Part shown: positions 1 to 44,628 of the stretch, in pieces
Position numbering within the stretch: position 1 is the first letter of the stretch
Layout of the letters: each line of letters begins with the position of its first letter
Virus genome (UHGV): UHGV-0097092
Reading direction: 5' to 3' (one strand)
DNA from: a virus
Length of the DNA stretch: 44,628 nt
Notes under the pieces: model-generated
What the model saw: only the letters and a program-made list of their open reading frames with translations
What the model was told of the DNA's origin: nothing
The model's database searches: none
Translations under genes and position numbers: made by a program

Positions 1-20
1 ATAGTGATGACTATCGTCGT

Positions 21-359
21 ATGATTCTTGGTGAGTTCCCTGGTATTAGGGAGGCTGTTCTTGAATCAGATATGCCGAAGACAATGCGCTTTTCGATGCC
101 TGATGGTAGTGAATGGACAATGCCATTACGAGTGATAGCCCGGCATCATGCGCAGCACCACGCCAAAAAACATGGCGTCACGACATTAGAATGGTTGAAA
201 TCGCACACTATTCCACTCTTCACTGCAGATCACAATGCTATCGTTGAGTGGGCAAAAACAATTCCGTGGGAGCATGTCGCTGAATATGCTCACATGCTAA
301 AACCGCCGAAAGACAGGCACGAAATTAGCTGGCTGACAGCCGAAAAAATCATTGAATGA
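21..359 (+). CDS. hypothetical protein; frame is open to window start so the gene may extend upstream
   Basis: 112-aa ORF converging on the humD-like gene; shared hairpin terminator downstream; no recognised domain. Confidence 0.4.
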   Translation: MILGEFPGIREAVLESDMPKTMRFSMPDGSEWTMPLRVIARHHAQHHAKKHGVTTLEWLKSHTIPLFTADHNAIVEWAKTIPWEHVAEYAHMLKPPKDRHEISWLTAEKIIE

Positions 360-365
360 TATCAA

Positions 366-398
366 CAAAAAGCCCGCCAGGTCTGGCGGGCTTCTTTA
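366..398. terminator. bidirectional rho-independent terminator between convergent genes
   Basis: GC stem cccgcc/ggcggg (373-390) flanked by A-run upstream and T-rich run downstream. Confidence 0.5.
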
Positions 399-404
399 TG
401 CGCC

Positions 405-794
405 TTAAATCACAGGTCTATAATCAAACTCCCCACTTCGGGCATCATTAATGACATGAGTGATCACACCAAACACAGCATTACTGCCCGTGCATCCATC
501 GTCATCTACTGGTAACGCCTCTTTCTTCCCGGTGCTTAAATCCTCCAGGTGCTGGCGCGGATACTTCCTGTATCTCTTTATGCGATATTCACCCTCCATA
601 GCGCATATAAGCAGTGAACCATCAACCGGAGTAAGTGAGGAATCAACCACCAGCAAAGCACCTTGCAATATTCCCTCACGGTGATGGCTGTCTGCCGCCC
701 GCATGAAGTAGGTCGCGGAAGGATGTCTGATTAGTTGCTGATCAAGAGAAATGCGGCTCTCTGCATAATCCGCCGCAGGAGAAGGGAAGCCCAT
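405..794 (-). CDS. humD: UmuD'-like S24 peptidase lacking the N-terminal tail (P1 HumD-like)
   Basis: 129 aa starting M-GFPSPAADY, which matches UmuD just after its self-cleavage site; Ser and Lys of the catalytic dyad context retained; LexA box 19 bp upstream. Confidence 0.7.
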   Translation of the reverse strand: MGFPSPAADYAESRISLDQQLIRHPSATYFMRAADSHHREGILQGALLVVDSSLTPVDGSLLICAMEGEYRIKRYRKYPRQHLEDLSTGKKEALPVDDDGCTGSNAVFGVITHVINDARSGEFDYRPVI

Positions 795-812
795 AGCGTT
801 TTACCTCAATGA

Positions 813-832
813 TACTGTTTATTCATACAGTA
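813..832. promoter_or_regulatory. LexA (SOS) box TACTGTTTATTCATACAGTA
   Basis: CTGT-N8-ACAG palindrome, close to consensus, immediately upstream of the humD-like start. Confidence 0.6.
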
Positions 833-917
833 TACATTGAAAAGGAATAGTTTGTGAAAGCGGGGGTTGTAGGCGCGCCACGCTGGGGGCTAATCACATT
901 TCTCCCCCATCTTGCCG

Positions 918-1169
918 TTATTTTTTTGGTGCATCCTCGTTCTGATACACCGGATCGCTCCCTTTTGGCAACTGGAGGCTTAACTGCCGGTAGTGCCGTA
1001 GCCGTTCCATGAAATAGGCGCGCAGATTCTCTGGTTGCTCGCGGGCTACCTGTTCAGCTATGACAGGTATGTTCAATCGCTCTTTGTACGCCACACCGCT
1101 GGCAGCCAGATCAACGTTAACCTTATCCCGTTCTTCCTGACTTTTAGCTGCAATATTCCAGTCGCTCAT
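918..1169 (-). CDS. hot: DNA polymerase III theta-subunit homologue (HolE-like; P1 Hot-like)
   Basis: 83 aa; segment [43 protein letters not shown] closely parallels recalled E. coli HolE. Confidence 0.65.
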
Positions 1170-1171
1170 AT

Positions 1172-1444
1172 TTAAGGCTCACATTTCCAGATGGTATTCT
1201 GAACACCAGAACCGGGCGCTAGATGAGGGTTAGCGTTCGCGCTATGCTGATATACTGCTTTAGACTTCCCATATTGCTGACAGGCTTTATCTGCGGTTTT
1301 TTGCAGGCTATCCAGGCCATACCAACCATCTGACTGTATGCTTACCTTTTCACCGTCGTTGTATTGCACCATTGCACACCCAGATATAGCCAGTATCGCG
1401 CCGACAATAACGCTTTTCCATAAAACTCTATGCAACATATACAA
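1172..1444 (-). CDS. small lipoprotein
   Basis: N-terminal signal peptide with lipobox-like LAISGC. Confidence 0.5.
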
Positions 1445-1472
1445 AAATCCCCTCTGTGAATTGAGGGGATTT
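1441..1472 (-). terminator. rho-independent terminator (minus strand)
   Basis: stem atcccctc/gaggggat with 8-nt loop followed by T-run on the minus strand; lies between the 258-aa gene and the lipoprotein gene. Confidence 0.45.
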
Positions 1473-1483
1473 TAGCATGGTGA

Positions 1484-2260
1484 TCAGATATCGGCCTTAT
1501 TCGGAATTTTATCAGCCACCAGCGGCAATAAAGCCTTCGCCATTTCATGAACCAACATGGCATCAATGACGCCTAGCGTATGGCCCGGCTTAATCTTTAA
1601 TGCGGCCTCAAGATAGCCTCTTTCCAGAGTGGTTTTTACGCTTTTCTTGGGCGATTGTTGGGAACTATCCGGAAAATCCGGATGGTTGCCAGCCTCGTAA
1701 GCTACCCGCAGCCAGTGCATGAATGTTTCAGTGGACACACAACCACAGTCCACATCGATTTTCCCGCGTTGCTGTTCCAGCCATTGCCCAAAATCCAACC
1801 TGTAAGTCTTACTTTCAAGTTCATCACCATTGAACTCGACTTTCTGCGACGCTATGAGAGCTGATTCGTATTGTTCGCGAGTGACAACTGACAGGTATTC
1901 ATCGCTATCAAGGTCACCAATTGGAAGCTCAATCTCACAACAAAAATTGCGCCCAAAGAACGTGTCTTTTTTGTGGTCTGAGCCAAAAGCAAAAGTCGCG
2001 CATGGCGCCATTAAATTGGCACTGAGCAGGCGACAATCGATCATACCATCAGGCCACCCGCCGCACTTAGGCAGCTCCTTCACTAACAAGTCGATAAGCT
2101 TCATTTTTTTATCATCTTTGCAAGCCGCCAAAGCCATTTGGGCAAGTGCCAATACTTCATCTGCCGTATATCCAGCACCGTGACCATACATTTCGATACG
2201 GGAAATAATATCTGAAATACGCTCTTTAGTGATTCTTGTCATAGTTTTATTTCCTTGCAT
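1484..2260 (-). CDS. hypothetical protein (258 aa; start may be at 2242)
   Basis: long ORF, Cys-rich middle region, no recognised domain. Confidence 0.5.
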   Translation of the reverse strand: MQGNKTMTRITKERISDIISRIEMYGHGAGYTADEVLALAQMALAACKDDKKMKLIDLLVKELPKCGGWPDGMIDCRLLSANLMAPCATFAFGSDHKKDTFFGRNFCCEIELPIGDLDSDEYLSVVTREQYESALIASQKVEFNGDELESKTYRLDFGQWLEQQRGKIDVDCGCVSTETFMHWLRVAYEAGNHPDFPDSSQQSPKKSVKTTLERGYLEAALKIKPGHTLGVIDAMLVHEMAKALLPLVADKIPNKADI

Positions 2261-2448
2261 GGTTCGCCTTTACGGCAAACAGCTACACGGTCATTTCTTA
2301 CATTAACCACAGTCACCGTTCCGTCATCGCATTGAATAACGATGAAAGGGTGTTCATTCTCTTTTGTGCAATGTTGCTGTTCTCCAGCCATTGCAGCCGG
2401 AGGATCAAATAGCGCCAGAACAAATGCCAACCTTAAAAAATGCTTCAT
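2239..2448 (-). CDS. small exported protein
   Basis: 69 aa with N-terminal signal peptide (LAFVLALFDPPAAMA). Confidence 0.4.
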   Translation of the reverse strand: MKHFLRLAFVLALFDPPAAMAGEQQHCTKENEHPFIVIQCDDGTVTVVNVRNDRVAVCRKGEPCKEIKL

Positions 2449-2455
2449 TTGGCCT

Positions 2456-2508
2456 TATCCGTTATCAAAATTGGAATATCCGTTATCACGAGCGTGATAT
2501 CCGTTATG
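2456..2508. promoter_or_regulatory. three direct ATCCGTTAT repeats at about 21-bp spacing plus palindrome TATCACGAGCGTGATA (2484-2499)
   Basis: repeats read directly; positioned just upstream of the minus-strand gene starting at 2448. Confidence 0.35.
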
Positions 2509-2527
2509 AAGTGGGGAATAAGACCAC

Positions 2528-2704
2528 TTACCAATACCCTCCGCCTGACTCAAAGTTGGCGATAAGCCAGGCTGCGAAAAGAGTAACCCCGCTCCAAAAA
2601 CCACACCCCACCGTACCCCATTTAACACCACCAGCTAATAAAATAAATAAACCGCAAAGGCATACAAACAAAAAAGTAATCCAAAATTTCTTTCTGTTTT
2701 TCAT
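2528..2704 (-). CDS. small membrane protein (58 aa), my own ORF call
   Basis: MKNRKKFWITFLFVCLCGLFILLAGG...; GGAG 9 nt upstream; start overlaps upstream stop as TAATG. Confidence 0.35.
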   Translation of the reverse strand: MKNRKKFWITFLFVCLCGLFILLAGGVKWGTVGCGFWSGVTLFAAWLIANFESGGGYW

Positions 2705-2997
2705 TATGGTTGACTCCAGTTATCTTCAATAACAATACTTAACCTCTGAAGCCATTCTGCTAATTTCAGCATGGCTTCTCTTTCGCTTAAACCACGCGGA
2801 AAATCATCAAGCGAAATTGTTGGCTTGAAGTTCCCCGAATTATCCATTTCAACGGTCAGATTTTGCTCCAGCACGGTATTCCTTACGCGGCTATTGTGCC
2901 GAAGCAAATATACTGAGCGTGATTTATTGGTTTTGTGGTCGAGCTGATATTCGGTAAGTATCATCTGGCTTCCACCATGATTATTACCGCGCCACAT
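2704..2997 (-). CDS. hypothetical protein (97 aa)
   Basis: ORF with GGAG 7 nt upstream of the ATG at 2997; no recognised domain. Confidence 0.45.
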   Translation of the reverse strand: MWRGNNHGGSQMILTEYQLDHKTNKSRSVYLLRHNSRVRNTVLEQNLTVEMDNSGNFKPTISLDDFPRGLSEREAMLKLAEWLQRLSIVIEDNWSQP

Positions 2998-3009
2998 AAT
3001 TACTCCGTG

Positions 3010-3414
3010 TTAATAAGAGAAATAGACCGTTGCAACACTGTTATATTGGTCGAACGAAATAGCATTTACTTCATAGCTGGTGGGCAGCTTCTTACCAAGA
3101 ATGTAGCCAGGCCATGAGTTCCACGGAATTTCTGTTCGGTCGTCGTCTTGCCACATTACGCAACCAAGAGAGCCAACCATTTCACCATATCGCTTGCCAC
3201 AAGTAACAAAGCCGATATTCGGCTTTTCTTGTGTTACTGATACCGTGGTGGTATTGGCAGATGCATTGATTGCAGTACGTTGCTCATGCTCGCTGGCGGA
3301 TGAGGCGCTAATTACAGCGGTTGCCGCAGCTCCCGCAGCAATAACCGATGCATGAGATAAATGACAGGCAGATAACATTGCCAGAAAAATAATATTTCTT
3401 TGAAATTTAGCCAT
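3010..3414 (-). CDS. exported protein of unknown function
   Basis: 134 aa with signal peptide and Ala-rich region. Confidence 0.5.
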   Translation of the reverse strand: MAKFQRNIIFLAMLSACHLSHASVIAAGAAATAVISASSASEHEQRTAINASANTTTVSVTQEKPNIGFVTCGKRYGEMVGSLGCVMWQDDDRTEIPWNSWPGYILGKKLPTSYEVNAISFDQYNSVATVYFSY

Positions 3415-3688
3415 TGATATTTACCTTTATCGCGTAAACCTTTACCGGTTTATCGCCGAAGTGGGGATGCGTGATTGTCTTGATTTCATATCCGTCATAC
3501 GGGACGTCTATTCTGCGGCTGGAATCATCGCGCTTCGGATATCCCTTTGTGATAATCAGGCGGTCATACTCGCGGAACAGAATTCGCTTATTCCAGTAGT
3601 CATTACACAAGCGATACTCTTCCGTTTTCTCTCCAGACTTCATCTGGTCGAAATATTCACCGTTAACTGCCAGTTGAAGGTTAGCCAC
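3407..3688 (-). CDS. ASCH-domain protein (GTG start at 3688)
   Basis: GEKTEEYR matches the ASCH GxKTxExR signature; AGGAGG 6 nt upstream of GTG. Confidence 0.55.
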   Translation of the reverse strand: MANLQLAVNGEYFDQMKSGEKTEEYRLCNDYWNKRILFREYDRLIITKGYPKRDDSSRRIDVPYDGYEIKTITHPHFGDKPVKVYAIKVNING

Positions 3689-4508
3689 GGTTAACCTCCT
3701 GCGGCGGTTCTGGTAGCGGCATCCAGTGTGACGGTTTCCACGACGCCCCAGGAATGATCCACCCATCATTAGCGTCAGGATGCCCCGGGATGTAAGTCGC
3801 CCATTTCATTCGCCAGTCACCTTTCCTATCAAACTCCTTGGCAACAAGAACGGCTGTTTTGGTATCCGGCATTCGCTCACTACAGCTTATCCAACCATCC
3901 GGAGTTACCGGATAGTTGCGCATTGCGACCTTTAATGCCTCATAGAAGCAACCTTTCAGATTGTTGAACTGACGCCCATTAAGAGGACCGTGTTCAGTAA
4001 GCATGTTGCGTAATTTCCATGCCGCGTCGTTTACTTCGTTGGATGACAGGGGAGGCAACTTGTAAGTTTGGCTTACAGGTTCGGCACCATGAAGCATGGC
4101 GCCGCTCCGCTCTATGCCATCCAGCGCGATTCGCAGTGCCTGAATTGTGGTAGAGCTATCGTTTGGGGCTATTCCATATCGCTCGAATACAGCTAAATGG
4201 TTGCGCATAATCTCAGGCGTAAGCTCTTTGTAAGCATAAGCAAGAGGCTCTGATGCATTATCCGGCACAACCGACGCAGGCGCGGCAGCATAAACAGGAA
4301 TAACGTCCGCTTGCTCTTTATTGCTTTCATCCGTTAAAGCCCAGAATAATTTCCCGGCCGGATGTTTGAAAATATAAGCAACTGGATCTGCTTCCAGCGA
4401 TGCCAGTGCAATTTCATAAGCACGGCGCTCAATATTGTCTCGAACGTCCAAGCTGCCTATGCGCTCTTTGATTTCTTTAATCAGTTCTTTGTCGGTTAAA
4501 GTGGTCAT
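3681..4508 (-). CDS. DUF551-containing phage protein
   Basis: C-terminal W...SCSERMPD...WMPLPEPP pattern typical of DUF551. Confidence 0.6.
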   Translation of the reverse strand: MTTLTDKELIKEIKERIGSLDVRDNIERRAYEIALASLEADPVAYIFKHPAGKLFWALTDESNKEQADVIPVYAAAPASVVPDNASEPLAYAYKELTPEIMRNHLAVFERYGIAPNDSSTTIQALRIALDGIERSGAMLHGAEPVSQTYKLPPLSSNEVNDAAWKLRNMLTEHGPLNGRQFNNLKGCFYEALKVAMRNYPVTPDGWISCSERMPDTKTAVLVAKEFDRKGDWRMKWATYIPGHPDANDGWIIPGASWKPSHWMPLPEPPQEVNRG

Positions 4509-4714
4509 TTGTTAATCCTCAAAACTTTATGCCCGGGCGCAAAAGCACGCGTTTTGTCTTTGCTTATTCGCCAGCCATCCTTGCGCGCCTCTTTTGCACA
4601 GCCAGCCCATGACGTACCTATATACTCACCGAAGTCTGGCGACTTATATTTGCCATCTGTACACTGGAGGCAATCACAATAGAGATGCATGGTGTAACTT
4701 GCAGCGATAGCCAT
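4505..4714 (-). CDS. small Cys-rich hypothetical protein (69 aa)
   Basis: ATG at 4714 with AGGAG upstream; MAIAASYTMHLYCDCLQC... Confidence 0.45.
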   Translation of the reverse strand: MAIAASYTMHLYCDCLQCTDGKYKSPDFGEYIGTSWAGCAKEARKDGWRISKDKTRAFAPGHKVLRINK

Positions 4715-4715
4715 A

Positions 4716-4904
4716 TCACTCTCCTTTAGTGCGCAAGTGGTTTTTCCAGCGGTTTTGCGCCGCGCTGGGCTTTTTGCAAAAACCACAATCCATCATCCCG
4801 TAATATTTCATCAACCCCATCCGTCGGTTGCTGAGTCTCACCCACTGCCAGACGCCAGGAGCGTTTCTACGAACTAACAGAATCTTTGCTTTACGGTTTT
4901 TCAT
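4716..4904 (-). CDS. small basic protein (62 aa, begins MKNRKAK)
   Basis: ORF; start region duplicated about 175 bp upstream. Confidence 0.3.
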   Translation of the reverse strand: MKNRKAKILLVRRNAPGVWQWVRLSNRRMGLMKYYGMMDCGFCKKPSAAQNRWKNHLRTKGE

Positions 4905-5077
4905 CTTACAGCGTACCCTTTCTTCCGCCTGTTCTGTGACGCAGTAGGCTTACGCTTTGCGGCAAAAGCCACCTGACCAAATGGATGGAGTACCGCTATC
5001 TTATGGTTGCTAATAACCAGCTCCACCACACGCACAGGTCGCTGTAAAAAAAGTCGTTTTGCCTTACGGTTTTTCAT
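4901..5077 (-). CDS. small basic protein paralogue (58 aa, begins MKNRKAK), my own ORF call
   Basis: hand-translated; stop overlaps the next start as ATGA; shares the ttacggtttttcatc start region with 4716..4904. Confidence 0.3.
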   Translation of the reverse strand: MKNRKAKRLFLQRPVRVVELVISNHKIAVLHPFGQVAFAAKRKPTASQNRRKKGYAVR

Positions 5078-5249
5078 CGCTTTGCTCTCCTGCGTCTCTT
5101 TGCTGCTCGTCGTGCCGCTGCAATACCGGTATGGCGGCGCTTTGGTGCCGGGATGATGTTGTCAGCCATCAGGACATGTGGCTTTGCAATTAGCGCAGAA
5201 GCCCAAAAACGAGTCGGGTACGGTAACAAGCCGATACATGCCACACGCA

Positions 5250-5744
5250 CTACTCACCTCCGTTGATGCGAATGCCTGTTGCAATGCTGTTTATGATGCT
5301 GTCAGTGCATGGAGTAGAAAGCTGGGCATCTCCAGCAATTTTCATGACCTCAACATCTGCATATCGAATACCGAGGTGTATCAGACCTGCTATGCCTGAC
5401 TTAAGCCGAGCATTTTCCATAAATAGAACCTTTGCCATCTGTTTTTCTGCTTCAAGCTCAACGCGCAGCTTCCCTACCGTTAGCGCAATATCCTCGTTCT
5501 CCTGGTCGCGGAGTTTGATGTATTGCTGGTTTTTTTCCCGTTCATCCAGTAGTGCCAAAGCAACCTTTGGATTAAAGGCAGCAATAAATTCAGCGTTGTT
5601 TTTCAGAACGTGTTGCGCAATGGCCTGACTACTTAGTCGGACCTCATAACCACGTGCGCCACGGTGTGGTTTATATGAGTCCCAGTCTCCCCACGTTGCT
5701 TTCTCTGCCGCCTCACGCAGTGCCTGGTAATTAATTTCGCTCAC
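5250..5744 (-). CDS. Ead/Ea22-like protein
   Basis: N-terminus MSEINYQALREAAEKAT... typical of Ea22-like prophage proteins. Confidence 0.55.
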   Translation of the reverse strand: MSEINYQALREAAEKATWGDWDSYKPHRGARGYEVRLSSQAIAQHVLKNNAEFIAAFNPKVALALLDEREKNQQYIKLRDQENEDIALTVGKLRVELEAEKQMAKVLFMENARLKSGIAGLIHLGIRYADVEVMKIAGDAQLSTPCTDSIINSIATGIRINGGE

Positions 5745-6358
5745 TGGTTGCCTCCTTTGCGAAGCTGTTCAGCAATACTTACGCATATCTCTGCGCCTCT
5801 AATCAGCCCCGGAACGTTCTTGTTTGGCCCAACTTCACCATCAACAAAATCAATCATCGCGTTACGAGCCATATCCACCCCCTGCGCCCGCACTTCCGCC
5901 AGGAAAGCGTCGGTAGCTGGCGTTTCGCTGTGGTGCAGGGCATCATTAATAATCATCGCAGCAACTCCGGCCTGCCCTGCATCCGTTACCGACACATGCT
6001 CAAGAGTTACGGCCATTGCGTGTTTCAGTCCGGCGTTCTCTGCCACCAGCGCCGCGATATTAGTTTCAAGCTCTGCAATACGGCACATAGCATCAATATT
6101 TGAGTCCTCCTGACGTTTAATTTCATCCAGTAGTGACAACGCAACTTTTGGTGGGATAGCCGCGATATAACGGGCATTAGCACCAGCATTCCTTTGTCCA
6201 TCAATGCCAGGCCAGTCAATAAAGTATCCGCAATGCCTACCTTCAGACGTGCGCGCAGGATAAATGCCGTTATGACCCGGCAAAATATATGCTACCCATT
6301 CATCTTGCGTTGCCTGTTCCGCCGCCTCGCGCAGTTCTTGATAGTTAATTTTGCTCAC
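5741..6358 (-). CDS. Ead/Ea22-like protein
   Basis: N-terminus MSKINYQELREAAEQAT; C-terminal module [17 protein letters not shown]...QLRKGGNQ shared with the gene at 8934..9650. Confidence 0.6.
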   Translation of the reverse strand: MSKINYQELREAAEQATQDEWVAYILPGHNGIYPARTSEGRHCGYFIDWPGIDGQRNAGANARYIAAIPPKVALSLLDEIKRQEDSNIDAMCRIAELETNIAALVAENAGLKHAMAVTLEHVSVTDAGQAGVAAMIINDALHHSETPATDAFLAEVRAQGVDMARNAMIDFVDGEVGPNKNVPGLIRGAEICVSIAEQLRKGGNQ

Positions 6359-6644
6359 TGGTTGCCTCCGCTTCCCACGTTTTCAGACTTTCACCACAGA
6401 ATGGGCAAAATGAAACTCGAATAGGCGATTTAGAAAATTCACCAGACCGCAGCATGATCAGGTCCTGTGAATGAATTAATTCATGGTTATAGACTTTGTA
6501 TTTCAGCAGGCCTTTTCGCGTCGTGTATTCAGCATCCTGCTCCAGAGATTGTGCCAGCGCCGCGCACGGTTCTATTTTTCTGCCATTAATCAAACAAGTG
6601 GAGATTCTGCACTTTGCAGCTCCGTCACCGTTACCTTGACTCAT
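6345..6644 (-). CDS. small zinc-ribbon-like protein
   Basis: 99 aa with CxxxC ... CPFCG motifs. Confidence 0.45.
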   Translation of the reverse strand: MSQGNGDGAAKCRISTCLINGRKIEPCAALAQSLEQDAEYTTRKGLLKYKVYNHELIHSQDLIMLRSGEFSKSPIRVSFCPFCGESLKTWEAEATSEQN

Positions 6645-6657
6645 TGCGTTGTTCCCA

Positions 6658-7653
6658 TCAGTTATTAAACGTGATCACTCCGCGCTCGATGGCGAAGTCG
6701 AAAAGCTGGTTAGCGACTACATAAAGGCGTATGCCATGTGCTTTTTCCCATGCCCGGACATCGTGTTCTGCGCTTCTGGCGCAGTCATCGCAAAGAGGAA
6801 CAGCCCAGCGGTCGTGTTCGTTTAACGAGCGGGCGCGGTACATGAACGGGTGGTTAACTTTGCCACCGCATCCGATGCACGGACGAGAAACCACAAAGCG
6901 GAGATAAGCCGGGCTTTTTCCGAGTAAGGTTTTTGGACGGCGCATATATAGGAGGCCAGAATCCTCATCTACAGACAGGTTGACGATCTGCTCTGCGGTT
7001 ATGTCCACCAGCTCGCGCGTACTGCGCTCCCAGGTGATATCTGATTCTTTCAGCGTACCGGTAGGGATTTCAGTTTTTGGCTGACAAAATGCAATGCGCC
7101 CGGCTTCATCTGGCAGCTCATCTTTCAGATTCCGGCGAATGGCCCAAAAAGTGAGTTCAACCATGCTCAGATCGCGTTCTGGCGGTAGTTTTAACTCGCT
7201 CGCAGCCCAGTTCATAACCCAGTTGGCGCGATTCAGGGATAACTGGTCGTCCAGCTTGCTGTACCCCTTCATCATGTATTCCGCATCATGCTTCCAGCAC
7301 AGGCGAACGGCAGAACCGTTATAGAAGTGAGTGGTTAGCTGGTGGCTACAATCGCGCTTATCATGCGCCTGGCAATCGTGAATGTTGGTGCTAACCCAGT
7401 GAACGATAGAATCCTCGCCACCTAACGCATTAAATACGCGCTCACTTTGAAAAAAGGGTGTCAGTGACTGGTTGGCAACCAGGGAATAATTCAGATCCAC
7501 GACGCCATCAGGGGTGTTTTCAGCCTGTTCGCGCGGCAATGGGGAGATAAGAAAACGGCGGCCTGCGCCGATGTAATTGCTGGTGGGCTTATCTACAGGA
7601 AAGACAGCCACACCAGTTTCATTTACGACATATGGGGTGATTATTGCACTCAT
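6658..7653 (-). CDS. DUF968-family protein with Cys-rich C-terminal region
   Basis: 331 aa; C-terminal RPCIGCGG...PLCDDCARSAEHD resembles the DUF968 HNH-like region. Confidence 0.55.
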   Translation of the reverse strand: MSAIITPYVVNETGVAVFPVDKPTSNYIGAGRRFLISPLPREQAENTPDGVVDLNYSLVANQSLTPFFQSERVFNALGGEDSIVHWVSTNIHDCQAHDKRDCSHQLTTHFYNGSAVRLCWKHDAEYMMKGYSKLDDQLSLNRANWVMNWAASELKLPPERDLSMVELTFWAIRRNLKDELPDEAGRIAFCQPKTEIPTGTLKESDITWERSTRELVDITAEQIVNLSVDEDSGLLYMRRPKTLLGKSPAYLRFVVSRPCIGCGGKVNHPFMYRARSLNEHDRWAVPLCDDCARSAEHDVRAWEKAHGIRLYVVANQLFDFAIERGVITFNN

Positions 7654-7694
7654 AATGCATACCGACTCTGTTTTGTTCCGAGCGGTAAAATAAT

Positions 7695-7727
7695 ATGTTA
7701 GAAAATTAAAATCAACAATCTAACACG
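7695..7727. promoter_or_regulatory. promoter-operator-like palindromic motif, copy A
   Basis: ATGTTAGAAAATTAAAATCAACAATCTAACACG; TTAGA/TCTAA arms around an AT-rich, -10-like core. Confidence 0.45.
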
Positions 7728-7757
7728 ATTTTGAGCGCGTAAACGATGTAACCCGGC

Positions 7758-8441
7758 TTACGGTTGCCCTCCCTTCACCTGCATTAGCGTCAGGTTTCCG
7801 CAAAATACAGCACCAGTATCGATATAATGCTGGTTCCAGAATGCTTTTGGGCTTTTAGCCGGGGTGTGTCCGAAGATAAATCGATCTGCACCTGTAATTT
7901 CTTCACCGATGCCATCTATCGAATCACTAACACGGTCGCGCGACCAGATGACATTGAAAAGCGGCACAGCCTTACCGAACTGATACTCTCTATCCGGATA
8001 GTCAGCATGAGCAATGACAATAGTCTCCTGCCCGGTGTTCAGCTCAATGATATGAGGCAATTGCCTTACCAGCTCCACCAGCGCCCTGGCTAAAACTTCC
8101 TTATCACTATCCAGCATAAAGAACCACTGGCCGCCATTCATTAGCCAGTTATTCACGTTTCCAGCTGGGCTTAACGCATCGATCATCAACCTCTCATGGT
8201 TACCCATGACAGCCCGGAACCAGGGCATTTGCAATAACTCCAGGCATTCGACATTTTCAGTGCCGCGATCGATAAGGTCGCCGACTGATATCAGTAAATC
8301 CTGCGCCGGGTCAAAATCCACACGATGGAGTTCATTCATAAGCAGGGTGTAGCAACCGTGCAAATCACCAACAACCCATATGTTTCTGTATCCTGAACCA
8401 TCAATACGGCTATATAACGCCTGGTCGTTAACGGTGATCAT
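7758..8441 (-). CDS. Ser/Thr protein phosphatase, lambda PPase / PrpA-PrpB type
   Basis: metallophosphatase motifs GDLHGC, GDLIDRG, GNHE. Confidence 0.8.
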
Positions 8442-8665
8442 TCTGCAACATCCTCCAAATCAGCAACCGCGTCCATCACATCAGAACCGCGAATAACTTC
8501 AAAAGCGCGGCAGGCCATTTCAAACACCTGTTGTTCTTGCGGATGCGGTGACTCCCAATACTTAAAACCAGGTCGATGCTCGTAACCCATCATGGAATAA
8601 AAATCGCCAGCAAGTTCAATCGCGGCATCAACAAGTTCGCGATTTGTCATCGTCTGTTCTGTCAT
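8438..8665 (-). CDS. hypothetical protein (75 aa)
   Basis: ORF translationally coupled to neighbours; acidic. Confidence 0.45.
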
Positions 8666-8937
8666 TTGGTTTTCTCCTGTCTGAACATCACTATCATCAG
8701 GTCGCCTTTTGTCGCTATCCTCGCTGTTGTGCCTGGTTCAATGCGGCTAAGTTCAAATGCGTCATAGAACGCCTCCAACGCTTTCTGGCGTTTTTCCTGT
8801 TTGCGGCGCTTTCCCCACTGCTTTAGAAAAACAGAGGCCGCCCACTTCCCCGCACTGAACATGATGTAAAACCAACCGAGAAGTGCCAGACCGGTATTTA
8901 GGAGCGTATCGATCGTTATTGTCGTGTCGATATTCAC
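8662..8937 (-). CDS. small membrane protein
   Basis: 91 aa with a hydrophobic helix (LLGWFYIMFSAG) followed by a basic stretch. Confidence 0.45.
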   Translation of the reverse strand: MNIDTTITIDTLLNTGLALLGWFYIMFSAGKWAASVFLKQWGKRRKQEKRQKALEAFYDAFELSRIEPGTTARIATKGDLMIVMFRQEKTK

Positions 8938-9650
8938 TGGTTGCCTCCTTTGCGAAGCTGGTCGGCGAACAAACGTACACCAGACGCTTCACTGCGTAGA
9001 AACTTAACGGCATAATCAAAACCACCTCGTTCTGCGTCGTCTGCTGCGTTGTCGAGGTTATCTGCGTACATCTCTACCCCCTGCGCACGCACTTCAGCCA
9101 GGAAAGCGTCGGTGGCTGGGGTTTCAACACGGATGCTGTCGCGCAAGATGAAAAATGCATTGAGCATTCCTGTCTCTGGCACTTCATCCTGATGCTTCTC
9201 ATACGCATCAAGAGCCTTCATCATCTCAGCTCCGAATGGTTGAGGGTGCACAGACTTCAGCTCCGCATTCTCCGCCGCCAGCACCACGCGTTCGCTCTCC
9301 AGTTCTGCAATGCGCTGTTTTGCGGCATCAAGTTCAATCGATAATTTTTCCAACTGCTCTTTATGCTTCTTGTATTCCTGATATGCGTGCCAAGACTGAC
9401 CTTTGCGCACACTATCCGTGATATCAGTAATCTGTTCTGGTGTTAGCGTGGTCAGTGGCTGTGCTGGGAAAATCAGCACTTTGCCGGAATCCCAATCAAA
9501 ACCAGCGTGAATTGACTGAACCTCAACTGATGGTGTTGAACCGATGCGACCAGGCGAATGAACAACGATCGTTACATCCATATCGCGACGATGGCTGTGG
9601 TTGTTGGACAAAATACGATTCACCAACTCAGAAAATTTGGAAAATTTCAT
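8934..9650 (-). CDS. Ead/Ea22-like protein (start taken at ATG 9650)
   Basis: shares the C-terminal module and the 3' junction sequence cactggttgcctcctttgcgaagctg with 5741..6358; ATGA overlap with the upstream gene. Confidence 0.55.
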
Positions 9651-10009
9651 GCTGATTCCCTTTGCTCTTCCTGGATAATGTTGTTGCAATCTTTCACGCA
9701 CTCGTTGCAGATGAAGACGTTGTCCCCGGCAATTAACTTTTTAACGGTGTGCTGGGATTTGTTGCAGAAGCTGCAATAAAGCGTTGGACTGGTTGATACG
9801 GATGGTGCGCCAGATGTCAGCCGCGCGATGTCGTTCTTGCGACGCAATATCACACGGCTGAACTCAACCAGCTTCTCCGGGGATATATCCTCCTCCGTAG
9901 CGAGCGTTTCTAATCGTTCGAGTATGTGGAAGGCTTTTTCCTGGGTAATCCTGGGTAATTCAGCGTTACGCTCTGCCAGTTGTGCGGGCGTTAAACCTTC
10001 AGACTTCAT
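9647..10009 (-). CDS. protein with C-terminal ClpX-type C4 zinc-finger domain
   Basis: [39 protein letters not shown] closely parallels the ClpX N-terminal zinc-binding domain. Confidence 0.6.
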
Positions 10010-10316
10010 GCACTCTCCTTTCGAAATAAACGTACTGATTAATCATGCCCAGGGGCATTTCGAGTTTTTCCGCGATCTCACGGCGGGGAACGCCGCATTG
10101 ATGAAGTTGCCGCGCCAGCTCTATATCGCTCTGCCGATATTTGGCTGACTGGTGAAAGTCACCTTTCAGAATCATTCTGATCCCCAGTTCCCGCGCTTTA
10201 GTCCTGACAGCATCTCCGGTACGCCCGATCAGCCTCCCAATACTCTCGACCGTCATAGTTCCGGCGCACTGGCGGAGTATCATGATTTCTGCCCTTCCCC
10301 ATCCCCGCCAGCTCAC
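9999..10316 (-). CDS. small DNA-binding (helix-turn-helix-like) protein
   Basis: 105 aa; HTH-like segment [26 protein letters not shown]. Confidence 0.45.
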
Positions 10317-10936
10317 GCCGACATCCTCTGAGACATAAACTCCACAAAACGAACTGCATCTTCAGAAACAACGCCGCATGACTTCAGATAATTCATTGCG
10401 TCATTAGGTAGCGGATTAGTTGGTTCGGCATTTGCCAGGGATTGAGATAAACGCGTGATTAATTTGACCATTCTCCGCTGTCGGAGGTTGTATCCTTCGG
10501 CTAAAGACAGGTAACTGGAAAGGGTATTGCTTAGGCGAGCGCGAAGCTGATCCGTGCCGTGACATTCAATAGCAACATCACGTAACGCATCGACCAGTTC
10601 GCGGTAAATATGCGCTGCCATTCTGCAATCTGTGTCAGATGGCGCTTCATAAATTACCGTCAGCTCCAGTTTTTCAGCCAGGGCGTGTTCTGCTCGTGCT
10701 CCTGCGGACGCTTCCCAGCCCTTAAGCAGATAGATAGCATCAGCAGAACGCACCATTGCCAGGCAAATATCCATGTATTCACTCTGACAAAGGCCACCAG
10801 GTAACACCGCTGGATTCAGAACGATATGCCCTTCAGCCGTCAGCTCACTCGCCTTCGCATTAAACGCCGCGCGGTTGTAATCTGGATAACCAGTCATCGG
10901 ACCCGCGATGTAAATTTTCAAAACACGTTTCACCAT
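10313..10936 (-). CDS. DUF4406 / nucleoside 2-deoxyribosyltransferase-like protein
   Basis: start MVKRVLKIYIAGPMTGYPDYN; IAGPMTG motif typical of the NDT-like fold; extra C-terminal region. Confidence 0.5.
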   Translation of the reverse strand: MVKRVLKIYIAGPMTGYPDYNRAAFNAKASELTAEGHIVLNPAVLPGGLCQSEYMDICLAMVRSADAIYLLKGWEASAGARAEHALAEKLELTVIYEAPSDTDCRMAAHIYRELVDALRDVAIECHGTDQLRARLSNTLSSYLSLAEGYNLRQRRMVKLITRLSQSLANAEPTNPLPNDAMNYLKSCGVVSEDAVRFVEFMSQRMSA

Positions 10937-11091
10937 CAAAATTTCCCCAGCATCGTGACGCAAAACATAAGCACTGCAAAAAGCTCAATACCAAGCTCAA
11001 GTAGCGCCAACGCGCCGAAAAACAGCACATAAAACAGGCCGATCTCATTCACAGGTGGCTGGTGGATCGCACTTAAGGCTATAAGCATCAT
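10936..11091 (-). CDS. small hydrophobic membrane protein (51 aa), first gene of the leftward array; my own ORF call
   Basis: GGAGG upstream; MMLIALSAIHQPPVNEIGLFYVLFFGALALLELGIELFAVLMFCVTMLGKF; stop overlaps next start as TGATG. Confidence 0.35.
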   Translation of the reverse strand: MMLIALSAIHQPPVNEIGLFYVLFFGALALLELGIELFAVLMFCVTMLGKF

Positions 11092-11130
11092 GTCCTCCAA
11101 ACAGTAAACAGCGACTGATATTAATGTTTT

Positions 11131-11163
11131 ATGTTAGAAAATCAATTTTGAATATCTAACAAA
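11131..11163. promoter_or_regulatory. promoter-operator-like palindromic motif, copy B (divergent region)
   Basis: ATGTTAGAAAATCAATTTTGAATATCTAACAAA between the leftward array and the ref-like gene. Confidence 0.45.
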
Positions 11164-11209
11164 TATGATCAATCATAAAAAAATCGCTGATAAGTAAGAG
11201 GCAGCCAAC

Positions 11210-11788
11210 ATGCAGAGACAGAGTTATTGGGAGAAACAGAGACAAAAAGCCATGCAAAAACTGGCTGATCCGGAATGGCGGGAAGAGCAAAGGGCAAAAC
11301 GTCTTCAGCAGGCTCAACGCCAGCAGCAACGCGCAAGGGAAAAAGCCGCATCGCCTGAATATCGTCAAAAGAAACTTGAAAAAGTGAGGCAAAGTGAACA
11401 GCGCAGAAGAGAGAGGGCGGCGTCAGCCCTCCCCAAAAAAACGCGCCCGTCACGCGGATTAAAAGGGAGATCACTCACAGCAGAAGAGCGCCGGATACAG
11501 GACGCTATAGGCAAACTCCCCTGTATTGCCTGCCATCTTCACGGGAAGCATAGCCCTGTCGTATCTCTCCACCACATATTTGGCAGAACGGCTAAAGATG
11601 CCCATAAATACGTTCTCCCTTTGTGTAAATGGCACCACCAGCACGCAGCGCCAGCAGAGATCCGCGAACAATATCCCTGGTTGGTTCCTGTTCATGCTGA
11701 TGGAAAAATAGGCGGGAAAGCAGATTTTATACGGCACAATGCCGAAGAGATGACGCTCTATCAGACGGTGCAAGAAATGGTGAATTAA
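11210..11788 (+). CDS. ref: Ref-like HNH-type recombination enhancement protein
   Basis: basic Gln/Arg-rich N-terminal region plus C-terminal Cys/His core (LPCIACHLHG...LPLCKWHH), matching the P1 Ref architecture. Confidence 0.55.
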   Translation: MQRQSYWEKQRQKAMQKLADPEWREEQRAKRLQQAQRQQQRAREKAASPEYRQKKLEKVRQSEQRRRERAASALPKKTRPSRGLKGRSLTAEERRIQDAIGKLPCIACHLHGKHSPVVSLHHIFGRTAKDAHKYVLPLCKWHHQHAAPAEIREQYPWLVPVHADGKIGGKADFIRHNAEEMTLYQTVQEMVN

Positions 11789-11812
11789 TTTTCTAACATT
11801 TTATGTTGAGTT
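11789..11812. promoter_or_regulatory. degenerate reverse copy of the operator-like motif, copy C
   Basis: TTTTCTAACATTTTATGTTGAG immediately after the ref-like stop. Confidence 0.3.
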
Positions 11813-11916
11813 TGAAATTTACTGATTGTACATTTTGATTAGATTGGTTCACCGCTCGACGCAACGAGACAAATCCTCAAGGATTTCGTATGATTGCCAA
11901 TGTCATAGTTATGGCA

Positions 11917-11975
11917 GCGCAATACAGGTGGCTAAAAGCCCCCGTTGACTCACGGTGTTCCAACCTGTATTGCGC
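11917..11975. repeat. perfect 13-bp inverted repeat GCGCAATACAGGT / ACCTGTATTGCGC with a 33-nt spacer
   Basis: read directly; embedded in a possible 35-aa ORF (11891 onward). Confidence 0.5.
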
Positions 11976-12119
11976 CGCCACCAGACCGTGGAACAGTCTG
12001 TGACGGCTTCGAAAGCAAGGAGTCACTATGAACAATTACAAACTTTTCCCATCACTCACCGTCTACTCACGCAATAACCTGCGTTCTTTGCTCCCATCAA
12101 AACTGGAGGGAGTATCAAA

Positions 12120-12287
12120 ATGACCGTTCGCTACCTGAATTATCAAATCCAGAACATCACTGGCGGTTGCTATGACTGGTTTGTCACTCTCGGAAAAGAA
12201 GTGATTACAGGGAAACTGGATGAAGTGAAAGCTAAGGCGTTGGCTTATGCCTGTAAACAATCCATGAAAATGAAAAGAAAAAAATAA
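12120..12287 (+). CDS. small hypothetical protein (55 aa), my own ORF call
   Basis: GGAGGG 7 nt upstream of ATG; MTVRYLNYQIQNITGGCYDWFVTLGKEVITGKLDEVKAKALAYACKQSMKMKRKK. Confidence 0.35.
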   Translation: MTVRYLNYQIQNITGGCYDWFVTLGKEVITGKLDEVKAKALAYACKQSMKMKRKK

Positions 12288-12344
12288 CAATGGGAACAAT
12301 CCGCCCCACTCCGCTATAAGGTGGGGCGGCATAATTAATACTGG

Positions 12345-12737
12345 TTAAAACTCACCTGCACGCTGTTTTTCAAGCACAGATTTAACATTTGGCGCTTTAC
12401 CCTCAAAAGAATGGAAAGTGCCACATTTTTCTGTCTTCACCTCGCGCAGAGCTTCGCCATCGGCATTCTGCCATTGATGGGATAATGTCATATCACCGCG
12501 AGAAGGAACATCAAGCGAGTACAGCGTATAAGTGCCTCCCATCTCTGCATATTCCTGGAACACATAACTCATTACGTCAGATTCAGTTTTACGATGTGCG
12601 TTATCGACCTTATTCCCGTTCAGAAATATAGCGTTTGGATAGATTTTTATATCAAACTGACCGCATTTCACTTGCAGATTCCCAGCGTCTGCCAGCAAAG
12701 GAAAAGCAGCCAATAAAGCAATAGCCAATCTTTTCAA
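12345..12737 (-). CDS. exported protein of unknown function
   Basis: 130 aa with signal peptide MKRLAIALLAAFPLLADA. Confidence 0.5.
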   Translation of the reverse strand: MKRLAIALLAAFPLLADAGNLQVKCGQFDIKIYPNAIFLNGNKVDNAHRKTESDVMSYVFQEYAEMGGTYTLYSLDVPSRGDMTLSHQWQNADGEALREVKTEKCGTFHSFEGKAPNVKSVLEKQRAGEF

Positions 12738-12757
12738 TTCTGCCTCCGCTGCGTAAC

Positions 12758-13381
12758 TTATTGCCCGTATTTTTTACACCATTGCTCTGCCATTTGTTTG
12801 GCTAAAGGCCCGGCTACTGCACTGTATTCTGCTGTTTTACTTTGCACACATGAAGCAGATGGTTTTTTATTTCGCTGCTCGGTTAGTTTGCGCTCATAAG
12901 CCATCATGCTATCGAACCCGGCAATATCACTTTGGCGAAGCATTCCCTTTTTAACCAAAAATTGCTGCCCCTCTGGCACCAACGCAAGCATAAAAAGTGG
13001 TTGCAATAACTCACCTAATCCTTGCTGGCGATACACTTCGAATTGCTGCCATCCCTGACTTAATCTGGAAAGAGTATCTTTGGTTGAATAACCTGTTTTT
13101 GTTATAGCTTTGTCCGTCAGATATGCTGTATATGCAAAAACGCAAAAGTCAGTTTTACCAATAAACTGAGTTCCAACAGGCCGTAATGGAATGCCCTCCC
13201 TCTTGCAAAAGTCCATAATGGCCGCTTGTGAATGATCCCCACCAGCGTTATTCATAACCTGCTGCCCTGCCCTGAATTGTGCAGGTAACGCAGTTGCATT
13301 GGCAGTATTAGCAGATACGCATCCCAACATAGCCGCGAGCGCGGCCCCTAAAACCCTTAACTTCACTACACCATCCTTCAT
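12758..13381 (-). CDS. exported protein of unknown function
   Basis: 207 aa with N-terminal signal peptide. Confidence 0.5.
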   Translation of the reverse strand: MKDGVVKLRVLGAALAAMLGCVSANTANATALPAQFRAGQQVMNNAGGDHSQAAIMDFCKREGIPLRPVGTQFIGKTDFCVFAYTAYLTDKAITKTGYSTKDTLSRLSQGWQQFEVYRQQGLGELLQPLFMLALVPEGQQFLVKKGMLRQSDIAGFDSMMAYERKLTEQRNKKPSASCVQSKTAEYSAVAGPLAKQMAEQWCKKYGQ

Positions 13382-13597
13382 GTAAACAAAATGAAGTTTT
13401 ATGTTATAAAAACAATTAACTACATCAACATGATTTAGGCCAAATTTCGGTCAAAAAATAAAATCCACAAAAAGTGGTTGACACTATTTTGGAAATCACA
13501 AACTGCACATAATCCATCGCGCTAACGGCTCCCGTTGAAGGTTCTTTTGACGATTAACTTTCAGCCGAAGCGCGGTAGGGAGTCATAACGCCAAAGC

Positions 13598-13622
13598 AGG
13601 CCGCCATGTGCGGCCTTTTTTT
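13598..13622 (+). terminator. intrinsic terminator-like hairpin plus T7 run on the plus strand, 28 bp upstream of the next start
   Basis: stem aggccgc/gcggcct, loop catgt, then ttttttt. Confidence 0.5.
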
Positions 13623-13649
13623 GTATCCGTCATCCGTGGAGGAAGGACA

Positions 13650-14303
13650 ATGGAAAAGATCGCAATATTCAGCCTGACCACCAGCAAGCCTCAAATGCTC
13701 ACTGCAATACTGAAAGACGGTGCTCTCATTATTAACGAAGTAAAACCCCTTCCCGCGTCAGCATTGGAGCAAAAGCAAAAAATTCCTCCAGCTATAGCAG
13801 CCCTGCGGAAAAGCAAATTTAAGGTACTGGTAGACGAAATTACGCCAACGATCTCCGCTGGCACCGGAGCAAGCCAGGTTACTCTCAAGACCCGTCATGC
13901 CGATGGCAGAGCAGCAATCATCGTCGGGATGGAAAGATACAGAGAGTTAAAACTCCAGAAGCTATTATCCCTGCCGCAAAATAACAAAGGTGCTTTCGAA
14001 ATCCCTGACTCCATCGTTGACACCGAATACAACGGTAACGGAGAAGAAGTCTACCGGGTGAACTGGCAGGATATCAGGCCGGAACATATTCTGATGGTCC
14101 TGTGTTGCTACGCGACCGTATACCACAACGTTGCCAGTGCAGATTACGTAGAGCAGATGACCGGCACAGTCGAGAAAGAGCAAAAAACAGGCATACTCGC
14201 TTCGTTCCTGTCCATTATTGGGCATGAAAAAGTTGAAGCAGGCACCTCCCAGCCAAAGTCACTGGCTGGGAAAGAAGTTGATGAAGATACCGTGATACTT
14301 TGA
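13650..14303 (+). CDS. hypothetical protein (218 aa)
   Basis: ATG with GGAGGAAGG upstream; no recognised domain. Confidence 0.5.
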   Translation: MEKIAIFSLTTSKPQMLTAILKDGALIINEVKPLPASALEQKQKIPPAIAALRKSKFKVLVDEITPTISAGTGASQVTLKTRHADGRAAIIVGMERYRELKLQKLLSLPQNNKGAFEIPDSIVDTEYNGNGEEVYRVNWQDIRPEHILMVLCCYATVYHNVASADYVEQMTGTVEKEQKTGILASFLSIIGHEKVEAGTSQPKSLAGKEVDEDTVIL

Positions 14304-14631
14304 TCACATTAGTAGCTTTGTTAACTCCCTCAATACCAGGTAGAAGAGTAACAAAAATATTGACGCCAGTATTTGAGTGGACAATGAAGCGTTCATAAAC
14401 AGATCAATTAGCATTAATAATTCGAAGATAACATCCATGTCATTCACTCCGTTTAATTTTTAATCTAATGCCAGCAAATGAAGCTGGCCCCCGCATAAAG
14501 ATTAATGAAAGTCACTTGTCACCAGTGAGGGGATTTATGAACCACATCCCCCTGAACTGGTGGCCAGTCTGTTTCTCGCATTTCACACCCTGCATACAGT
14601 TTCCACCAGGTTATGACTGAGAGGCTTTGTT

Positions 14632-14961
14632 ATGGGCTATAGCAGACTCGACGATAGGTACATTGAAGACGATATTTTTCGTGCGCTGTTTCACCAGGAA
14701 ATGATTAAGCGGGTATCGGAGTATCACTCTGATAATTTCCAGTACACGATAAAGATTGATGAAGTATATCGTTCAGACCTTGCAGCCTACAGGGCGTATG
14801 GCAATGCAGATTTGCGCTGGGTATTCCGGGTGCTGGTGGGCCATGAGTCAGAAATGGAAGAAATGCCCGCCGGGACCACGTTAACTCTTCCTGATGTCGC
14901 ATGGCTGAGGAACAAGATCCGTGATTACGCGAGCGCGGAACCGGAGATAGAAAATGCCTGA
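14632..14961 (+). CDS. hypothetical protein (109 aa)
   Basis: ORF with GAGAGG upstream; 8-bp overlap with the next gene. Confidence 0.45.
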   Translation: MGYSRLDDRYIEDDIFRALFHQEMIKRVSEYHSDNFQYTIKIDEVYRSDLAAYRAYGNADLRWVFRVLVGHESEMEEMPAGTTLTLPDVAWLRNKIRDYASAEPEIENA

Positions 14962-16150
14962 TTTCCTGAAAAACCAGGACGGGCGCTATATCACTGATGG
15001 CCTGTCCTCTAAGGACTTCACGCGTTTATTCGACCTTATCAGTAAAGAACAAACCCGTAAGCGCCGACAAGCTCACCGGACGCTGACGCCCGGCAGACTG
15101 AGGAACAAATCCGCCGAAGATATTCTCAAGTTGGGGAAGAAGAAAGGCGGCACGTTCTTTACGCGAGACGATCTGAAAGGCTTCGAAAAGCTACGGAGTA
15201 AAACGCGCGAAAAATATGACAGTAAGACGGCAGGCATCACATACGCCCAGCTGGTGGCATCCAGCCAGGCTATCGATATTAAGCGTGCAAATAACGCCGT
15301 GGATGACGGATCTGGTATCAAAAGAGCTACACCCGTATCTCTTCGCCACAATGTGATTAATATCCGCGTAGAAGCATCGGATATATCCGTCCACCAGCAC
15401 CATATCGTCCGTATACGCTTTGAAGAATGGGATCAGATGGTCGATGACATCGCAGAAGACGATAAATCAGCTCTGAAAATCACTAAATCACTGTGCGCCG
15501 GGCGGGTGTCTTTCGATTGTGACTGTGGTCGTCATCAATACTGGTATCGTTACATCGCTACTGCGGGTAACTTTGCCTTGGCCCCGCCAAAAGAATACGC
15601 CTATCCAAAAGTTCGTAACCCTAAGCTACAAGGCGTCGCCTGTAAACACGTGATCCACTCAATGACGCGGTTACAGTCCGCCAGTTGGCAAATGAGTATT
15701 GCTCGTGCGTTACAAAAGGCCGCAACGCAAATTGCATTTGGTGACGATCGCCGCCGTACAACTAAACACTTCTCAAAAGAAGACGAGAAGGAGTTTAATC
15801 GCAATCGTAGCAGTAAAACGAACGTTGAAGCCGCCAAACGCGAATGGAGGCTCTATCAGAAACGCCAGGCCGCTTTAAGCACAAAACTGGCAAAGGACAA
15901 CGGGAAGATTGACAAGCTACGTGACCAGCTGACCAGGGCCAGAAAGTTGTCCGATGCACAGAAAAAACGGGCAGCAGCAAAAGAAGCAGCCTTGCAACGT
16001 GAGAAACAGAAAAACAAGGAGCTTCAGCAACGCCTTGCCGATCAATTCGCACTGAAGAAGCAAGCGTTCATTGATGCACTGGTCATGGCAGGAACGTCAC
16101 CTGAGCAAGCTGAAAAAATGTTTATGGAGTACGTGAAGAAAGGTTCTTGA
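14954..16150 (+). CDS. hypothetical protein with CxC...CxH (SWIM-like) metal-binding motif and C-terminal coiled-coil/basic tail
   Basis: 398 aa; FDCDCGRH ... CKHVIH; C-terminal KR/Q-rich heptad-like region. Confidence 0.5.
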   Translation: MPDFLKNQDGRYITDGLSSKDFTRLFDLISKEQTRKRRQAHRTLTPGRLRNKSAEDILKLGKKKGGTFFTRDDLKGFEKLRSKTREKYDSKTAGITYAQLVASSQAIDIKRANNAVDDGSGIKRATPVSLRHNVINIRVEASDISVHQHHIVRIRFEEWDQMVDDIAEDDKSALKITKSLCAGRVSFDCDCGRHQYWYRYIATAGNFALAPPKEYAYPKVRNPKLQGVACKHVIHSMTRLQSASWQMSIARALQKAATQIAFGDDRRRTTKHFSKEDEKEFNRNRSSKTNVEAAKREWRLYQKRQAALSTKLAKDNGKIDKLRDQLTRARKLSDAQKKRAAAKEAALQREKQKNKELQQRLADQFALKKQAFIDALVMAGTSPEQAEKMFMEYVKKGS

Positions 16151-16184
16151 TTGACAACAAAGGCGGTCATACAGACCGCCAAAC

Positions 16185-16544
16185 TCATACACCAACCAGG
16201 CTTTCAAGAGGAATGCCAAACTGGGAATGTAAACGACGAATCATAGGTAACGTTAAATTTCGTGTCCCATTTAGCACTTCGTAAACACGATTTGACTTAC
16301 CAATCGCCGGTTCCAGATCCTTCACGGTCAGCCCTTGCTGTTCCATACGGAATTTAATGGCTTCAATAGGTGATGGTGGCTCAATTGGGTAATGCTTTTT
16401 CTCGTACTCTTCAATGAGCAGGCACATTACTTCAAAGAAATCGCCTTCCGGTGTGTTCATTTCCGGTTCGTTATCGAACATCGGTTCGACCGCACGCAGT
16501 GCGGCCTCATAATCTTGTTCTGTACGGATAGGTTTAATGTTCAT
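16185..16544 (-). CDS. higA: HigA-family antitoxin (XRE-type HTH)
   Basis: C-terminal HTH IGKSNRVYEVLNGTRNLTLPMIRRLHSQFGIP; sits directly downstream of the HigB-like toxin gene. Confidence 0.65.
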   Translation of the reverse strand: MNIKPIRTEQDYEAALRAVEPMFDNEPEMNTPEGDFFEVMCLLIEEYEKKHYPIEPPSPIEAIKFRMEQQGLTVKDLEPAIGKSNRVYEVLNGTRNLTLPMIRRLHSQFGIPLESLVGV

Positions 16545-16547
16545 GAT

Positions 16548-16850
16548 TTACTCCAGTTCTATTGTATCAGCTTCAATGGCATCGTATTCCTTATGTGTTC
16601 CAATAAACTTAACGAACATCCATCCTCGCTGATAAGCAATTGCGACAATTAACCTGTAATCATTTCCCTTAATATTGAACACCACGCGCCTGTTTTTAAG
16701 GATGCTGGCTGTCCGGTACTGTTCTTTGATCTCAGCCGGATTTTTCCAGTCAGCCTTTGTTGCTTCATCAACCCATGCCTTTAATGGCTGTTCTGCATCG
16801 GGATTCTTCGCCCAGAAATCCCTTAGTGTTTTTACCGAAATTATTTTCAT
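16548..16850 (-). CDS. higB: HigB-family (RelE/ParE-fold) toxin
   Basis: start MKIISVKTL; VFNIKGNDYRLIVAIAY...FVKFIGTHKEYD pattern typical of HigB. Confidence 0.65.
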   Translation of the reverse strand: MKIISVKTLRDFWAKNPDAEQPLKAWVDEATKADWKNPAEIKEQYRTASILKNRRVVFNIKGNDYRLIVAIAYQRGWMFVKFIGTHKEYDAIEADTIELE

Positions 16851-16878
16851 CACAGATTCCTTCTCGCTGAAAGTATAG

Positions 16879-16926
16879 TAGTCCCAATATGGGACAATGT
16901 AAAGCACTTTAGTCCCATGTTGGGAT
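16879..16926. promoter_or_regulatory. two palindromic operator-like sites upstream of higB
   Basis: TAGTCCCAATATGGGACA and TAGTCCCATGTTGGGATA flanking an AT-rich promoter-like stretch. Confidence 0.45.
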
Positions 16927-16995
16927 ATGAATTGAAATCACAATCTCCAGACAATGCACCCTCGATACCTGATAAATCGACCTTTGAGGATGCTT

Positions 16996-17787
16996 ATGGG
17001 CCGTTTTGACGAATGGTTTGCTGACGATGCAAACCTGGCAAGTAAGGAGTCAGAACATGACAGCACGCAGAGAGAAACGCCAGCGCCGATTGAAGCGAAT
17101 GCAGGAGGTGCGCCGGAACATGGCAATACCGGTTCGGATTCATTCAGCATTCTGGAAGAGCAACCCGCCGCCAAAGCTGATAGCCATGATAATTTTGCTG
17201 ATAGCAACGCTGGCCTTACTCCGGATGCTGCCGAATCAGATATAGCCATACTTCCACCTTCCCTGGCTGGCAGAGAACCAACTCCACAGCTAAAAGCACG
17301 CTATAACTGGCATAAAGCCTTTAACGACCAAATCCGCGCAGACTGGATGCTGATTATTGAATCCAGCCCAGACGCGTTTCAGGCTCTCTTGTATCGACCA
17401 GATGTTGGCACATATGGGGTAGTCAGCGACGAAACAGGAGAAGAGTCATTCACTGAACTGGATAACAACCAGCGCGAACTGACTTACCAGGAACCTGAAA
17501 TCGTTTATGTGCTGGATAACCCGGACGGGCGTGACTCTTTCCATGCGATTGACGCAGACGGTGAGCAGGATGGCTTAACCGATGATGTTCTGATTCTGCG
17601 TATTGCAGCAAATAACGTCCCCGTCGGCTCAATTCTTGAATGGAATGAAGAGATGGTAAACGGCGTAGCCCGCCGCTGGTGGTACGTGCACCGTATTTTT
17701 AGCTACGGCACACAGCATGTTGGTTCGCTTTACTACTGCATACCTGCCAGGAATTTTGATACGACTCAAAACGGAGTGATCGAATGA
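16996..17787 (+). CDS. hypothetical acidic protein, first gene of the spike-containing module
   Basis: GAGGA 6 nt upstream of ATG 16996; ATGA overlap with next gene. Confidence 0.4.
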   Translation: MGRFDEWFADDANLASKESEHDSTQRETPAPIEANAGGAPEHGNTGSDSFSILEEQPAAKADSHDNFADSNAGLTPDAAESDIAILPPSLAGREPTPQLKARYNWHKAFNDQIRADWMLIIESSPDAFQALLYRPDVGTYGVVSDETGEESFTELDNNQRELTYQEPEIVYVLDNPDGRDSFHAIDADGEQDGLTDDVLILRIAANNVPVGSILEWNEEMVNGVARRWWYVHRIFSYGTQHVGSLYYCIPARNFDTTQNGVIE

Positions 17788-18551
17788 CTTCAAATAAAAC
17801 CCTCCTGGCGCGAACAGGTGAATGGCAAACCTCACGCACAGGAAAATTCCAGACCACGGGCTTTGAAAACGTGGATAACGCGTTTGCGACGCTAATCAGC
17901 AACATTTTTTCTGATATCTTACTTGTGGCCCCCGCGCCGGAAGAAAAACGCTTTGCGTCATTCCTGAATCGTCCACCAGCAGAGCGTGTCTATGTGGCCC
18001 GTTTCGACAATGCGATCGAGTTTCTTAAAGCAGTTCGTCGCGCAAATGCCGGGCAAGGGAGAAAACCTGAAAACCAGAACATTAACCGGGATGCTCTCCC
18101 CCTGGTCAATATCTCACGCACTATGGATATCAATTATATCAACGATGATCAGCAGATTGACCGCAAAAAAGTAGCCAGTTTTTGCGAACCGGATACCGGA
18201 ATGCCTTTAGCAGAACTGGAATACACCCAGGCCATTCTGACGTATGACGTTACGTTAATGGCAACTGATAAAGCGACCATGAGTCTGATGTGTAATTCGC
18301 TGGGCGCACGGCTTCGCCTGATGACAGGTACACAATTTGAAGCAACCACTCACCTTGTTCGTGTCCCGGTCCCGCTGATTTGCTCGATACAGGATGCCAA
18401 AGAAGTCGGCTTTACGGATGTTTCAGCACCAATTGGAGAAGAGCGTATTTATGCCACACAAGCGCCGATAAGTGTGATTGCAGACGTGATCACAGCATGG
18501 GAGTTGGACGCAAAACGTATTATTACCGAAACCTCGATATCTATGGGGTGA
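17784..18551 (+). CDS. hypothetical protein (putative baseplate/tail component)
   Basis: 255-aa ORF translationally coupled within the spike module. Confidence 0.4.
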   Translation: MTSNKTLLARTGEWQTSRTGKFQTTGFENVDNAFATLISNIFSDILLVAPAPEEKRFASFLNRPPAERVYVARFDNAIEFLKAVRRANAGQGRKPENQNINRDALPLVNISRTMDINYINDDQQIDRKKVASFCEPDTGMPLAELEYTQAILTYDVTLMATDKATMSLMCNSLGARLRLMTGTQFEATTHLVRVPVPLICSIQDAKEVGFTDVSAPIGEERIYATQAPISVIADVITAWELDAKRIITETSISMG

Positions 18552-18554
18552 TAA

Positions 18555-19535
18555 GTGGCCCAGGAGTTACAACAATATTTTCTACAGTCAGTGCTCATTA
18601 ACGATAACAAAGTGCCACGAGACTGGATTTTTACCGCAGTATATGTAGAAAAAACCAGCCTCAAAGCCCCTTTGCTAAAACTGGAAATTCATGACGCTAC
18701 CGGCACCGTAATTGATGACTGGAAAGCCAAATACGGTGCATCGCTGGTGGCTGAAATGGGCGATCCAAACGGTAATGCAGGCACTTTTAAAACAGATTTC
18801 TTTGTTACGTCTGCAATGCTGGCTGGTGATGTTGTTACCGTTATTGCTGTCAGTGAAGACGTGCGCAGGTTTAAGATCCCCTCCCCGCGCACAAATTTAC
18901 ATACCAACAAAACACCAGACGCTATATTCAAGGCATATTCCGGCAAGCTTAAAATTACCAGCAGCGTGCTAAAACGCGCAGTTACATATCATCTGAATGC
19001 CGGTGACAAACCGTCAAAAATGCTCTCGCAGATAGCGCGAGACAAAGGTGCATTATGTTGGGTATGCCGTGGGGAATTTAACTTTTACACCCTGGCTGAT
19101 CTGATGAAGCAAACGCCATCATTTACCTACGAGGGGAATAACCCTAAAGCAGAATACACTTTGTCCAAAATGCGCCTACTCCAACAGGAACATGCGACAA
19201 CAGCAAAGAATCAATATCGTTTTGTTGGGTATTCCATGACCGATGGCTACGTCGAATATGGCGATAGCTCACTCCCAGTGCGTTATATATCCGACTCTGA
19301 TATGGAAACTCTTCGCAATATGCAGCTGTCTCTCGTCCCCAAAATGGATATAGAAGTCGCAGGCAATCCGGATATAAAACCGGGAATGGTAATAGAGATT
19401 ATCGTATACCGCTATGACCAGGAAAACCGCATTGATGAATCAATGCCCCGCAAGCTGATAGTAAAAAATGTTGCGCACTTTGAAGACCGCGTAGGCTACA
19501 CAACACGAATGATATTAGGAGTGCCGAACAAATGA
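18555..19535 (+). CDS. hypothetical protein (putative baseplate/tail component)
   Basis: 326-aa ORF directly upstream of, and coupled to, the spike gene. Confidence 0.4.
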   Translation: MAQELQQYFLQSVLINDNKVPRDWIFTAVYVEKTSLKAPLLKLEIHDATGTVIDDWKAKYGASLVAEMGDPNGNAGTFKTDFFVTSAMLAGDVVTVIAVSEDVRRFKIPSPRTNLHTNKTPDAIFKAYSGKLKITSSVLKRAVTYHLNAGDKPSKMLSQIARDKGALCWVCRGEFNFYTLADLMKQTPSFTYEGNNPKAEYTLSKMRLLQQEHATTAKNQYRFVGYSMTDGYVEYGDSSLPVRYISDSDMETLRNMQLSLVPKMDIEVAGNPDIKPGMVIEIIVYRYDQENRIDESMPRKLIVKNVAHFEDRVGYTTRMILGVPNK

Positions 19536-20185
19536 AGCGTAGAGCGCAAATTGTTGGAACTGTGCACCCGGCAGGGCTTATGCGTGCTCAGGTCCGTGTT
19601 TTACCAGACTGGAATGGCGTTCCTGATGACGATCTACCCTGGGCAGAATACCTGTTACCCATAGGTAACGCGTTTGTACCTACAGTAAAAGGCGACCTGG
19701 TATGGGTAGAGTTTCCTTATCTGGATGTTAATGGTCGAATTGATACCAGACGCCCAATGATAGTTGGCGCAGCTCAGGATGCGCCTGGCGGAGTACCAAA
19801 CGTCGCGCCGGAGGCGTCAGGCAATGGTAGCGGCTGGACGCCACCAGAAGTAGACGGAGCGCCTCCCCGCCCGCAATTTTCGGCGACAAAAGATTTCGTG
19901 ATTCACCGCAACAATGTGCTCGAAGTGCGAACGGCTGGCGGTGGATATGAAATAGCGAATACGGCAGCAGGCTCAAGGATTGGAATGAATGAATCAGGGC
20001 AGATATACATCATTGGTCCGGCTGATGTAGTAGTGAATGCGGGAGGGAGTGTTAACGTCAAATCAGCCGATAACATCAGCGTTAATGGCAAAAACATTAC
20101 TGTGACAGCCGACGAAAATATTGATTTCAAGGCTGGAGGCACCTTCCAGGCTATCGCAAGCAACTTTGATTTCAAGAAGGGATAG
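19532..20185 (+). CDS. baseplate central spike (gpV / gp5-like OB fold plus beta-helix)
   Basis: N-terminal GTV...VRVLPDW...LPIGNAFVPTVKGDLVWVEF pattern; C-terminal repeats (VNAGGSVNVKSADNISVNGKNITV). Confidence 0.55.
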   Translation: MKRRAQIVGTVHPAGLMRAQVRVLPDWNGVPDDDLPWAEYLLPIGNAFVPTVKGDLVWVEFPYLDVNGRIDTRRPMIVGAAQDAPGGVPNVAPEASGNGSGWTPPEVDGAPPRPQFSATKDFVIHRNNVLEVRTAGGGYEIANTAAGSRIGMNESGQIYIIGPADVVVNAGGSVNVKSADNISVNGKNITVTADENIDFKAGGTFQAIASNFDFKKG

Positions 20186-20194
20186 AAAACACAT

Positions 20195-20238
20195 CCAATT
20201 GTGTTAGATAATTGAATAGAATTTTCTAACACAATTGG
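20195..20238. promoter_or_regulatory. promoter-operator-like palindrome, copy D
   Basis: CCAATTGTGTTAGA-16 bp-TCTAACACAATTGG; spacer holds GATAAT and TAGAAT hexamers; 7 bp upstream of rdgC. Confidence 0.5.
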
Positions 20239-20244
20239 TGAAAC

Positions 20245-21150
20245 ATGAGATCAGTCGCTTTCAAAAACATCTTCATCTATCGTCTTTCACGTGAAGTTAA
20301 CTGGAGTGCCGCAGAAGTATCCGATGCTCTTAGCAAATTCGTGTTTACTCCTTGCGGTTCTCAGGACACAGCTAAAGTCGGTTGGACACCTGTTCTTGGT
20401 GACAACCTCACCCATGAATACCAGGGTTTTCTGCTAATACAGCATAAGCGAGAAGAAAAAATTCTCCCCTCGCAGGTGCTCAAGGAAGAGTTGCAGAAAA
20501 AAGTCCTGAAACTCGAAGAAGAGCAAGCCCGCAAGCTGAAGAAAACGGAAAGAGACAGTCTTAAAGATGAAGTCCTGCATTCACTTTTGCCTCGCGCGTT
20601 CACGAGAAAATCACTCGCCAAAATCCTGATCGACCGCAGCAACCATCTGGTATTCGTTGAGGCAAGCAGCGCCAAAAAGGCAGAGGACCAGCTGGCTTTA
20701 TTGCGAAAGTCGCTCGGCAGCCTGCCTGTCATTCCATTCACACCACGCGAACCGCTGGAAATTACAATGACCGAGTGGTTTAAAAGCGGCTTCCCTGCCG
20801 GATTTACAGCAGGTGAAGACGCCACATTAAAGGGTCTGCTCGATAATGGTGGTGCCGTTCGCTGCAACAAAGTTGATCTACAGTCCGACGAGATTATGTC
20901 TCACATTGAGGCGGGGAAAGTAGCTACGACCGTTGCAATTAACTGGATGGACCGTGCGTCGTTCAGAGTCAACGATGATATGAGTATCAAAGCCCTGACA
21001 TTCTGTGATGATCTCTATGACCAGAACGACGATATCGACCGGGAGGATGTAGCACAACGATTTGATGCTGATTTCGTGCTCTTTACGGGTGAATTATCTG
21101 CACTGTTTAACGCGCTGGTGGAGGCCATTGGCGGTGAAGCAGAACGATAA
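20245..21150 (+). CDS. rdgC: recombination-associated protein RdgC
   Basis: full-length similarity to recalled E. coli RdgC ([68 protein letters not shown]). Confidence 0.85.
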
Positions 21151-21193
21151 TAACCGACCGCTTGTTGTGAGTCTTTGTGATTTTACGGGGGCA

Positions 21194-21814
21194 ATGGTTG
21201 CCCCCTGGCTGGAATACGGTGTCGATGCCGCTATCGTCGATCCACAGCACTTATCGACCAGTGACGAGCGGATGCAATCAGGTGCCGTTCTGACGCGTAT
21301 TAGTGCGATCATCGATAGCGATGAAGTATACGCTTTTCTCCGTAAGAATTTGCAGCGCATCGTGTTTCTGGCCGGGTTCCCACCGTGTACTGACCTGGCT
21401 GTTTCCGGCGCGCGCTGGTTTTCGGACAAGGCTAATAAAGATCCGGTTTTCCAGTTCAAAGCAATGCAGGTTGTCTGGCAGTGTTATGACATTGCAAAGA
21501 TGATCGGTTGTCCGTACATGATTGAAAATCCGGTCAGCAAAATATCGACATTCTGGCGTAAGCCAGATCACATCTTTCACCCTTACTTCTTCACTGCATA
21601 TTGTCAGGAAGATAACTACACCAAAAAAACATGCCTCTGGAGCGGCCAGGGCTTTGTCATGCCTGATGCCCTAATGGACGAATCATTAGGCAAGCCAGAT
21701 AACAGAATCCATGCCGCGCCACCAGGGCCTGACAGGGCTAATTTCCGAAGTGCTACTCCACATGGATTCGCAAAGGCAGTTTTCGAAGCGAATAAGGGGG
21801 TGCTCTATGAGTAA
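21194..21814 (+). CDS. short C5-cytosine methyltransferase-like protein lacking an obvious target-recognition domain
   Basis: about 206 aa with motif I-like LCDFTGAM, motif IV-like GFPPCTDLAVSGA, motif VI-like MIENPV; start uncertain (ATG 21194 or upstream GTG/TTG). Confidence 0.45.
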   Translation: MVAPWLEYGVDAAIVDPQHLSTSDERMQSGAVLTRISAIIDSDEVYAFLRKNLQRIVFLAGFPPCTDLAVSGARWFSDKANKDPVFQFKAMQVVWQCYDIAKMIGCPYMIENPVSKISTFWRKPDHIFHPYFFTAYCQEDNYTKKTCLWSGQGFVMPDALMDESLGKPDNRIHAAPPGPDRANFRSATPHGFAKAVFEANKGVLYE

Positions 21815-22712
21815 ATCTATAGCAAGCATAGCCATAGAAAAACAGGATACGATGGCTGAAATTAGCTATATGCGCACCATTCGGACTCCGGATGAATATG
21901 AGCGTCCGATATTCAAATGGGTAGGTGGTAAATTCTCAGAATTGCCTACAGTGCTTGAGCATCTACCACACGGTAAGCGGTTAATAGAACCATTCGTTGG
22001 TGGCGGTTCCGTATTTACGAATGCAGGATTTCGCCACAACCTGCTTAATGATATTAACGGTGACCTGATTAACTTCTATCAGACATTGCAGCGAGAAGGA
22101 CATTCGCTCGTCACGCTGTCATATAGTTTTTTCAAAAATTACAACAACGCTGACGCTTACCTCGAAGTGCGTGAGGCATTTAACAGAGGAAAATATGACC
22201 AGCTACATCATGCTGCCGCATTTTTGTACCTTAATCGTCACTGTTTTAATGGCGTAACGCGGTACAACCAAAATGGCGAGTTCAACGTGGGGTATGGCAA
22301 ATACAAAGCGCCCTACTTCCCACATGCAGAGATGGAGGCATTTTTGGCTGATGACGTACTCAAAAACACTTCCTTTGTATCAGGAGACTTTGCTAGCGTC
22401 ATCGAGGCGGCTGGTGAAGACGATGTGATTTTTTGTGATCCGCCGTATGAACCGCTTCCGGATACAGAGGGATTTACCAGCTATTCAGGAAATAGCTTCC
22501 GTTTCGATGAACAAAAACGGCTTGTATCACTGTTGGTGGATGCCCACCAGCGCGGCGCTAAGGTAGTGATAACAAATAGTGGTGCTCCAAACATCCGTGA
22601 GCTATATGAAGGAAACGGGTTTAAAGTACATCATATGGCAGCCAGACGGTCGGTTTCCTGCAAGGCGTCAACACGTGTAGTTGCTAACGATATAATTGCA
22701 ATAATGAAGTAA
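21807..22712 (+). CDS. dam: Dam-family DNA N6-adenine methyltransferase
   Basis: FKWVGGK, EPFVGGGSVF, FLYLNRHCFNG and DPPY motifs; 8-bp overlap with upstream gene. Confidence 0.8.
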   Translation: MSKSIASIAIEKQDTMAEISYMRTIRTPDEYERPIFKWVGGKFSELPTVLEHLPHGKRLIEPFVGGGSVFTNAGFRHNLLNDINGDLINFYQTLQREGHSLVTLSYSFFKNYNNADAYLEVREAFNRGKYDQLHHAAAFLYLNRHCFNGVTRYNQNGEFNVGYGKYKAPYFPHAEMEAFLADDVLKNTSFVSGDFASVIEAAGEDDVIFCDPPYEPLPDTEGFTSYSGNSFRFDEQKRLVSLLVDAHQRGAKVVITNSGAPNIRELYEGNGFKVHHMAARRSVSCKASTRVVANDIIAIMK

Positions 22713-22745
22713 AAAACGCCGCAGTAGCGGCGTTTACTTTTTCAT
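22711..22745. terminator. bidirectional rho-independent terminator between dam (+) and glnS (-)
   Basis: stem acgccgc/gcggcgt, loop agta, A-run on one side and T-run on the other. Confidence 0.55.
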
Positions 22746-22760
22746 GTGGCGAAATACCTA

Positions 22761-24422
22761 TTAACCTAACTTCGCCCAGGTATCACGCAGCCCAACGGTG
22801 CGGTTAAATACCGGTTTTTCCGCCGTAGAATGGCGGCTGTCGAGGCAGAAATAACCTTCACGCTCAAACTGGAATGCTTTACCCGCTACCGCTTCTTTCA
22901 GCGACGGTTCAGCAAAGCCTTGTTTGATCACCAGCGATTCCGGGTTAATCACCGACAGGAAATCATCCGCAGCACCAGGGTTCGGCACGCTGAACAGACG
23001 GTCGTACAGACGGATTTCAACCGGCAGCGCATGTGCCGCGCTCACCCAGTGAATAACACCTTTGACTTTACGACCATCTGCCGGATCTTTGCTTAAGGTG
23101 TCGGCGTCATAAGTACAGAAGATGGTGGTGATATTGCCTTCGGCATCTTTCTCCACGCGTTCAGCCTTAATGACGTAAGCATTACGCAGACGCACTTCTT
23201 TACCCAGCACCAGACGTTTGTACTGCTTGTTAGCTTCTTCTCGGAAATCGGCGCGGTCGATCCAAATCTCACCGCTAAACGGCACCTGACGGCTACCCAT
23301 TTCCGGTTTGTTTGGATGGTTCGGCATGGTGACCATTTCGCCTTCGCCCTGGTAGTTTTCGATAACCAGTTTCACCGGATCGATAACCGCCATTGCGCGC
23401 GGCGCATTTTCGTTGAGATCTTCACGGATGCAGGATTCCAGCGACGCCATCTCAATGGTGTTGTCCTGCTTGGTCACGCCGATGCGTTTGCAGAACTCAC
23501 GAATAGAAGCCGCAGTGTAACCACGACGACGCAGACCGGAAATGGTCGGCATACGCGGGTCATCCCAGCCTTCAACGTGCTTGTCGGTCACCAGCAGGTT
23601 CAGCTTACGCTTGGACATCACAGTGTATTCCAGATTCAGGCGCGAGAATTCGTACTGGCGCGGGTGAACAGGAATGGTGATGTTGTCCAGCACCCAGTCG
23701 TACAGGCGACGGTTGTCCTGGAACTCAAGCGTACACAGAGAGTGCGTAATACCTTCCAGCGCATCGCTGATGCAGTGGGTGAAGTCGTACATCGGGTAGA
23801 TGCACCACTTGTTGCCAGTCTGGTGGTGTTCAGCAAATTTAATACGGTACAGCACCGGATCGCGCATCACGATAAACGGTGAAGCCATGTCGATTTTCGC
23901 ACGCAGGCAGGCTTTACCTTCTTCAAAACCACCGGCACGCATTTTTTCGAACAGCGCCAGGTTCTCTTCAACGCTGCGGTCGCGGTACGGGCTGTTTTTA
24001 CCCGGTTGCGTCAGGGTGCCGCGGTATTCGCGGATCTGTTCCGGCGTCAGTTCATCAACGTACGCCAGGCCTTTATTGATCAGTTCGATCGCATAGGCGT
24101 GGAGCTGATCAAAATAATCGGAGGAGTAACGGACGTTACCAGACCAGTGAAAACCTAACCACTCTACGTCGTTTTTGATCGACTCAACATACTCGATATC
24201 TTCTTTTACCGGGTTAGTGTCGTCGAAACGCAGGTTGCACTGGCCTTTATAGTCCTGGGCGATCCCGAAGTTCAGGCAGATAGATTTCGCATGGCCAATA
24301 TGCAGATAGCCATTTGGTTCCGGCGGGAAACGGGTATGTACTGTGGTGTGCTTACCACTGGCCAGATCTTCATCGATGATCTGACGAATGAAGTTAGTCG
24401 GGCGGGCTTCTGCCTCACTCAT
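22761..24422 (-). CDS. glnS: glutaminyl-tRNA synthetase, near-identical to E. coli GlnRS as recalled
   Basis: 553 aa; N-terminus [52 protein letters not shown] and VMSKR class I motifs. Confidence 0.95.
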
Positions 24423-24690
24423 TGTGGATTCCTCAAAGCGTAAACAACGTATAACAGCGTATGATCTTATAAGCCGAATAGGCTGACAACCACTAGTTGA
24501 TTAGAAATTGCTTTCTATCGTTATTTCAATAATGAGCTTTTTCATGAAGCCCACTTTTGCGCATAAGTAAATTAATGACAAATGGTGCACAATTGGCACC
24601 AAAAAGGATGTAAAAGTGCACCAAATTAGTGGTATATTGGTGCACCTTTGGTTCAAAACTTTTTAAGTTCTAAAACCAACCTGAAAGACT

Positions 24691-24978
24691 TTATTTTGCT
24701 TCCTCAGACTCCGCTAACATGAGGATAGCATGGCGGATCATATTCAATTTGCTGCGATTATGCTTTTTGCTTAACGCATCAAGTACCTGGTACTCGTATT
24801 CATTGAAGCCAACACGAATGGATTTAAAATCACGTGGGGCGTCCTTATCGAGCACTTTGTTGTCTTCTGGTTGCTCACCCGGCACCAAATCAGCTTTGCT
24901 GGCAAAAGCCTCAATTCGGCGTTCAAGATCGAGGTCTTTTACTTCGGGGGCTTTTACCGATTTACGAGGCTTAATCAC
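24691..24978 (-). CDS. ParG-like ribbon-helix-helix centromere-binding protein
   Basis: 95 aa; C-terminal RHH-like KSIRVGFNEYEYQVLDALSKKHNRSKLNMIRHAILML; downstream of and overlapping the ParA-like gene. Confidence 0.5.
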   Translation of the reverse strand: MIKPRKSVKAPEVKDLDLERRIEAFASKADLVPGEQPEDNKVLDKDAPRDFKSIRVGFNEYEYQVLDALSKKHNRSKLNMIRHAILMLAESEEAK

Positions 24979-25612
24979 TTAATAACTCCTTAACCAACAT
25001 CTGGATTTCACCTTTAGCTTTCCCGTTGTCCATCTCAACAACGCCCTTCCCTTCAGCCATACAATCGCGGTAAACCTTGCGATCGCGAATGATGGTTTTC
25101 AGCAACTTCAGTTGCGGATATTCAGCCAGGTACTCTTTGGCCTCATTGGCTTCATTCACAACCGGATTGGATGGGGCCATTGTTAAGACTGCGCACGCCT
25201 TAATGCTAGGATTAGGCATCAGATCCAAAGCCTCTTCAAAGACTTCAACAAAATGCGCCAGAGTGTCTAAATCTGGCTGAGATGGCCTGAATGGAACAAG
25301 CAAAACATCCGCCGCAGTAATACCGGTGCGCATTTCTTTGCTATCACGACCAGCGGTATCAACAACCACAAATTCATAACGCTTGTCCAGATCAAGAAGT
25401 GTTTCACGAATATTCCCAAACTTCTGGACGCAATGAATTACTGGAGAAACCTCTGCCGCATTACGGTCCGATGCCCAACGGGCAGATGTTCCTTGCTTAT
25501 CTGCATCAAGTAGAACTACGTCCTTATTTGCGCGGGCAAGCTCCGCACAAATATTTACGCTGGTGGTTGATTTGCCACAGCCACCTTTTTGGCTGGCTAC
25601 CAATATAATCAT
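24971..25612 (-). CDS. parA: small ParA/ParF-type Walker ATPase (type Ib partition)
   Basis: start MIILVASQKGGCGKSTT (deviant Walker A); about 213 aa; GAGG upstream. Confidence 0.8.
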   Translation of the reverse strand: MIILVASQKGGCGKSTTSVNICAELARANKDVVLLDADKQGTSARWASDRNAAEVSPVIHCVQKFGNIRETLLDLDKRYEFVVVDTAGRDSKEMRTGITAADVLLVPFRPSQPDLDTLAHFVEVFEEALDLMPNPSIKACAVLTMAPSNPVVNEANEAKEYLAEYPQLKLLKTIIRDRKVYRDCMAEGKGVVEMDNGKAKGEIQMLVKELLSD

Positions 25613-25645
25613 ATCCGTTCCTCGGTGTGATTTTGGTATCAAAAC

Positions 25646-25830
25646 GGTTCCAGATAAGAGCCTTTTTGATGCGGGACAGGCTCTATAATGGAGTCATGAA
25701 TGTTTGGCAAAGTATAACATCAATCAGACCAAATACACCTTATATTGCATCCTATTTAACACGAAATCAGCCCCAAATTGGAACCAGATACAAAATTGCA
25801 CCACAACAGCACCTAACTGGTTCCAGATTA
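25646..25830. repeat. three GG(T/A)(T/A)CCAGAT repeats in the region upstream of the ParA-like gene; candidate centromere/operator
   Basis: GGTTCCAGATAAG (25646), GGAACCAGATACA (25780), GGTTCCAGATTAA (25820). Confidence 0.35.
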
Positions 25831-25855
25831 ACACCAATTAGACACCATTAATGCA

Positions 25856-25880
25856 TAAAAAAGGCTGCAATTTGCAGCCT
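25856..25880 (-). terminator. rho-independent terminator downstream of parR (minus strand)
   Basis: stem ggctgca/tgcagcc, then T-run on the minus strand. Confidence 0.5.
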
Positions 25881-25899
25881 TAAACCAGCACATCTTCTG

Positions 25900-26244
25900 T
25901 CAATCAGGTAGAGAGTCAGCCAGATTGCGCGCCGACGCGCTTTTGGCAACAACTTGCTCCTTCACTGGCTCAATGGAGGCAGGGCGCTCCTCAACCGCAG
26001 CTGGTAGTTCCAGGAAGGATGCCAGCATTTTTCGGATCAGCTCCGGGTTATTGTCTTCGGTCAGCAGGGAAGCCAGTAATCCTGGAAGCCTGCTATCGAC
26101 TTCTCCCAGCGCAAGCCCTGCCAACAATGCGGTTCTTGCCATATCGCTATGTTTTTTTATCTTCTCGCTAGCCGCCTTTTCATTGGCATAAGCCTCTGGG
26201 CGAAGATAAATCATCACTTTCTTACGTTCCTGAGACATGGACAT
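25900..26244 (-). CDS. parR: ParR/StbB-like partition adaptor
   Basis: KVMIYLRPEA...RTALLAGLAL...PGLLASLL aligns with recalled R1 ParR. Confidence 0.6.
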   Translation of the reverse strand: MSMSQERKKVMIYLRPEAYANEKAASEKIKKHSDMARTALLAGLALGEVDSRLPGLLASLLTEDNNPELIRKMLASFLELPAAVEERPASIEPVKEQVVAKSASARNLADSLPD

Positions 26245-26251
26245 TACCTCG

Positions 26252-27191
26252 TTAACCGATTGCTTTCAGGCCATGAACAAGAGCAAGTTGCGGGTCATCC
26301 GCCACGAAGAAACGGTCATCACGAATATTAACTTGCTCGCGAATTGCATCTGCCACCAGCGGTGCGCCACCACCGATCACCATGACATGCGTATATCCTT
26401 TAAAGAACGCGGGTACGCAGACGGTCAATGCTTGCGGCAATGGCCTTTTTCACATCACCAACCGCTGATGGGTCATTGATATTGTCGTTCAGATAATCTT
26501 CATCGTGGCGGTTAATAATGAGCTGATCGACATTGTAATTTGACGTTTCGGTATTGGCTCTGGCAAGTGCTTGCCTTACTTCCCTGGTAACCAGAGAGAC
26601 GCCAAGATTCGAATCGCCAAAAACACGGGAAACTGCCGTCATTTGCCCGGCGACCATTGAAACATCAAGGGTAGTTCCACCCAAATCGACGATAAGAACA
26701 GAATGGGCAGGGTTCAGATTGTCGCACAGGCCAATTCCTGCCGGAATAGACTCCGGGCGTACCGTAACTTTCTTAATCGTGAACACATTGCCTTTATTCA
26801 GCGTGACGGGGCGCATAAGGCTGGCTTTCTTGCGCTCGATGTTATCGAGATTGTATTGCGCGTCGTCGTCGTAAAACTCCGCCAGAGGCAGCGTGACCAC
26901 AATTTCTACTTCCTGCGGCTCAATGCCACTTGTCAGCAGGGCATGGTGAACAGCCAGGACGTTAAGCGGGCTGTATTGCCATTCCACGTTATTCGTCGGC
27001 AGAACATCTGGCGAGATCAAATCATACGAATACTTTTCGTCGTCAATGACATAGTTAAACGGCTTGCCCGCACCAAATGTTGCTGACCATCCGCGCTTAA
27101 AGCTGTTAGGGCTGATGTGAGTGCGAGTTTCCCCGTCGTGCTCCCACAGCATTTTGATATTGGTTGAACCATCATCGATAAAAATGCGCAT
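26252..27191 (-). pseudogene. parM: ParM/StbA-like actin-type partition ATPase, interrupted by a frameshift near 26400-26420
   Basis: N-terminal 263 aa (MRIFIDDGSTNIK...DRLRTRVL) stops at 26400; the conserved C-terminus (GYTHVMVIGGGAPLVADAIREQ...) continues in another frame (26252..26440). Confidence 0.6.
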
Positions 27192-27216
27192 CTTCTTGCT
27201 CCACTTCTGAGACACA

Positions 27217-27372
27217 TTTGAGAATCAAAATGCAATTTTAAAAGAGAAGCAACCAAAAATCCACACCAAAAGAGATAAAAAAGAGTGATTATTGAGTTCA
27301 TTTTGAGAATATCTTAATCACCAAATGAATGATGGTCTGACAGTGAGATTTGTTTGAGAATGAATTGAGAAT
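27217..27372. repeat. parC-like array of TTGAGAAT repeats upstream of parM
   Basis: copies at 27217, 27302, 27353 and 27365, plus degenerate copies (27292, 27411). Confidence 0.5.
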
Positions 27373-27457
27373 ACAAAAATATTCCGAAATTTAACTCTCA
27401 GTTTGAATGACGAAATAACAAAGTGATGACAATAGGAGGATAACCAGGAGATGAAGA

Positions 27458-27742
27458 ATGAGCGCAATAGCCACCAGCGACACCCTTTGTTCTGGTCACG
27501 GAGGATTTCCGCCGCGACTGGTAGCTGAAACCGTTCCCTGGTTCACCGTTAACGGTAAGCCAGTTGTTGTAGATGGTGCCATGTTTCCCAGTCACACTGA
27601 CGGTAACAGTGCACATCCAGGGGCAGCTGTATCGACGCGAGTATGGTTTTCGATAGGTGGAAAGGGAGTTGTCTGTGTAGGCGATCCGCTTTCTTGTGGT
27701 TCTGTTATCGCCAACGGCGAGGATATTTTTCAGGTTGCATAA
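27458..27742 (+). CDS. PAAR-like spike-tip protein (T4 gp5.4-like)
   Basis: 94 aa; CSGHGG...NGKPVVVDG...VCVGDPLSCGSVIANG pattern. Confidence 0.6.
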   Translation: MSAIATSDTLCSGHGGFPPRLVAETVPWFTVNGKPVVVDGAMFPSHTDGNSAHPGAAVSTRVWFSIGGKGVVCVGDPLSCGSVIANGEDIFQVA

Positions 27743-28548
27743 TGCTTGATTCAATAGGTGAAGTTAAAGCCTTCAAAATTCTGTCAGATGCCGGTATCTC
27801 TACACCAGAATCTATAACCATAAGCCGGGCAGCTTCTGTAAAAGCCTCATCGCTCGCCAGCGCCATACAGGGAATAGTTCACGCCGATAAAACCTATCCT
27901 GATTCTGTTTCGGCCTGGACTACTCAATTGCTTGGCTTTTCTGAACAGCTCAATGAGGCCAGCAAAGCGTCTTCATCACTGGCTGATTCTCTTTCCCCAT
28001 ACACCAAGCCATCAGAGCTGTTACAGATGAAGATTGGCTGGGAATGCTACGCAAAAGGTAACGAGCTGACCCCCATACCTGCTTTCGCCCTTGTTGAGGG
28101 AATGGGGAATGTTTCCATTCCGCAATCTCTAACGGACGCATTGACGGCGCTAAAACTTGATGCTCTGAAAACCGCCATGAACGCCATTAACGCAAAAATT
28201 GAAGCTGCCGGAAGTGCTGGTGGTGGTGAAAGCAATGGTGGACAGGGTGGTGCTGGGGGCGCTCAGGCTCCAGTCATTACTCAGGATGAAATTGATGCTT
28301 TACGGGAAGCAGTGACAGCCGCCGAAGTTTTACTCTCCGAAATTAACTCAGCAAGTGAGGGTGTCGTAGCCCTTACAGGTCGCATTAAAACGTCAACCAC
28401 TCAGGCAACCAAAGGTTTAGAGAACGCTGTCGCCATCACGTTAACTGGTTCTCTACTGGATGATGCAGTAATGAGTCCGGCAATCAGTTTAATCATGCCA
28501 CAAGGCGTTATCGATGCGCTCCAAAAGAACACCAAAAAGGAACCATAG
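27742..28548 (+). CDS. hypothetical protein with Gly-rich linker, translationally coupled to the PAAR-like gene
   Basis: 268 aa starting MLDSIGEV; TAATG overlap; central GSAGGGESNGGQGGAGGAQ linker. Confidence 0.45.
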   Translation: MLDSIGEVKAFKILSDAGISTPESITISRAASVKASSLASAIQGIVHADKTYPDSVSAWTTQLLGFSEQLNEASKASSSLADSLSPYTKPSELLQMKIGWECYAKGNELTPIPAFALVEGMGNVSIPQSLTDALTALKLDALKTAMNAINAKIEAAGSAGGGESNGGQGGAGGAQAPVITQDEIDALREAVTAAEVLLSEINSASEGVVALTGRIKTSTTQATKGLENAVAITLTGSLLDDAVMSPAISLIMPQGVIDALQKNTKKEP

Positions 28549-28618
28549 AAACACCACTTAGGCACACAAAAGGATGTAAATTGGTACATGTTTAACACCA
28601 AAAATGAACCTGGAGAGG

Positions 28619-29077
28619 ATGGTTTTGAAAAAGATAATTTTGATTGTAATTGCGCTTTTAGCCATTTCTGGAATTTACCGAACAACGACGGCAGTTATCG
28701 AACACATCAGGTATGTCCGATCGCTTGAAGACTCAAAATCACAACTGGAAAGCACGAACAACACGCTTTCTACCGCATTACAGTTAAGTGAGAACGCTCG
28801 CTCAGCCATGCTGACCGAAAACGAAAGAATTAAAGCACTGGAAAAGGAGTACCAGCGCAAAACAGCAGAACTGAATGCCAACCTAATCAAACAACGAGAG
28901 GAAAGCCAGAATGAAATCACTCGCCTTGAAAATGCGTTGCGCCGTGCTGGGATTAACGATGTGCGTGTGCCTGATGACGTTATCAGGATGCAGCGGGAAC
29001 GGGCAAAAGCCATCAACCAGCGTGCCAGTGAAAATTACCGTAGAAGCCACCAGCAAGCCGCAGGCAAATCTGATTGA
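28619..29077 (+). CDS. Rz-like inner-membrane spanin (i-spanin)
   Basis: N-terminal TM helix (ILIVIALLAISGIY) followed by a long coiled-coil periplasmic region; GGAGAGG upstream of ATG 28619. Confidence 0.6.
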   Translation: MVLKKIILIVIALLAISGIYRTTTAVIEHIRYVRSLEDSKSQLESTNNTLSTALQLSENARSAMLTENERIKALEKEYQRKTAELNANLIKQREESQNEITRLENALRRAGINDVRVPDDVIRMQRERAKAINQRASENYRRSHQQAAGKSD

Positions 29078-29243
29078 TTACTCCCCTTGTTTAGTGCCAG
29101 AGGACACGCCAGTGCTGTTAAACAAGTATCCGACATACGCTGAACAGTTATTCAGCACGATCGACGAATGCAACCAACGAAACGCACTGAATAACCAAAG
29201 AAACAGGGAGATTTGGGAAGGGAAGGGGGATCAAGGCTCCTGA
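28911..29243 (+). CDS. Rz1-like outer-membrane lipoprotein spanin (o-spanin), overlapping the Rz-like gene in another frame
   Basis: signal peptide with lipobox LSGC, Pro-rich mature part; overlapped architecture; true start may be the internal Met at 28932. Confidence 0.5.
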   Translation: MKSLALKMRCAVLGLTMCVCLMTLSGCSGNGQKPSTSVPVKITVEATSKPQANLIDYSPCLVPEDTPVLLNKYPTYAEQLFSTIDECNQRNALNNQRNREIWEGKGDQGS

Positions 29244-29719
29244 AGCCAGATGTCCTGGCTGTCAGCTTCTTCGAAACCGTGACAGACGTTAAAGTCACTC
29301 AAGCGATACTGACGCTGACGGCCTCTATTTCGCTCATGCCAATGCATATATCCACCAGCAAATGCCAGCGGGCAATCGCTATAGTCTATGTAGCCAATGC
29401 CATTCCCCAAACGCGCTTCGCGCGCCCCGGCTTTCCAGGACAGCAGAAAAGAGTCACGATCTGCCAGCATGACAACAAAATCATCCGGATCGCCTATGCA
29501 GTGAAGAATCCCGGCTTTGCACAACTGTTTTAGTGCTTTCGACTGTCCCAGAATGTCTTCACCGTAATACTGAAAACAATCATCAACAACAGCGGGATAG
29601 CCAGCAGGGGGATTCAGGCTGGTTGGTATAGCTGACGCGATCGCCAGCATTAAGCGATATTGTGTTTTTGATGGATTCGCGTGACTCATTTTGCCCCCCT
29701 GTTTACTCATTGTCGCCAT
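29231..29719 (-). CDS. hypothetical protein (162 aa)
   Basis: ORF; Cys/His-containing; overlaps upstream gene by 13 bp. Confidence 0.4.
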   Translation of the reverse strand: MATMSKQGGKMSHANPSKTQYRLMLAIASAIPTSLNPPAGYPAVVDDCFQYYGEDILGQSKALKQLCKAGILHCIGDPDDFVVMLADRDSFLLSWKAGAREARLGNGIGYIDYSDCPLAFAGGYMHWHERNRGRQRQYRLSDFNVCHGFEEADSQDIWLQEP

Positions 29720-30099
29720 GCGTTTTTTAACTCTGGAATATCTGCCATTTCAATTAACTTTCGCAGTCCAGCACTGACTTTCCCGTTGCCAATCACAGCA
29801 AGCCAGTCTCTTACTGCTTTCGGCATATAGAGCGTAGCGGTTACCGGCTCTTCAACTCTCGCCGGGCATCCACATACAGGCCATTTAATTGATTCCATGA
29901 CTTCGGAGGACGGGGTGAGGGCGGGGACATTAAGAATATCTCTACCAGAAAACTGGATGACGATTCGTTCAGCGAGGGAGAGTATCTCACTTTCAGCAAG
30001 AATTGATGCCAGTTGCGCCTCAACAAGAAAGCGGCTCGTTGTGTTCAGGGAGTGGCTTTTCGCGCCATTTTTATACGAAACAAAGATCCGATACGCCAT
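29707..30099 (-). CDS. hypothetical protein (about 130 aa, start MAYRIFVSY)
   Basis: ORF divergent from the capsid gene; start uncertain. Confidence 0.4.
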   Translation of the reverse strand: MAYRIFVSYKNGAKSHSLNTTSRFLVEAQLASILAESEILSLAERIVIQFSGRDILNVPALTPSSEVMESIKWPVCGCPARVEEPVTATLYMPKAVRDWLAVIGNGKVSAGLRKLIEMADIPELKNAWRQ

Positions 30100-30112
30100 A
30101 ACCGTAATGATT

Positions 30113-30150
30113 TGTGTTAGAAAATTAAAATTAAACCACATAACAACACG
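30113..30150. promoter_or_regulatory. promoter-operator-like motif, copy E (divergent region upstream of capsid gene)
   Basis: TGTGTTAGAAAATTAAAATTAAACCACATAACAACACG; shares a 16-bp identical core (GTTAGAAAATTAAAAT) with copy A. Confidence 0.4.
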
Positions 30151-30257
30151 CGTGTTAACAGATTTTATTTTACTAATGCTATTGACTAAATCACAAAGTT
30201 GGTATTGTTAGCGCGTCAAAAGAACCTTCACGCCGCGCCCGAATTTAGGGCTTAACC

Positions 30258-31955
30258 GTGAATAAAAACATTCAGCCAGCTCGTGATCGCGAGCGCGAGA
30301 TTATGAATCGGGCGGCAAGCGTCATGGCTATGACCGTCGATCCGACCACCGATGCTGCGGGCAATATGATTGCTGATCAGGCAGCGATGATGGAGAACCT
30401 GGATAAAGCTATCCAGAAGGAGGCTATGTTTGAAGGCGTAAATCCAGAGGTTGCACGTCAGATCGCTGGTGGGTGGGCTATGTCTCTGCATGAGTACAAG
30501 CGCCAGCATGGTCACTACCCGGCAAGCGATATCCTGGCAAACGCACACATGGCACTTGAACGCCTGATGACTGAATGTGCCAGCGATACACACGTAGGCA
30601 CTGGCAAGGCAATGTTTGAGTCTGTCGCGCAATCAATGCGTAGCTCTGACGGCGTAATGAAAGTTGCTCAATATGCTGCACTAATTCTGCCTGCCTCTCT
30701 GGGTGCTGCTACCAGTGATGCCTGTACTTTTGTTCCTTGTGATCGTGATGAGTCAAATATTTATGAACTGGTCAACGTAGCAGGCACAAAATTCGGCACC
30801 TTCGAGCAAGGTGACGAACTGAATATGCAATCCGCTGGTGTTTATTCTCAAATGAAGCGCCTGTATACCCTTTCCACGAAAGGGGACGGCAGCACCAAAA
30901 CTTTCCAGTTCGACATCCAAAATTTTGAGGGGCAGTCCTGCCCGCTGCGTGCTGGTTATAACAAGCTGCTTATCAACCGCAAACCGTCCAAGGTTGACGA
31001 CGGCGATGGCAACCTTTATTTCAATGATAAAGACTGCAAAGGCAATGCATTCTCAGCTACCGCAAAAGTCGCTTATGACACTGGTGTCATCGACATTACC
31101 TTCACTCAAGCGCCAGCAGAAGGGACTGAAATTGCGGTTCAGGTCGAAATTAACATCGAGCGCAATCCAAGCCTGATTCCGGTAATCAACCAGGCTATGC
31201 GTAAGTATGAAGTTCGACCGTCTCAGTACGTAATTGCTTCCGAACACACCGTAATGTCCGCTTCCGATTTAAGCCGTGAACACGGCCTTGAATTGGCGGC
31301 ACTTCAGTTCTCCGCAATGCGGAACTGGATCTCCCATGAAACCGACATCATGCGTCTGCGCACCCTGGTATTCCATACCGTTTATGGTCGTGAATTTGAT
31401 GTGGCTCTGCCTGAAGCTCAAAACTATGAGTCCTGGGTCGGCCTCCTGCGCCACGCAGTAAACGCCCTGTCTCAGGAAATGGCAAACCGCACCCTGACCA
31501 CAGGTATTCGCGGTGGCTTCGCAGGTGGTGACGCAGCTAACTTCCTGCGTTCTCTGCCTCCACAGCACTTCCAAATCGCGCCGGGCTACGTTCAGTCACC
31601 GTATGTGCAGTACATCGGCACCCTGTTTGGCACGATTCGTATTTACGAAGTGCCGCAGCCTGTGTGTGAGCAATTCAAGGCTCAGGGATATGACTTAGGT
31701 CTGGATGACATTTATTTCTATGGTCGCGGTGAAGGCATCGGTAAAGCCGGGCTGATCGCTGGTGATGCGGTCCCAGCAATCCCGTATGTGCACGAAACCA
31801 ATCCATCTCTCGTTAACCGCACCACTCTCTGGGGTAGTGCTATCAACGAAGTCCACCCGCGCAACGGTGAGAATTATTTCGCCCGCCTGCGTCTGACTCG
31901 TGCCAAAGAAGGTGCTATCGACATGCTGACAGGCAAGGTTAACGAAAAAAAGTGA
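30258..31955 (+). CDS. putative major capsid protein (T4 gp23-like)
   Basis: 565 aa; helical N-terminal region; loose gp23-like C-terminal patterns (GRGEG, GTLFGTIRIYEV); heads the head-tail cluster. Confidence 0.45.
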   Translation: MNKNIQPARDREREIMNRAASVMAMTVDPTTDAAGNMIADQAAMMENLDKAIQKEAMFEGVNPEVARQIAGGWAMSLHEYKRQHGHYPASDILANAHMALERLMTECASDTHVGTGKAMFESVAQSMRSSDGVMKVAQYAALILPASLGAATSDACTFVPCDRDESNIYELVNVAGTKFGTFEQGDELNMQSAGVYSQMKRLYTLSTKGDGSTKTFQFDIQNFEGQSCPLRAGYNKLLINRKPSKVDDGDGNLYFNDKDCKGNAFSATAKVAYDTGVIDITFTQAPAEGTEIAVQVEINIERNPSLIPVINQAMRKYEVRPSQYVIASEHTVMSASDLSREHGLELAALQFSAMRNWISHETDIMRLRTLVFHTVYGREFDVALPEAQNYESWVGLLRHAVNALSQEMANRTLTTGIRGGFAGGDAANFLRSLPPQHFQIAPGYVQSPYVQYIGTLFGTIRIYEVPQPVCEQFKAQGYDLGLDDIYFYGRGEGIGKAGLIAGDAVPAIPYVHETNPSLVNRTTLWGSAINEVHPRNGENYFARLRLTRAKEGAIDMLTGKVNEKK

Positions 31956-32101
31956 TGGTGGCGAACGTGTCGGTATCACCAACGTCACTTGACGTAGATG
32001 AAGGTGAAACTATCGCCGCGAACACTTCAAAGGCACAGAAAAAAACAAAGCAGAAGTAAGGCAAAAACACGCCCCTGATTAAGGGGCGTTCAGGAGAAAA
32101 A

Positions 32102-32380
32102 ATGGCAAACATTCAAGTAACTATCACGCCATCTGACGCAACAGACAAATCTTTCACTGTTGAGTCAGATCACCCTGAAATTGTCCGGGTTGATGGCACT
32201 ACATGTACCGCTCTTAAGGCCGGGCAGGCAGTGCTGACAATCAAAACAAATGACGGCAATAAAACCGCACAGTGCACAGTCACTGTTAGGGAGGCACCTA
32301 AAAGCGTAAGCGCCGTCAGTGTTGAACCAACTACGAAAGAAGTAACCGTAGGCGACAACTTCACGGTAAGCGAATCCTGA
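32102..32380 (+). CDS. Ig-like (Big_2-type) domain protein, possible capsid decoration
   Basis: 92 aa, beta-rich; pattern FTVESDHPEIVRVDGTTCTALKAGQAVLTIKT. Confidence 0.45.
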   Translation: MANIQVTITPSDATDKSFTVESDHPEIVRVDGTTCTALKAGQAVLTIKTNDGNKTAQCTVTVREAPKSVSAVSVEPTTKEVTVGDNFTVSES

Positions 32381-32447
32381 TCAGAGGCTGCCCATTAACC
32401 GTGGGTAGCCTTGCCTCGTTCTCTCGCTTTAGAGGATAAGAACCAGC

Positions 32448-34106
32448 ATGAATAAGATTAGTTTTTCGGTAGGGCAGGCAGCTGGCGTTGCTGTAATGTC
32501 AGTAAATGCTGACGCTACCCTCACCAATACCAGCGGTGGCGCATCCGTCTTTGCTGGGCTTGTAATATCGCGTCGTGGCGCACCGGGTAAGGTACTGAAA
32601 GTTGACGATACGACTTATCAAAGCGTATTAGGTTCACCGATTCACCCTCGCCAGGGCGCGGCATTTGAACCATATCGCCACGTGGAGCGTGCAGTAAAAG
32701 GCGGCTCTGGATATGTCGTTCGAGTTTGCGCTAAAGACATGAAGGTGCCGGGTATTTCTGTTTCCGTTGTGGGCAGAGCAAAAGCGGCAAAGGCGAGTAA
32801 AGAACTTTCCGTTGAACCAACTGAAACCACAGTAAATCCAGGTGACACATTAAGCGTTGGTGTTGCTTCAACTGCAACGACTCAATCAGTGTCCTTCACA
32901 CCCAAAGAGACGCCCCAGATTAAAGGTGAAGAGAAGGCATTATTCTTCATCAAAGATGGTGATGCATCTCAAAATCGCACGTTATCACTAACTCGCGATG
33001 ATGAAGAAAGCGAACTCTTTACGCTGACGCTGAAAGAAAAACAAACCGATGGGTCCATTGAGGTGCTGGAAAGCCACCAGGTGTCTTTCAATCCAGAAGG
33101 CACTAACGACATGGGCCAACCAGCATGGATTCCGACACTGCTTGAAAGCCAGTCCACTCGAATTGGTGCCGTACTGGCAGATAATGCAGAAGCATCCGCT
33201 GCTCAACTCATTTTTGAGGATGTAGCTTTTGAAGGTGGTACTGATGGAGATCTGTCCGAAATTGACACTGAAGACTATCTGGAAGCATTAAAGGTTCTCG
33301 AAGCTTCAGAGGTTAATTACACCGCATTGCTGTCACTGGGTTGTTATGACGCATCCGCCTTAGCCGCAATCAAAAAGCTGGCTGAAGATGTTCGCGTAGA
33401 CATGTTCTATGACCTGAAGGGCAACCAGACACCTGAAAACGCTATTTCAGAAGCGAAAAGCCATAGTTTTGGCGGCTCACATCAACCAAGCCGTTACTAC
33501 TTCCCGCTCTCCTGCCGAGATACTTTCACTGGAATGAATGTCGTCTATGGCATTAGCTGCGACGCATTCGTAGCGAAAGCAAAAGGAGTGGCGCTGGTAC
33601 CGGATGTTGGTGGTTGGCATTACGCACCGGCAGGTATATCACGCGCGATTATTGATCGACAGAACATTGCCCGAATTCCAAATATCGGTGCAGTTGATCG
33701 TGAAGCGTTCGTTCTTGCGCGCATTAATCCAGTTTCAGTTGCTGCTGACGGGTCCGTTTACATTGACGACTCTTTAACAACTTACAGCAAAAACAACTAT
33801 CTGCGATTCCAGCATGTGTCTTCCTTGATGAACGCCATCGCCAGAGATTTCTATGAAGTAGCTCAGGCGATTAAGCACGAACCGGATGGCATTACCAAAG
33901 AAACGCTAATGAAAGCAATGACTGAATTGCTTGACCGTTACGTTGCAGCCGGTGCGCTGGTTACTCCACGTGACAAGTCCCAGGGTGAAGATCCATATGT
34001 TGTTCAGGTTGTCCAAAAGGACATCGATCTGTGGGAAGTGTCCTGGTCTGTTTGTCCGACCGGTACAGCTCGCCGAATCGTCGGTAAGCCAATTCTGATG
34101 CGCTGA
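32448..34106 (+). CDS. tail sheath protein
   Basis: 552 aa; N-terminal G/A/T-rich pattern and C-terminal GGWHYAPAGISRAI...INPV resembling T4 gp18-family sheaths. Confidence 0.65.
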   Translation: MNKISFSVGQAAGVAVMSVNADATLTNTSGGASVFAGLVISRRGAPGKVLKVDDTTYQSVLGSPIHPRQGAAFEPYRHVERAVKGGSGYVVRVCAKDMKVPGISVSVVGRAKAAKASKELSVEPTETTVNPGDTLSVGVASTATTQSVSFTPKETPQIKGEEKALFFIKDGDASQNRTLSLTRDDEESELFTLTLKEKQTDGSIEVLESHQVSFNPEGTNDMGQPAWIPTLLESQSTRIGAVLADNAEASAAQLIFEDVAFEGGTDGDLSEIDTEDYLEALKVLEASEVNYTALLSLGCYDASALAAIKKLAEDVRVDMFYDLKGNQTPENAISEAKSHSFGGSHQPSRYYFPLSCRDTFTGMNVVYGISCDAFVAKAKGVALVPDVGGWHYAPAGISRAIIDRQNIARIPNIGAVDREAFVLARINPVSVAADGSVYIDDSLTTYSKNNYLRFQHVSSLMNAIARDFYEVAQAIKHEPDGITKETLMKAMTELLDRYVAAGALVTPRDKSQGEDPYVVQVVQKDIDLWEVSWSVCPTGTARRIVGKPILMR

Positions 34107-34149
34107 TTTATAACCCCCGCTAAATGATGCGGGGGAGAGAGGTTTGAAT

Positions 34150-34884
34150 ATGAAAAATTATACTGCTGATCCTTTTATGCGTGCGATTTTCGGTTCTGGC
34201 TGCTTTGAAAGCGGTGATAAATCCACGCAGGACAATAATGATAACGCCATGCTGGAAAGCGCAGGACAGAAAGGAAAGGACACTCAACCAAAGCCCAAAG
34301 ACGACATTGAAACCGCGATGATGGAAGCGGTTGAATCCCGTGCACAAGGTGATATGCGCAGCCTGGCAGCTTCCATGATTGCTGGTTGGGTTGAAGATGG
34401 TGATCCGGAGGCTGACTCATTTGATGCATTAGCAATCACTATGGCTGGCCTGGCTGATATCGATGAAGACACCGATTTCACCGATGAGCAAATCGATGCT
34501 TATAACGATGCTCTCGCAGCTCTTGCTGATGCAGCTGTTGCGCTTGGCGCTGATCAGGACGATGTAACCGAAATGATCGACGATGAAGATGACTCAGCTG
34601 CCGAACGTGTTTATGACGCTCTTTCCGAAAGCGACACCGACATGATGGAAACAGCTATTGCCATTTACACCGTTGCTGGTGGTGATAGCGCAATGCTGGA
34701 AGCGGTACGTAAAAAAGTGGTTCGTGATGGCAAGGTTACCATCATCCGTAAACGCCCGCGTCCTCGCCGCATGACGTCATTGCAAAAACAGGCGCTGAAA
34801 AAAGCACGCCGCAAAGCACATACATCCGTAGCGAATATCAACCGCAAAAAATCAATGCGCATTCGCAAAAAACGCGGTTTGTAA
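34150..34884 (+). CDS. hypothetical protein, highly acidic with a basic C-terminal tail
   Basis: GGAGAGAGG upstream of ATG 34150; D/E-rich core, KR-rich C-terminus. Confidence 0.45.
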   Translation: MKNYTADPFMRAIFGSGCFESGDKSTQDNNDNAMLESAGQKGKDTQPKPKDDIETAMMEAVESRAQGDMRSLAASMIAGWVEDGDPEADSFDALAITMAGLADIDEDTDFTDEQIDAYNDALAALADAAVALGADQDDVTEMIDDEDDSAAERVYDALSESDTDMMETAIAIYTVAGGDSAMLEAVRKKVVRDGKVTIIRKRPRPRRMTSLQKQALKKARRKAHTSVANINRKKSMRIRKKRGL

Positions 34885-34933
34885 GTGACATAGGTCGCCT
34901 GCAAAGGTGGCCTCTACCTGGGAGAAATAGCGT

Positions 34934-35524
34934 TTGATTTGCGGCGCGATAATGCCTGACGGAATAAGTCCGTTAATGAAGGTTTATATCCTCTCTTCAG
35001 AGGATATGGTCGTCGGTTATATCGGTGAAGGATCTACCGCAGAACTGTCATCAATGTGGCAATCACCATTTGAAAACCAGTCAGTAGGAGGTTTGCTTGG
35101 TGGTATTAGCGCTGCGGCTGGCTCTCTTGCAGATACGCTTCAGACCGCAACCGGCGTAACAACAAAAACCCTCTTCAACTCAATGCTTGTTTGGGAAGGT
35201 CAGCAACCGCCTGAATTTAATCTGGTAATTGATTTCATGGCGACAACGAACGCGCAACTTGAAGTGAACGCAGCCATTACAGCATTGCTAAAGATGGAAT
35301 CGCCGGAACTGAACAATGTAGCGCCATTCGGTCGTCGCCCGGAGACAGTAACGTTAAACATAGGTAGGAACATAGCCCTTACCGACGTTGTTATCAAAAG
35401 CGTGAGTTACCAACTGGACGCCCCGCGCACACCGGAAGGCTATTTCACTCATAACACGGTAACCCTGCAATGCAGCGGTAACACATCGATCAACCGTAGC
35501 AATATCTCATCTGTTTTTGTGTAG
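34934..35524 (+). CDS. putative tail structural protein (start uncertain)
   Basis: ORF between the sheath and tube genes. Confidence 0.4.
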   Translation: MICGAIMPDGISPLMKVYILSSEDMVVGYIGEGSTAELSSMWQSPFENQSVGGLLGGISAAAGSLADTLQTATGVTTKTLFNSMLVWEGQQPPEFNLVIDFMATTNAQLEVNAAITALLKMESPELNNVAPFGRRPETVTLNIGRNIALTDVVIKSVSYQLDAPRTPEGYFTHNTVTLQCSGNTSINRSNISSVFV

Positions 35525-35532
35525 GAGTATTT

Positions 35533-36024
35533 ATGTCCGGTTTTGCAAATACAAAAGCCGATATGGCCTTTCTAAAATCCCGGTTTAATAAAAACCTGGC
35601 TGCAGGCGAAAAACTTATTGGTTCTGAATATTGGATGACCATTAAGGGTTACGAACATCTGTCTGTACTAGTTCGTACAGCTCAGTTACCAGAAATGACA
35701 CGTGAAGATGTGGAGGATTACGCCCCTGGTGGCATGAAATTCAACCAGCACGGACCATTACGCAACTCTGGTGAATTTCAGGTCACATGCGCGGAAACTA
35801 TCGAAGGCGCAGTTCTCGCCGCTGTAAAACAGATGGTATACGGAAAAGAATATCTGGAAATTACCTTACAGGCGGCGGCTGAATCGAATAGCGGTAACCA
35901 TAAAGGTCTGATCCGCACATATTCTCATTGCAAAGTGTATTCCGACGCCGTGGACTTCTCATCCGAAGACGTAACGGCGGTCGTTAAACCTTCCCTGCGC
36001 ATTGTTTACAACTGGGCGGAATAA
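35533..36024 (+). CDS. tail tube protein (T4 gp19-like)
   Basis: 163 aa; AQLPEMTREDVEDYAPGG and C-terminal IVYNWAE resemble gp19. Confidence 0.55.
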   Translation: MSGFANTKADMAFLKSRFNKNLAAGEKLIGSEYWMTIKGYEHLSVLVRTAQLPEMTREDVEDYAPGGMKFNQHGPLRNSGEFQVTCAETIEGAVLAAVKQMVYGKEYLEITLQAAAESNSGNHKGLIRTYSHCKVYSDAVDFSSEDVTAVVKPSLRIVYNWAE

Positions 36025-36076
36025 TCCCTATCCCGCCCTTGTGGCGGGAATTCCTTGTATTTGAGTTGTAGGTACG

Positions 36077-36628
36077 ATGACACCAACCGAATTATTAGAA
36101 AGCGTTAAAGCACGATTTAATCCACTGCTTGTGCGTGAAGAAGAAACGCTGAAAGCCTTCCTGATCAAAGCTCTGACCACGTATCAGGACAGGGCAGGGG
36201 TAGTGAAAACGTTAAAACTTGAAAAAGCTGGTGGTACTGCAATCCCGTTGCCAGAAGATTATCTCTCTCTGGTTCATGTTACCGACAACAATGGCTTGTT
36301 GGTCTATTCGGATGAATTATCCGGATTTATTGAATTAGAGCTAACAGGTTCAGAACGCTGGCCTTTTCGAATGCTGTATCTGGTTAATCTACGCGACAGA
36401 AAGCTGGATGAATGGCAAGTGCCTCCTGCAATCATTGGAATGCTGGAGGAATATCTGGAGGCGCTTATCAATGTAAGAAATGTCGCTCGGCAGCGCAGAG
36501 CGTCCATCGACGGGAAATTTGACTACTCCGATCTGCCCGATGAAGCCACGCTATATGCCCGCGTGCAGGAGATTGAGGAAAAAATGTCCTCAAACCGGGC
36601 CATTATTCCGGGGGCTACCATTTTTTAA
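36077..36628 (+). CDS. hypothetical structural protein
   Basis: 183-aa ORF in the tail module. Confidence 0.4.
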   Translation: MTPTELLESVKARFNPLLVREEETLKAFLIKALTTYQDRAGVVKTLKLEKAGGTAIPLPEDYLSLVHVTDNNGLLVYSDELSGFIELELTGSERWPFRMLYLVNLRDRKLDEWQVPPAIIGMLEEYLEALINVRNVARQRRASIDGKFDYSDLPDEATLYARVQEIEEKMSSNRAIIPGATIF

Positions 36629-36643
36629 CGCTGGAGGCGCAGA

Positions 36644-37351
36644 GTGAGTATTTTCAGCAGCGTTGGTAGAACGTTGACCACCGCATTGTCATTTAGCACG
36701 AAATCATTCACCAGCAACCTCATTAGCGACATTCTTGATAAAGCCATATCAGGCGGCGGGGTAAGCGGGAATTACAGTAGCGATATTGCCTACGGGAAAA
36801 ATATTGTTGCTGCCGCTATGCGTATCCGTTACGCCCAGGGGTGGCAGTGGACCGTTGAAGTGGATGGCCTGAACGGCTTCGATATGTTCGTGAAGGATAT
36901 CACCTACAGCAGTGGAAACATTGAGACAGAAAGCAAGGTGATCGGCAGCGTAGAATTCAGCAAGCCAACCTATGTTAGCGCCGGACCGGTCACTATGACC
37001 GTGAGGGATACCGAAGATGGCAAGATCATGGACTGGTTCAAAGAGCGTCGTTCTCGTGTAACAAATCCTGATGGAACAATAAACCTTCCTCCTGAATATC
37101 TGATGAAAATCCGTGTCTACCGGGTGACTCAGGACGGCGGAAAAGAACTGGAAGAAGAAATGCGCGTATTTCCTACGCAACTTGGGGAAATCACACGCTC
37201 ACGTGATCAGGTGTCAGAGTTCTTGTCATACCCAATCACTTTCCAGAAATACACATCCGCAGGCTCAGGTGTTTCAGCTTTGGTCAACGGTGCCGCTGGC
37301 ATGGCTACAAGTGCGTTAAAGGGGGCTGTGAGTGGAGTGATCAAATTCTGA
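36644..37351 (+). CDS. hypothetical structural protein (GTG start)
   Basis: GGAGG 7 nt upstream of GTG; 235 aa. Confidence 0.4.
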   Translation: MSIFSSVGRTLTTALSFSTKSFTSNLISDILDKAISGGGVSGNYSSDIAYGKNIVAAAMRIRYAQGWQWTVEVDGLNGFDMFVKDITYSSGNIETESKVIGSVEFSKPTYVSAGPVTMTVRDTEDGKIMDWFKERRSRVTNPDGTINLPPEYLMKIRVYRVTQDGGKELEEEMRVFPTQLGEITRSRDQVSEFLSYPITFQKYTSAGSGVSALVNGAAGMATSALKGAVSGVIKF

Positions 37352-37440
37352 ATAGCTTTAATTATGTGTGCTGGAGGGTTGCTCATTTCCCGTCAGCACC
37401 CACGCCCTCAACGATAGCGGGTAGGGAAGGTAGCGCAATT

Positions 37441-37736
37441 TTGAGGGCATTTTTTACATCATTAATCCATCTGTAATGAAGGCATTCTTTACACATTTCA
37501 ATAATATCAATCAGTTAACACAGTGAATGATAATAAAAAGCGCAATAAGAATGCACGATACGCACGATATTGGTTGAGGGCGATTTTTACATAATCCTTA
37601 TATATCAATTCGTTATATAAAAACACAACTTGCTAATAACAAGATACATGCAATTAAGATGTAAAAATTGCCCTCAATTGCCGATCGTTAAGGGCAAATT
37701 CTACACCTTGAGAGGGGTGTAAAAATTGCCCTTAAG
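37441..37736. repeat. downstream iteron cluster (inc-like), mixed orientation
   Basis: TTGAGGGCATTTTTTACATC (37441), TTGAGGGCGATTTTTACAT (37574), inverted copies GATGTAAAAATTGCCCTCAA (37668) and GGTGTAAAAATTGCCCTTAAG (37716). Confidence 0.55.
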
Positions 37737-38487
37737 ACTGCTGATAGGTAAATTTTATCCTGGTAACTTTGCCGCCTTCCGTCACCTCTGAGAAGACTAT
37801 TTTCATTTTTGTATTTTTTTCAATCTCTGCTACAGCCTTCGTTAAAAAACTTCTCTTAAATTCGGCATACCGCTGATAGCTTTTTGGTAACCCATAACGC
37901 TCCCGCATCCATTCGACGCCAAGTATGGCAAAGCCGCTTCCATCATCCTTCCTGTACTGGCATAAGGACTCATAAAGCCGCATAGAATAAGGATTTGTAA
38001 GGCGAGATACTTCGGTAAAATTCAGCCTTGTGAATCTCTTATCAAGCAGAGTAAAAAACGGCATGAGATATGGATTAAGATGAATAATGTAAGTCCCGCG
38101 CCGTGGTGAATAGGCATCCTTAATCATCCAAGGATAAGACTCATAACTGTCTTCTGATTCGGTCGATTCATCAGGGTTATATATCGTAACTTTCTTCTCG
38201 CTAAGACCTGAAATGGCCTTACGAATATCCTTGCTGGCTTCAGCAGAGGGCAAATTATACATCTCTGCATATTCGTTGACCGTCAACTCACAGGCACCTG
38301 AACCAAGAACGCCATCCTTAGAAGCATAGCGAAGTCTTCCCACCACAATAAACAACAGTCGCTTTTGGTCGCGAGTCAGGTGATAAGCAGCCTCCGTGAT
38401 CTCATTGGCTTGTGCCAAACTACGACTAATAGGTGTCGCTGACTCAATCAGGCTGACGGCTTTTGCTGTTAATTCCGCTCTGTTCAT
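37732..38487 (-). CDS. repA: iteron-binding replication initiator (Rep_3 family, RepE/RepA-like)
   Basis: 251 aa from ATG 38487; NPYSMRLYESLCQYRKDDGSG and SAEASKDIR segments closely resemble recalled F RepE; flanked by iterons. Confidence 0.8.
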   Translation of the reverse strand: MNRAELTAKAVSLIESATPISRSLAQANEITEAAYHLTRDQKRLLFIVVGRLRYASKDGVLGSGACELTVNEYAEMYNLPSAEASKDIRKAISGLSEKKVTIYNPDESTESEDSYESYPWMIKDAYSPRRGTYIIHLNPYLMPFFTLLDKRFTRLNFTEVSRLTNPYSMRLYESLCQYRKDDGSGFAILGVEWMRERYGLPKSYQRYAEFKRSFLTKAVAEIEKNTKMKIVFSEVTEGGKVTRIKFTYQQS

Positions 38488-38512
38488 AACCCTGTGTGAT
38501 CCTTCAAATGGT

Positions 38513-38629
38513 GAGGGCAATTTTTACATCACTTTGAGGGCAATTACTACACCTTTTGAGGGCAAATCTTACACCTTCTGAGGGCAAATCTTACACCGAT
38601 CGTATCTAATTGAGGGCAAATCTTACACC
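38513..38629. repeat. five direct 19-20 bp iterons (TGAGGGCAAATCTTACACC-type) at about 22-bp periodicity upstream of repA
   Basis: copies at 38513, 38535, 38557, 38580 and 38610. Confidence 0.7.
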
Positions 38630-38674
38630 AGACTCCTCTACAGCCCGCGCCACTGCTGGCTCCAGCGACGCCTA

Positions 38675-38733
38675 AAAAGGATCTAAAAAGGATTAAAAAT
38701 GGAAAAAGGTTTATAAAAATACTCTGTGGATAT
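38675..38733. promoter_or_regulatory. AT-rich repeat region plus DnaA-box-like TGTGGATAT; candidate unwinding element and DnaA site of the origin
   Basis: AAAAAGGAT repeats with GATC sites; TGTGGATAT at 38725-38733 is an 8/9 match to the DnaA box. Confidence 0.4.
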
Positions 38734-38875
38734 GTGAGTAGCGTCACTTAAGGTGTAAAAATCACCCTCAATAATCGCTTCTCGACCGGCAAAGATCTTC
38801 ATTCAATCCCCATCGCAAATCACACACTCCCTATCCTCTGGAAAATGAACAGATACCTGCTTTTCGGAGGAATAA

Positions 38876-39697
38876 TTGAACATTCCAAAATTTCCATTGC
38901 CTTCCCGTCCTGAGACAGAAATTCAGTTCCACGCCCCTACCGTGAAGGATGCGCTGAAATATTCTGACCTGAACCCGGCAGAAGATGAGGCAACTACTAC
39001 AGAGTACCTTAACTCTATGCAGGATGGTGAAATTAACGACAGTGCTAACTGGACAGTTCAGGATCGCAGAACTGCTCTTTGGTGGATATTTGTTAATTCG
39101 CGCCCCGATGCAGTAATGACCTACTCCTATGAGTGCAGTCACTGCGGTAATACGCATCATGCAGATATTAACCTGAGCGACCTAGCCCAAACAGTAGAAA
39201 TACTCACTGTACCTCCTTACGTGAAAACCAACGTACCAGTAAATGGAGTACCAACTGACTGGATACTTAAACCGTTAACCGGAAAAGGCGCGGAACTCCT
39301 TGAACGAATGCGAGCGTCGCTTCCTGATATGAAAAGCCCCGAATACAGTGCTGGCGTGGCACGGATGCGAATTGCTGAACTCGCTTTATGCACGGCGCTT
39401 GAAGACGATCCGGAGGACTTCACGCAGGCCGCTAACCGACGCTTTGACATCATTGAAAGCATGGCGCTTGAAACCGAATTTACTCCGCTTGTGGCTCGCA
39501 TACAACTTATGCAAAAAGACCTACGCCACGGCCTGAAAATGTCTATTGAGAGAGGCTCAAGCCGACTGATCCTGCCTCCGCAACATTGCAAAAACGCTAA
39601 GGAGGGTGCAGATGTGACAACCACACTGTACGTCCCCTTTCTCAATAGAGAGTTTATCCCATCAATTAGATCTGAATGGATGGCTAACCATTATTAA
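38876..39697 (+). CDS. hypothetical protein with zinc-ribbon-like motif (TTG start)
   Basis: GGAGG 7 nt upstream of TTG; YECSHCGNTHH. Confidence 0.45.
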   Translation: MNIPKFPLPSRPETEIQFHAPTVKDALKYSDLNPAEDEATTTEYLNSMQDGEINDSANWTVQDRRTALWWIFVNSRPDAVMTYSYECSHCGNTHHADINLSDLAQTVEILTVPPYVKTNVPVNGVPTDWILKPLTGKGAELLERMRASLPDMKSPEYSAGVARMRIAELALCTALEDDPEDFTQAANRRFDIIESMALETEFTPLVARIQLMQKDLRHGLKMSIERGSSRLILPPQHCKNAKEGADVTTTLYVPFLNREFIPSIRSEWMANHY

Positions 39698-39711
39698 CAA
39701 CCTGACTCTAT

Positions 39712-42700
39712 ATGGATATCAGCCCGTTAGCGACGTTGAACAATTACCGCAATGGCGAGCACTCCATATGTCAAAAGCCCTGGAAGAAAAATACAAAGCT
39801 CAAGCCGGGAAACGTTGATCGCGCTGGCAAAAGAGAGGTTATTTTGAAAGAGAATAAAGACCGTATCGCAATAATTGACGCTATACAGGGGGCGAGCACA
39901 AACGAACTTAAGGCTCTTGCTGAGATCAAAAACGCCATTCTCTCTGATAGAGGGTCTATAACTCAACTTGGTGAAAATCAAGGTAAAGTAAGTCAAAGAC
40001 TATCCCGTAGACGCATAGCAAGCGAACCCTATGTCTCTGGTGATGCCAAGAATACCCAAGCTAACCCATATATAAAACGCCTTCCGATGAAAAAAGGGAG
40101 GACGCAGGTCAACAACGGAGAAGAACGTCTCATTGTTGCAACCAACACATCAGAGCGCGTTCATTTTGCGTCATCACGCCAGTCCGCCCAAAAGTTGAAA
40201 GGTTCTGTGCCAGTAGCCGCTAATTCTGCTCCTCTTGAACCACAATCCCCCCAAAGCCAAAAAGGACCGCTTCGGGATAGTAATGGACGCTTTGTATCCC
40301 AGAAAAACAACGAAGATATAGCCAGAAAAAAAGAATGGCAGAACGCACGTAAGGCCGACGCCAAACTACAAGAAGGCTTCCTCCGGAAATTAGGCTCCAT
40401 TATAGGGGTAGATGGCAATCAGTCTTCCAGTGAAGAGTCTTTAACAGATGCCGCAGGTGTCGGCGCTGGTGGTCCGTTGTGGATGGCTGCTCGCGGCATG
40501 TACGACATTACTAAAGAGATCACAGGTAAAGCAGAATCTCTTAAAGAATGGGTAGAAAAGGGGAAAGGTGAGGCTTTATCTTCGAAAGCGACATCACCAG
40601 CTATCACTTATCCGGCGGTGGTGAATACTCAAAAAGCAACCTCTGCAACAGCATTTAATAATGCTGTTGAGACAAAATCAGCACAAGCAGTAGAAGAGCA
40701 AACAAAAATTCTTCAGACCAATGACAACAAAATAATTGATGGTCTGGAAAATGTCTCCGACGAAGTAGTTAAGCTACGCAAATCAGTATCTTCTGGGAAT
40801 AAGTTCGGCTTAAGTGATCTCTGGAGAAATCGAGCAAGCAGAAGAAATAAAATCAATATTGGCGAACAGGCTGGTAAAAATAAACGGAACAAACCGAAAA
40901 GGAAAGGTCGCAATCTGGGGAAAAAAGCCCTTTCTGTTGGTGAAAAAGCCGCTGCCGGAACCGCTGCTGCTGGAGCTGGTGCCGGAGCTGCAAAGACTGT
41001 TAAAACAAAGGTTAGTAAAGCCAAAGACATCAGCACCACAAGCGACGCATCTAAGGGTATTGCTAAAGAAACAAAAAACACAGCAAAGGCAGTTAAGCCA
41101 GCAGGTGTTGTTGCCGAAGAGGCCACAATTAAAACAGGTGAAACTGTTGCAAAGAAAAAAACCGAATCCGTAGCCCTCAAAAGTGCTGCAAAAATAGGTG
41201 TTAAATCAGCTGCTTCTACAGCTGCAAGAGCTATCCCGATCATCGGATCGCTGGCTATGGCGGGATATGACGCTATAGATGGTTACACTGATACAGATGC
41301 GCAAAAGGCAGCCTTTGGATTAAGTGACGATGATGCTGTATCCGAACAGCAAAAAACGGCTTACGCAACAGCTAATGTGCTCGATATGGGGGGCTTGGTG
41401 TCGGGCGCAACGAACTTGATAGGGAAAGGAATTTCTGCGCTAGGATTTGAAAGAGCAGGTGAAAAACTTCAGAATTTTGATACCGGAGATATTGCTCGTG
41501 GTGTTAACGGCGCGGTAGATATCACCAAATCTGTTTTTGGTAACCTTAAGGATACATTTTTATCCACTGACGAAAACACGAAACAAGTAAAAAAAGCTGT
41601 TGAAGACGGCACAAAAAAAACTGTCGATGCGATTCATTCTCTTGGTGAACAATTACAAGGTGGGCGTAATGGCGAGGATGGAGTTGGTGAGCACGGGTAT
41701 ACTTCTCCAACTGAATTTAGTGCACCTGCCAACAACACCATTGCAGCGGATCTGAATATTGGCGGCAGCAACGCTAAAAACCGCAATTACCGAAATAATA
41801 ATCTCGGCAATCTTGTTTTTGCCAACCAGGAAGGGGCGACGCTGGAATCGCCAAATGCAAAAGGTGAACAACGTTTTGCGCGATTTAACACACCTGAAGA
41901 AGGGATCAGGGCACTGGCAAACCAGGTTTCCAGCTATTACAACGGCACCAGTGCCGCAGCGGGATATCAGAAGTTACAGACGGTATCCAGCATCATTTCA
42001 AAATGGGCACCGCCAAATGAGAACAATACTAACCAATATATTGATAACGTCAGTAAATATCTTGGTGTATCGCCTAATGAAAAAATAGATGTCAGCAAAC
42101 CAGAAGTTATGACGCAATTAGTTCGTGCAATTGCGACGAAAGAAGGCGGAAATCCGGCAGTTAATAATGAGTTCATTAAGAACGCACTTGGAGCATTTAA
42201 CACAAACACTGGTCGATGGGAGGGACAATTCTCTGACGAAACATTGGCGCGGATTAATAAAATTCAGAAAGAAAATGGTGGTCAGCTAATTGCCCGCGAT
42301 TCGCAATATAGTGTTGGTCGCAAGGTAAAATATGCTAATGGAAAATCTCCAGCTCAACCAGTTTTGAATGCCGTTCCGACAGCAACACAACAGCCAATTG
42401 AGGTTGCACAACATGCCCAGGCAGTCAAAAAGCCACAAAAAACAGGTAACCAACCACAACCGATTAATCCAGAGAACGCTGATGTTAATACCGGCTCTCC
42501 ATCGAGTTTGCTTGAGCGGTTAATCACAATAAATGAAAGCGGAATCAGTGGTGCAAGTAATTTATTTGGCGGCGCGGCTACCAGCCTTGCTGGAACAAGT
42601 CTGGACCTGGTAAAGGATTTTGCGTTAGCTACTTCGTTTGGTTCTATATCTTCGCTTTCCGAAAAAGCGAAAGGAATGGATCAGGCTCTTACTGAAAAGA

Positions 42701-43656
42701 TATCCAGCTTAACCGGTAAATCTTTTGGATTTAAAAAAGCTTCTCAAGTGGCTGATATCGCAACAGCCATACAACAAAAACGCACTGTTAATCACGATAC
42801 AGAAATCATTGATCTACTTCCGGGAGATCAAGTATCCCCTTCTACTCCGAAAACTCCACAGCAGGAGCAGGCTCTGGCAATCAACCAGGCTATGGCGGGC
42901 TTTTCGTCTGCAGCGCCAGCACCGAAAACCCCACAGCAGGAGCAGGCTCTGGCAATCAACCAGGCTATGGCGGGAGCTGCGCCAGTAGTTACCTCTGGAA
43001 AACGAACTATCACGGCACCAAGTGATGTGCAGATTTATGACAACGGCTACAAGGTGGTTACAGGTGAGGATAAGAGCTTCTTTGGTTCGCTATTTGATTC
43101 CACGGTGTCAGGGCTTAAACAGACAGGAACCGCAGTAATTCCTGCCGTTGGCGATAACCTTTCACGACTTGTTGGGGGGATTGATAGTACAGGGATATTG
43201 AACGATCTTGTAATGCAGTCTACTGGGCAGAATAGTGCGATTGCGCGAGCTATTAGCCCATTAACAAGAAATGTTGGAGACTGGTTGAATGGGGGGATTC
43301 AACAAACCGCTAATAGCATTAGGGGAATAGCAACTGGTGCCAATAACGCCATATTTGGCTCTGCTTCAGCTGTGCAAGAACCTTTTCTTGCTATGCCGCC
43401 ACAACTCCCTACTGTAACCGATCTCGCACGAAGCGGAATAAGACAACCATTAACTACTGACACTATAAATAACGATCCTGCTATGTTGAAGGCGCTGGAT
43501 AACATCTGCTCTATCCTGAACGATCTGCTGAATGTGAACAAGAACAATACAAAAGGCGATCCGGATAATGTTGTCAAAACATCGCAGCCGCAGCCGCGAC
43601 CACGTGCGAGCACAACTATTAATGACCAGTCGCTGGATGCTCTGCTTGAGGATTAA
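39712..43656 (+). CDS. putative tape-measure / structural injection protein (P1 Sit-like); start uncertain (TTG 39844 has the better RBS)
   Basis: 1314 aa; Lys/Ala-rich low-complexity regions, internal tandem repeat, Gly-rich segments; sits next to baseplate genes. Confidence 0.45.
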   Translation: MDISPLATLNNYRNGEHSICQKPWKKNTKLKPGNVDRAGKREVILKENKDRIAIIDAIQGASTNELKALAEIKNAILSDRGSITQLGENQGKVSQRLSRRRIASEPYVSGDAKNTQANPYIKRLPMKKGRTQVNNGEERLIVATNTSERVHFASSRQSAQKLKGSVPVAANSAPLEPQSPQSQKGPLRDSNGRFVSQKNNEDIARKKEWQNARKADAKLQEGFLRKLGSIIGVDGNQSSSEESLTDAAGVGAGGPLWMAARGMYDITKEITGKAESLKEWVEKGKGEALSSKATSPAITYPAVVNTQKATSATAFNNAVETKSAQAVEEQTKILQTNDNKIIDGLENVSDEVVKLRKSVSSGNKFGLSDLWRNRASRRNKINIGEQAGKNKRNKPKRKGRNLGKKALSVGEKAAAGTAAAGAGAGAAKTVKTKVSKAKDISTTSDASKGIAKETKNTAKAVKPAGVVAEEATIKTGETVAKKKTESVALKSAAKIGVKSAASTAARAIPIIGSLAMAGYDAIDGYTDTDAQKAAFGLSDDDAVSEQQKTAYATANVLDMGGLVSGATNLIGKGISALGFERAGEKLQNFDTGDIARGVNGAVDITKSVFGNLKDTFLSTDENTKQVKKAVEDGTKKTVDAIHSLGEQLQGGRNGEDGVGEHGYTSPTEFSAPANNTIAADLNIGGSNAKNRNYRNNNLGNLVFANQEGATLESPNAKGEQRFARFNTPEEGIRALANQVSSYYNGTSAAAGYQKLQTVSSIISKWAPPNENNTNQYIDNVSKYLGVSPNEKIDVSKPEVMTQLVRAIATKEGGNPAVNNEFIKNALGAFNTNTGRWEGQFSDETLARINKIQKENGGQLIARDSQYSVGRKVKYANGKSPAQPVLNAVPTATQQPIEVAQHAQAVKKPQKTGNQPQPINPENADVNTGSPSSLLERLITINESGISGASNLFGGAATSLAGTSLDLVKDFALATSFGSISSLSEKAKGMDQALTEKISSLTGKSFGFKKASQVADIATAIQQKRTVNHDTEIIDLLPGDQVSPSTPKTPQQEQALAINQAMAGFSSAAPAPKTPQQEQALAINQAMAGAAPVVTSGKRTITAPSDVQIYDNGYKVVTGEDKSFFGSLFDSTVSGLKQTGTAVIPAVGDNLSRLVGGIDSTGILNDLVMQSTGQNSAIARAISPLTRNVGDWLNGGIQQTANSIRGIATGANNAIFGSASAVQEPFLAMPPQLPTVTDLARSGIRQPLTTDTINNDPAMLKALDNICSILNDLLNVNKNNTKGDPDNVVKTSQPQPRPRASTTINDQSLDALLED
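42847..42974. repeat. two tandem copies of a 75-bp unit (25 aa, PKTPQQEQALAINQAMAG...) inside the Sit-like gene
   Basis: near-identical units starting 42847 and 42922. Confidence 0.6.
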
Positions 43657-43661
43657 TACTG

Positions 43662-44036
43662 ATGCTTTACGAAATAGACGCAAGACTTCAAACGAATGAG
43701 AGCGGTGTCATTATTGCAGAAGGAAGTACCGCAGCATGGATGGCCCGACTTGACGAGTGGCTACGAACCCCTGAAGGGAGTGTTTATGGTTTACCCTCTT
43801 GGGGGAGTCCAATGGAAGAATTTAAGCATGAACCATTCGGCTCTGAAACTTCGCACATAGTTGAAGTGGCTATTGAAGGGAGAATGATGAAAAAACTACG
43901 ACAAGACTTGCCAGGTTTGGATGTGCAGGGGATTCGTTGCACATCAATTTCTGAAGATTCTTTATTAATTAGTTTTTATGCGAAAGGTGGGAGCATGGAT
44001 ATTGTTATGCAGAAATCAAGTGGGGTGGGCGCGTGA
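43662..44036 (+). CDS. baseplate wedge protein (GPW/gp25-like)
   Basis: 124 aa; LRTPEGSVYGLPSWGS pattern resembling gp25/GPW. Confidence 0.5.
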   Translation: MLYEIDARLQTNESGVIIAEGSTAAWMARLDEWLRTPEGSVYGLPSWGSPMEEFKHEPFGSETSHIVEVAIEGRMMKKLRQDLPGLDVQGIRCTSISEDSLLISFYAKGGSMDIVMQKSSGVGA

Positions 44037-44628
44037 CGATTACAGAATTACTGGACAAATTTAACGCTAAGTTAAATGAAAACACATGGTGGTCACGATT
44101 TGTAAATAGTCAGTTTGTGCAGATGCACGCTATATTCGGATCACAGCTTATTTATATTGCCCGTACATTTGCAAGCCGCGGCCTCACTGAGGGACTTATT
44201 TCAACGGCTACGCGCCGCTCAAGTATTTTAGCGGTTGCTGAAGACCGTAGCTACGTAGGGCGATTTGTTAGTGCTTCATACGGAACAACGTCTATAACCA
44301 ATAAAACTGATCGGGATATTACATTACCAGCCGGGGCTGAATTGCTTGCCAATGACCAAACACCTTTGGCAATTATTAACAGTGTTGTAATTCCTGCTGG
44401 AGGAACTGTTTCTGGCGTAGAAACTAAACAGCATGAAGCTGTTAGCGTTACATTTGATATTGAGAAGGAAACTTTATTTCTGACATTGTTGCTTTCCAGA
44501 GAGTTAACAAAAGAAGTCTCTAGCCTGGATGTTTATGTTATTACAGATGGCGTAGAAGAAAAATGGACATATAACCCATTATTTAGAATGTCCAGTGTTC
44601 TTTCTGGCCATGTATCAGAAGAACGGTC
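44033..44628 (+). CDS. putative baseplate protein (J/gp6-like), 3' end beyond window
   Basis: GTG start overlapping upstream stop (GTGA); open frame to the window end. Confidence 0.35.
   Translation, partial: MTITELLDKFNAKLNENTWWSRFVNSQFVQMHAIFGSQLIYIARTFASRGLTEGLISTATRRSSILAVAEDRSYVGRFVSASYGTTSITNKTDRDITLPAGAELLANDQTPLAIINSVVIPAGGTVSGVETKQHEAVSVTFDIEKETLFLTLLLSRELTKEVSSLDVYVITDGVEEKWTYNPLFRMSSVLSGHVSEER

Follow-up and report, generated by a model that had tools for sequence, protein, structure and literature searches.

The window analysed here, 44,628 nucleotides of UHGV virus genome UHGV-0097092, carries a short gene at nucleotides 21134 to 21814 that probably encodes a SAM-dependent cytosine-5 methyltransferase acting on DNA (C5-MTase), complete and stand-alone, of the PHROG 757/K42-KarlJaspers Dcm family. 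The gene structure, family membership, fold, conservation and synteny described below come from the present analysis, and the formation of 5-methylcytosine (5mC) comes from a 37%-identical homologue. We infer the activity of this D6-type copy, its expression from an operon and its role against restriction.

Genomic setting of the small methylase gene

The window is an E. coli plasmid prophage of the P1 family and resembles D6. Positions 20245 to 22760 are 96.5% identical to the DNA of Escherichia phage D6 (a plasmid prophage related to P1), and the surrounding 20-kb stretch was covered to at least 80% in 72 complete E. coli genomes, all of the best matches listed being plasmids of ~90 kb. The gene order of D6, which runs from baseplate gene "5" through an RdgC-family gene (P1 hrdC-like), orf64 and orf63 to the convergent glnS, is identical in the window. 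The small methylase gene corresponds to orf64, whose annotation in D6 reads "putative DNA-cytosine methylase" (Table 1).

Table 1. Positions of the features discussed in the rdgC-small methylase-dam region of the window.
Feature	Position	Strand	Evidence
rdgC/hrdC homologue, first gene of probable rdgC-MTase-dam transcription unit	20245..21150	+	PF04381 at 5.1e-103; D6 annotation: similar to P1 hrdC
GGAGG Shine-Dalgarno of small methylase, 9-nt spacer to GTG 21134, in rdgC 3' end	21120..21124	+	Sequence; GGAGG kept in relatives L010 and L011
Small C5-cytosine-methyltransferase-like gene (= D6 orf64), GTG start, 226 aa	21134..21814	+	
Motif I-like LCDFTG (aa 14-19), predicted cofactor-binding loop after strand beta-1	21173..21190	+	L14, C15, D16, T18, G19 in at least 90% of 48-homologue alignment; aligns to SLFDGSG of K42-type Dcm; model strand E10-14
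VDPQH (aa 35-39), D36 at end of strand beta-2; motif II acidic position, probable ribose-binding role	21236..21250	+	D36 invariant in 96 representatives; model strand E31-35
Motif IV FPPC (aa 82-85), presumed nucleophile C85	21377..21388	+	C85 invariant; F82, P83 in at least 90%; C85 aligns to C82 of K42-type Dcm
Motif VI ENPV (aa 131-134)	21524..21535	+	E131, P133 invariant; N132 in at least 90%; E131 aligns to E128 of K42-type Dcm
Motif VIII-like TKKT (aa 163-166), in place of QxRxR	21620..21631	+	K164, T166 invariant; K164/K165 align to K175/K176 of K42-type Dcm
Short variable segment (aa 170-204), position of target-recognition domain (TRD) in canonical enzymes	21641..21745	+	28-residue insertion in relatives P0006 and P0009; T1-like homologues differ; pLDDT lower at ~aa 191-210
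Motif X-like RSATPHGFAKAV (aa 205-216), where C-terminal helix begins	21746..21781	+	R205, S206, T208, P209, G211, F212, A215 in at least 90%; model helix H210-224
Shine-Dalgarno AAGGGGG for dam, 6 nt before ATG 21807, within small methylase gene	21794..21800	+	Kept in relatives L011 and L010
Overlap ATGAGTAA (8 bp) of dam start with small-methylase stop; suggests translational coupling	21807..21814	+	Sequence
Dam-family (D12 class) N6-adenine methyltransferase (= D6 orf63), 301 aa	21807..22712	+	PF02086 5.5e-57; TIGR00571 1.4e-74; 69% identical to P1 Dmt aa 478-753
Terminator-like hairpin, bidirectional, where dam and glnS converge	22714..22735	.	9-bp stem, 6 G-C pairs, T-rich tails on both strands

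The original prediction had described the downstream gene as a Dam-family methylase overlapped by 8 bp, and both points were borne out: the Pfam and TIGR models agree on its class, and the small methylase gene stops at TAA 21812-21814, past the dam start at ATG 21807. The hairpin after dam is the only strong terminator-like site, and rdgC, the small methylase gene and dam are therefore probably co-transcribed. A promoter scan upstream of rdgC gave nothing convincing, and the P1 C1-operator consensus had no matches in the window allowing up to 3 mismatches.

The coding region most likely starts at an upstream GTG

The ORF was first drawn as about 206 aa, from ATG 21194 to the TAA that overlaps dam. 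Its frame and stop are correct; its start is very probably wrong. An in-frame upstream extension, which the original prediction had proposed looking for, was found: it adds 20 codons and begins at GTG 21134, which is most likely the true start on the sequence features that follow. Every protein in an alignment of 48 homologues starts 6-10 residues before the conserved LCDxTG motif, and both this motif I and predicted strand beta-1 (aa 10-14) are encoded upstream of ATG 21194. A GGAGG Shine-Dalgarno precedes GTG 21134 at a suitable position (Table 1), and ATG 21194 is preceded only by a GGGGG run, 2 nt away. Relatives at 93%, 83%, 71% and 64% protein identity have an equivalent GTG or TTG start, each with a purine-rich Shine-Dalgarno before it, and in two relatives (L012 and L006) the purine-rich run upstream of their own starts is GGGGG. 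Compared with relatives, dN/dS is 0.08-0.11 over the gene as a whole and 0.12-0.18 in its first 20 codons. GTG 21134 is also the start annotated in phage D6. From the homologue starts, the position of motif I and beta-1, the Shine-Dalgarno, the starts of relatives and the dN/dS values, we therefore take the gene to be 21134-21814, encoding 226 aa.

Two other starts in the same frame were considered and rejected. GTG 21167 would cut strand beta-1, and ATG 21065 would add 23 residues that are seen in no homologue.

The revised start also changes where the reported motifs lie. The FPPC (motif IV) and ENPV (motif VI) sequences are present in the ORF as it was first described; motif I is encoded upstream of 21194 and lies outside that ORF. 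The automated PGAP annotation of a RefSeq plasmid that is 99% identical likewise uses the ATG 21194 start, names the product "hypothetical protein" and flags the intact neighbouring dam as a pseudogene. We consider the RefSeq annotation of both genes to be faulty.

The small methylase belongs to a large family of short phage proteins

The small methylase matched the PHROG 757 profile, "DNA methyltransferase", at 3.6e-76, with aa 2-213 aligned to positions 19-222 of a 247-position profile. A 90%-clustered protein database contained more than 7,900 homologues, ~215-235 aa long, tblastn identified 1,591 phage records with a homologue, and a profile search of 1.84 billion representatives returned 2,628 clusters (50% identity), almost all of which were 200-260 aa. 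Because almost all clusters of the family fall in this size range, the short length does not point to truncation; on these comparisons the protein appears to be complete, one of the very many phage cytosine-5 DNA methylases that form this family and are unusually small. Members are annotated "Dcm-like" in BASEL phages.

General profile libraries do not recognise the family. Pfam and NCBIfam scans of the small methylase gave no match at E up to 1, and phmmer together with two family-profile searches against PDB sequences returned chance-level matches only (ornithine decarboxylase, KtrA, DNMT2). DNMT2 was the only suggestive PDB profile match, at E 0.86 and aligned over motifs I to IV, and no C5-MTase scored below 0.86. 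The original prediction would have been undermined if its motif matches were spurious on profile search. The profiles do fail, but the C5-MTase assignment stands because fold comparison, the invariant catalytic residues and an experimentally characterised homologue all favour it. Comparison of the predicted model with known structures placed it in the C5-MTase catalytic-domain fold; together with the conservation and the K42 Dcm homologue described below, this agrees with the view of the protein as C5-methyltransferase-like and of minimal size.

One of the matches in the fold comparison was PDB 8yf3, which raised the idea that the cofactor might be Cx-SAM. This structure is of CmoX, a phage DNA cytosine C5-carboxymethyltransferase of 333 aa that uses Cx-SAM and is encoded with phage cmoA and ligase genes (PDB 8yf3; PMC12783734). 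An enzyme with C5-MTase chemistry could in principle transfer a group other than methyl (CmoX, for example, takes carboxymethyl from Cx-SAM), or could act mainly on something other than duplex DNA, such as ssDNA or RNA; we regard this as very unlikely for the small methylase, for which none of the CmoX features (the 333-aa length, the use of Cx-SAM, the cmoA and ligase neighbours) was seen.

Conserved residues match the catalytic motifs of C5-MTases

Conservation was assessed across 96 representatives that are only 33-51% identical to the query. D36, C85, E131, P133, K164, T166 and W169 are invariant, the last three within TKKTCLW, and near-invariance is seen at F82, P83, N132 and in the RSxTPxGF segment. 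Since these columns are invariant or nearly invariant across 96 divergent representatives, the FPPC and ENPV sequences are not chance matches, and the overall pattern is what the motifs for cofactor binding and catalysis should show in a C5-MTase. Inteins typically insert at critical active-site motifs, and one family member (P0342) has a Hint/LAGLIDADG intein inserted right after FPPC.

The canonical C5-MTase consensus is FxGxG for motif I, QxRxR for motif VIII and GN(A/S)V for motif X. At the equivalent positions the small methylase has CDxTG, TKK and RSxTP instead; it shares the motif IV Pro-Cys and the motif VI Glu-Asn with the canonical enzymes, yet scores below the Pfam reporting threshold. 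PF00145 enzymes such as M.HhaI, M.HaeIII and E. coli Dcm are 100-250 aa longer and have a large TRD and a small domain, both absent from the small methylase. The original prediction had seen no obvious target-recognition domain, and indeed only ~35 residues lie between the segments resembling motifs VIII and X. The sequence of this stretch varies between relatives, and some D6-like copies have 28 extra residues in it. The catalytic domains of DNMT3A and DNMT3B, at ~285 aa, belong to large chromatin-regulated eukaryotic proteins and bind DNA as oligomers; their identity to the small methylase is only 9-15%.

These data bear on whether the gene is a decayed or non-catalytic remnant, either a pseudogene or a regulatory subunit in the manner of DNMT3L. 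Such a reading could draw on the PGAP record, with its 206-aa hypothetical protein lacking motif I beside a dam flagged as a pseudogene, and on the absence of matches to curated families. Against it, all family-invariant residues are present when the protein is read from GTG 21134, its length is the family norm, the dN/dS of 0.08-0.11 indicates strong purifying selection, and intact ORFs are also found in D6 and in nearly identical copies on a RefSeq plasmid and on IMG/VR contigs. We consider a remnant extremely improbable.

A homologue from phage K42 raises 5mC levels

The family has one characterised member. The 711-bp "Dcm" of Drexlerviridae phage K42 was reported as the trigger of retron Ec86/Eco1 (bioRxiv 10.1101/2023.08.16.553469; Cell Rep 2024;43:114857). 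Expressed alone, K42 Dcm raised 5mC on msDNA as measured by LC-MS, and a C82A/E128A/K175A/K176A mutant gave no rise (Cell Rep 2024;43:114857). Its CCWGG target was taken from E. coli Dcm and not mapped, and the host was dcm+ (bioRxiv 10.1101/2023.08.16.553469).

We made the residue comparison through the 711-bp copy of phage tuinn, in which C82, E128, K175 and K176 are the residues reported for K42 Dcm. These four align with C85, E131, K164 and K165 of the small methylase, which matches the tuinn copy at 2e-32 by tblastn with ~37% identity over 94% of the query. Like the small methylase, the K42/KarlJaspers-type Dcm is a stand-alone protein of the same family and size class (236 vs 226 aa) and is without a large TRD. 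The two differ in setting and in detail: K42-type Dcm is found in a lytic T1-like phage, whereas the small methylase is carried by a P1-like plasmid prophage, and in K42-type Dcm 14 inserted residues precede motif VIII and the variable segment is not the same, so its specificity may differ from that of the small methylase. The 3-kb flanks of tuinn Dcm contain no annotated Dam, whereas dam overlaps the small methylase gene here. Our search of the literature found no methylome data for the small-methylase family or for D6-like elements.

The small methylase is not a fragment of P1 Dmt

P1 encodes a C5-type and a Dam-type methylase in the same slot, as dmt lies directly after hrdC in P1 and the D6-like pair lies downstream of hrdC/rdgC. 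In P1, however, the two activities are joined in one 754-aa bifunctional polypeptide, with a canonical PF00145 domain at the N-terminus (best Pfam stretch aa 8-135) and a D12 Dam domain at aa 493-725, whereas the D6-like locus has two overlapping genes. The Dam proteins are clearly related, the window copy being 69% identical to Dmt aa 478-753.

The C5 components are not. With the Dmt C5 half taken as the first 470 aa, aligning the small methylase to Dmt, a comparison the original prediction had proposed, revealed no sequence similarity: the best BLASTP E value was 2.9, and hhalign against a profile of the N-terminal half gave a probability of 0.14%, from narrow profiles (Neff 2.2 and 1.3) that are weak for remote homology and solid against a recent split. 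The search for Dmt N-half homologues had yielded close Dmt relatives only and no diverse canonical profile. Nor was there any evidence of a frameshift or lost sequence joining the small methylase to dam; each gene has its own Shine-Dalgarno and start codon, and the two-gene arrangement is kept in the relatives at 93%, 83%, 71% and 64% identity. The suggestion of a truncated or split Dmt thus fails on sequence comparison, on the canonical PF00145 nature of the Dmt N-half and on the short length that is normal for the family. What survives of the link to a bifunctional Dmt is the shared slot beside rdgC/hrdC, the Dam module and one natural fusion to Dam (below). From these comparisons, the slot that the C5 half fills in P1 is taken by a different, minimal C5-MTase, a non-orthologous replacement. 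The locus illustrates a modular swap, in which P1 has a canonical C5-MTase fused to Dam and D6-like elements have a separate, translationally coupled minimal C5-MTase unrelated to that of Dmt.

Dam is a frequent companion of the small methylase

In D6-like elements the rdgC-MTase-dam trio with its overlapping gene ends is kept down to 64% protein identity. Across 80 viral loci with a relative of the small methylase, a D12 Dam lay within ~6 kb in only 6, of which 5 were D6-like, and in ~13 the small methylase was adjoined by a Dam-like gene of T1 type that belongs to an unrelated family; the remaining ~61 had no detectable adenine methylase within ~6 kb, a count to be read with the D12 model in mind, which is narrow and may miss divergent Dams. 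Elsewhere, Cronobacter prophages carry the small methylase alone in the lambdoid nin region, between ninB and ninE/ninF, and T1-like phages have it close to helicase genes. One 563-aa protein (P0241), known from a single 2-kb contig only, is a natural fusion of the small-methylase family to a D12 Dam.

These distributions can be set against the proposal that the small methylase is one half of a split, Dmt-like bifunctional enzyme which, without a TRD of its own, needs a complex with Dam for DNA binding or target recognition. Its position in the slot of the P1 Dmt C5 half and the 8-bp stop/start overlap would suit that proposal, as would the retention of the pair in D6-like relatives down to 64% identity, the P0241 fusion and the adjoining T1-type Dam-like gene in ~13 of the 80 loci. 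The lack of sequence similarity to the canonical PF00145 domain of the Dmt N-half argues the other way, as do the ~61 loci without an adenine methylase nearby and the solitary copies in lambdoid nin regions; K42 Dcm is active alone, and the fusion is confined to one 2-kb contig. We judge an obligate half-enzyme to be very unlikely. The related suggestion of a minimal methylase that needs a partner likewise finds little room, and probably no partner is needed, given a K42 homologue that works alone and the number of loci lacking an adenine methylase. Since most relatives have no adjacent Dam, Dam is a frequent companion of the small methylase and not an obligate partner, and the pairing looks like a methylation cassette.

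Proposed activity and role

For a complete, stand-alone C5-MTase, a mechanism can be outlined by analogy with known C5-MTases. C85 in FPPC would attack a flipped-out cytosine at C6, E131 of the ENP motif would protonate N3, and K164/K165 would stand in for the arginines of motif VIII. Cofactor binding would fall to the LCDxTG loop, D36 and the RSxTP helix. The target would be recognised through the ~35-residue segment only, and because this segment is so small the target site is probably short. Co-transcription of the gene with rdgC and dam, and coupling of dam translation to that of the small methylase via the ATGAGTAA overlap, would let the phage-plasmid produce its cytosine methylase and its adenine methylase jointly. 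Their most likely role would be to methylate the element's own DNA (and that of the host) and so protect it from restriction by the host, a role that has also been proposed for P1 Dmt.

A more speculative possibility, which we think rather doubtful, is that the small methylase modifies cytosine in a very short or relaxed sequence context, giving D6-like phage-plasmids broad protection from restriction. If so, a side effect could be that methylation-sensing defences, retron Eco1 for example, detect D6-like elements. To recognise DNA, an enzyme of this small size might use DNMT3-like self-association or contact with the co-translated Dam, as hinted at by the one natural fusion and the recurrent adjacency to two unrelated adenine-methylase families.

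The D6 annotation as a putative cytosine methylase, the "Dcm-like" label and one characterised member were already known, and the locus is nothing categorically new and not a new kind of system. The family has thousands of phage and prophage members, and no Pfam or NCBIfam model covers it. How a 226-aa C5-MTase recognises DNA, and at which target, bears on the host range of phage-plasmids and on their sensing by retrons.

Pairing and fusion of cytosine and adenine methylases

Among IMG/VR phage contigs there is a group in which the small methylase, about 42-44% identical to the query, immediately adjoins a T1-type "Dam-like" adenine methylase, which lies either upstream or downstream of it (see table). 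The T1-type enzymes form a family not related to the D12 class, to which dam of the window belongs; therefore, the pairing of a cytosine with an adenine methylase arose with two different adenine methylase families. A fused form also occurs: in the 563-aa protein P0241, a member of the small C5-methyltransferase family (aa 2-253) is joined to a D12 Dam (aa 303-546), an architecture like that of P1 Dmt but with a different N-terminal module. This fusion is known only from one 2,057-bp metagenomic contig, and may be an assembly or sequencing error.

Domain variation within the small methylase family

In relatives of the D6 type (64-71% identity), 28 residues are inserted into the short variable segment that separates the motif VIII-like from the motif X-like region; this segment is the leading candidate for determining specificity. 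In P0342 (548 aa), a member of the family, an intein (Hint and LAGLIDADG domains) is inserted directly behind the catalytic FPPC motif; P0216, a Dmt-like canonical C5-methyltransferase, likewise has Pfam matches to Hint and LAGLIDADG. Foldseek also placed the minimal methylase fold as a domain within two proteins from uncultured phages, both very large; the annotation of one of them includes a helicase/UvrB N-terminal domain.

Coordinates and properties of the features discussed
Feature	Location	Strand	Details
HigB-family toxin gene and adjacent helix-turn-helix (HigA-like) gene	window ~16.2-16.9 kb	-	placed from L005 (near-identical plasmid) 4514-5179
rdgC, small methylase and dam, compared with D6	window 20245-22712		D6 locus L001 8001-10468
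dam	window 21807-22712	+	PGAP pseudogene, L005 10202-11041
glnS, full-length glutaminyl-tRNA synthetase	window 22761-24422	-	553 aa; convergent with dam
28-residue insertion, carriers	P0006, P0007, P0009; L006 4001-4765; L012 3001-3753
P0241 fusion	L013 218-1909
T1-type Dam-like gene ending ~3 nt before small methylase	L057, L061, L063, L064, L065, L067, L068, L071, L075, L080
T1-type Dam-like gene directly downstream of small methylase	L055, L086
Minimal methylase fold	BFVD A0A6J5NPY6		1126 aa; Foldseek E 5e-9
Minimal methylase fold	BFVD A0A6J5SE15		1397 aa; Foldseek E 5e-8

Annotation and possible exchange at the locus

In the 99% identical RefSeq plasmid, PGAP marks dam as a pseudogene ("incomplete; missing N-terminus") although the gene is intact, places its start 66 nt downstream of ATG 21807, and reports the small methylase as a "hypothetical protein" from the truncated start. 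The pseudogene call likely arises because the best reference proteins are fused and Dmt-type, at about 760 aa.

Identity to D6 across rdgC, the small methylase and dam is a mosaic. The small methylase differs from the D6 copy by one synonymous base in 681 nt, whereas the flanking genes diverge more, at 52 codons in rdgC and 22 in dam. A near-identical gene between more divergent neighbors suggests that the small methylase segment was exchanged by recent recombination.

Beyond dam, the phage-plasmid carries glnS, as do D6 and many E. coli plasmids. This gene looks like accessory cargo, because the 83%-identity relative L010 is without it; there, parA-like and stability genes directly follow dam. 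Elsewhere in the window, the HigB-family toxin and HigA-like genes lie amid tail genes, according to the annotation of the near-identical plasmid and of D6.

Follow-up and report, generated by a model that had tools for sequence, protein, structure and literature searches.

A recombining, host-like glutaminyl-tRNA synthetase gene on D6-like phage-plasmids

What is an essential aminoacyl-tRNA synthetase gene doing on a phage-plasmid, where did it come from, and is it really there? These questions are raised by a 44,628-nucleotide stretch of viral DNA (UHGV-0097092; the window, in what follows, is the whole of it) in which glnS lies among phage and plasmid genes. The initial annotation took this for an unusual novelty, which it is not: the gene is annotated in the GenBank record of phage D6, and glnS on D6-type phage-plasmids is an already known, published hallmark of the D6 lineage. 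Its presence in D6-like genomes is discussed in PMC6799933, where it is called a moron or cargo gene and where, in the passage that concerns glnS, Gilcrease & Casjens 2018 is cited for it. What is new here is that the phage-plasmid copies are mosaics which have repeatedly exchanged sequence with the chromosomal glnS of their hosts, that the donor lay outside the sampled E. coli, that about 20% of the relatives do without the gene, and that one contig holds a 92-kb phage-plasmid flanked by hybrid glnS copies.

The window is part of a D6-like (P1-related) phage-plasmid. Positions 13324 to 36982 are collinear with phage D6 at 96.6-96.7% identity over 23.6 kb (part of D6 compared), the gene order agrees with the D6 annotation, and Pfam and PHROG matches identify the partition genes ParA, StbB and ParM. 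The D6-type par module occurs in 101 complete E. coli genomes, on plasmids in every case. The interval that holds glnS, 22713-24690, extends precisely from dam, whose stop is at 22712, to the stop of a ParG-like open reading frame at 24691. Its left flank is formed by dam (21711..22712, plus strand), a phage D12-class N6-adenine methyltransferase gene convergent with glnS (PF02086, 7.4e-57; 'similar to P1 dmt' in the D6 annotation), and its right flank by two genes upstream of glnS on the same, minus, strand (24691..25612). These encode a ParA-type ATPase (24971-25612; Pfam ParA, CbiA and AAA_31, PHROG 164 'ParA-like', D6 annotation) and a 95-residue protein (24691-24978; also in the D6 annotation) for which the earlier label ParG-like is kept provisionally, the one match behind the name being a weak Arc-like ribbon-helix-helix match (2.4e-4). 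Among the other neighbours, rdgC had been listed with the methylases and is a recombination-associated gene (PF04381), and the 'C5-MTase-like' reading frame at 21062-21814 finds backing in PHROG 757 ('DNA methyltransferase') and none in Pfam. Two partition modules directly adjoin glnS. The GC content is 51-53% for glnS against 44-47% for its flanks, and no tRNA genes are present in the window, so that no translation module is visible there.

The gene itself (22761..24422, minus strand) is intact and encodes a glutamine--tRNA ligase of 553 amino acids, as judged from the list of open reading frames, Pfam, alignment with the E. coli GlnRS structure 1o0b, and PHROG 12136, which matches over the full length. 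All three GlnRS Pfam domains are found, namely PF00749 (1.5e-129, residues 28-337), the class I catalytic Rossmann domain of Glu/Gln type, and PF03950 and PF20974, the two C-terminal beta-barrel anticodon-binding domains; in addition, the HIGH motif (LHIGHAKS) and the KMSKS-type VMSKR motif (TVMSKRK) are legible in the translation. The alignment with 1o0b runs end to end with 553 of 553 residues aligned, and the only differences are the two substitutions D510E and V552L and the missing last residue E554. At about 99.5% identity to a characterised enzyme, the product would be expected to charge tRNA-Gln with glutamine, and the phage-plasmid gene encodes an essentially unmodified host GlnRS.

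Outside the gene, homology to the E. coli K-12 nagE-glnS-chiP region ends sharply. A block of 1,746 bp (22765..24510, minus strand) matches K-12 by blastn at 97.25% identity (47 mismatches, 1 gap), beginning 87 nt upstream of the ATG and stopping 7 nt short of the native stop codon's end. Neither nagE nor chiP lies next to glnS in the window, and the sharp ends rule out the native chromosomal context, so that the initial reading of a genuine full-length E. coli-type glnS, carried as cargo in a phage-plasmid backbone outside nagE-chiP, holds with respect to both the protein and its flanks. The final two codons and the stop have been rebuilt in the phage-plasmid (WAKVGE* to WAKLG*). What came along at the other end is a native sigma-70 promoter (24461..24489, minus strand, found by promoter scan), with the -35 element TTGTCA at 24484-24489, a 17-nt spacer and the -10 element GATCAT at 24461-24466, the latter including a Dam site, GATC, at 24463-24466; six nucleotides upstream of the ATG, a Shine-Dalgarno sequence, GAGGAA, can be read at 24429..24434. 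The promoter elements are the same as in K-12, and the promoter, its GATC and the Shine-Dalgarno sequence are identical across 16 phage-plasmid copies. Chromosomal glnS is repressed by Dam (Plumbridge & Soll 1987), with a log2 fold change of +1.08 by RNA-seq in a dam deletion (PMC12369378). The earlier statement that glnS keeps its own upstream region is thus correct for these 87 nt, and not for the other 180 nt towards the par genes, which are specific to the phage-plasmids.

The native glnS terminator was not captured. In its place, glnS shares with dam a bidirectional intrinsic terminator at 22714..22735, as had been proposed; the terminator scan finds it on both strands, with a 9-bp stem, 6 GC pairs and T-runs on either side, and RNA folding gives -20.6 kcal/mol (z -4.0) and -19.4 kcal/mol (z -3.1) for the two strands. 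An equivalent hairpin follows dam in relatives that have no glnS (L003 and L004), and it would be the insertion beside dam that made the dam terminator serve dam and glnS alike. In comparison with the E. coli chromosomal gene (b0680), the copy on the phage-plasmid has the same -35 and -10 elements with GATC, Shine-Dalgarno sequence, frame, domains and catalytic motifs; it lacks nagE and chiP, the native terminator and the native last two codons, it resides on an extrachromosomal phage genome of about 92 kb beside a phage dam, and its unconverted parts are about 6% away from every E. coli allele sampled.

Phage D6 has the same two junctions, and so do about 98 PLSDB plasmids, Salmonella plasmids, many NCBI drafts and, among complete E. 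coli genomes, 70-81 plasmids; the exact left junction is found in 19 IMG/VR contigs. In 15 further phage-plasmid copies the block ends at the same positions, and 13 of 13 other intact full-length copies have the WAKLG* C-terminus, an ending that was found in none of the chromosomes of 78 gammaproteobacterial genomes sampled, Enterobacterales included. Both D6 (orf62, YP_009914739) and D6-like plasmid prophages such as pYU39_89 of Salmonella Typhimurium ST213 carry the same gene in the same orientation with both junctions, and share its neighbours, which are rdgC/hrdC, a methyltransferase gene and dmt on one side and orf61, parA, stbB and parM on the other; the locus is 96.8% identical in nucleotides to that of the window. 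Identical junctions in independent records argue for one old capture and against a chimeric assembly, which had been left open initially; the gene entered the lineage once. In empty-site relatives of the same replicon cluster, dam is followed by the terminator and then directly by the ParG-like gene. Of the plasmids that carry a D6-type par module, about 20% have no glnS (101 par genomes against 76-81 plasmid glnS places), among them L003, L004 and L138-L140 with the same replicon or par type; the statement that all D6-like genomes have glnS is not strictly true, and the gene is dispensable for the element. Where it is present it is mostly readable, as 14 of 15 full copies are intact and the remaining one (CP088384) has a 1-bp frameshift. 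Of 5,426 complete E. coli genomes, 5,425 contain a near-full-length glnS match; 5,428 of the matching places are chromosomal, and since about 80 of these genomes carry a glnS-positive phage-plasmid, loss of chromosomal glnS in the carriers is excluded.

The initial annotation had also suggested a recent cargo capture, and this is contradicted by the single junction pair together with the distance of the unconverted haplotype from E. coli. Over CDS nt 100-500, identity between the D6-type haplotype and each of the 5,425 E. coli chromosomes is 93.5-94.5%, and the least-converted phage-plasmid haplotype is 5.5-6.5% from every one of them. None of the 5,425 chromosomes carries phage-plasmid-type sequence in this segment at 95% identity or above; matches of at least 95% come from only 75 records, against 76 plasmid places in the same search. 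In the divergence matrix, the distances of the D6-type haplotype are about 6% to E. coli, 6.5% to E. ruysiae and 17-20% to Salmonella and Citrobacter, the comparison within Escherichia beyond E. coli covering E. ruysiae, among the matches listed, and not E. albertii, E. fergusonii or E. marmotae. A metagenome scan with a 42-nt pattern of the phage-plasmid haplotype returned four phage-plasmid contigs only and zero chromosomal donors. The shared junction pair and the distance of 5.5-6.5% to all E. coli show that the capture is old and that the donor was an Escherichia lineage outside the sampled E. coli. The near-identity to E. coli glnS is largely secondary, resulting from recombination with host alleles, and the apparent signal of recent capture is in reality one of homogenisation.

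Such recombination is apparent in the window. A tract at CDS nt 129-585 (23838..24294, outer limits 23760-24318, minus strand), delimited by the table of variable sites and by sliding windows, is identical to the chromosomal alleles of K-12 and E. coli D217-5 and differs by about 5% from other phage-plasmid copies (0 differences to K-12, median of 14-17 to those copies; maximum chi-square 33.6, permutation p <= 0.002). Phage D6 has the divergent phage-plasmid haplotype in this segment, but a K-12/O157-type 3' half. Four independent tracts were detected among the phage-plasmid copies (permutation p <= 0.002 each), the copies are up to 3.2% apart from one another, and 24 distinct alleles are present in 25 copies. 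Compared with K-12 they show 36-63 nucleotide differences and 3-8 amino-acid changes, all of them conservative, while the differences fixed between phage-plasmids and chromosomes are restricted to CDS nt 87, 105 and 1653, adjoining the block ends. The substitutions that recur in phage-plasmid copies are V97I, Q106K, I112V, S478N and D510E. The first three have been erased in the window by the K-12-like tract, and the N-terminal ones likewise by host-derived tracts in two other copies (L005 and L129); because the tract in the window copy removes phage-plasmid-specific substitutions, the captured gene does not seem to confer any novel specificity. The mosaic tract of the window itself may result from assembly or polishing cross-talk with the chromosomal copy of the host, and the allele of the window has no identical copy in complete genomes (best match 98.9%). 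However, phage-plasmids from Salmonella hosts bear E. coli-type tracts as well, and since the chromosome of their own host is about 15% divergent, misassembly cannot account for them there. The phage-plasmid copies of glnS are mosaics.

As a whole, these observations are best explained by a single illegitimate capture, an extra dose of ordinary GlnRS, and repeated recombination with the host glnS, a reading to which I would give a probability of roughly 0.7. An ancestor of the D6-like lineage would have acquired a 1.75-kb piece of an Escherichia chromosome by illegitimate recombination. This piece comprised glnS together with the promoter and ribosome-binding site of the gene, less the last two codons and the terminator, and would have inserted in the intergenic space where the dam and par operons converge. 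In this place, transcription of glnS would start at its own sigma-70 promoter, sensitive to Dam, and would enlarge the ordinary GlnRS pool, presumably to a modest extent in lysogens and to a larger one during lytic replication with under-methylated DNA. At the same time, the block, 1.7 kb that match an essential gene almost perfectly, recombines repeatedly with the resident glnS, by which host alleles overwrite the interior of the phage-plasmid copy patchwise, whereas junction-proximal sites remain element-specific. Constraint on function is suggested by the 14 intact copies of 15, by the few and conservative amino-acid changes, and by the unvarying promoter, GATC and Shine-Dalgarno sequence. 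The gene's most likely role is to supply more of the ordinary GlnRS, and any benefit from this is pure inference.

Alternatively, glnS may be a neutral or near-neutral passenger, captured once by accident, of no benefit, and with a reading frame that is repaired by gene conversion from the chromosome. Conversion tracts of host alleles are frequent, about a fifth of the relatives manage without the gene, the encoded protein is the same in kind as the host enzyme, and a possibly selfish nature of the element was considered by the authors of PMC6799933. As chromosomal gene conversion could preserve the reading frame without selection, the intactness of the gene is weaker evidence for a function than it would otherwise be. 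However, the parts close to the junctions, which are hard for conversion to reach, do not vary among 16 copies; they comprise the promoter, the Shine-Dalgarno sequence, the first 100 nt, and the rebuilt C-terminus together with its stop. A useless 1.7 kb in a headful-packaged genome of 92 kb should also decay more than a single frameshift in 15 copies indicates, and I consider a mere passenger unlikely.

A further question is whether the homology itself is put to use. F and F-prime plasmids integrate by RecA-dependent recombination at shared sequences, forming Hfr strains in which hybrid direct repeats flank the integrated copy. A contig of 211,402 bp, JAOVJD010000005.1, has a comparable arrangement, in which fur-chiP-glnS (554 aa)-parG-parA at one place and rdgC-glnS (553 aa)-nagE-nagB at another are joined on one contig, with the two glnS copies 92,159 bp apart, which is one full phage-plasmid genome length. 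The two copies are reciprocal hybrids; when a single crossover within the run of identity spanning CDS nt 585-771 is undone, the chromosomal parent shows 0 differences from K-12 and the phage-plasmid parent is 3 nt from L017. One-sided hybrid contigs occur in other assemblies (L119, L120, L126, L132/L143 and L136). Together with the mosaics, this contig fits integration by a single crossover and excision elsewhere in the repeat, although the homology here is an essential single-copy gene and not an IS element as in Hfr formation, and among the 101 complete E. coli genomes that have a D6-type par module, not one shows integration. JAOVJD010000005.1 is a short-read-type draft, without Ns in the parts examined, and one wrong pairing in an identical run of 185-199 nt would give the same picture; the contig reflects either integration by homologous recombination or mis-pairing by the assembler. 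Assemblies do err at this repeat, as is evident from L131, L142 and the many contigs that end within glnS. L131, which could have been a phage-plasmid fragment replacing chromosomal glnS, is a scaffold stitched by N10 gaps; L142, with Ns where the SNPs lie, was like it set aside as evidence.

That integrase-less D6-like phage-plasmids use the captured glnS as a RecA-dependent attachment site for occasional reversible integration is, on these contigs, a tentative possibility. If it were true, each cycle of integration and excision would swap glnS tracts, and the element would be a plasmid and an integrative prophage in one, an allele-shuffling vehicle at an essential translation gene, with a route into the chromosome for a phage-plasmid that has no integrase. 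The stronger version, in which glnS is a portable homology or attachment region for reversible Campbell-type integration and the mosaics are the footprints of integration and excision, seems improbable, as recombination is an unavoidable consequence of the homology and not necessarily its selected function.

Takeover of an essential function, in which chromosomal glnS is down-regulated or replaced by the element and loss of the plasmid leaves cells growing poorly, was already raised for D6-like glnS in PMC6799933. It has a precedent in plasmid pBT1 of Salmonella Typhimurium D23580, whose cysS (79% nucleotide and 89% amino-acid identity to the host gene) is experimentally the required copy, chromosomal cysS being repressed when the plasmid is present (PMC6333337), and the place of glnS immediately beside the partition modules would suit a maintenance function. 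Both are second class I aminoacyl-tRNA synthetase genes on low-copy enterobacterial plasmids; unlike pBT1 cysS, the phage-plasmid glnS is about 97-98% identical to that of the host and recombines with it. A takeover is nevertheless doubtful here, because chromosomal glnS persists in the carriers, as described above, no repressor of it is evident, and the element already has two toxin-antitoxin systems (PMC6799933, D6 annotation). Moreover, glnS-less relatives with the same replicon are still maintained.

Duplicate plasmid-borne aminoacyl-tRNA synthetases usually belong to a resistance or protective class, parallels being the mupirocin-resistant IleRS and the self-immunity synthetases of antibiotic producers. 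A variant GlnRS resistant to inhibitors, toxins or host defences directed at GlnRS or tRNA-Gln could explain why a few substitutions recur in the phage-plasmid copies, but their protein shares more than 98.5% of its residues with the sensitive host enzyme, these changes are conservative, and several copies have had them erased by host tracts with the gene being kept. No natural inhibitor of GlnRS is known to me, and such a protective role is very improbable. An immunity synthetase of the mupA/ileS2 type was considered and rejected, as the divergence amounts to 3-8 conservative differences of which the N-terminal ones are erased. Finally, although glnS is a true repeat between element and chromosome that does misjoin some drafts, the misjoining of host glnS reads into a phage-plasmid contig is hardly credible as the origin of this locus, given the same junction nucleotides in the D6 record, in complete PLSDB, E. 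coli and Salmonella plasmids and in IMG/VR, and a junction within the last codons that creates a C-terminus absent from all chromosomes sampled.

Among temperate phages, P1 offers the nearest likeness to an extra dose of a host function. Lobocka and colleagues are said to have reported in 2004 that P1 carries analogues of host genes (ban/dnaB, ssb, humD/umuD, hot/holE and dmt/dam) which back up or supplement the host function, and the D6 lineage would likewise be a P1-type plasmid prophage carrying an analogue of a host housekeeping gene. The analogues of P1 are old and strongly diverged, whereas glnS of the D6 lineage stands at the level of host alleles and is held there by recombination. The locus is a clean natural case of continual exchange between a mobile element and the chromosome at an essential gene. 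On the practical side, short-read assemblies break or misjoin at glnS, by which glnS typing and the calling of contigs as chromosomal or plasmid can be misled. As the element infects laboratory E. coli, the effect of an unmodified essential synthetase on a temperate phage-plasmid is directly testable.

A further observation concerns the 180 bp (24511..24690) that separate the captured block from the stop codon of the ParG-like gene. Among the loci compared, this spacer is confined to phage-plasmids with glnS, and it has no match in the empty-site relatives L003 and L004 or in the chromosomal loci compared. The terminator scan and comparison across copies show a terminator-like hairpin at 24583-24601 within it, and the palindrome-like motif GGTGCACC is present three times.

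The interval 22713-24690, bounded on the left by the stop of a D12-class dam gene (plus strand, stop at 22712) and on the right by that of a ParG-like 95-aa ORF (minus strand, stop at 24691), contains in the ORF list an uninterrupted glnS frame of 553 codons (22761-24422, minus strand). Pfam recognises in it all three domains typical of Glu/Gln class I synthetases (PF00749 at 1.5e-129), and along its full extent the product matches the crystallised E. coli GlnRS except for D510E, V552L and the missing final Glu. The initial annotation was right to see a full-length E. coli-type glnS as real cargo of a phage-plasmid (P-P). The GC content of the gene is 51-53%, versus 44-47% in its flanks.

A blastn comparison with the nagA-fldA region of E. 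coli K-12 gives a single match of 1,746 bp (97.25% identity, window 22765-24510), which begins 87 nt upstream of the start codon and stops 7 nt short of the end of the stop codon. None of nagE, chiZ, chiP or the native glnS terminator accompanies the window gene in this comparison, confirming the proposed context other than nagE and chiP. The captured 87 nt hold the native promoter (TTGTCA-17 nt-GATCAT, 24489-24461, minus strand) and the Shine-Dalgarno motif GAGGAA; the gene had been said to keep its own upstream region, which is correct for these 87 nt and incorrect for the remaining 180 nt (24511-24690), which are element-specific. The final codons of the frame are rebuilt, changing native WAKVGE* to WAKLG*. 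A scan with RNA folding places a GC-rich 9-bp hairpin with T-runs on either side at 22714-22735, 26 nt past the end of glnS; both strands give a good fold, and it doubles as the dam terminator, as the suggestion of a shared bidirectional terminator had it, and glnS-less relatives have an equivalent hairpin 3' of dam. The 180-bp spacer is found in glnS-positive D6-like elements only, and contains three GGTGCACC-type palindromes (at 24584, 24616 and 24639), with a terminator-like hairpin at 24583-24601. Its possible roles are those of an operator, a centromere-like site or the terminator of the par operon. Other repeated motifs occupy this position in the glnS-less relatives.

The locus is 96.8% identical to that of Escherichia phage D6, a P1-related plasmid prophage with which window 13324-36982 is collinear (96.6-96.7% identity), and the D6 record annotates 'glutaminyl-tRNA synthetase, similar to E. 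coli GlnS' at the equivalent position, between a dmt-like methyltransferase and orf61/parA. The entire 2.6-kb locus is present in about 98 PLSDB plasmids, almost all of them non-mobilizable and with E. coli, Salmonella and Shigella among their several host genera, and in 70 complete E. coli genomes; the exact dam-side junction recurs in 19 IMG/VR contigs, and both junctions lie at identical nucleotides in 15 further full-length copies. With the same junctions in so many records, the insertion is not the assembly chimera that had been considered. All 13 intact copies among 14 translated ORFs share the WAKLG* ending, a GlnRS C-terminus that was found in none of the 78 gammaproteobacterial chromosomes sampled. 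The identical junctions, the shared ending and its absence from these chromosomes together establish that glnS entered the D6 lineage in one capture event and was inherited. Nor is the gene a novelty, being a known hallmark of this lineage: glnS of D6-like elements is already reported in PMC6799933, which attributes the earlier observation to Gilcrease & Casjens 2018, terms the gene a moron and suggests a role in host fitness or in plasmid maintenance, the latter analogous to cysS of pBT1. A 2025 preprint surveying D6-like phage-plasmids leaves glnS unmentioned.

The gene is not universal in D6-like elements. Of 5,426 complete E. coli genomes, 101 have the D6-type par module, plasmid-borne in every case, versus only 76-81 plasmid places with glnS. 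All five glnS-positive plasmids with PLSDB typing that I examined belong to rep_cluster_1704, as do the glnS-less L003 and L004; in L003, L004 and further relatives of the same replicon cluster (L138-L140) dam is followed by the terminator, about 135 bp and the ParG-like gene. As the par module of L003 is 96.6% identical to the window and its dam only 70%, modules have been shuffled around the glnS site. The adjoining methyltransferase module is variable among relatives: the window has two overlapping ORFs (21062-22712; PHROG 757 'DNA methyltransferase' and a D12 Dam), L104 (1025-3313) and L140 (6058-8346) have a single 762-aa protein with PF00145 (C5) and PF02086 (Dam), as in P1 Dmt, and that of FDAARGOS_1289 is annotated as a pseudogene. 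D6-like elements are reported with four tRNAs (Asn, Thr, Ser and Met; PMC6799933); ARAGORN finds none in window 1-44628, and the tRNA region must lie outside it.

The window shares 97.0-98.3% identity with E. coli chromosomes across the entire block, and the appearance of a recent capture from E. coli that this gives is misleading. The D6-type haplotype at CDS nt 100-500 has at least 95% identity to 75 records only, evidently plasmid copies, since 76 plasmids in that search carry glnS. To all 5,425 of 5,425 E. coli chromosomes this unconverted haplotype is 93.5-94.5% identical, and the idea of recent cargo capture has to be given up. At nt 110-400 its divergence is about 6% from E. coli and 6.5% from E. 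ruysiae, which differ there from each other by 4.8%, and reaches 18-20% against Salmonella and Citrobacter. Judged by these divergences, the donor is an Escherichia lineage that is neither E. ruysiae nor within the E. coli sampled. The old capture seems recent because glnS is continually homogenised against host alleles.

This homogenisation is evident as a patchwork in a table of 167 variable sites from 14 P-P copies, seven E. coli chromosomal alleles and E. ruysiae. The P-P copies diverge from each other by up to 3.2%, and the window glnS is 1.2% from some chromosomes versus 3.2% from D6; 25 copies represent 24 distinct alleles. Only three sites are fixed between P-P copies and chromosomes (CDS nt 87, 105 and 1653), all adjoining the ends of the homology block, as expected if homologous recombination, which needs flanking homology, exchanges interior tracts. 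Maximum chi-square tests with permutation identify four independent tracts (each p <= 0.002): CDS nt 129-585 of the window (23838-24294), without differences from K-12 / D217-5; nt 1020-1572 of D6, matching K-12 / O157-like alleles; nt 234-732 of the P-P copy L005, S1-ESP-like; and nt 717-1446 of 13ZX36, D217-5-like. Marker strings add shorter tracts, such as those of FDAARGOS_1289 (nt 315-324) and L014 (nt 285-324). The window's own tract may reflect assembly cross-talk. P-P copies borne by Salmonella, however, contain E. coli-type tracts and none of Salmonella type, which shows that the mosaics are generally not consensus artefacts and that the exchange takes place in E. coli hosts. The reverse transfer, a P-P-type tract at CDS nt 100-500, was found in none of the 5,425 E. 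coli chromosomes.

A look-up of exact proteins produced hybrid draft contigs in which glnS joins chromosomal nagB-nagE to P-P dam-rdgC (L120, L125, L126), or P-P par genes to chromosomal chiP-fur (L119, L132/L143, L136, L142, L145). L125 and L145 are parts of one contig, JAOVJD010000005.1 (211,402 bp; GCA_025796155.1), with a complete D6-like element between chiP and nagE and a glnS copy on either side, of 554 aa (21,926-23,590) and 553 aa (114,088-115,749), 92,159 bp apart, which corresponds to one D6-like genome. With differences at 55 sites, the copies form reciprocal hybrids; when a single crossover within the identical run nt 585-771 is reversed, the outcome is a chromosomal allele that matches K-12 without any difference and a P-P allele at 3 nt from the copy L017. 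This layout is that expected of Campbell integration by homologous recombination, and integration followed by excision at another point would also yield mosaics. Caution is called for, since the contig is a draft, other drafts are demonstrably wrong at glnS, one mispairing in the run of ~190 nt would suffice to produce the layout, and the par module is plasmid-borne in all 101 complete E. coli genomes that have it. SQAB01000059.1 (L131) has P-P pieces stitched between nagE and chiP by N10 gaps (3368-3377, 7926-7935, 8318-8327 and 10986-10995), and JALMOB010000019.1 (L142 6775-7893) has single Ns where the two glnS copies differ. Integration of the P-P at chromosomal glnS is therefore best treated as a lead. 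In L136 (JAJQYQ010000004.1, 209 kb; GCA_025156195.1) one hybrid junction is seen and the length matches; both this contig and JAOVJD010000005.1 end after about 21.9 kb of chromosome past the 554-aa glnS, consistent with a break at one shared chromosomal repeat. Other contigs end inside glnS (L006, L007, L011-L013, L018, L021, L117, L118): short-read assemblies of D6-like elements often break within the gene, which is an assembly hazard for them. Plasmid-type junctions at D6-like par regions are also seen in L146 (JAMTPZ010000003.1, 370,846 bp, with glnS) and L139 (JBAOOP010000002.1, 205,091 bp, without it), contigs far exceeding the ~92-kb element, which suggests cointegrates formed with other replicons, integration elsewhere or misassembly.

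The P-P copies differ from K-12 by 36-63 nucleotides and only 3-8 amino acids, all conservative (V97I, Q106K, I112V, S478N, D510E, V552L and loss of E554); the frame is intact in 14 of 15 full copies, and the promoter, its GATC and the Shine-Dalgarno motif do not vary across 16 copies. In L105 (CP088384.1, pF16EC0589-1), where glnS is unannotated, a 1-bp insertion near the 3' end cuts the protein to 539 aa, so that this copy may be a genuine pseudogene or the insertion a sequencing error in a homopolymer. Host-derived tracts wipe out P-P-specific substitutions and the gene is nevertheless retained, so the copy appears to supply ordinary GlnRS and not an altered enzyme. The chromosomal glnS promoter is repressed when Dam methylates its GATC (Plumbridge & Soll 1987), and glnS rises by 1.08 log2FC in a dam deletion (PMC12369378). 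The same promoter in the P-P lies 1.7 kb from the phage dam, and the massive replication of its replicon in lytic growth could then give a methylation- and dosage-dependent boost of GlnRS. The most likely function, I infer, is to add to the cell's ordinary GlnRS through the native, Dam-sensitive promoter. A neutral passenger comes second: conversion from the chromosome could by itself maintain the intact ORF, which weakens the argument from selection, although the conserved junction-proximal parts partly answer this. Takeover-type plasmid maintenance and homology-based integration are less likely roles, and the erasure of P-P-specific substitutions in a gene that is still kept argues against resistance or immunity.

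Among 50,697 phage records, a close GlnRS (PHROG 12136, the D6-type family) is found in D6 only; two uncultured phages of ~640 kb (LR745206 and LR756502) have homologues at 50-53% identity, and the remaining matches are short unannotated fragments. A 69-kb Parabacteroides distasonis plasmid (NZ_OY725761.1) encodes a 'glutamine--tRNA ligase/YqeY fusion'; like the two large phages, it is a mobile replicon unrelated to the D6 lineage. In the ST131 chromosome NZ_CP103557.1 a DeoR/GlpR-family regulator (L113 1-149), and not nagE, lies directly upstream of glnS, so E. coli lineages differ in what precedes the chromosomal glnS promoter.

Follow-up and report, generated by a model that had tools for sequence, protein, structure and literature searches.

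The double partition locus analyzed in this work is a conserved and already annotated feature of D6-like phage-plasmids, in which a type II ParMRC module and a type Ib ParA-based module follow each other in tandem as a plasmid-maintenance locus. We consider it quite probable that, in the copy described here, a recent and private deletion in parM is being tolerated through the redundancy of the two modules, and that this lesion does not represent a stage in the replacement of one system by the other. The window (i.e. the whole 44.6-kb stretch of DNA that was analyzed) corresponds to the metagenome contig ERZ1745005 NODE_439 of a D6-like phage-plasmid, assembled at a k-mer coverage of about 4x (4.05 in the contig name), and it also carries phage tail, capsid, RepB and higBA genes. 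A 30.6-kb block of the window aligns at 99.47% identity, and the DNA of the partition region is 95.7% identical to that of phage D6 and 99.4% identical to that of E. coli plasmid CP069886. Judged by its sequence, the window is a member of the D6-like (P1-related) phage-plasmids.

All the genes of the double locus lie on the minus strand, in the order ParMRC module, terminator and type Ib module, with a gap of 287 nt between the parR stop and the parA start (Table 1). Gene order, orientation and the neighbors of the locus (the upfC/PAAR gene and glnS) are shared with orf58-orf61 of Escherichia phage D6 (MF356679 / NC_050154) and with D6-like plasmid prophages such as pYU39_89 and CP069886; the sole difference of the window is a 17-nt deletion in parM. 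Both modules, in the same order and with a ParM of 318 aa, were found in every relative examined, comprising D6, more than 110 PLSDB plasmids and several divergent loci, including those in which the ribbon-helix-helix (RHH) protein of the type Ib module is only 74-76% identical, and the parM match spans exactly 957 nt in 56 of 60 sampled plasmids. According to the original prediction, one of the two segregation systems might have been replacing the other step by step. Since all relatives, divergent ones included, keep both modules and the lesion is private to the window, this interpretation finds no support. The GenBank records of D6 already label orf58 and orf59 as StbA/StbB-type partition proteins and assign a 'possible ParA partitioning function' to orf60, and 'cop, parA, stbB and parM' have been listed among D6-like genes (PMC6799933). 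The observation of two adjacent partition systems is thus accurate, but ordinary for this family.

Table 1. Features of the double partition locus in the window
Feature	Position	Strand	Basis or remarks
parC-like centromere/operator of the type II module	27208..27376	-	phased repeats; predicted ParR binding
parM 5' part, 263 codons	26400..27191	-	StbA_N and C-domain profile positions 2-104 of 159
Junction of the 17-nt deletion	26402..26406		alignment with CP069886 and D6
parM 3' remnant, out of frame	26252..26440	-	carries FKGYTHVMVIGGGA..., up to the natural stop
parR/stbB, 112-aa adaptor, intact	25900..26238	-	PF10784 (3.5e-11); pB171 ParR 2jd3 (1e-6)
Intrinsic terminator, end of the parM-parR operon	25861..25881	-	9-bp stem followed by T run
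Upstream region of the type Ib operon, candidate operator/centromere	25643..25850	-	degenerate TGGNNY repeats; putative function
Type Ib ParA/ParF-like Walker ATPase, 213 aa, intact	24971..25612 (ORF open to 25642)	-	Pfam, NCBIfam and PDB matches
Candidate centromere-binding protein, 95 aa	24691..24978	-	profile and fold matches
Downstream array, candidate second type Ib centromere	24583..24660		TGGTGCAC/GTGCACCA-type sites; putative function

The assignments from which the prediction had started, namely a type Ib module made of a ParA-like ATPase and a ParG-like RHH protein beside a type II module made of parC-like repeats and ParM- and ParR-like genes, are borne out by profile, PDB and fold matches, and all the elements lie at the positions predicted for them; their strand is the minus strand. 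In the type II module, parR sits directly 3' of parM, starting 13 nt past the natural parM stop, and its product is 100% identical to the ParR of CP069886 and also matches phrog_8671 'partition protein'. The candidate parC, an array of direct repeats upstream of parM, comprises nine phased 11-bp units, with core (T/A)GAG(A/T) on the plus strand (ATTCTCA on the coding strand), grouped in three clusters (27344/27355/27366; 27271/27282/27293/27304; 27208/27219), and a promoter-like site (-35 at 27317-27312, -10 at 27293-27288) overlaps the middle cluster, so that these predicted ParR sites have the promoter-overlapping position of a type II centromere. Six exact copies of TTGAGAAT occur in the 44.6-kb window, for an expectation of about 2.8 per whole window on both strands, and four of the six are found within 155 nt (27218-27372), on one strand and with 11-bp phasing, a grouping far tighter than chance would give. 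The parC cores are kept in the relatives while their flanks diverge, and one locus (L005) has exactly one 11-bp unit more. The terminator hairpin that closes the operon is invariant in all aligned relatives, and an Rfam scan of the intergenic regions returned no ncRNA match at E-values up to 1. The remaining hallmark of a type II system, a ParM with complete N- and C-terminal domains (318 aa), is present in all relatives and missing from the window.

As had been anticipated for positions near 26400-26420, the parM reading frame is indeed broken in the window. A premature TAA at 26402-26400 leaves 263 of the 318 codons, and the C-terminus continues in another frame, in a remnant that bears the adenosine-motif region GYTHVMVIGGGA and whose last 50 residues are those of intact ParM. 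Relative to CP069886 and D6, the plus strand of the window lacks AAGTCGCCAATCACATC, which corresponds to the loss of GATGTGATTGGCGACTT (parM nt 790-806, codons D264 to F269) from the coding strand; the deleted allele reads ...GCGTTCTTTAAAGG... across the junction, and the intact allele ...GCGTTCTTGATGTGATTGGCGACTTTAAAGG... The exact deletion point is ambiguous (26402 to 26406) because of a 3-nt AAG microhomology, and in the sequence the deletion can be seen to be flanked by CTT/CTT microhomology inside an imperfect repeat (GCGTTCTT...GCGACTT). Outside the gap, the broken gene encodes the same residues as the intact CP069886 allele (263/263 and 50/50 identical), which argues for a very recent lesion, and the 17-nt deletion is the only coding indel in the 30.6 kb aligned. 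The truncation removes 55 C-terminal residues, among them the GGG motif by which the actin fold binds adenosine, and almost certainly inactivates ParM. Programmed frameshifting or recoding was discarded as the origin of the split, given that the relatives have a single uninterrupted 318-aa ORF and that the loss of 17 nt causes the split. The junction reads CUU UAA A, which we take to resemble the +1 site of prfB, and no Shine-Dalgarno-like stimulator is present upstream of it, so that read-through into a ParM lacking 6 residues would be at best marginal. An IS-mediated deletion, suggested by the presence of IS2 at parM nt 808 in another locus (L014), was likewise set aside as speculation, since neither IS sequence nor target duplication is found at the window junction.

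We judge the deletion likely to be a real mutation. The original prediction had also considered a sequencing indel, and it is conceivable, if somewhat unlikely, that the missing 17 nt reflect an error of assembly or sequencing in a contig of low coverage and that parM is intact in the sample, with both systems functional as in the relatives. The coverage of 4.05 leaves room for this explanation, as does the rarity of the deleted allele, which did not turn up in over 200 other sequences: 107 PLSDB plasmids, 81 E. coli genomes and 17 further contigs all lack the deletion, and the exact junction gave no match in viral, genome or metagenome collections, the source contig itself being recovered only by an exact-protein look-up. 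The lack of secondary mutations in the broken parM is also compatible with an artefact. The deletion recurs only in a second assembly of the same strain (L022), whose differences from the window are confined to the vicinity of its own contig end, in glnS, and which for that reason may share with it both reads and assembler family. A MEGAHIT contig of the same strain (L023) in turn matches the window at 100% identity along 10.8 kb and ends exactly at the junction, at parM nt 790, where its final base is the G of the intact type and not the T found in the deleted allele, raising the possibility that the sequenced population is mixed or that the deletion is unreal. On the other hand, a clean loss of 17 nt, as opposed to one or two, is unusual for Illumina or de Bruijn errors, and two assemblies that differ in their contig boundaries (44.6 kb and 21.4 kb) show the identical junction, free of Ns. 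The idea of general indel noise was dismissed in view of the lack of any other coding indel, and a gap-closing mis-join by SPAdes was judged unlikely by reasoning: a short imperfect repeat is all that the flanks have in common, without a 10-nt near-identical overlap, and we consider it too weak for an overlap-based mis-join.

A further and improbable alternative is that the deletion is real but sub-clonal, intact and deleted plasmids being mixed, or that parM nt 790-813 constitutes a recurrent hot spot for breakage or insertion in which loss of the gene is perhaps selected. Consistent with this alternative are the contig ends at parM nt 790 in both L010 and L023, the insertion of IS2 at parM nt 808 in the isolate assembly GCA_002228995.1, a scaffold gap at parM nt 805-809 in L016 and a 1-nt deletion at parM nt 813 in L017, all five events falling within about 25 nt of the deletion in the window. 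These contigs were nonetheless retrieved by means of the 263-aa product or of a separately called 43-aa C-terminal ORF, and the clustering is strongly biased because such look-ups select for exactly that outcome. Conversely, among contigs that were not selected in this way, 17 of 17 have an intact site, and the parM match is full length in most complete plasmids.

The ATPase of the type Ib module has the defining traits of its class: it is about 200 aa long, its Walker A motif is of the deviant form (KGGCGKS), and its N-terminus bears no DNA-binding extension. Its Pfam matches are to CbiA/AAA_31/MipZ, it also matches phrog_164 'ParA-like partition protein', and NCBIfam ParA_partition (NF041546) is by far its best family, with a full-length match of 157.8 bits that falls below the equivalog cut-off of 180. 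Its best PDB matches are TP228 ParF (4dzz) and TP228 ParA (5u1g), both full length (E ~3e-18) and with the Walker motifs conserved, and the protein is 100% identical to that of CP069886.

Directly after the ATPase gene, and overlapping its end by 8 nt, lies the gene for a small protein of 95 aa, described as 'hypothetical' in RefSeq and again 100% identical to its CP069886 counterpart. In this protein, a variable N-terminal tail, in which K3 and R5 are conserved and a helix spans 16-29, precedes the RHH domain at the C-terminus (approximately residues 50-92). Pfam, NCBIfam and PDB phmmer searches with the protein gave no match; Pfam ParG was matched neither by it nor by any of the 93 homologues aligned with it, and phmmer did not link it to 1p94. 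As these sequence searches yielded no ParG, the RHH assignment was based on the homologue profile and on fold prediction. The homologue profile matches CopG, weak RHH matches were obtained for 30/94 and 23/94 homologues, and an Arc-like repressor is matched in PHROG (2.4e-4). The AF2 model has a pLDDT of 85 (above 90 for residues 50-90), and its best fold matches are RHH proteins, led by CopA, ParG, Arc and CopG, with TM scores of 0.7-0.8 over some 42 residues and E-values that are weak owing to the small size of the RHH domain; ParG 1p94 ranks fourth. This 'hypothetical protein' may be annotated as a candidate RHH centromere-binding partner of the ParF-like ATPase.

Putative binding sites for such a partner are found on both sides of the operon. 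Upstream, the degenerate TGGNNY repeats include three of the form GG(T/A)(T/A)CCAGAT, at 25646, 25780 and 25819, in a region that diverges jointly with parA and the RHH gene. Nowhere else in the window are TGGTRC sites as dense as in the downstream array (5 per 250 nt, for a mean of 0.28), which lies outside the coordinates of the original prediction and contains three GTGCAC palindromes where 0.03 are expected; in two loci without glnS (L005 and L006), an analogous GGTACC array directly follows the RHH gene. It seems very improbable that the ParA-like/RHH pair serves not partition but regulation or copy control ('cop' in pYU39_89), or another ParA-family positioning function, leaving ParMRC as the sole partition system and the plasmid partition-defective. 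In favor of such a reading, the RHH protein matches only generic repressor families (CopG, Arc, NikA), ParA scores under the NCBIfam equivalog threshold and 'cop' appears among these genes in PMC6799933. Against it stand the full-length alignments of the ATPase with ParF and TP228 ParA, its match to phrog_164 and the retention of the cassette in every relative. The operon layout, in which repeats lie on both sides of an ATPase gene and of an overlapping gene for a small RHH protein whose N-terminal tail is long and basic, also conforms to the type Ib pattern described for pB171, pSM19035 and pESBL (PMC7602700).

Across the family, the most conserved parts of the locus are ParM (97.8-99.7% aa identity) and ParR (90-100%), and exchange between alleles affects the type Ib cassette, for which identity classes of 100%, 93%, 82-86% and 76% are distinguished. 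One may speculate, although we deem it unlikely as a whole, that the two adjacent systems evolve under opposite regimes, with a nearly frozen ParMRC, a type Ib cassette (upstream repeats, parA and the RHH tail) swapped among at least four discrete alleles, with sharp boundaries at the parR terminator and at the RHH stop codon, and a preferred breakage site at parM nt 790-813. If true, the swapping of type Ib cassettes would fit an escape from partition incompatibility between co-infecting relatives, and the natural parM knock-outs (the 17-nt deletion and, near its boundary, the IS2 insertion in an isolate) would indicate that the type Ib system alone suffices. That ParMRC is invariant and the type Ib cassette multi-allelic suggests a role of partition-mediated incompatibility in shaping the D6-like family.

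In the working model put forward here, ParR would bind the 11-bp parC iterons and, because these overlap the promoter, it might also regulate its own operon, while polymerisation of ParM between ParR-parC complexes would force sister plasmids apart. In the type Ib module, the TGGTRC arrays up- and downstream of the operon would be bound by the RHH protein, whose N-terminal tail would stimulate the ParF-like ATPase, which in turn would position plasmids over the nucleoid. A 17-nt deletion between short imperfect repeats would then have removed parM codons 264-269 and shifted the frame. The lesion leaves ParR, parC and the entire type Ib module intact, and the plasmid would presumably depend for its segregation on the type Ib system, with support from the higBA toxin-antitoxin pair encoded elsewhere in the window. 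Taken by itself, the case carries little weight, inasmuch as the double locus is a known trait of D6 and related plasmids and the deletion is confined to a single strain. If confirmed in the reads, though, a natural parM-null D6-like plasmid would provide a ready-made test of redundancy in a phage-plasmid. Adjacent type II and type Ib loci are, moreover, textbook knowledge from plasmid pB171.

The intact ParM of the family matches R1 ParM over its full length (E 1e-111), with an identical GYTHVMVIGGGA motif, and the 11-bp iteron period and the location of the repeats, flanking and overlapping the promoter, are common to R1 and the window. The parC of R1 holds ten 11-bp repeats, of which R1 ParR needs at least two (PMC9426499); the window differs from R1 in the sequence of its iterons, in their 3+4+2 layout and in the truncation of ParM at residue 263. 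In the ParF-ParG-parH system of TP228, the ATPase is about the size of that of the window and aligns with it end to end, and the partner is likewise small, with a flexible N-terminal tail and a C-terminal RHH domain in the predicted model, for which ParG 1p94 is among the best fold matches. The partner encoded in the window, however, shows no relationship with ParG at the sequence level, and its candidate sites (TGGTRC sites and GTGCAC palindromes) lie on both sides of the operon.

The coexistence of type I and type II systems in one low-copy replicon is also known from the Shigella flexneri plasmid pINV, where ParAB and StbAB are redundant and where stbAB has been naturally lost in S. sonnei (PMC6519299). 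In contrast with the window, the two pINV systems lie about 90 kb apart, and the type I system is of type Ia (P1-like). A further parallel is provided by the double locus of pB171, in which, as outlined in later accounts, par1 (type II) and par2 (type Ib) are adjacent (Ebersbach and Gerdes 2001, in PMC6519299, PMC7602700). Insofar as those accounts describe it, pB171 shares with the window the placement of a type II ParMR system directly beside a type Ib module made of ParA and a small centromere-binding protein on one replicon, as well as a type Ib operon with repeat arrays both upstream and downstream, and the ParR of the window is detectably related to that of pB171 (2jd3). The pB171 loci are reported to be served by a single shared regulatory region (PMC6519299), whereas the window, for all the adjacency of its type II and type Ib systems, has no such central regulatory or centromere region: its modules are co-directional and arranged in tandem, with a terminator between them, and each has upstream repeats of its own, unrelated in sequence to those of the other.

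The window is part of a D6-like, P1-related phage-plasmid, since its par region is 95.7% identical to that of Escherichia phage D6 and is matched by more than 110 plasmids (up to 99.4%, in CP069886), which are non-mobilizable, of about 90 kb and found in Escherichia, Salmonella and Shigella, and since its remainder carries tail, baseplate and capsid phage genes, a RepB initiator and higBA. An exact-protein match identifies it as the ENA metagenome contig ERZ1745005 NODE_439_length_44628_cov_4.050322, and hence as a SPAdes contig with a k-mer coverage of about 4x. From position 12342 onward it is 99.5% identical to the E. coli plasmid CP069886, unlike the left quarter (1-12300), a mosaic of patchy 90-95% blocks, gaps and unmatched stretches that makes up the phage-plasmid's variable early-gene region. 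The copy number of a 75-bp tandem repeat also varies: CP069886 has about six extra units, and the 'transglycosylase' encoded there is 1464 aa long, against 1314 aa in the window. The higB/higA toxin-antitoxin pair and the RepB gene lie 8-11 kb to either side of the par locus; the partition genes are thus away from the replicon, whereas those of P1 are adjacent to it.

Features of the partition locus and other elements of the window
Feature	Coordinates	Strand	Remarks
parC-like region	27208-27376	-	nine phased 11-bp units, grouped into three clusters
parC clusters	27344/55/66; 27271/82/93/304; 27208/19		
parR/stbB	25900-26238	-	112 aa; PF10784 match; related to pB171 ParR 2jd3
Intrinsic terminator	25861-25881	-	strong; invariant in relatives
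Upstream repeat region	25643-25850	-	degenerate TGGNNY repeats
parA	24971-25612	-	213 aa; deviant Walker A motif KGGCGKS
RHH protein gene	24691-24978	-	95 aa; 8-nt overlap with parA
Downstream array	24583-24660		TGGTGCAC-type sites; densest such cluster in window
glnS	22761-24422	-	full-length, 553 aa
PAAR-domain gene (P1 upfC-like)	27458-27742	+	
upfB-like gene	27742-28548	+	
higB/higA pair and RepB gene	16185-16907 and 37732-38520		
75-bp tandem repeat	42847-42974		inside ORF 39712-43656

The side-by-side placement of a type Ib and a type II partition module, as well as the ParA/RHH and ParMRC identities of their components, was upheld. All genes of the locus are on the minus strand, in the order (high to low coordinates) parC, parM, parR, terminator, upstream repeats, parA, RHH gene and downstream array. 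Four of the six exact copies of TTGAGAAT in the window fall within the parC-like region (2.8 are expected over the whole window, both strands), and the middle parC cluster overlaps a promoter-like -35/-10 pair. Both the 11-bp period and the repeats around a promoter recall parC of R1, where 11-bp repeats lie on either side of the promoter (PMC9426499). The iteron cores are kept in relatives while their flanks drift, and one divergent locus (L005) has exactly one additional 11-bp unit. The PAAR-domain and upfB-like genes are divergent from the parC region, so that the intergenic stretch 27192-27457 must hold two promoters; a plus-strand promoter-like site (27354-27383) overlaps the distal iteron cluster.

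In the type Ib module, ParA can be aligned over its whole length with TP228 ParF (4dzz) and TP228 ParA (5u1g), in both cases at E 3e-18, matches phrog_164 ('ParA-like partition protein') and gives a full-length match to NCBIfam ParA_partition that is below cut-off (157.8 vs 180). The 95-aa protein itself has no sequence match in Pfam, NCBIfam or PDB. An exhaustive HMMER search returned 100 small homologues, and the 94 that were aligned show weak matches to NikA-like (30/94) and RHH_1 (23/94) families; their profile aligns residues 47-87 to CopG (E 0.2), and PHROGs yields an Arc-like repressor (2.4e-4). Its AlphaFold model (pLDDT 85, above 90 for residues 50-90) places a helix at residues 16-29 ahead of a strand-helix-helix segment, and the PDB folds that match it best all belong to RHH proteins (TM 0.7-0.8 across about 42 residues), ParG (1p94) ranking fourth. 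Taken together, these data support a predicted RHH partner whose N-terminal tail is long; they do not support placing the protein in the ParG family by sequence. In close relatives the RHH half is nearly invariant and the tail variable, except for K3, R5 and an ERRIE-FA helix. By analogy with the ATPase-activating N-terminal peptides of ParG and ParB (PMC9178275), the tail is likely to be the ATPase-stimulating part.

The original prediction also suggested, as one of two options beside a sequencing indel, a stepwise replacement of one partition system by another, a view that the relatives do not support. Four divergent loci (L003-L006), with RHH proteins 74-76% identical, all retain, in unchanged order, parC, a 318-aa parM, parR, parA and the RHH gene. 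Identity to CP069886 is 97.8-99.7% for ParM, 90-100% for ParR, 86-96% for ParA and 74-98% for the RHH protein. In PLSDB, 104 of 116 records have a parM of 95% identity or more, whereas the parA/RHH segments group into discrete classes of identity (about 100, 93, 82-86 and 76%). When the locus is compared with L003 in a sliding window, identity is 94-100% over parC-parM-parR, falls abruptly to 59-84% between the parR terminator and the stop codon of the RHH gene (window 24700-25899, L003 4083-5285) and recovers to 87-98% downstream. This sharp drop and the discrete classes beside a conserved parM make the type Ib module look like an exchangeable cassette, in a pattern suggestive of exchange or diversification of partition specificity. 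A variable type Ib module next to a conserved type II module is the opposite of the latter being phased out. Directly downstream of the cluster lies glnS, as in D6; it is a variable insertion in the family, since the divergent relatives L005 and L006 lack it (compare their positions 5286-5428) and carry a D12-class methyltransferase gene instead.

Alignment with CP069886 and D6 confirmed the predicted break of the parM frame near 26400-26420 and traced it to a single 17-nt deletion. The lost coding-strand sequence, GATGTGATTGGCGACTT (parM nt 790-806), sits between CTT/CTT microhomology within the imperfect repeat GCGTTCTT...GCGACTT. Past the deletion, TAA is reached immediately, giving a product of 263 of 318 residues. 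The missing C-terminus includes GYTHVMVIGGGA, which is identical in R1 ParM and is the adenosine-binding motif of actin-fold ATPases; with this motif gone, the truncated protein has very likely lost its function. The junction reads ...GTT CTT TAA AGG... (26396-26410), that is, CUU UAA A, and if tRNA-Leu shifted by +1 from CUU to UUU, as it does at the prfB frameshift site (CUU UGA C), the frame would be restored with a 6-residue internal deletion. No Shine-Dalgarno-like stimulator is visible upstream, and the slip is therefore probably irrelevant.

Both parts of the broken parM encode the same residues as intact ParM of CP069886 (263/263 and 50/50), and ParR, ParA and the RHH protein are each 100% identical to their equivalents in that plasmid; hence the deletion is either recent or not real. 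We consider it fairly probable that it is real, whether fixed or sub-clonal. It is the only coding-sequence indel over a 30.6-kb block with 99.47% identity to CP069886, and an N-free copy of the identical junction is present in a second assembly, whose contig ends differ (ERZ28662934, SAMEA3541522, scaffold_1379). This scaffold differs from the window by 4 mismatches over 13,873 nt, confined to the part of glnS close to where the scaffold stops; both the stop and the mismatches are probably due to the resemblance of this gene to chromosomal glnS. A mixed population of intact and deleted plasmids would fit a MEGAHIT contig (ERZ27260227 k119_43709) that shares 100% identity with the window along 10,789 nt, where CP069886 shows 22 mismatches and 2 gaps, and that stops precisely at parM nt 790, its last base being the intact-type G. 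This end counts for caution, although it could be a coincidence made by the exact-product look-up. An artefact of low-coverage assembly would accord with the coverage of about 4x and with the two deletion-bearing assemblies possibly sharing reads; the clean indel record and the second assembly speak for a real event.

Among sequences matching the junction region, the 17-nt loss occurs in 0 of 107 PLSDB plasmids and 0 of 81 complete E. coli genomes; the top-ranked matches in both all span 108 nt instead of 91, with no ungapped full-length match. The exact junction was not found in viral, genome and metagenome collections, the site is intact in 17 further contigs, and the parM match is exactly 957 nt in 56 of 60 sampled plasmids. 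Other lesions comprise an IS2 insertion at parM nt 808 in the isolate assembly GCA_002228995.1 (NLMT01000167.1; L014 1-148), where the right end of IS2 abuts that nucleotide; a metagenome scaffold (L016, ~368-377) in which 10 Ns replace nt 805-809; several 1-nt parM deletions, which may be sequencing errors; three PLSDB records with parM length off by 1-2 nt; and a truncated parM in MK356557. In CP042632, a single PLSDB record, the parA/RHH segment is 1 nt shorter and no gene is annotated there. Given these sporadic lesions in both modules, par-gene decay is occasional and not directional. Another contig (L010) ends, like the MEGAHIT contig, at parM nt 790, and the breaks within 25 nt of the deletion (IS2, N gap, contig ends) may reflect a hot spot or look-up bias.

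The original observation is thus accurate and its mechanism conventional. The dual-module architecture is already known for the D6 family, the closest description, in which GenBank lists orf58/59 as StbA/StbB-type partition proteins and orf60 as a possible ParA; pYU39_89 is likewise listed with 'cop, parA, stbB and parM' (PMC6799933). What is new is only the private deletion in parM, which may be sub-clonal or an artefact. The double par locus of pB171 offers a functional likeness, but one regulatory region serves both of its loci (PMC6519299), whereas the modules of the window are in tandem, with a terminator between them, and each has repeats of its own. Type Ib operons with repeat arrays on both sides occur in pB171, pSM19035 and pESBL (PMC7602700), and in Shigella pINV the type I and type II partition systems are redundant (PMC6519299).

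Follow-up and report, generated by a model that had tools for sequence, protein, structure and literature searches.

A 17-bp deletion divides the parM/stbA gene on a D6-like phage-plasmid contig and probably makes it a pseudogene

The window analysed here, a 44,628-nt stretch of viral DNA (UHGV-0097092), contains a ParM-like partition gene whose coding text passes from one reading frame into another. This raises the question of whether the locus holds one gene broken by mutation, two genes, a gene read by recoding, or an assembly error. ENA lists the window as metagenome contig ERZ1745005 NODE_439, from a SPAdes assembly, and its k-mer coverage is 4.05. It encodes capsid, tail, and baseplate proteins, RepB, glnS, and two maintenance modules, and the same gene set occurs in phage D6 and in about 100 plasmids of E. 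coli, Salmonella, and Shigella. By BLAST, window positions 12342-42974 are 99.5% identical to NZ_CP069886.1 over 30.6 kb. We take the window to be a D6-like phage-plasmid of E. coli.

Two other parts of the contig differ from its closest relative. Positions 1-12340 are mosaic with respect to the closest plasmid, with blocks of ~90% identity and unmatched stretches between them, which suggests recombinational exchange in an early/accessory gene region. In NZ_CP069886.1, a large gene annotated as a transglycosylase repeats a 75-bp (25-aa) unit in tandem 7.7 times (L004:44664-45241), and the window has ~1.7 copies at 42847-42974, which is six fewer and leaves the gene 450 bp shorter, in frame. 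TRF detected no tandem array in the window counterpart of this repeat. The shortfall could be either copy-number variation or short-read collapse.

The disrupted gene is made up of the following parts:
26400 to 27191, minus strand: N-terminal fragment of parM/stbA (from the ORF list, Pfam, and identity to the reference prefix)
26252 to 26401, minus strand, +1 frame: C-terminal remnant of parM (from Pfam and identity to the intact protein)
26403 to 26405, minus strand: deletion junction, the retained CTT (AAG on the plus strand) of a 3-bp direct repeat

The N-terminal fragment begins at an ATG at 27191, preceded by GGAG, and stops at a premature TAA at 26402-26400. Its 263 aa end in ...DRLRTRVL and are 100% identical to residues 1-263 of the 318-aa protein WP_001557707.1. 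The coding text goes on in the +1 frame as KGYTHVMVIGGGAPLVADAIREQV...KAIG, with (F)FKGYTHVMVIGGGA... at its beginning. The C-terminal remnant itself, KGYTHVMVIGGGAPLV...KAIG, is 49 aa long and ends at the normal stop at 26254-26252. It is 100% identical to residues 270-318 of WP_001557707.1 and contains the GGGA adenosine motif. Of this remnant, gene callers report just the last 43 aa, from an ATG at 26383.

Pfam places StbA_N (PF06406) on residues 1-153 of the 263-aa fragment (E=1e-69). The ParM C-terminal domain (PF21523, 159 positions) is divided: the first fragment covers positions 2-104 and the second covers 113-158, whereas positions 2-158 lie in a single ORF in an intact relative. Therefore, this is not a chance pattern of ORFs. 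A contiguous, one-frame C-terminal domain with GGGA is absent from the window parM, where GGGA (residue 279) lies beyond the premature stop. The other actin-fold motifs of the intact protein are DDGSTN (residue 6) and DLGGTT (residue 169). The intact allele aligns with R1 ParM from residues 1-318 to 4A62_A 1-319 (E=1.9e-111), but the window allele does so only in two pieces. Judged by these matches, the locus is one ParM/StbA gene split by a frameshift. A sequence-only reading of the window had already placed a frameshift in a ParM-like gene at 26377-26445, and this was borne out, with the gene on the minus strand and its first part ending in RTRVL and TAA.

We aligned the locus at the nucleotide level with three intact homologues, from NZ_CP069886.1, phage D6 (MF356679), and NZ_CP066033.1. 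The window lacks exactly 17 nt, CTTGATGTGATTGGCGA on the coding strand, as a single gap with identical flanks. Intact genes read GTT CTT GAT GTG ATT GGC GAC TTT AAA GGA, whereas the window reads GTT CTT TAA AGG A; as longer strings, the intact form is GTTCTTGATGTGATTGGCGACTTTAAAGG and the window junction is GTTCTTTAAAGG. BLAST against the closest relative likewise put the 17-nt gap at window position 26403. A CTT direct repeat flanks the missing block, with one copy kept in the window, GTT[CTTGATGTGATTGGCGA]CTTTAAAGG, and the breakpoint is ambiguous within 26403-26405. At 3 bp, a repeat of this kind could arise by chance. The window lacks residues 264-269 (DVIGDF), six codons of which 17 of the 18 nt are gone; R1 ParM has NTLNEF at this position.

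The sequence-only reading had estimated the deletion at roughly 17 bp and named nucleotide alignment to intact ParM/StbA homologues as the check. That check gave one gap with identical flanks, and the size is exactly 17 bp against every intact homologue examined. Some of its details need correction. It counted 4 nt between RTRVL and the resumed homology, but homology picks up again at K270 (AAA, 26401-26399), 1 nt after the L263 codon. The segments that it put about 7 codons apart are separated by six codons, DVIGDF, minus one base. The string that it quoted from the other frame, FFKGYTHV, is indeed C-terminal text, except that its first two F residues are an out-of-frame reading of GTTCTTT that overlaps the RTRVL codons.

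A deletion between two CTT trinucleotides 17 bp apart would account for the junction, and replication slippage or microhomology-mediated joining would be its most likely origin. Such a deletion would shift the frame and place TAA immediately 3' of codon 263. The surroundings suggest that the event was recent. Across positions 24600-27800 the window and NZ_CP069886.1 differ by 3 SNPs in all, none of them in parM or stbB. Measured against the closest known relative, therefore, the lesion appears very recent.

WP_001557707.1 and the window gene have identical residues 1-263 and 270-318 within 30.6 kb of surroundings that are 99.5% identical, and the NZ_CP069886.1 locus has a PAAR gene upstream and stbB, a parA-like gene, and glnS downstream, as in the window. 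The window gene differs by the 17 bp (codons 264-269 less one base) and by its stop after codon 263. Phage D6 encodes StbA (ASR76352.1, MF356679 orf58) and StbB (orf59) at the same locus in the same gene order, with 95.7% nucleotide identity across a 1061-bp query. However, its gene is an intact 957-nt one, and its sequence at the deletion site matches that of the other intact relatives.

We then asked how the two alleles are distributed. Megablast with the 1061-bp locus as the query matched 226 records, of which 123 were from plasmids, 2 from phage D6, and 101 from complete E. coli genomes, and all 101 of the E. coli genome matches were located on plasmids. Among the matches listed, the relatives' matched span was 1077-1078 bp, versus 1061 bp in the window. 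The top identity among the 226 records was 98.4%, and the shortfall of the closest relative came entirely from the 17-nt gap. In the three relatives inspected, parM is a 957-nt CDS. Public contigs with the intact allele number at least 1000, and hundreds of others have different intact 318-aa alleles. The 263-aa product was found on 5 contigs, 2 of which have the deletion: the window, which is listed in 2 samples, and one listed as a similar place. The latter has the 263-aa product as well as the 43-aa one and may not be independent of the window. The remaining contigs with the 263-aa product are probably coincidental, each happening to end in that codon. The deleted allele was not found in PLSDB, phage records, or complete E. 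coli genomes. The junction sequence was not found in IMG/VR or JGI metagenomes, where an intact 40-mer occurred 10 and 5 times, respectively; nor was it found in GTDB representatives, from which the intact 40-mer was also absent.

The 263-aa look-up also returned two ENA metagenome contigs, L006 (3780-3790) and L007 (1198-1207), that end at ...CGCGTTCTTG, where the deleted segment has its left edge. Their ends read ...GTTCTTG and so include one base of the 17-bp segment. A mixed-allele bubble does not explain them, because a G/T bubble would stop at CTT and not CTTG. A repeat or mobile-element boundary was also rejected, because ~k bases of the repeat would be present. A control look-up with the 43-aa product gave contigs L015 and L016, which begin exactly at the ATG of the 43-aa ORF. 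An exact-product look-up picks such ends, and at least 1000 contigs have the allele. Therefore, chance together with selection by the look-up is probably an adequate explanation for the ends of L006 and L007.

We consider it probable that the window records a real, recent 17-bp deletion that pseudogenised parM. The main competing explanation is an artefact: amplification could have produced a chimera or a jump at the CTT microhomology, or the assembly path could have been drawn from one or two reads, with the deletion absent from the bulk of the sampled DNA. At a k-mer coverage of 4.05, the junction of this metagenome contig is possibly on very few reads. The allele is absent from the other collections and the independent isolate genomes searched, in which the intact sequence is common, and the possible collapse of the 75-bp array (1.7 copies versus 7.7) means that the contig may contain errors. 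However, losing 17 bp at a 3-bp repeat is atypical of short-read error, and de Bruijn repeat collapse needs repeats of k-mer length, whereas CTT is 3 bp. The contig is also listed in 2 samples and one similar place, although these may not be independent. Finally, the 30.6-kb alignment to the 99.5% identical relative has no other gene-disrupting indel. Besides the 17-bp gap, its indels are a +1/-1 pair at 12688-12691, whose members compensate each other, and two 1-nt indels, at 36052 and 36074, both of which are intergenic by the NZ_CP069886.1 annotation. Therefore, the assembly is not generally indel-prone, and we think an artefact unlikely, if still deserving of some weight. For pseudogenes in low-coverage metagenome contigs such as this one, read-level confirmation is needed before interpretation.

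If the deletion is real, the main product would be a 263-aa ParM without its last 55 residues. The actin/Hsp70/ParM fold has two phosphate motifs (1 and 2) and an adenosine motif. The truncated protein would lose a beta-strand and the GGGA adenosine loop (HVMVIGGGA), as well as the C-terminal 40 residues and the elements there by which the actin fold is closed. The lost part aligns to GYTHVMVIGGGA... of R1 ParM (full-length homology, E=2e-111). Truncated ParM should fail at nucleotide binding or proper polymerisation. Because the GGGA adenosine motif is lost, the gene is most likely dead, and parM on the window contig is most likely a non-functional pseudogene as judged from its sequence. Our verdict is an ordinary gene-killing deletion, or a low-coverage artefact, in a known gene of a known phage-plasmid family. 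For annotation, parM here should be recorded as a pseudogene arising by a 17-bp deletion frameshift, not as two genes and not as recoding.

The case for recoding comes from the junction. It reads CUU-UAA-A (26405-26399, minus strand), in which a prfB-type shifty codon and an in-frame stop are both present, and the shift needed to regain the C-terminal frame is +1 (equivalent to -2), not -1. The efficient prfB site consists of an SD-like AGGGGG, a UAU or UCU spacer codon, a CUU shifty codon, and a weak UGA-C stop (PMC13245932). The core of that "shifty stop" is CUU and then U plus a stop (PMC13245932), and the window shares both this core and the need for a +1 shift with prfB (RF2). In the proposed step, P-site tRNA-Leu(GAG) on CUU would re-pair with UUU while the stop is in the A site, and reading would continue with AAA GGA. 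From the junction CGC GUU CUU UAA AGG, a +1 shift gives exactly the C-terminal 49 residues. Thus, +1 frameshifting might keep the gene partly functional as a 312-aa ParM minus DVIGDF.

Several findings argue against this. No SD-like AGGGGG was found upstream of the window junction, where the text reads GACCGTCTGCGTACCCGCGTT. The window site differs from that of prfB in having no SD-like stimulator (upstream text GACCGUCUGCGUACCCGCGUU), in its spacer codon (GUU, not UAU or UCU), in its stop context (UAA-A versus UGA-C), and in being unconserved. Without an SD, a shifty stop would yield at most a few percent. A ParM lacking the six residues just before the adenosine-motif strand may also not fold. 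The junction is conserved in no relative, which indicates that it is not programmed. We searched the zero frame before the premature stop for an X XXY YYZ heptamer, of the kind that a programmed -1 shift would use, and found none. The sequence-only reading had likewise seen no classical slippery heptamer, but the +1 direction of the shift and the prfB-like stop had escaped it. We rejected programmed frameshifting on three grounds: the site is unconserved, it has no slippery heptamer, and it lacks the prfB stimulators. Furthermore, the site occurs in no relative searched, against at least 1000 contigs with the intact allele, so programmed, selected recoding is ruled out. The earlier preference for a deletion or pseudogene over programmed frameshifting is therefore supported by the 17-bp gap and by the absence of the site from relatives.

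The prfB-like junction is a by-product of the deletion. That unprogrammed +1 frameshifting at CUU-UAA-A keeps the gene partly functional seems to us extremely unlikely. It is very unlikely that a prfB-like stop arising by chance, with low-level +1 shifting, would supply a 312-aa ParM active enough for plasmid inheritance. If it did, a natural frameshift mutation would be "leaky" through the very sequence that it created. The least probable alternative of all is split-gene complementation, in which the 263-aa product and the 43-aa peptide would join non-covalently into a working ParM: gene callers do call the 43-aa ORF, and its ATG at 26383, 16 nt past the stop, makes termination-reinitiation conceivable, but the AAGGA 12 nt upstream is a long SD spacing for a product that is itself putative, residues 264-275 are missing entirely, and a split ParM is conserved in no relative.

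Returning to parM as a probable pseudogene, we examined the modules around it. The neighbouring features are as follows:
25900 to 26238, minus strand: stbB/parR-like adaptor gene, 112 aa, intact (Pfam Plasmid_stab_B, PF10784, E=3.5e-11)
27208 to 27377, no strand: putative parC centromere/promoter with direct-repeat families D1 and D2, intact
24971 to 25612, minus strand: small ParA-type ATPase gene of a second partition system, 213 aa, intact (Pfam CbiA/ParA/AAA_31)
24691 to 24978, minus strand: 95-aa ORF overlapping the parA-like gene, equivalent to D6 orf61 (from the ORF list; same gene in relatives)
about 22750 to 24420, minus strand: glnS, placed from glnS of NZ_CP069886.1 (L004:24559-26220)

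The stbB gene has its own GAGG ribosome-binding site just 3' of the parM stop and no differences from NZ_CP069886.1. In relatives it is annotated as StbB or as a plasmid partitioning/stability protein. Between parM and the divergent PAAR gene, 27208-27377 contains repeated units of the TGAGA(N6)TTGAGAAT type, some of them 11 bp apart. By analogy with R1 parC, this region is likely to be a parC-type centromere/promoter and is a candidate target of StbB. With an adaptor gene directly downstream of parM and a repeat-bearing region upstream, the locus has the type II ParMRC layout, and in these respects it resembles parC-parM-parR of R1. The intact relative also aligns end to end with R1 ParM (PDB 1MWM/1MWK and 4A62; type II ParMRC), with DDGSTN, DLGGTT, and GGGA present. 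However, the window gene is a phage-plasmid-borne orthologue with an StbB-family adaptor (PF10784), and its ATPase is truncated before GGGA.

The ParA-type gene is annotated in relatives as an AAA family ATPase, and its D6 counterpart, orf60, as having a "possible ParA partitioning function". The 95-aa ORF is, from its position, a possible centromere-binding partner. A full-length glutaminyl-tRNA synthetase gene (glnS) lies beside the partition modules, as it does in phage D6 (orf62).

ParA-type (ParAB) and StbAB systems coexist in Shigella pINV, where both are functional (PMC6519299), and the D6-like pYU39_89 has been described with parA, stbB, and parM (PMC6799933). The intact stbB, the second, ParA-type system, and a toxin-antitoxin module in relatives may let the element tolerate the loss of parM. 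By analogy with pINV, it is plausible that the second partition system buffers this loss. If the deletion is real, the window would be one case of a D6-like phage-plasmid that has lost its actin-type partition ATPase while retaining the ParA-type one, and it would fit the idea of redundant maintenance modules.

Other, independent lesions of the same parM appeared in the look-up of public assemblies with the 43-aa product. One is an IS2 insertion (L011:1-160; GCA_002228995.1, NLMT01000167.1), in which the right end of IS2 (...GGGGCAAATCCA) abuts AAAGGATATACG, 1 nt off the breakpoint range of the window. This IS2/parM junction is in no PLSDB plasmid record. We considered IS2 insertion as the origin of the window deletion, but in silico removal of the element gives GTTCTTGAAAGG and not the observed GTTCTTTAAAGG. 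Therefore, we treated the IS2 insertion as a separate event. Three further assemblies have lesions equivalent to window positions 26385-26410: a 10-N scaffold gap (L013), a 1-nt deletion (L014), and a G-to-T nonsense change (L017). Homopolymer losses of 1 nt occur further upstream in parM in another three (L009, L010, and L012). Counting that of the window, 5 of the 8 informative disruptions, a small number, fall within ~25 nt of the palindrome CTTTAAAG. This clustering could reflect a hotspot at this place, errors at low coverage, or coincidence among few cases.

Follow-up and report, generated by a model that had tools for sequence, protein, structure and literature searches.

What does a gene that shares one base with the gene of a PAAR-like tail tip contribute to the virus that carries it? 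The locus lies at positions 27,458 to 28,548 of a 44,628-nucleotide viral sequence, UHGV-0097092, the whole of which is called the window here. An earlier note on this DNA had read the first of the two genes as a PAAR-like tip protein encoded far from its spike gene, and the second, for a protein of 268 residues, as a possible spike-associated payload, by analogy with PAAR proteins that are paired with cargo or effector domains. We consider it quite probable that the two genes encode a spike tip (UpfC) and a tripod-forming protein (UpfB), which would be produced late and by coupled translation.

The element and the two proteins

The 4.5 kb around the pair were found to be 96.0% identical to Escherichia phage D6. 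Furthermore, ~100 non-mobilisable plasmids of ~90 kb from E. coli, Salmonella and Shigella matched this 4.5-kb region at 95–99.6% identity, the best match being an E. coli plasmid (99.6%). These identities mark the window, at the nucleotide level, as a D6-like phage-plasmid and a relative of P1. In the D6 record, orf57 is annotated as 'similar to P1 gene upfC' and orf56 as 'similar to P1 gene upfB', and by homology the 94-aa and 268-aa genes of the window are the D6-lineage orthologues of P1 upfC and upfB. Because the pair is annotated under these names in D6 and the P1 pair was structurally placed in 2026, it is an ordinary representative of a system that had already been described. The features of the pair are as follows.

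27458..27742, + strand: upfC orthologue, a 94-aa spike tip protein of the PAAR/gp5.4 type (P1 UpfC homology, PHROG 281, Pfam)
27742..28548, + strand: upfB orthologue, a 268-aa all-alpha protein, by homology the counterpart of the P1 'tripod' (P1 UpfB homology, PHROG 1559)
28204..28269, + strand: Gly/Ser-rich linker of UpfB (residues ~155–176, AAGSAGGGESNGGQGGAGGAQAP)

The 94-aa protein is almost certainly a PAAR tip, as the earlier note had recognized. Its Pfam score is a marginal pass (PF05488, PAAR_motif, 27.2 bits versus a cutoff of 27.0), and the assignment is carried further by matches to PHROG 281 ('PAAR motif', E 8.4e-29), to the P1 UpfC chain (PDB 9vyi_A, E 1.4e-35, 56% identity over the full length) and to T4 gp5.4 (5iv5, E 1.4e-5; 4ku0, E 2.7e-5). 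The NCBIfam equivalog for T6SS PAAR proteins was not reached (34 bits versus a cutoff of 124). P1 UpfC and a T4-type gp5.4 chain carry the same residues as the window protein at H14, H46, H53 and C80, and these four fit the metal site of PAAR proteins, which reportedly consists of three histidines and one cysteine. The dN/dS of upfC against close relatives was ~0.04, as is typical of purifying selection.

The 268-aa protein is more diverged. BLASTP aligned it collinearly with P1 UpfB at 27% identity over 263 positions (E 3e-24), and it matched PHROG 1559 ('unknown function') over positions 1–263 of 263 (E 2.2e-110). The family is small, with 39 clusters among 5.8 billion sequences and 73 representatives among 1.84 billion sequences, and its full-length members are stand-alone proteins of 240–265 aa. 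A Pfam search with the protein and 26 homologues at E <= 10 returned no family; neither did NCBIfam and PADLOC, and a sequence-profile search of the PDB found no relative. Neither a transmembrane segment nor a signal peptide was seen in the sequence, which is acidic (pI 4.65).

Structure prediction, which the earlier note had proposed for this protein, was run with AlphaFold2 on 26 sequences and gave a confident model (pLDDT 84.5, pTM 0.76) that consists of helices only, ten in number and up to 58 residues in length, with no enzyme or toxin domain. The 'Gly-rich flexible linker' of the earlier note is also present: residues 160–173 have a pLDDT below 50 and are predicted to be disordered. The linker is of low complexity, rich in indels and variable in length, and it sits at the same position in all homologues, including P1 UpfB. 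In remote homologues it is Pro-rich, and the architecture of two helical parts joined by a low-complexity linker is kept.

Foldseek comparison of the model with BFVD returned weak matches (E 2e-3 to 5e-2, TM 0.3–0.64). A weak likeness over the whole length was found with DUF7217 proteins of Pectobacterium phage Wc4 and Serratia phage vB_SmaA_3M (TM 0.4–0.5), a weaker one with a DUF7217 protein of E. coli phage FEC14 (E 0.49), and one unnamed BFVD protein matched at TM 0.58–0.64. At the sequence level, UpfB and DUF7217 showed no link; the 10 ORFs of the rV5 baseplate region that were scanned included no DUF7217 counterpart, and the UpfB profile had no match in rV5 at 1–50 kb. A relationship of UpfB to DUF7217 was thus not substantiated by these comparisons.

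Is the second gene under selection at all? Its pairwise dN/dS against close relatives was 0.15–0.27, which indicates a functional gene under purifying selection and led us to reject diversifying selection on UpfB. The low values for both ORFs mark them as real genes rather than chance reading frames. Identity between the D6 type and P1 is 27% for UpfB and 56% for the PAAR tip, and within the D6 clade the values are 59% and 89%. The hub, spike, capsid, sheath and tube proteins are 37–56% identical between the D6 type and P1. Gp24 (22%), Sit (28%) and the spanins are, however, diverged to a similar degree as UpfB, which is therefore not a unique outlier. We attribute the high divergence of UpfB to weaker constraint together with module exchange.

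Junction, transcription and gene order

The following features surround the start sites of the two genes.

27446..27450, + strand: AGGAG Shine–Dalgarno (SD) sequence, 7 nt before the upfC ATG, read from the sequence
27740..27744, + strand: TAATG stop/start overlap with one shared base, the putative translational coupling junction
27413..27433, + strand: candidate late promoter AAATAACAAAG-N5-GACAAT, ~25 nt upstream of the upfC start
13493; 16935 (gene 7); 27413 (upfC); 30188 (major capsid gene); 38817 (pmgB-sit), + strand: copies of the promoter motif, with the operon downstream in brackets

The junction reads ...GTTGCATAATGCTT..., in which the TAA of upfC (27740–27742) and the ATG of upfB (27742–27744) have base 27742 in common, exactly as the earlier note had described. 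An AGGT SD-like motif lies 5–6 nt upstream of the upfB start, inside the last codons of upfC, with no other SD. The mechanical ORF opens at 27643 and ends at 28548; comparison among relatives places the true start at 27742, not 27643, and gives a product of 268 aa, because M1-L2-D3 is invariant in 26 homologues and the overlap is conserved.

Could the overlap be accidental? We compared 39 related loci (D6, P1, one Citrobacter genome and 36 partly redundant IMG/VR contigs), in which UpfB identity ranged from 28 to 100%. In all 39, upfB has a PAAR gene directly upstream, and in 37 the genes overlap by one base (TAATG or TGATG). The exceptions are P1, with an 8-nt spacer and an AGGAG of its own, and one locus with a 1-nt spacer. 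That the overlap has persisted while synonymous sites diverged to saturation speaks for translational coupling under selection, so the earlier proposal that the two genes are translationally coupled is probably correct.

The pattern AAATMACARAS-N5-ANNNT occurs five times in the window versus 0.67 expected, a count reached in 0 of 100 shuffles. Each of the five copies lies on the + strand and directly precedes a morphogenetic operon, and in the relatives L025 and L028 the motif stands at an equal distance before upfC. We propose this pattern as a candidate late promoter of the D6 lineage. It differs from the Lpa inverted repeat AAAGTCA-N5-TGACTTT that precedes P1 gene 23, and no P1-type Lpa box was seen when the 120 nt preceding upfC and those preceding the capsid gene were inspected. 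When the upfC upstream region was compared with the whole window by 12-mers, the noise was too great for direct use.

Why, then, is the tip gene not beside the spike gene? The hub and spike genes and the genes that follow upfB are listed here.

18555..19535, + strand: gene 6 orthologue, baseplate hub (37% identical to P1 gp6, PHROG 1390, D6 annotation)
19532..20185, + strand: gene 5 orthologue, trimeric central spike that the PAAR tip would cap (PDB 9vzk_q, PHROG 430)
28604..29077, + strand: Rz-like i-spanin with an N-terminal transmembrane segment and a coiled coil (PHROG 214 and 89, 'Rz-like spanin')
28911..29243, + strand: Rz1-like o-spanin lipoprotein with the lipobox LSGC (PHROG 456 and 30284, 'Rz-like spanin')

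The spike gene matched 'Gp5' of P1 (9vzk_q, E 5.4e-54; 46% identity) and PHROG 430 (E 7.5e-42), with a further weak match to the VgrG-type DUF2345. The PAAR gene lies 7.3 kb downstream of it, in agreement with the ~7 kb given earlier, and it does adjoin a partition locus: the parM ORF (26400–27215, minus strand) is divergent and lies 243 bp upstream of upfC.

The partition locus has features of its own. Relative to phage D6, parM/stbA (26252–27215, minus strand) carries a 17-bp deletion near 26402. In place of the 318-aa gene, the deletion leaves a 271-aa ORF and, in another frame, a 62-aa ORF for the C-terminal part, and the type II partition ATPase may be inactive in this element. A second partition system, of the ParA type, lies at 24691–25642. 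The parM–upfC intergenic region (27208–27377) contains four copies of TTGAGAAT (27218, 27303, 27354 and 27365), partly spaced by 11 bp and accompanied by TGAGA half-sites, just upstream of the predicted upfC promoter; in appearance, these repeats resemble ParR (StbB) iterons of a parC-type centromere/operator. Between the spike gene and the partition genes, the accessory block also includes a 553-aa ORF (22761–24422, minus strand), which corresponds to a D6 gene annotated as glutaminyl-tRNA synthetase (GlnRS), an unusual cargo for a phage-plasmid.

Five remote UpfB-like genes could be placed in context (profile E 7e-15 to 1e-4; L043 and L044 were also checked by tblastn). A PAAR gene lies 0–3.3 kb upstream on the same strand in all five loci, and hub and spike genes precede it in four. 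L044 has an uninterrupted hub-spike-PAAR-UpfB order; in L048, three genes including a methylase separate the spike from PAAR, and UpfB is followed by capsid and sheath genes. In L043 and L045, the order is hub-spike-PAAR, then lysis genes or small genes, then UpfB and capsid; in L046, PAAR is preceded by a toxin-antitoxin pair and separated from UpfB by an amidase cassette. From this order, the ancestral backbone is reconstructed as hub-spike-PAAR-UpfB-capsid-sheath, interrupted at three insertion hot spots. The spike–PAAR hot spot of the window is occupied by hrdC, two methylases, GlnRS, a ParA-like gene and ParMR, and the third by Rz/Rz1 and two minus-strand genes. The 7.3-kb gap and the position next to the partition locus are thus explained by the insertion of accessory and plasmid-maintenance genes between gene 5 and upfC. 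The large distance pointed out in the earlier note is real, but it would reflect accessory insertion, as hub, spike, tip and UpfB genes are (nearly) contiguous in remote relatives.

A different reading places UpfB functionally in the lysis cassette, perhaps as a regulator of lysis, since it would be co-transcribed with the spanins. In the D6-like elements, as in P1, Rz and Rz1 directly follow upfB, with Rz1 overlapping the end of Rz in another frame (the Rz transmembrane segment comprises residues 6–24, Kyte–Doolittle 2.48), and lysis genes also lie between PAAR and the UpfB-like gene in three remote relatives.

L043, 2461–3820; L045, 2530–5001; L046, 70–1463 and 1977–4813: lysis genes of the PAAR–UpfB interval and, in L046, also genes before PAAR

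The genes observed in these intervals are a GH19/PG_binding endolysin, Phage_lysozyme, LysC and Amidase_3, and in L046 a RES-Xre toxin-antitoxin pair and AlpA stand just before PAAR. Adjacency of tip and UpfB genes is therefore not universal, and this part of the late region is a hot spot of insertion. On the other hand, L044 and L048 keep the UpfB–PAAR linkage with no lysis genes nearby, and the backbone order makes the lysis genes look like insertions, which argues against a lysis role. UpfB also has no membrane or export signal, and P1 delta-upfB would belong to the 24 knockouts, out of 29, that plaque normally, judging from the five essential genes listed in PMC9024508. We regard membership in the lysis cassette as extremely unlikely.

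Across 27458–29243, synonymous divergence from the relatives L017–L022 shifts abruptly between upfC-upfB and Rz. In L017, dS was 0.35 for upfC, 0.25 for upfB and 0.02 for Rz; in L019, it was 1.3 for upfC, saturated for upfB and 0.27 for Rz. Since upfC and upfB share a dS level that differs from that of Rz, the two are exchanged as one recombination module, which indicates mosaic exchange of the putative tip-tripod module among D6-like plasmids.

A probable place for UpfB at the tip of the tail

Where in the infection cycle would the UpfB protein act? In the 2026 cryo-EM study of P1, UpfC was built as a monomeric tip on the trimeric gp5 spike, like T4 gp5.4, and UpfB was assigned to a 'tripod', a feature called novel there, of three trimers anchored on the spike tip (PMC12810830). 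The tripod assignment was made by fitting an AlphaFold3 trimer to medium-resolution density, with no built model or mass spectrometry (PMC12810830). By homology, it is likely that UpfB of the window is a tip-bound virion protein. Orthology, linkage, purifying selection and the predicted fold were computed here, and the virion location and stoichiometry are taken from the P1 literature.

We picture the sequence of events as follows. Late transcription from ~27440 would give upfC, upfB, Rz and Rz1 on one message, and ribosomes that end upfC would restart on upfB through the one-base overlap. A single UpfC cone would cap the beta-helical end of the gp5 trimer, as in the homologous P1 and T4 structures solved by cryo-EM or crystallography, and UpfB, an elongated protein, would form trimers, three of which per tip would make up the tripod, as in the indirectly assigned P1 feature. 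Upon sheath contraction, the UpfC–UpfB complex would be driven into the host envelope ahead of the rest of the virion. Points against this reading are the indirect tripod assignment in P1, the identity of only 27% to P1 UpfB, the lysis genes that separate PAAR from the UpfB-like gene in three remote relatives, and the normal plating of P1 knockouts and knockdowns of both genes. In P1, an HHpred comparison linked UpfC to T4 gp5.4, delta-upfC plated normally and an in-frame delta-upfB was made (Gonzales et al. 2022; PMC9024508); furthermore, upfC and upfB both scored as non-essential by CRISPRi (PMC10695390).

Could UpfB instead be a cytoplasmic assembly factor or chaperone that folds or loads the PAAR tip and is left behind? 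Tight coupling to the PAAR gene would be equally expected of such a factor, the assignment of the P1 tripod density is indirect, and UpfB is absent from the LC-MS/MS list of P1 virion proteins (PMC9024508). The same list, however, also lacks UpfC, gp5, PmgA and gp26, which were all built later into the cryo-EM map and include proven low-copy baseplate proteins. A chaperone would, moreover, leave unexplained the extra density at the P1 tip, which a predicted UpfB trimer fits. The helices of up to 58 residues and the flexible linker would set UpfB apart from the small chaperones known for PAAR proteins. A chaperone role is thus an unlikely one.

Is UpfB a payload in the sense of the T6SS, that is, a toxin or membrane-active effector borne by the PAAR protein and delivered into the host by the spike? 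No toxin or enzyme domain was recognizable in or after the PAAR protein, and the family searches in Pfam, NCBIfam, PADLOC and the PDB were all empty. No cognate immunity gene lies immediately downstream, where the Rz/Rz1 spanins are found, and no phenotype is associated with the gene. We consider such a payload very improbable. The earlier 'spike-associated payload' is thus divided: association with the spike is supported by homology to P1 UpfB (PMC12810830), and the effector part found no support, as the protein has neither a toxin family nor an export signal and its P1 counterpart is described as a structural tripod.

Under the preferred reading, a tip tripod, the complex would not be required on laboratory hosts and may be important for particular envelopes. 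The analogy is with T4 gp5.4, described in PMC12407873 as needed for fitness and for infecting mutants with deep-rough LPS. The role of UpfB in envelope penetration would accordingly be conditional rather than essential. A more specific proposal, which we advance as speculative and rather doubtful, is that the tripod, rather than being a passive ornament, enters the periplasm together with the PAAR tip as a module for envelope penetration or host range that is required only under some conditions. If so, the tripod would be a structural analogue of PAAR-borne cargo, the faster divergence of UpfB would reflect adaptation to different host envelopes, and the module would matter only on hosts with altered LPS, as for T4 gp5.4.

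Significance and comparison with known systems

What is new here is the adjacency in 39 of 39 loci and the overlap in 37, the purifying selection, the shared candidate late-promoter motif and the insertion origin of the gap. The backbone order and the conserved junction provide independent genomic support for the indirect assignment of UpfB in P1. Thousands of 'hypothetical protein' entries beside a 'PAAR domain-containing protein' in D6- and P1-like plasmids of E. coli, Salmonella, Shigella and Klebsiella could then be read as the tripod gene rather than as a toxin. The three hot spots have taken up lysis, methylase, toxin-antitoxin and plasmid-maintenance genes, and such insertion sites would be convenient for engineering phage-plasmids that carry resistance genes.

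The closest known system is the UpfC–UpfB pair of P1 (PDB 9vyi/9vzk), which has the same order on the same strand and is followed by Rz/Rz1. In both phages, the pair lies kilobases from gene 5 and adjoins plasmid-maintenance genes. The two differ in the junction (an 8-nt spacer with its own SD in P1, a one-base overlap in the D6 type), in the sequence before their late genes (an Lpa repeat in P1, the AAATMACARAS-type motif here) and in the partition neighbour, which is RepA-ParAB in P1 and ParMR/StbAB with a ParA-like gene in the D6 type.

In T4, gp5.4 (4ku0, 5iv5) is, like UpfC, a PAAR-type monomeric cone of ~95 aa on a trimeric beta-helical spike, and it is dispensable for assembly and for plaques under standard conditions (PMC12407873); P1 delta-upfC likewise plates normally. 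T4-type records annotate 5.4 among the ORFs of the gene 5 region (5.1, segC-gp6 intergenic region). No tripod is described for T4, and T4 gp5 has a lysozyme domain, whereas gp5 of P1 and D6 has none.

The T6SS VgrG-PAAR-effector assembly resembles the pair in that a PAAR cone sharpens a trimeric spike and the product of the next gene rides, here probably, on the tip. It differs in that the window pair has no toxin domain, immunity gene or adaptor/chaperone family and is found in the context of a phage late operon. The gpV-type spike of P2 functions at the equivalent place, namely the end of a contractile tail that attacks the membrane (PMC12407873). In P2, however, the tip is fused to the spike protein, whereas in the window the spike, the tip and the putative tip-attached protein are encoded by three genes.

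Follow-up and report, generated by a model that had tools for sequence, protein, structure and literature searches.

Sequence-based assignment of a 1.5-kb stretch to the already catalogued plasmid-maintenance replicon of D6-type phage-plasmids

Phage P1 and the host of the D6-type replicon belong to the same phage family. The IncY replicon of P1 (oriR/incC-repA-incA) adjoins parAB after gene 23, whereas the D6-type replicon lies between tub and pmgB. The p0111 replicon of pO111_2 (NC_013370) is likewise an alternative replicon of P1-family phage-plasmids, those of the P1 subgroup; its rep gene adjoins parAB at the position of P1 repA, and tub and pmgB are neighbors there. The genome of phage D6 was reportedly described by Gilcrease and Casjens in 2018. 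The D6 record lists orf42 as a putative initiator of plasmid replication, with the note 'similar to P1 gene repA?', and a 'repB associated with iteron sequences' was reported for the D6-like plasmid pYU39_89 (PMC6799933). A comparable F fragment of 1,430 bp is a working mini-replicon (PMC13028717). No experiments on autonomous replication, on binding of Rep to the iterons, or on copy control were found for the D6-type replicon in the searchable literature. A 2025 preprint states that common replicon-typing schemes lack the D6 replicon, and D6-type elements can therefore go untyped.

The window, the whole stretch of 44,628 nucleotides of viral DNA analyzed here, showed 99.3 to 99.9% identity to phage D6 and to some 100 plasmids in the databases, in which the gene is already annotated, the closest being E. 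coli plasmids such as CP043746.1 (99.9%). The D6 counterpart (NC_050154, 45448-46974) is 99.3% identical in DNA and 100% identical in Rep amino acid sequence, and has the same flanking repeats and tub-pmgB slot. Judged by its sequence, the 1.5-kb stretch is thus the catalogued plasmid-maintenance replicon of a D6-type phage-plasmid, known as D6 orf42 and as MOB-suite rep_cluster_1704, to which the best plasmid matches were typed; nothing material distinguishes it from the replicon of D6 or of D6-like plasmids such as pYU39_89. An earlier reading made without database searches (the sequence-only reading) had proposed a complete iteron-type origin with an F RepE-like initiator, and was correct. 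Very probably, the stretch serves as the low-copy plasmid-prophage replicon of this P1-family element, in the form of a self-contained cassette of about 1.5 kb that would work like F oriS-repE-incC. The basis for this reading is sequence anatomy, homology, purifying selection on the iterons, and genomic position. New here are two orphan iterons of the P1 RepA type, paired at the left edge, a swap for a p0111-family replicon in one plasmid, and a likely pmgB late promoter.

Of 5,426 complete E. coli genomes, 88 carry the cassette, in every case on a plasmid, and the replicon occurs in Salmonella and Shigella too. The 111 PLSDB plasmids carrying it are about 90 kb, mostly non-mobilizable, and fall in rep_cluster_1704. 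A loose composite pattern gave 120 chance matches in IMG/VR, none with three or more RepE-type iterons, and a tighter pattern gave 14 loci, all of which have the window's 84-nt match span and are therefore presumably D6-type. NZ_CP027382.1 (36 kb, Rep 100% identical) was considered as a natural mini-replicon and rejected, being an incomplete linear contig that ends at assembly gaps. For typing and surveillance, the replicon marks D6-type phage-plasmids and is distinct from IncY and p0111.

The replicon sits between two tail genes within the structural-gene region, where the sequence-only reading had placed it, next to the following features.

36644-37351, + strand: tub (tail tube), left neighbor; 99.6% amino acid identity to D6 orf43, 'similar to P1 tub'
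38817-38837, + strand: candidate D6-type late promoter before pmgB, a motif match
38876-39697, + strand: pmgB homologue, right neighbor; 99.3% amino acid identity to D6 orf41

In P1, pmgB follows tub after 14 bp, and the cassette splits what is there a single late operon. The P1 late-promoter consensus AARTKACT-N5-TANAAT gave matches at chance level, none of them near pmgB. A D6-specific motif, AAATCACA-N7-TAnnnT, was derived instead; it matched three times against 0.32 expected, and seven of its eight matches in D6 lie upstream of genes that have late promoters in P1. From this motif, derived post hoc, we infer a promoter that likely restarts transcription at pmgB. A location among late structural genes might also suit a lytic (vegetative) phage origin. 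However, the RepL homologue of D6 (orf20, D6 21331-22293) adjoins icd/ant, as in P1, and Rep_3 iteron replicons that carry control iterons downstream are built to limit their copy number, which makes a lytic origin here highly unlikely. Lytic replication relies on repL, a separate gene that lies outside the window.

The gene at the center of the cassette encodes a predicted initiator and itself holds an iteron-like site.

37732-38487, - strand: rep, 251-aa RepE-family initiator with WH1 and WH2 (Pfam, 1REP, F RepE, D6 orf42)
38245-38261, + strand: iteron-like site within rep, codons MYNLPS, three mismatches

Rep contains the Pfam domains Rep3_N (2.9e-29) and Rep3_C (9e-16), each of which exceeds the gathering score (PF01051, PF21205). 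Its best match among solved structures is F RepE (1REP, E 1.4e-73, residues 22-249), and its alignment with solved RepE structures, at E about 1e-73, runs from one end to the other. It shares with F RepE the two-winged-helix family, a length of 251 aa, and 50% amino acid identity (E 2e-86; 52% at the nucleotide level), which bears out the proposal of a RepE-like initiator. Against the RepE equivalog NCBIfam NF010305, however, Rep scored 280.6 bits, below the cut-off of 342 (F RepE, 537.8), and because of this PGAP names it 'RepB family' and not RepE. BLASTP found no significant similarity of Rep to P1 RepA (E 0.057) or to the pO111_2 Rep (E 0.027), and tblastn of P1 RepA found no homologue in D6 or the window. 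A sigma-70 scan found no rep promoter. In the D6 genome, orf42 is the sole RepE/RepA-type gene, with repL located elsewhere. Of all 18-nt windows of the gene, the one at the intragenic site 38245-38261 shows the highest conservation among three Rep lineages (17/18, against a background of 48%); the site is absent in F and in the relative L014, whose Rep is 78% identical.

A search of the whole 44.6-kb window with the consensus TGAGGGCAATTTTTACA, allowing up to three mismatches, gave 13 matches against 0.21 expected, all within 37442-38770 (1.33 kb); none of 100 shuffles reached 13. Twelve copies of the 19-bp iteron gGTGTAAaAATTGCCCTCA flank rep, and the thirteenth match is the intragenic one. 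The region upstream of rep contains five copies in direct orientation, then a GC-rich spacer, an AT block, a DnaA box, and one inverted copy.

38512-38627, + strand: origin array, five direct 19-bp iterons starting at 38512, 38535, 38557, 38579, and 38611
38631-38664, no strand: G+C-rich spacer, 32% A+T, aligning with the equivalent F spacer
38665-38722, no strand: putative AT-rich unwinding region, 70.7% A+T, containing TTTTTAGATCC/CTTTTT repeats and a single GATC
38725-38733, - strand: DnaA box TGTGGATAT (ATATCCACA on the rep strand), 8 of 9 consensus positions
38754-38770, - strand: single inverted iteron beyond the DnaA box, two mismatches, 100% conserved

Downstream of rep, the features are as follows.

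37718-37734, - strand: downstream iteron 1, inverted, overlapping the rep stop codon; one mismatch, 95% conserved
37689-37705, + strand: downstream iteron 2; three mismatches, head-to-head with 37718-37734, 8 nt apart
37660-37676, - strand: downstream iteron 3, inverted; no mismatches, 95% conserved
37575-37591, + strand: downstream iteron 4; one mismatch, 94% conserved
37540-37556, - strand: candidate terminator-like hairpin and T-run downstream of rep, from a pattern scan only
37477-37493, + strand: downstream iteron 5, weak; three mismatches, 88% conserved against 57% in the flanking spacers
37442-37458, + strand: downstream iteron 6, distal, in the orientation of the origin iterons; one mismatch, 91% conserved

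An intact Rep ORF with WH1 and WH2, the iteron array, and the DnaA box with its AT-rich element are the components of an iteron-type theta replicon of the Rep_3 class. Several particulars of the sequence-only reading need adjustment. It had five direct iterons of 19 to 20 bp at a 22-bp period; five copies are indeed present, but their spacings are 23, 22, 22, and 32 bp, so that only four are periodic and the fifth lies one helical turn farther out. The AT-rich repeat block it described stands (70.7% A+T against 52.6% in the window, with AAAAAGGAT-type repeats). The cassette has six GATC sites, at background density, and because the block holds a single one (38680), the phrase 'with GATC sites' was overstated; there is no methylation cluster like that of P1, which has five GATC repeats where there is one here. 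The DnaA-box-like site was well placed, and its column block is invariant in five replicons, F included. Mixed orientation of the downstream iterons was rightly seen, but they number six and not four, and an incC/incA-like layout holds only loosely.

Conservation was measured by alignment column over five divergent cassettes. Iteron columns were 95.8% conserved, compared with 67.9% for other intergenic columns and 77.5% for rep third-codon positions; in the downstream region, the iterons were 91.7% and the spacers 56.9% conserved, and in the origin array, which ends 24 nt before the rep ATG, iterons were 99-100% conserved. By these sequence comparisons, the iterons are evidently under selection. 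The inverted iteron beyond the DnaA box has equivalents in the relative L016. These data also bear on whether the cassette might be an inert passenger or a decaying insertion in an element maintained by other means. It does interrupt an operon that is continuous in P1, and the slot can carry a different replicon (L013): in CP042620.1, a complete p0111-family replicon occupies the tub-pmgB slot instead of rep. Yet that one swapped plasmid shows a complete substitute and not a loss, Rep is the sole plasmid-type initiator in D6, the ORF is intact with first and second codon positions conserved at 98-99% against 77.5% at third positions, and the iterons are conserved above synonymous sites. We therefore regard a passenger as very improbable.

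This plasmid-maintenance replicon also resembles RepFIA of F. Both have, in this order, a DnaA box, an AT-rich DUE, a spacer rich in GC, iterons of 19 bp with a period of about 22 bp, rep, and downstream iterons, and F oriS is collinear with the origin described here through the DnaA box, TATTTTTATAA, TTTTTAGATC..CTTTTT, the GC spacer, and iterons in the same orientation to rep. The sequence-only reading had likened the iteron itself to that of RepFIA, which is right for one half and not for the other. The right-hand 13 nt, A.AAATTGCCCTCA, match F TGTGACAAATTGCCCTCA at 12 of 13 positions, and the iteron half TTGCCCTCA is common to F and the D6-type replicon; the other half is GGTGTAA here and TGTGACA in F, with a register shift of 1 nt. 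The F iteron TGTGACAAATTGCCCTCAG had no ungapped match with four or fewer mismatches in the window, nor was there one reciprocally. The two replicons also differ in the number of origin iterons (five here, four in F) and of good DnaA boxes (one here, two in F). The inverted iteron beyond the DnaA box has no equivalent in F, and the downstream iterons are of mixed orientation here, whereas all five of F incC are inverted. In the origin alignment, an F segment of about 45 nt with the dimer operator (TGTGACAA N9 TTGTCACA) had no counterpart, and unlike in F, the DNA from the iterons to the ATG contains neither an inverted-repeat operator nor a leader. Partition genes, also unlike in F, are unlinked to the replicon; a ParM-like and a ParA-like module lie 10-13 kb away.

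These comparisons weigh on the possibility that the cassette belongs to RepFIA (IncFIA) proper and is functionally interchangeable, and incompatible, with F. Rep matches the RepE family best, the right-hand 13 nt of the iteron agree at 12 positions, and the origins are collinear. On the other hand, identity is 50% in amino acids and 52% in nucleotides, Rep falls below the RepE cut-off (280.6 against 342 bits), the TGTGAC half of the iteron is replaced by GGTGTA with no match at up to four mismatches, and the operator is absent. In addition, the complete genome of strain WCHEC4533 contains both an IncFIA/FIB/FIC plasmid and one of the D6 type, a co-residence that is weaker evidence than it appears because the F-type plasmid is multi-replicon. 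On Rep score, iteron left half, operator, and co-residence, RepFIA membership fails, and we consider it improbable.

For the D6-type replicon, homology with F suggests that Rep would bind as a monomer to the five 19-bp iterons beside the start of rep, with DnaA of the host occupying the neighboring box. Melting of the 58-bp AT-rich block would then allow the host helicase and replisome to be loaded for theta replication. The six downstream iterons, and possibly the inverted copy beyond the DnaA box, may also bind Rep, and such control iterons would restrict copy number through titration or handcuffing (the pairing of origins) and determine incompatibility. Since the F dimer operator is missing, details of F control are not simply transferable. 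The array ends so close to the ATG, without an F-type operator, that the rep promoter must overlap the iterons, and autorepression therefore probably works through Rep bound to the iterons, as it does in P1, and not through a dimer operator. Placement in the RepE family offers a template for structure and mechanism and predicts that the replicon is compatible with P1 and possibly with F.

The cassette shares with P1 the iterons that run up to rep, the mixed-orientation downstream control iterons, and the outer DnaA box with an AT-rich region; in both, because the iterons reach the rep gene, the promoter must lie within them. The Rep sequences are unrelated and the iterons differ. The p0111 Rep has 294 aa, belongs to the P1 RepA/RepFIB lineage, is not significantly similar to the D6-type Rep, and goes with GTCAACAT-type iterons. 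Equating the D6-type replicon with the 'p0111' of PlasmidFinder was refuted by the unrelated pO111_2 Rep and its other position. A P1-type (IncY) or p0111-type replicon in a new position could be argued from two P1 RepA-type iterons at 37363-37404 and from the D6 note on repA. Nevertheless, Rep reaches only E 0.057 with P1 RepA and E 0.027 with pO111_2 Rep, none of the 12 repeats that look functional is a P1 iteron, and the five-GATC cluster is lacking. Strain APEC20/16 moreover carries an IncY P1 plasmid and a D6-type plasmid together. Such an origin is refuted at the sequence level and scarcely credible. The different Rep family and this co-residence agree with the earlier expectation of incompatibility behavior unlike that of P1. 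Among the matches listed (two lists of 60), at least one co-occurrence was seen, where about 0.7 was expected.

The two P1-type sites, which the earlier reader had overlooked, form an isolated inverted pair at the left edge of the cassette.

37363-37381, + strand: orphan P1 RepA-type iteron TATGTGTGCTGGAGGGTTG, PWM 23.9 bits
37386-37404, - strand: degenerate inverted partner (CGTGGGTGCTGACGGGAAA), PWM 14.7

Arrays of the P1 iteron GATGTGTGCTGGAGGGAAA on both sides of rep were not found; this pair stands by itself. The PWM was built from the 14 iterons annotated in P1, whose own scores range from 17.7 to 29.8, and the best of 30 shuffles scored 20.7. The 15-mer core has one exact match in the window. 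A role for the pair as tub terminator was rejected, as the RNA hairpin was not significant (z -0.71) and had no U-run. The inverted partner scores high (22.0) in the E. fergusonii variant L009, and the pair is deleted in three lineages. L014 likewise has P1-type inverted pairs immediately next to RepE-type control iterons, an arrangement present three times in units of 179 bp. Variation among copies of the P1-type sites resembles that among P1's own iterons (GGAGGG, GACGGG, GGCGGG). No RepA gene was found in the D6-type element or in the 12.8 kb covered of L014. That the pair at 37363-37404 is a working cross-talk element of this replicon family rather than debris seems rather doubtful. From their sequence, the orphan sites could be targets for the RepA of an IncY P1 plasmid that co-infects the cell, leading to a lower P1 copy number or to plasmid pairing. 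Alternatively, they could mark a recombination hot spot for replicon exchange among P1-family phage-plasmids, an idea that fits because the p0111-family replicon of CP042620.1 occupies the same slot. The orphan iterons, the one-slot swap, and the extra late promoter bear on replicon swapping and competition among phage-plasmids.

The cassette, a replicon of about 1.5 kb at 37352-38880, was 99.3% identical to positions 45448-46974 of phage D6 (NC_050154), a P1-family phage-plasmid, and reached 99.9% identity with plasmids including CP043746.1; the remainder of the window was D6-like at 85-97% identity. In D6 its initiator gene, rep, corresponds to orf42, which carries the annotation 'putative plasmid replication initiation'. 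The element is a known D6-type replicon, and its novelty is low. In PLSDB, 111 plasmids carried the cassette; these are about 90 kb, mostly non-mobilizable, typed as rep_cluster_1704, and hosted by E. coli, Salmonella, and Shigella. Among complete E. coli genomes it was present in 88 of 5,426, on plasmids every time. According to a 2025 preprint, common typing tools do not include the D6 replicon. Because lytic replication in D6 has its own RepL homologue, and orf42 is the only RepE/RepA-type gene of that genome, we take the cassette to be the replicon of the plasmid prophage.

Rep contained both Rep_3 initiator domains (Rep3_N, 2.9e-29; Rep3_C, 9e-16). A 17-nt iteron consensus, TGAGGGCAATTTTTACA, matched 13 times with at most three mismatches in the 44.6-kb window, and all matches fell within 37442-38770. 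By chance 0.21 would be expected, and none of 100 shuffles reached 13. The cassette and its surroundings are laid out as follows.

Features of the cassette and related sites in the window
36644-37351, + strand: tub, tail-tube gene, left neighbour of the cassette
37363-37381: P1 RepA-type iteron TATGTGTGCTGGAGGGTTG, directly after the tub stop codon, 23.9 bits
37386-37404: degenerate inverted partner of TATGTGTGCTGGAGGGTTG
37442 (+), 37477 (+, weak), 37575 (+), 37660 (-), 37689 (+), 37718 (-): six downstream iterons, 3' of rep
37732-38487, - strand: rep, 251 aa, sole gene of the cassette, on the strand opposite to tub and pmgB
38245-38262 (match 38245-38261): iteron-like site within rep, ATGTATAATTTGCCCTC
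Upstream of rep: five direct 19-bp origin iterons, GGTGTAAGATTTGCCCTCA, spaced 32, 22, 22, and 23 bp in rep-strand order
Between the origin iterons and the A+T block: G+C-rich spacer
38665-38722: A+T block, 58 bp, 70.7% A+T, with TTTTTAGATCC/CTTTTT repeats
38725-38733, rep-strand reading: DnaA box ATATCCACA, 8/9 match
38754-38770, rep-strand reading: single inverted iteron, outermost on the origin side
38817-38837 (before pmgB), 30188-30208 and 13493-13513 (the two before the major capsid gene and mat): copies of the motif AAATCACA-N7-TAnnnT
38876-39697, + strand: pmgB homologue, right neighbour of the cassette

The iteron scan and the rep-strand reading bore out the five direct iterons upstream of a RepE-like gene, and the DnaA-box-like site beside an AT-rich block, that a sequence-only reading had described. 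Its 22-bp periodicity held for the spacings of 22-23 bp, but the fifth origin copy is offset by an additional helical turn. The block is AT-rich as claimed, but the GATC sites ascribed to it came down to a single one, with background GATC density across the cassette. The downstream iterons are in mixed orientation, as had been noted, but number six rather than four. The rep ATG lies 24 nt past the last origin iteron.

The best solved-structure matches of Rep were F RepE entries, for example 1REP (E 1.4e-73, residues 22-249), and direct comparison with F RepE gave 50% identity (E 2e-86), in keeping with the proposed F RepE-like initiator. P1 RepA matched Rep only at E 0.057; an IncY P1-type plasmid also coexists with a D6-type plasmid in strain APEC20/16, so an IncY replicon was rejected, and the earlier view that the replicon is not canonical P1 holds. 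A typing of D6-type elements as 'p0111' was contradicted by the reference plasmid pO111_2, a P1-subgroup element, whose Rep matched at E 0.027 and has 294 aa, lies beside parAB, and leaves tub and pmgB adjacent.

The iterons of F (TGTGACAAATTGCCCTCA) were taken from its record, where oriS has four and incC five inverted ones. The right-hand A.AAATTGCCCTCA is common to both iterons at 12 of 13 positions, whereas F TGTGAC corresponds to GGTGTA in the cassette, shifted by one nucleotide; the suggested F-like iteron thus stands for its right-hand part only. When each consensus was searched against the other replicon, neither matched at four or fewer mismatches. F oriS was collinear with the cassette origin in an alignment with three other relatives, which shared an invariant TTATCCAC-type DnaA box, then TATTTTTATAA, TTTTTAGATC..CTTTTT, a GC spacer, and iterons of identical orientation. 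F alone has about 45 nt from the last iteron to the ATG, containing an inverted-repeat operator, TGTGACAA-N9-TTGTCACA, that is missing from the D6-type clade in this alignment. With the NCBI RepE equivalog model Rep scored 280.6 bits, below the cut-off of 342, versus 537.8 for F RepE. Strain WCHEC4533 harbors both a D6-type plasmid (NZ_CP028585.2) and an IncFIA/FIB/FIC plasmid (NZ_CP028587.1), an argument weakened because the latter has several replicons. On the score, the different iteron, the absent operator, and this co-residence, RepFIA membership was rejected; by analogy, the cassette would nevertheless work like F oriS-repE-incC. The observation of the sequence-only reading was confirmed, and its interpretation as a RepE-like replicon with an F-like iteron, not P1-like, in the structural region was supported.

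A database search recovered three intermediates: a metagenomic contig of 87 kb that carries DarB-like genes (L014; Rep 78% identical, different slot), a locus close to the P1 repA position and adjoining genes for capsid and sheath (L016; 71%), and a 73-kb Nissabacter plasmid (L018, CP028040.1; 57%). Each has five or six [AG]TGTA..A.TTGCCCTCA iterons at a 22-bp period reaching the start codon, so RepE-like replicons of this subtype are distributed among plasmids as well as several elements of the P1 family. In the Nissabacter plasmid (6001-8472) the RepE-like Rep adjoins a 294-aa P1-RepA/p0111-like Rep, with a separate iteron set for each. These families alternate in P1-family phage-plasmids, and the locus is a naturally occurring junction between replicons of both.

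Conservation was assessed in an alignment of the cassette and five divergent counterparts (overall identity 84-91%) carried by plasmids of E. coli, E. fergusonii, and E. marmotae. Column conservation was 95.8% in iterons, 67.9% in other intergenic sequence, and 77.5% at rep third-codon positions; downstream of rep it was 91.7% in iterons versus 56.9% in spacers, and the weak iteron at 37477 was 88% conserved. This conservation indicates that the repeats are functional sequence, not mere repeats. The iteron-like site within rep was the gene's most conserved 18-nt window over three lineages (17/18 versus a 48% background), its nucleotides being kept although the Reps are just 57-72% identical; no such site was found in F repE or in the metagenomic contig.

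By the model for F, as outlined in PMC13028717, Rep monomers bound to the five iterons would act with DnaA to open the AT-rich block, and the downstream iterons would restrain copy number, through titration or pairing, and determine incompatibility. Since there is no operator and the array directly adjoins the start codon, the rep promoter would have to overlap the iterons; a consensus scan gave no rep promoter. Autorepression is probably exerted by iteron-bound Rep, the logic of P1.

The placement within the structural gene region was upheld: every D6-type record examined has the cassette between tub and pmgB, with rep antisense. In P1 the tub-pmgB gap is 14 bp, inside the LPsit late operon. 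Just before pmgB, AAATCACACACTCCCTATCCT is conserved in every D6-type cassette variant; a p0111-family swap variant (CP042620.1) has two differences from it within the AAATCACA box. The derived motif, defined post hoc, had three matches in the window versus 0.32 expected, and in the whole D6 genome seven of eight matches lay on the correct strand and immediately preceded genes that have late promoters in P1 (genes behind matches: R, 23, mat, prt, lysozyme, and ddrB). P1 has no late promoter at the slot where the D6-type copy precedes pmgB. As a lead rather than a result, the motif is probably the D6-type late promoter, and the candidate before pmgB would restart late transcription past the cassette.

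The P1 RepA-type iteron was scored with a matrix from the 14 annotated P1 iterons (own scores 17.7-29.8); the best of 30 shuffles reached 20.7. The pair occurs in D6 and most D6-type plasmids and is deleted in three D6-type lineages, while in an E. fergusonii variant (L009, 2399-2459) both members are strong and the spacer differs. Because D6 encodes no RepA, these are orphan sites. The pair tolerates the co-resident IncY plasmid of APEC20/16, and an RNA hairpin formed from it was not significant. The sites may be either recombination debris or a cross-talk element, and they are the only part of the cassette that might repay experiment. In L014 (6835-7266), a second Rep lineage, the association of P1-type pairs with a RepE-type replicon recurs three times, as six strong sites in three inverted pairs, each abutted by a RepE-type iteron. 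In the D6-type plasmid pAPEC201603 (270-300) the P1-type iteron is preceded on its left by sequence unlike the usual tub end, and no CDS is annotated within 300 nt, which points to a rearranged left junction.

In CP042620.1 (3995-5837) the tub-pmgB slot holds a complete p0111-family replicon, with a 294-aa Rep 85% identical to that of pO111_2, its own GTCAACAT-type iterons, five GATC sites, and a DnaA box. It retains the left 326 bp of the cassette (37352-37677 of the window), with the P1-type pair and four RepE-type iterons whose Rep is gone. This arrangement was seen in just two PLSDB records.

Elsewhere in the window, a ParM-like partition gene (26400-27215, - strand; D6 orf58 homologue) has lost about 17 nt compared with D6 and is thereby truncated to 271 aa; the deletion may be either genuine or an error in sequencing. 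The ParA-like module next to it (24694-25612) is intact. The sit (tape-measure/transglycosylase) homologue (39712-43656, + strand) has 1,314 aa versus about 1,260 in D6, and its peptide PKTPQQEQALAINQAMAG is duplicated in tandem. A full-length glnS (glutaminyl-tRNA synthetase) homologue (22764-24422, - strand) adjoins the partition modules, as it does in D6.
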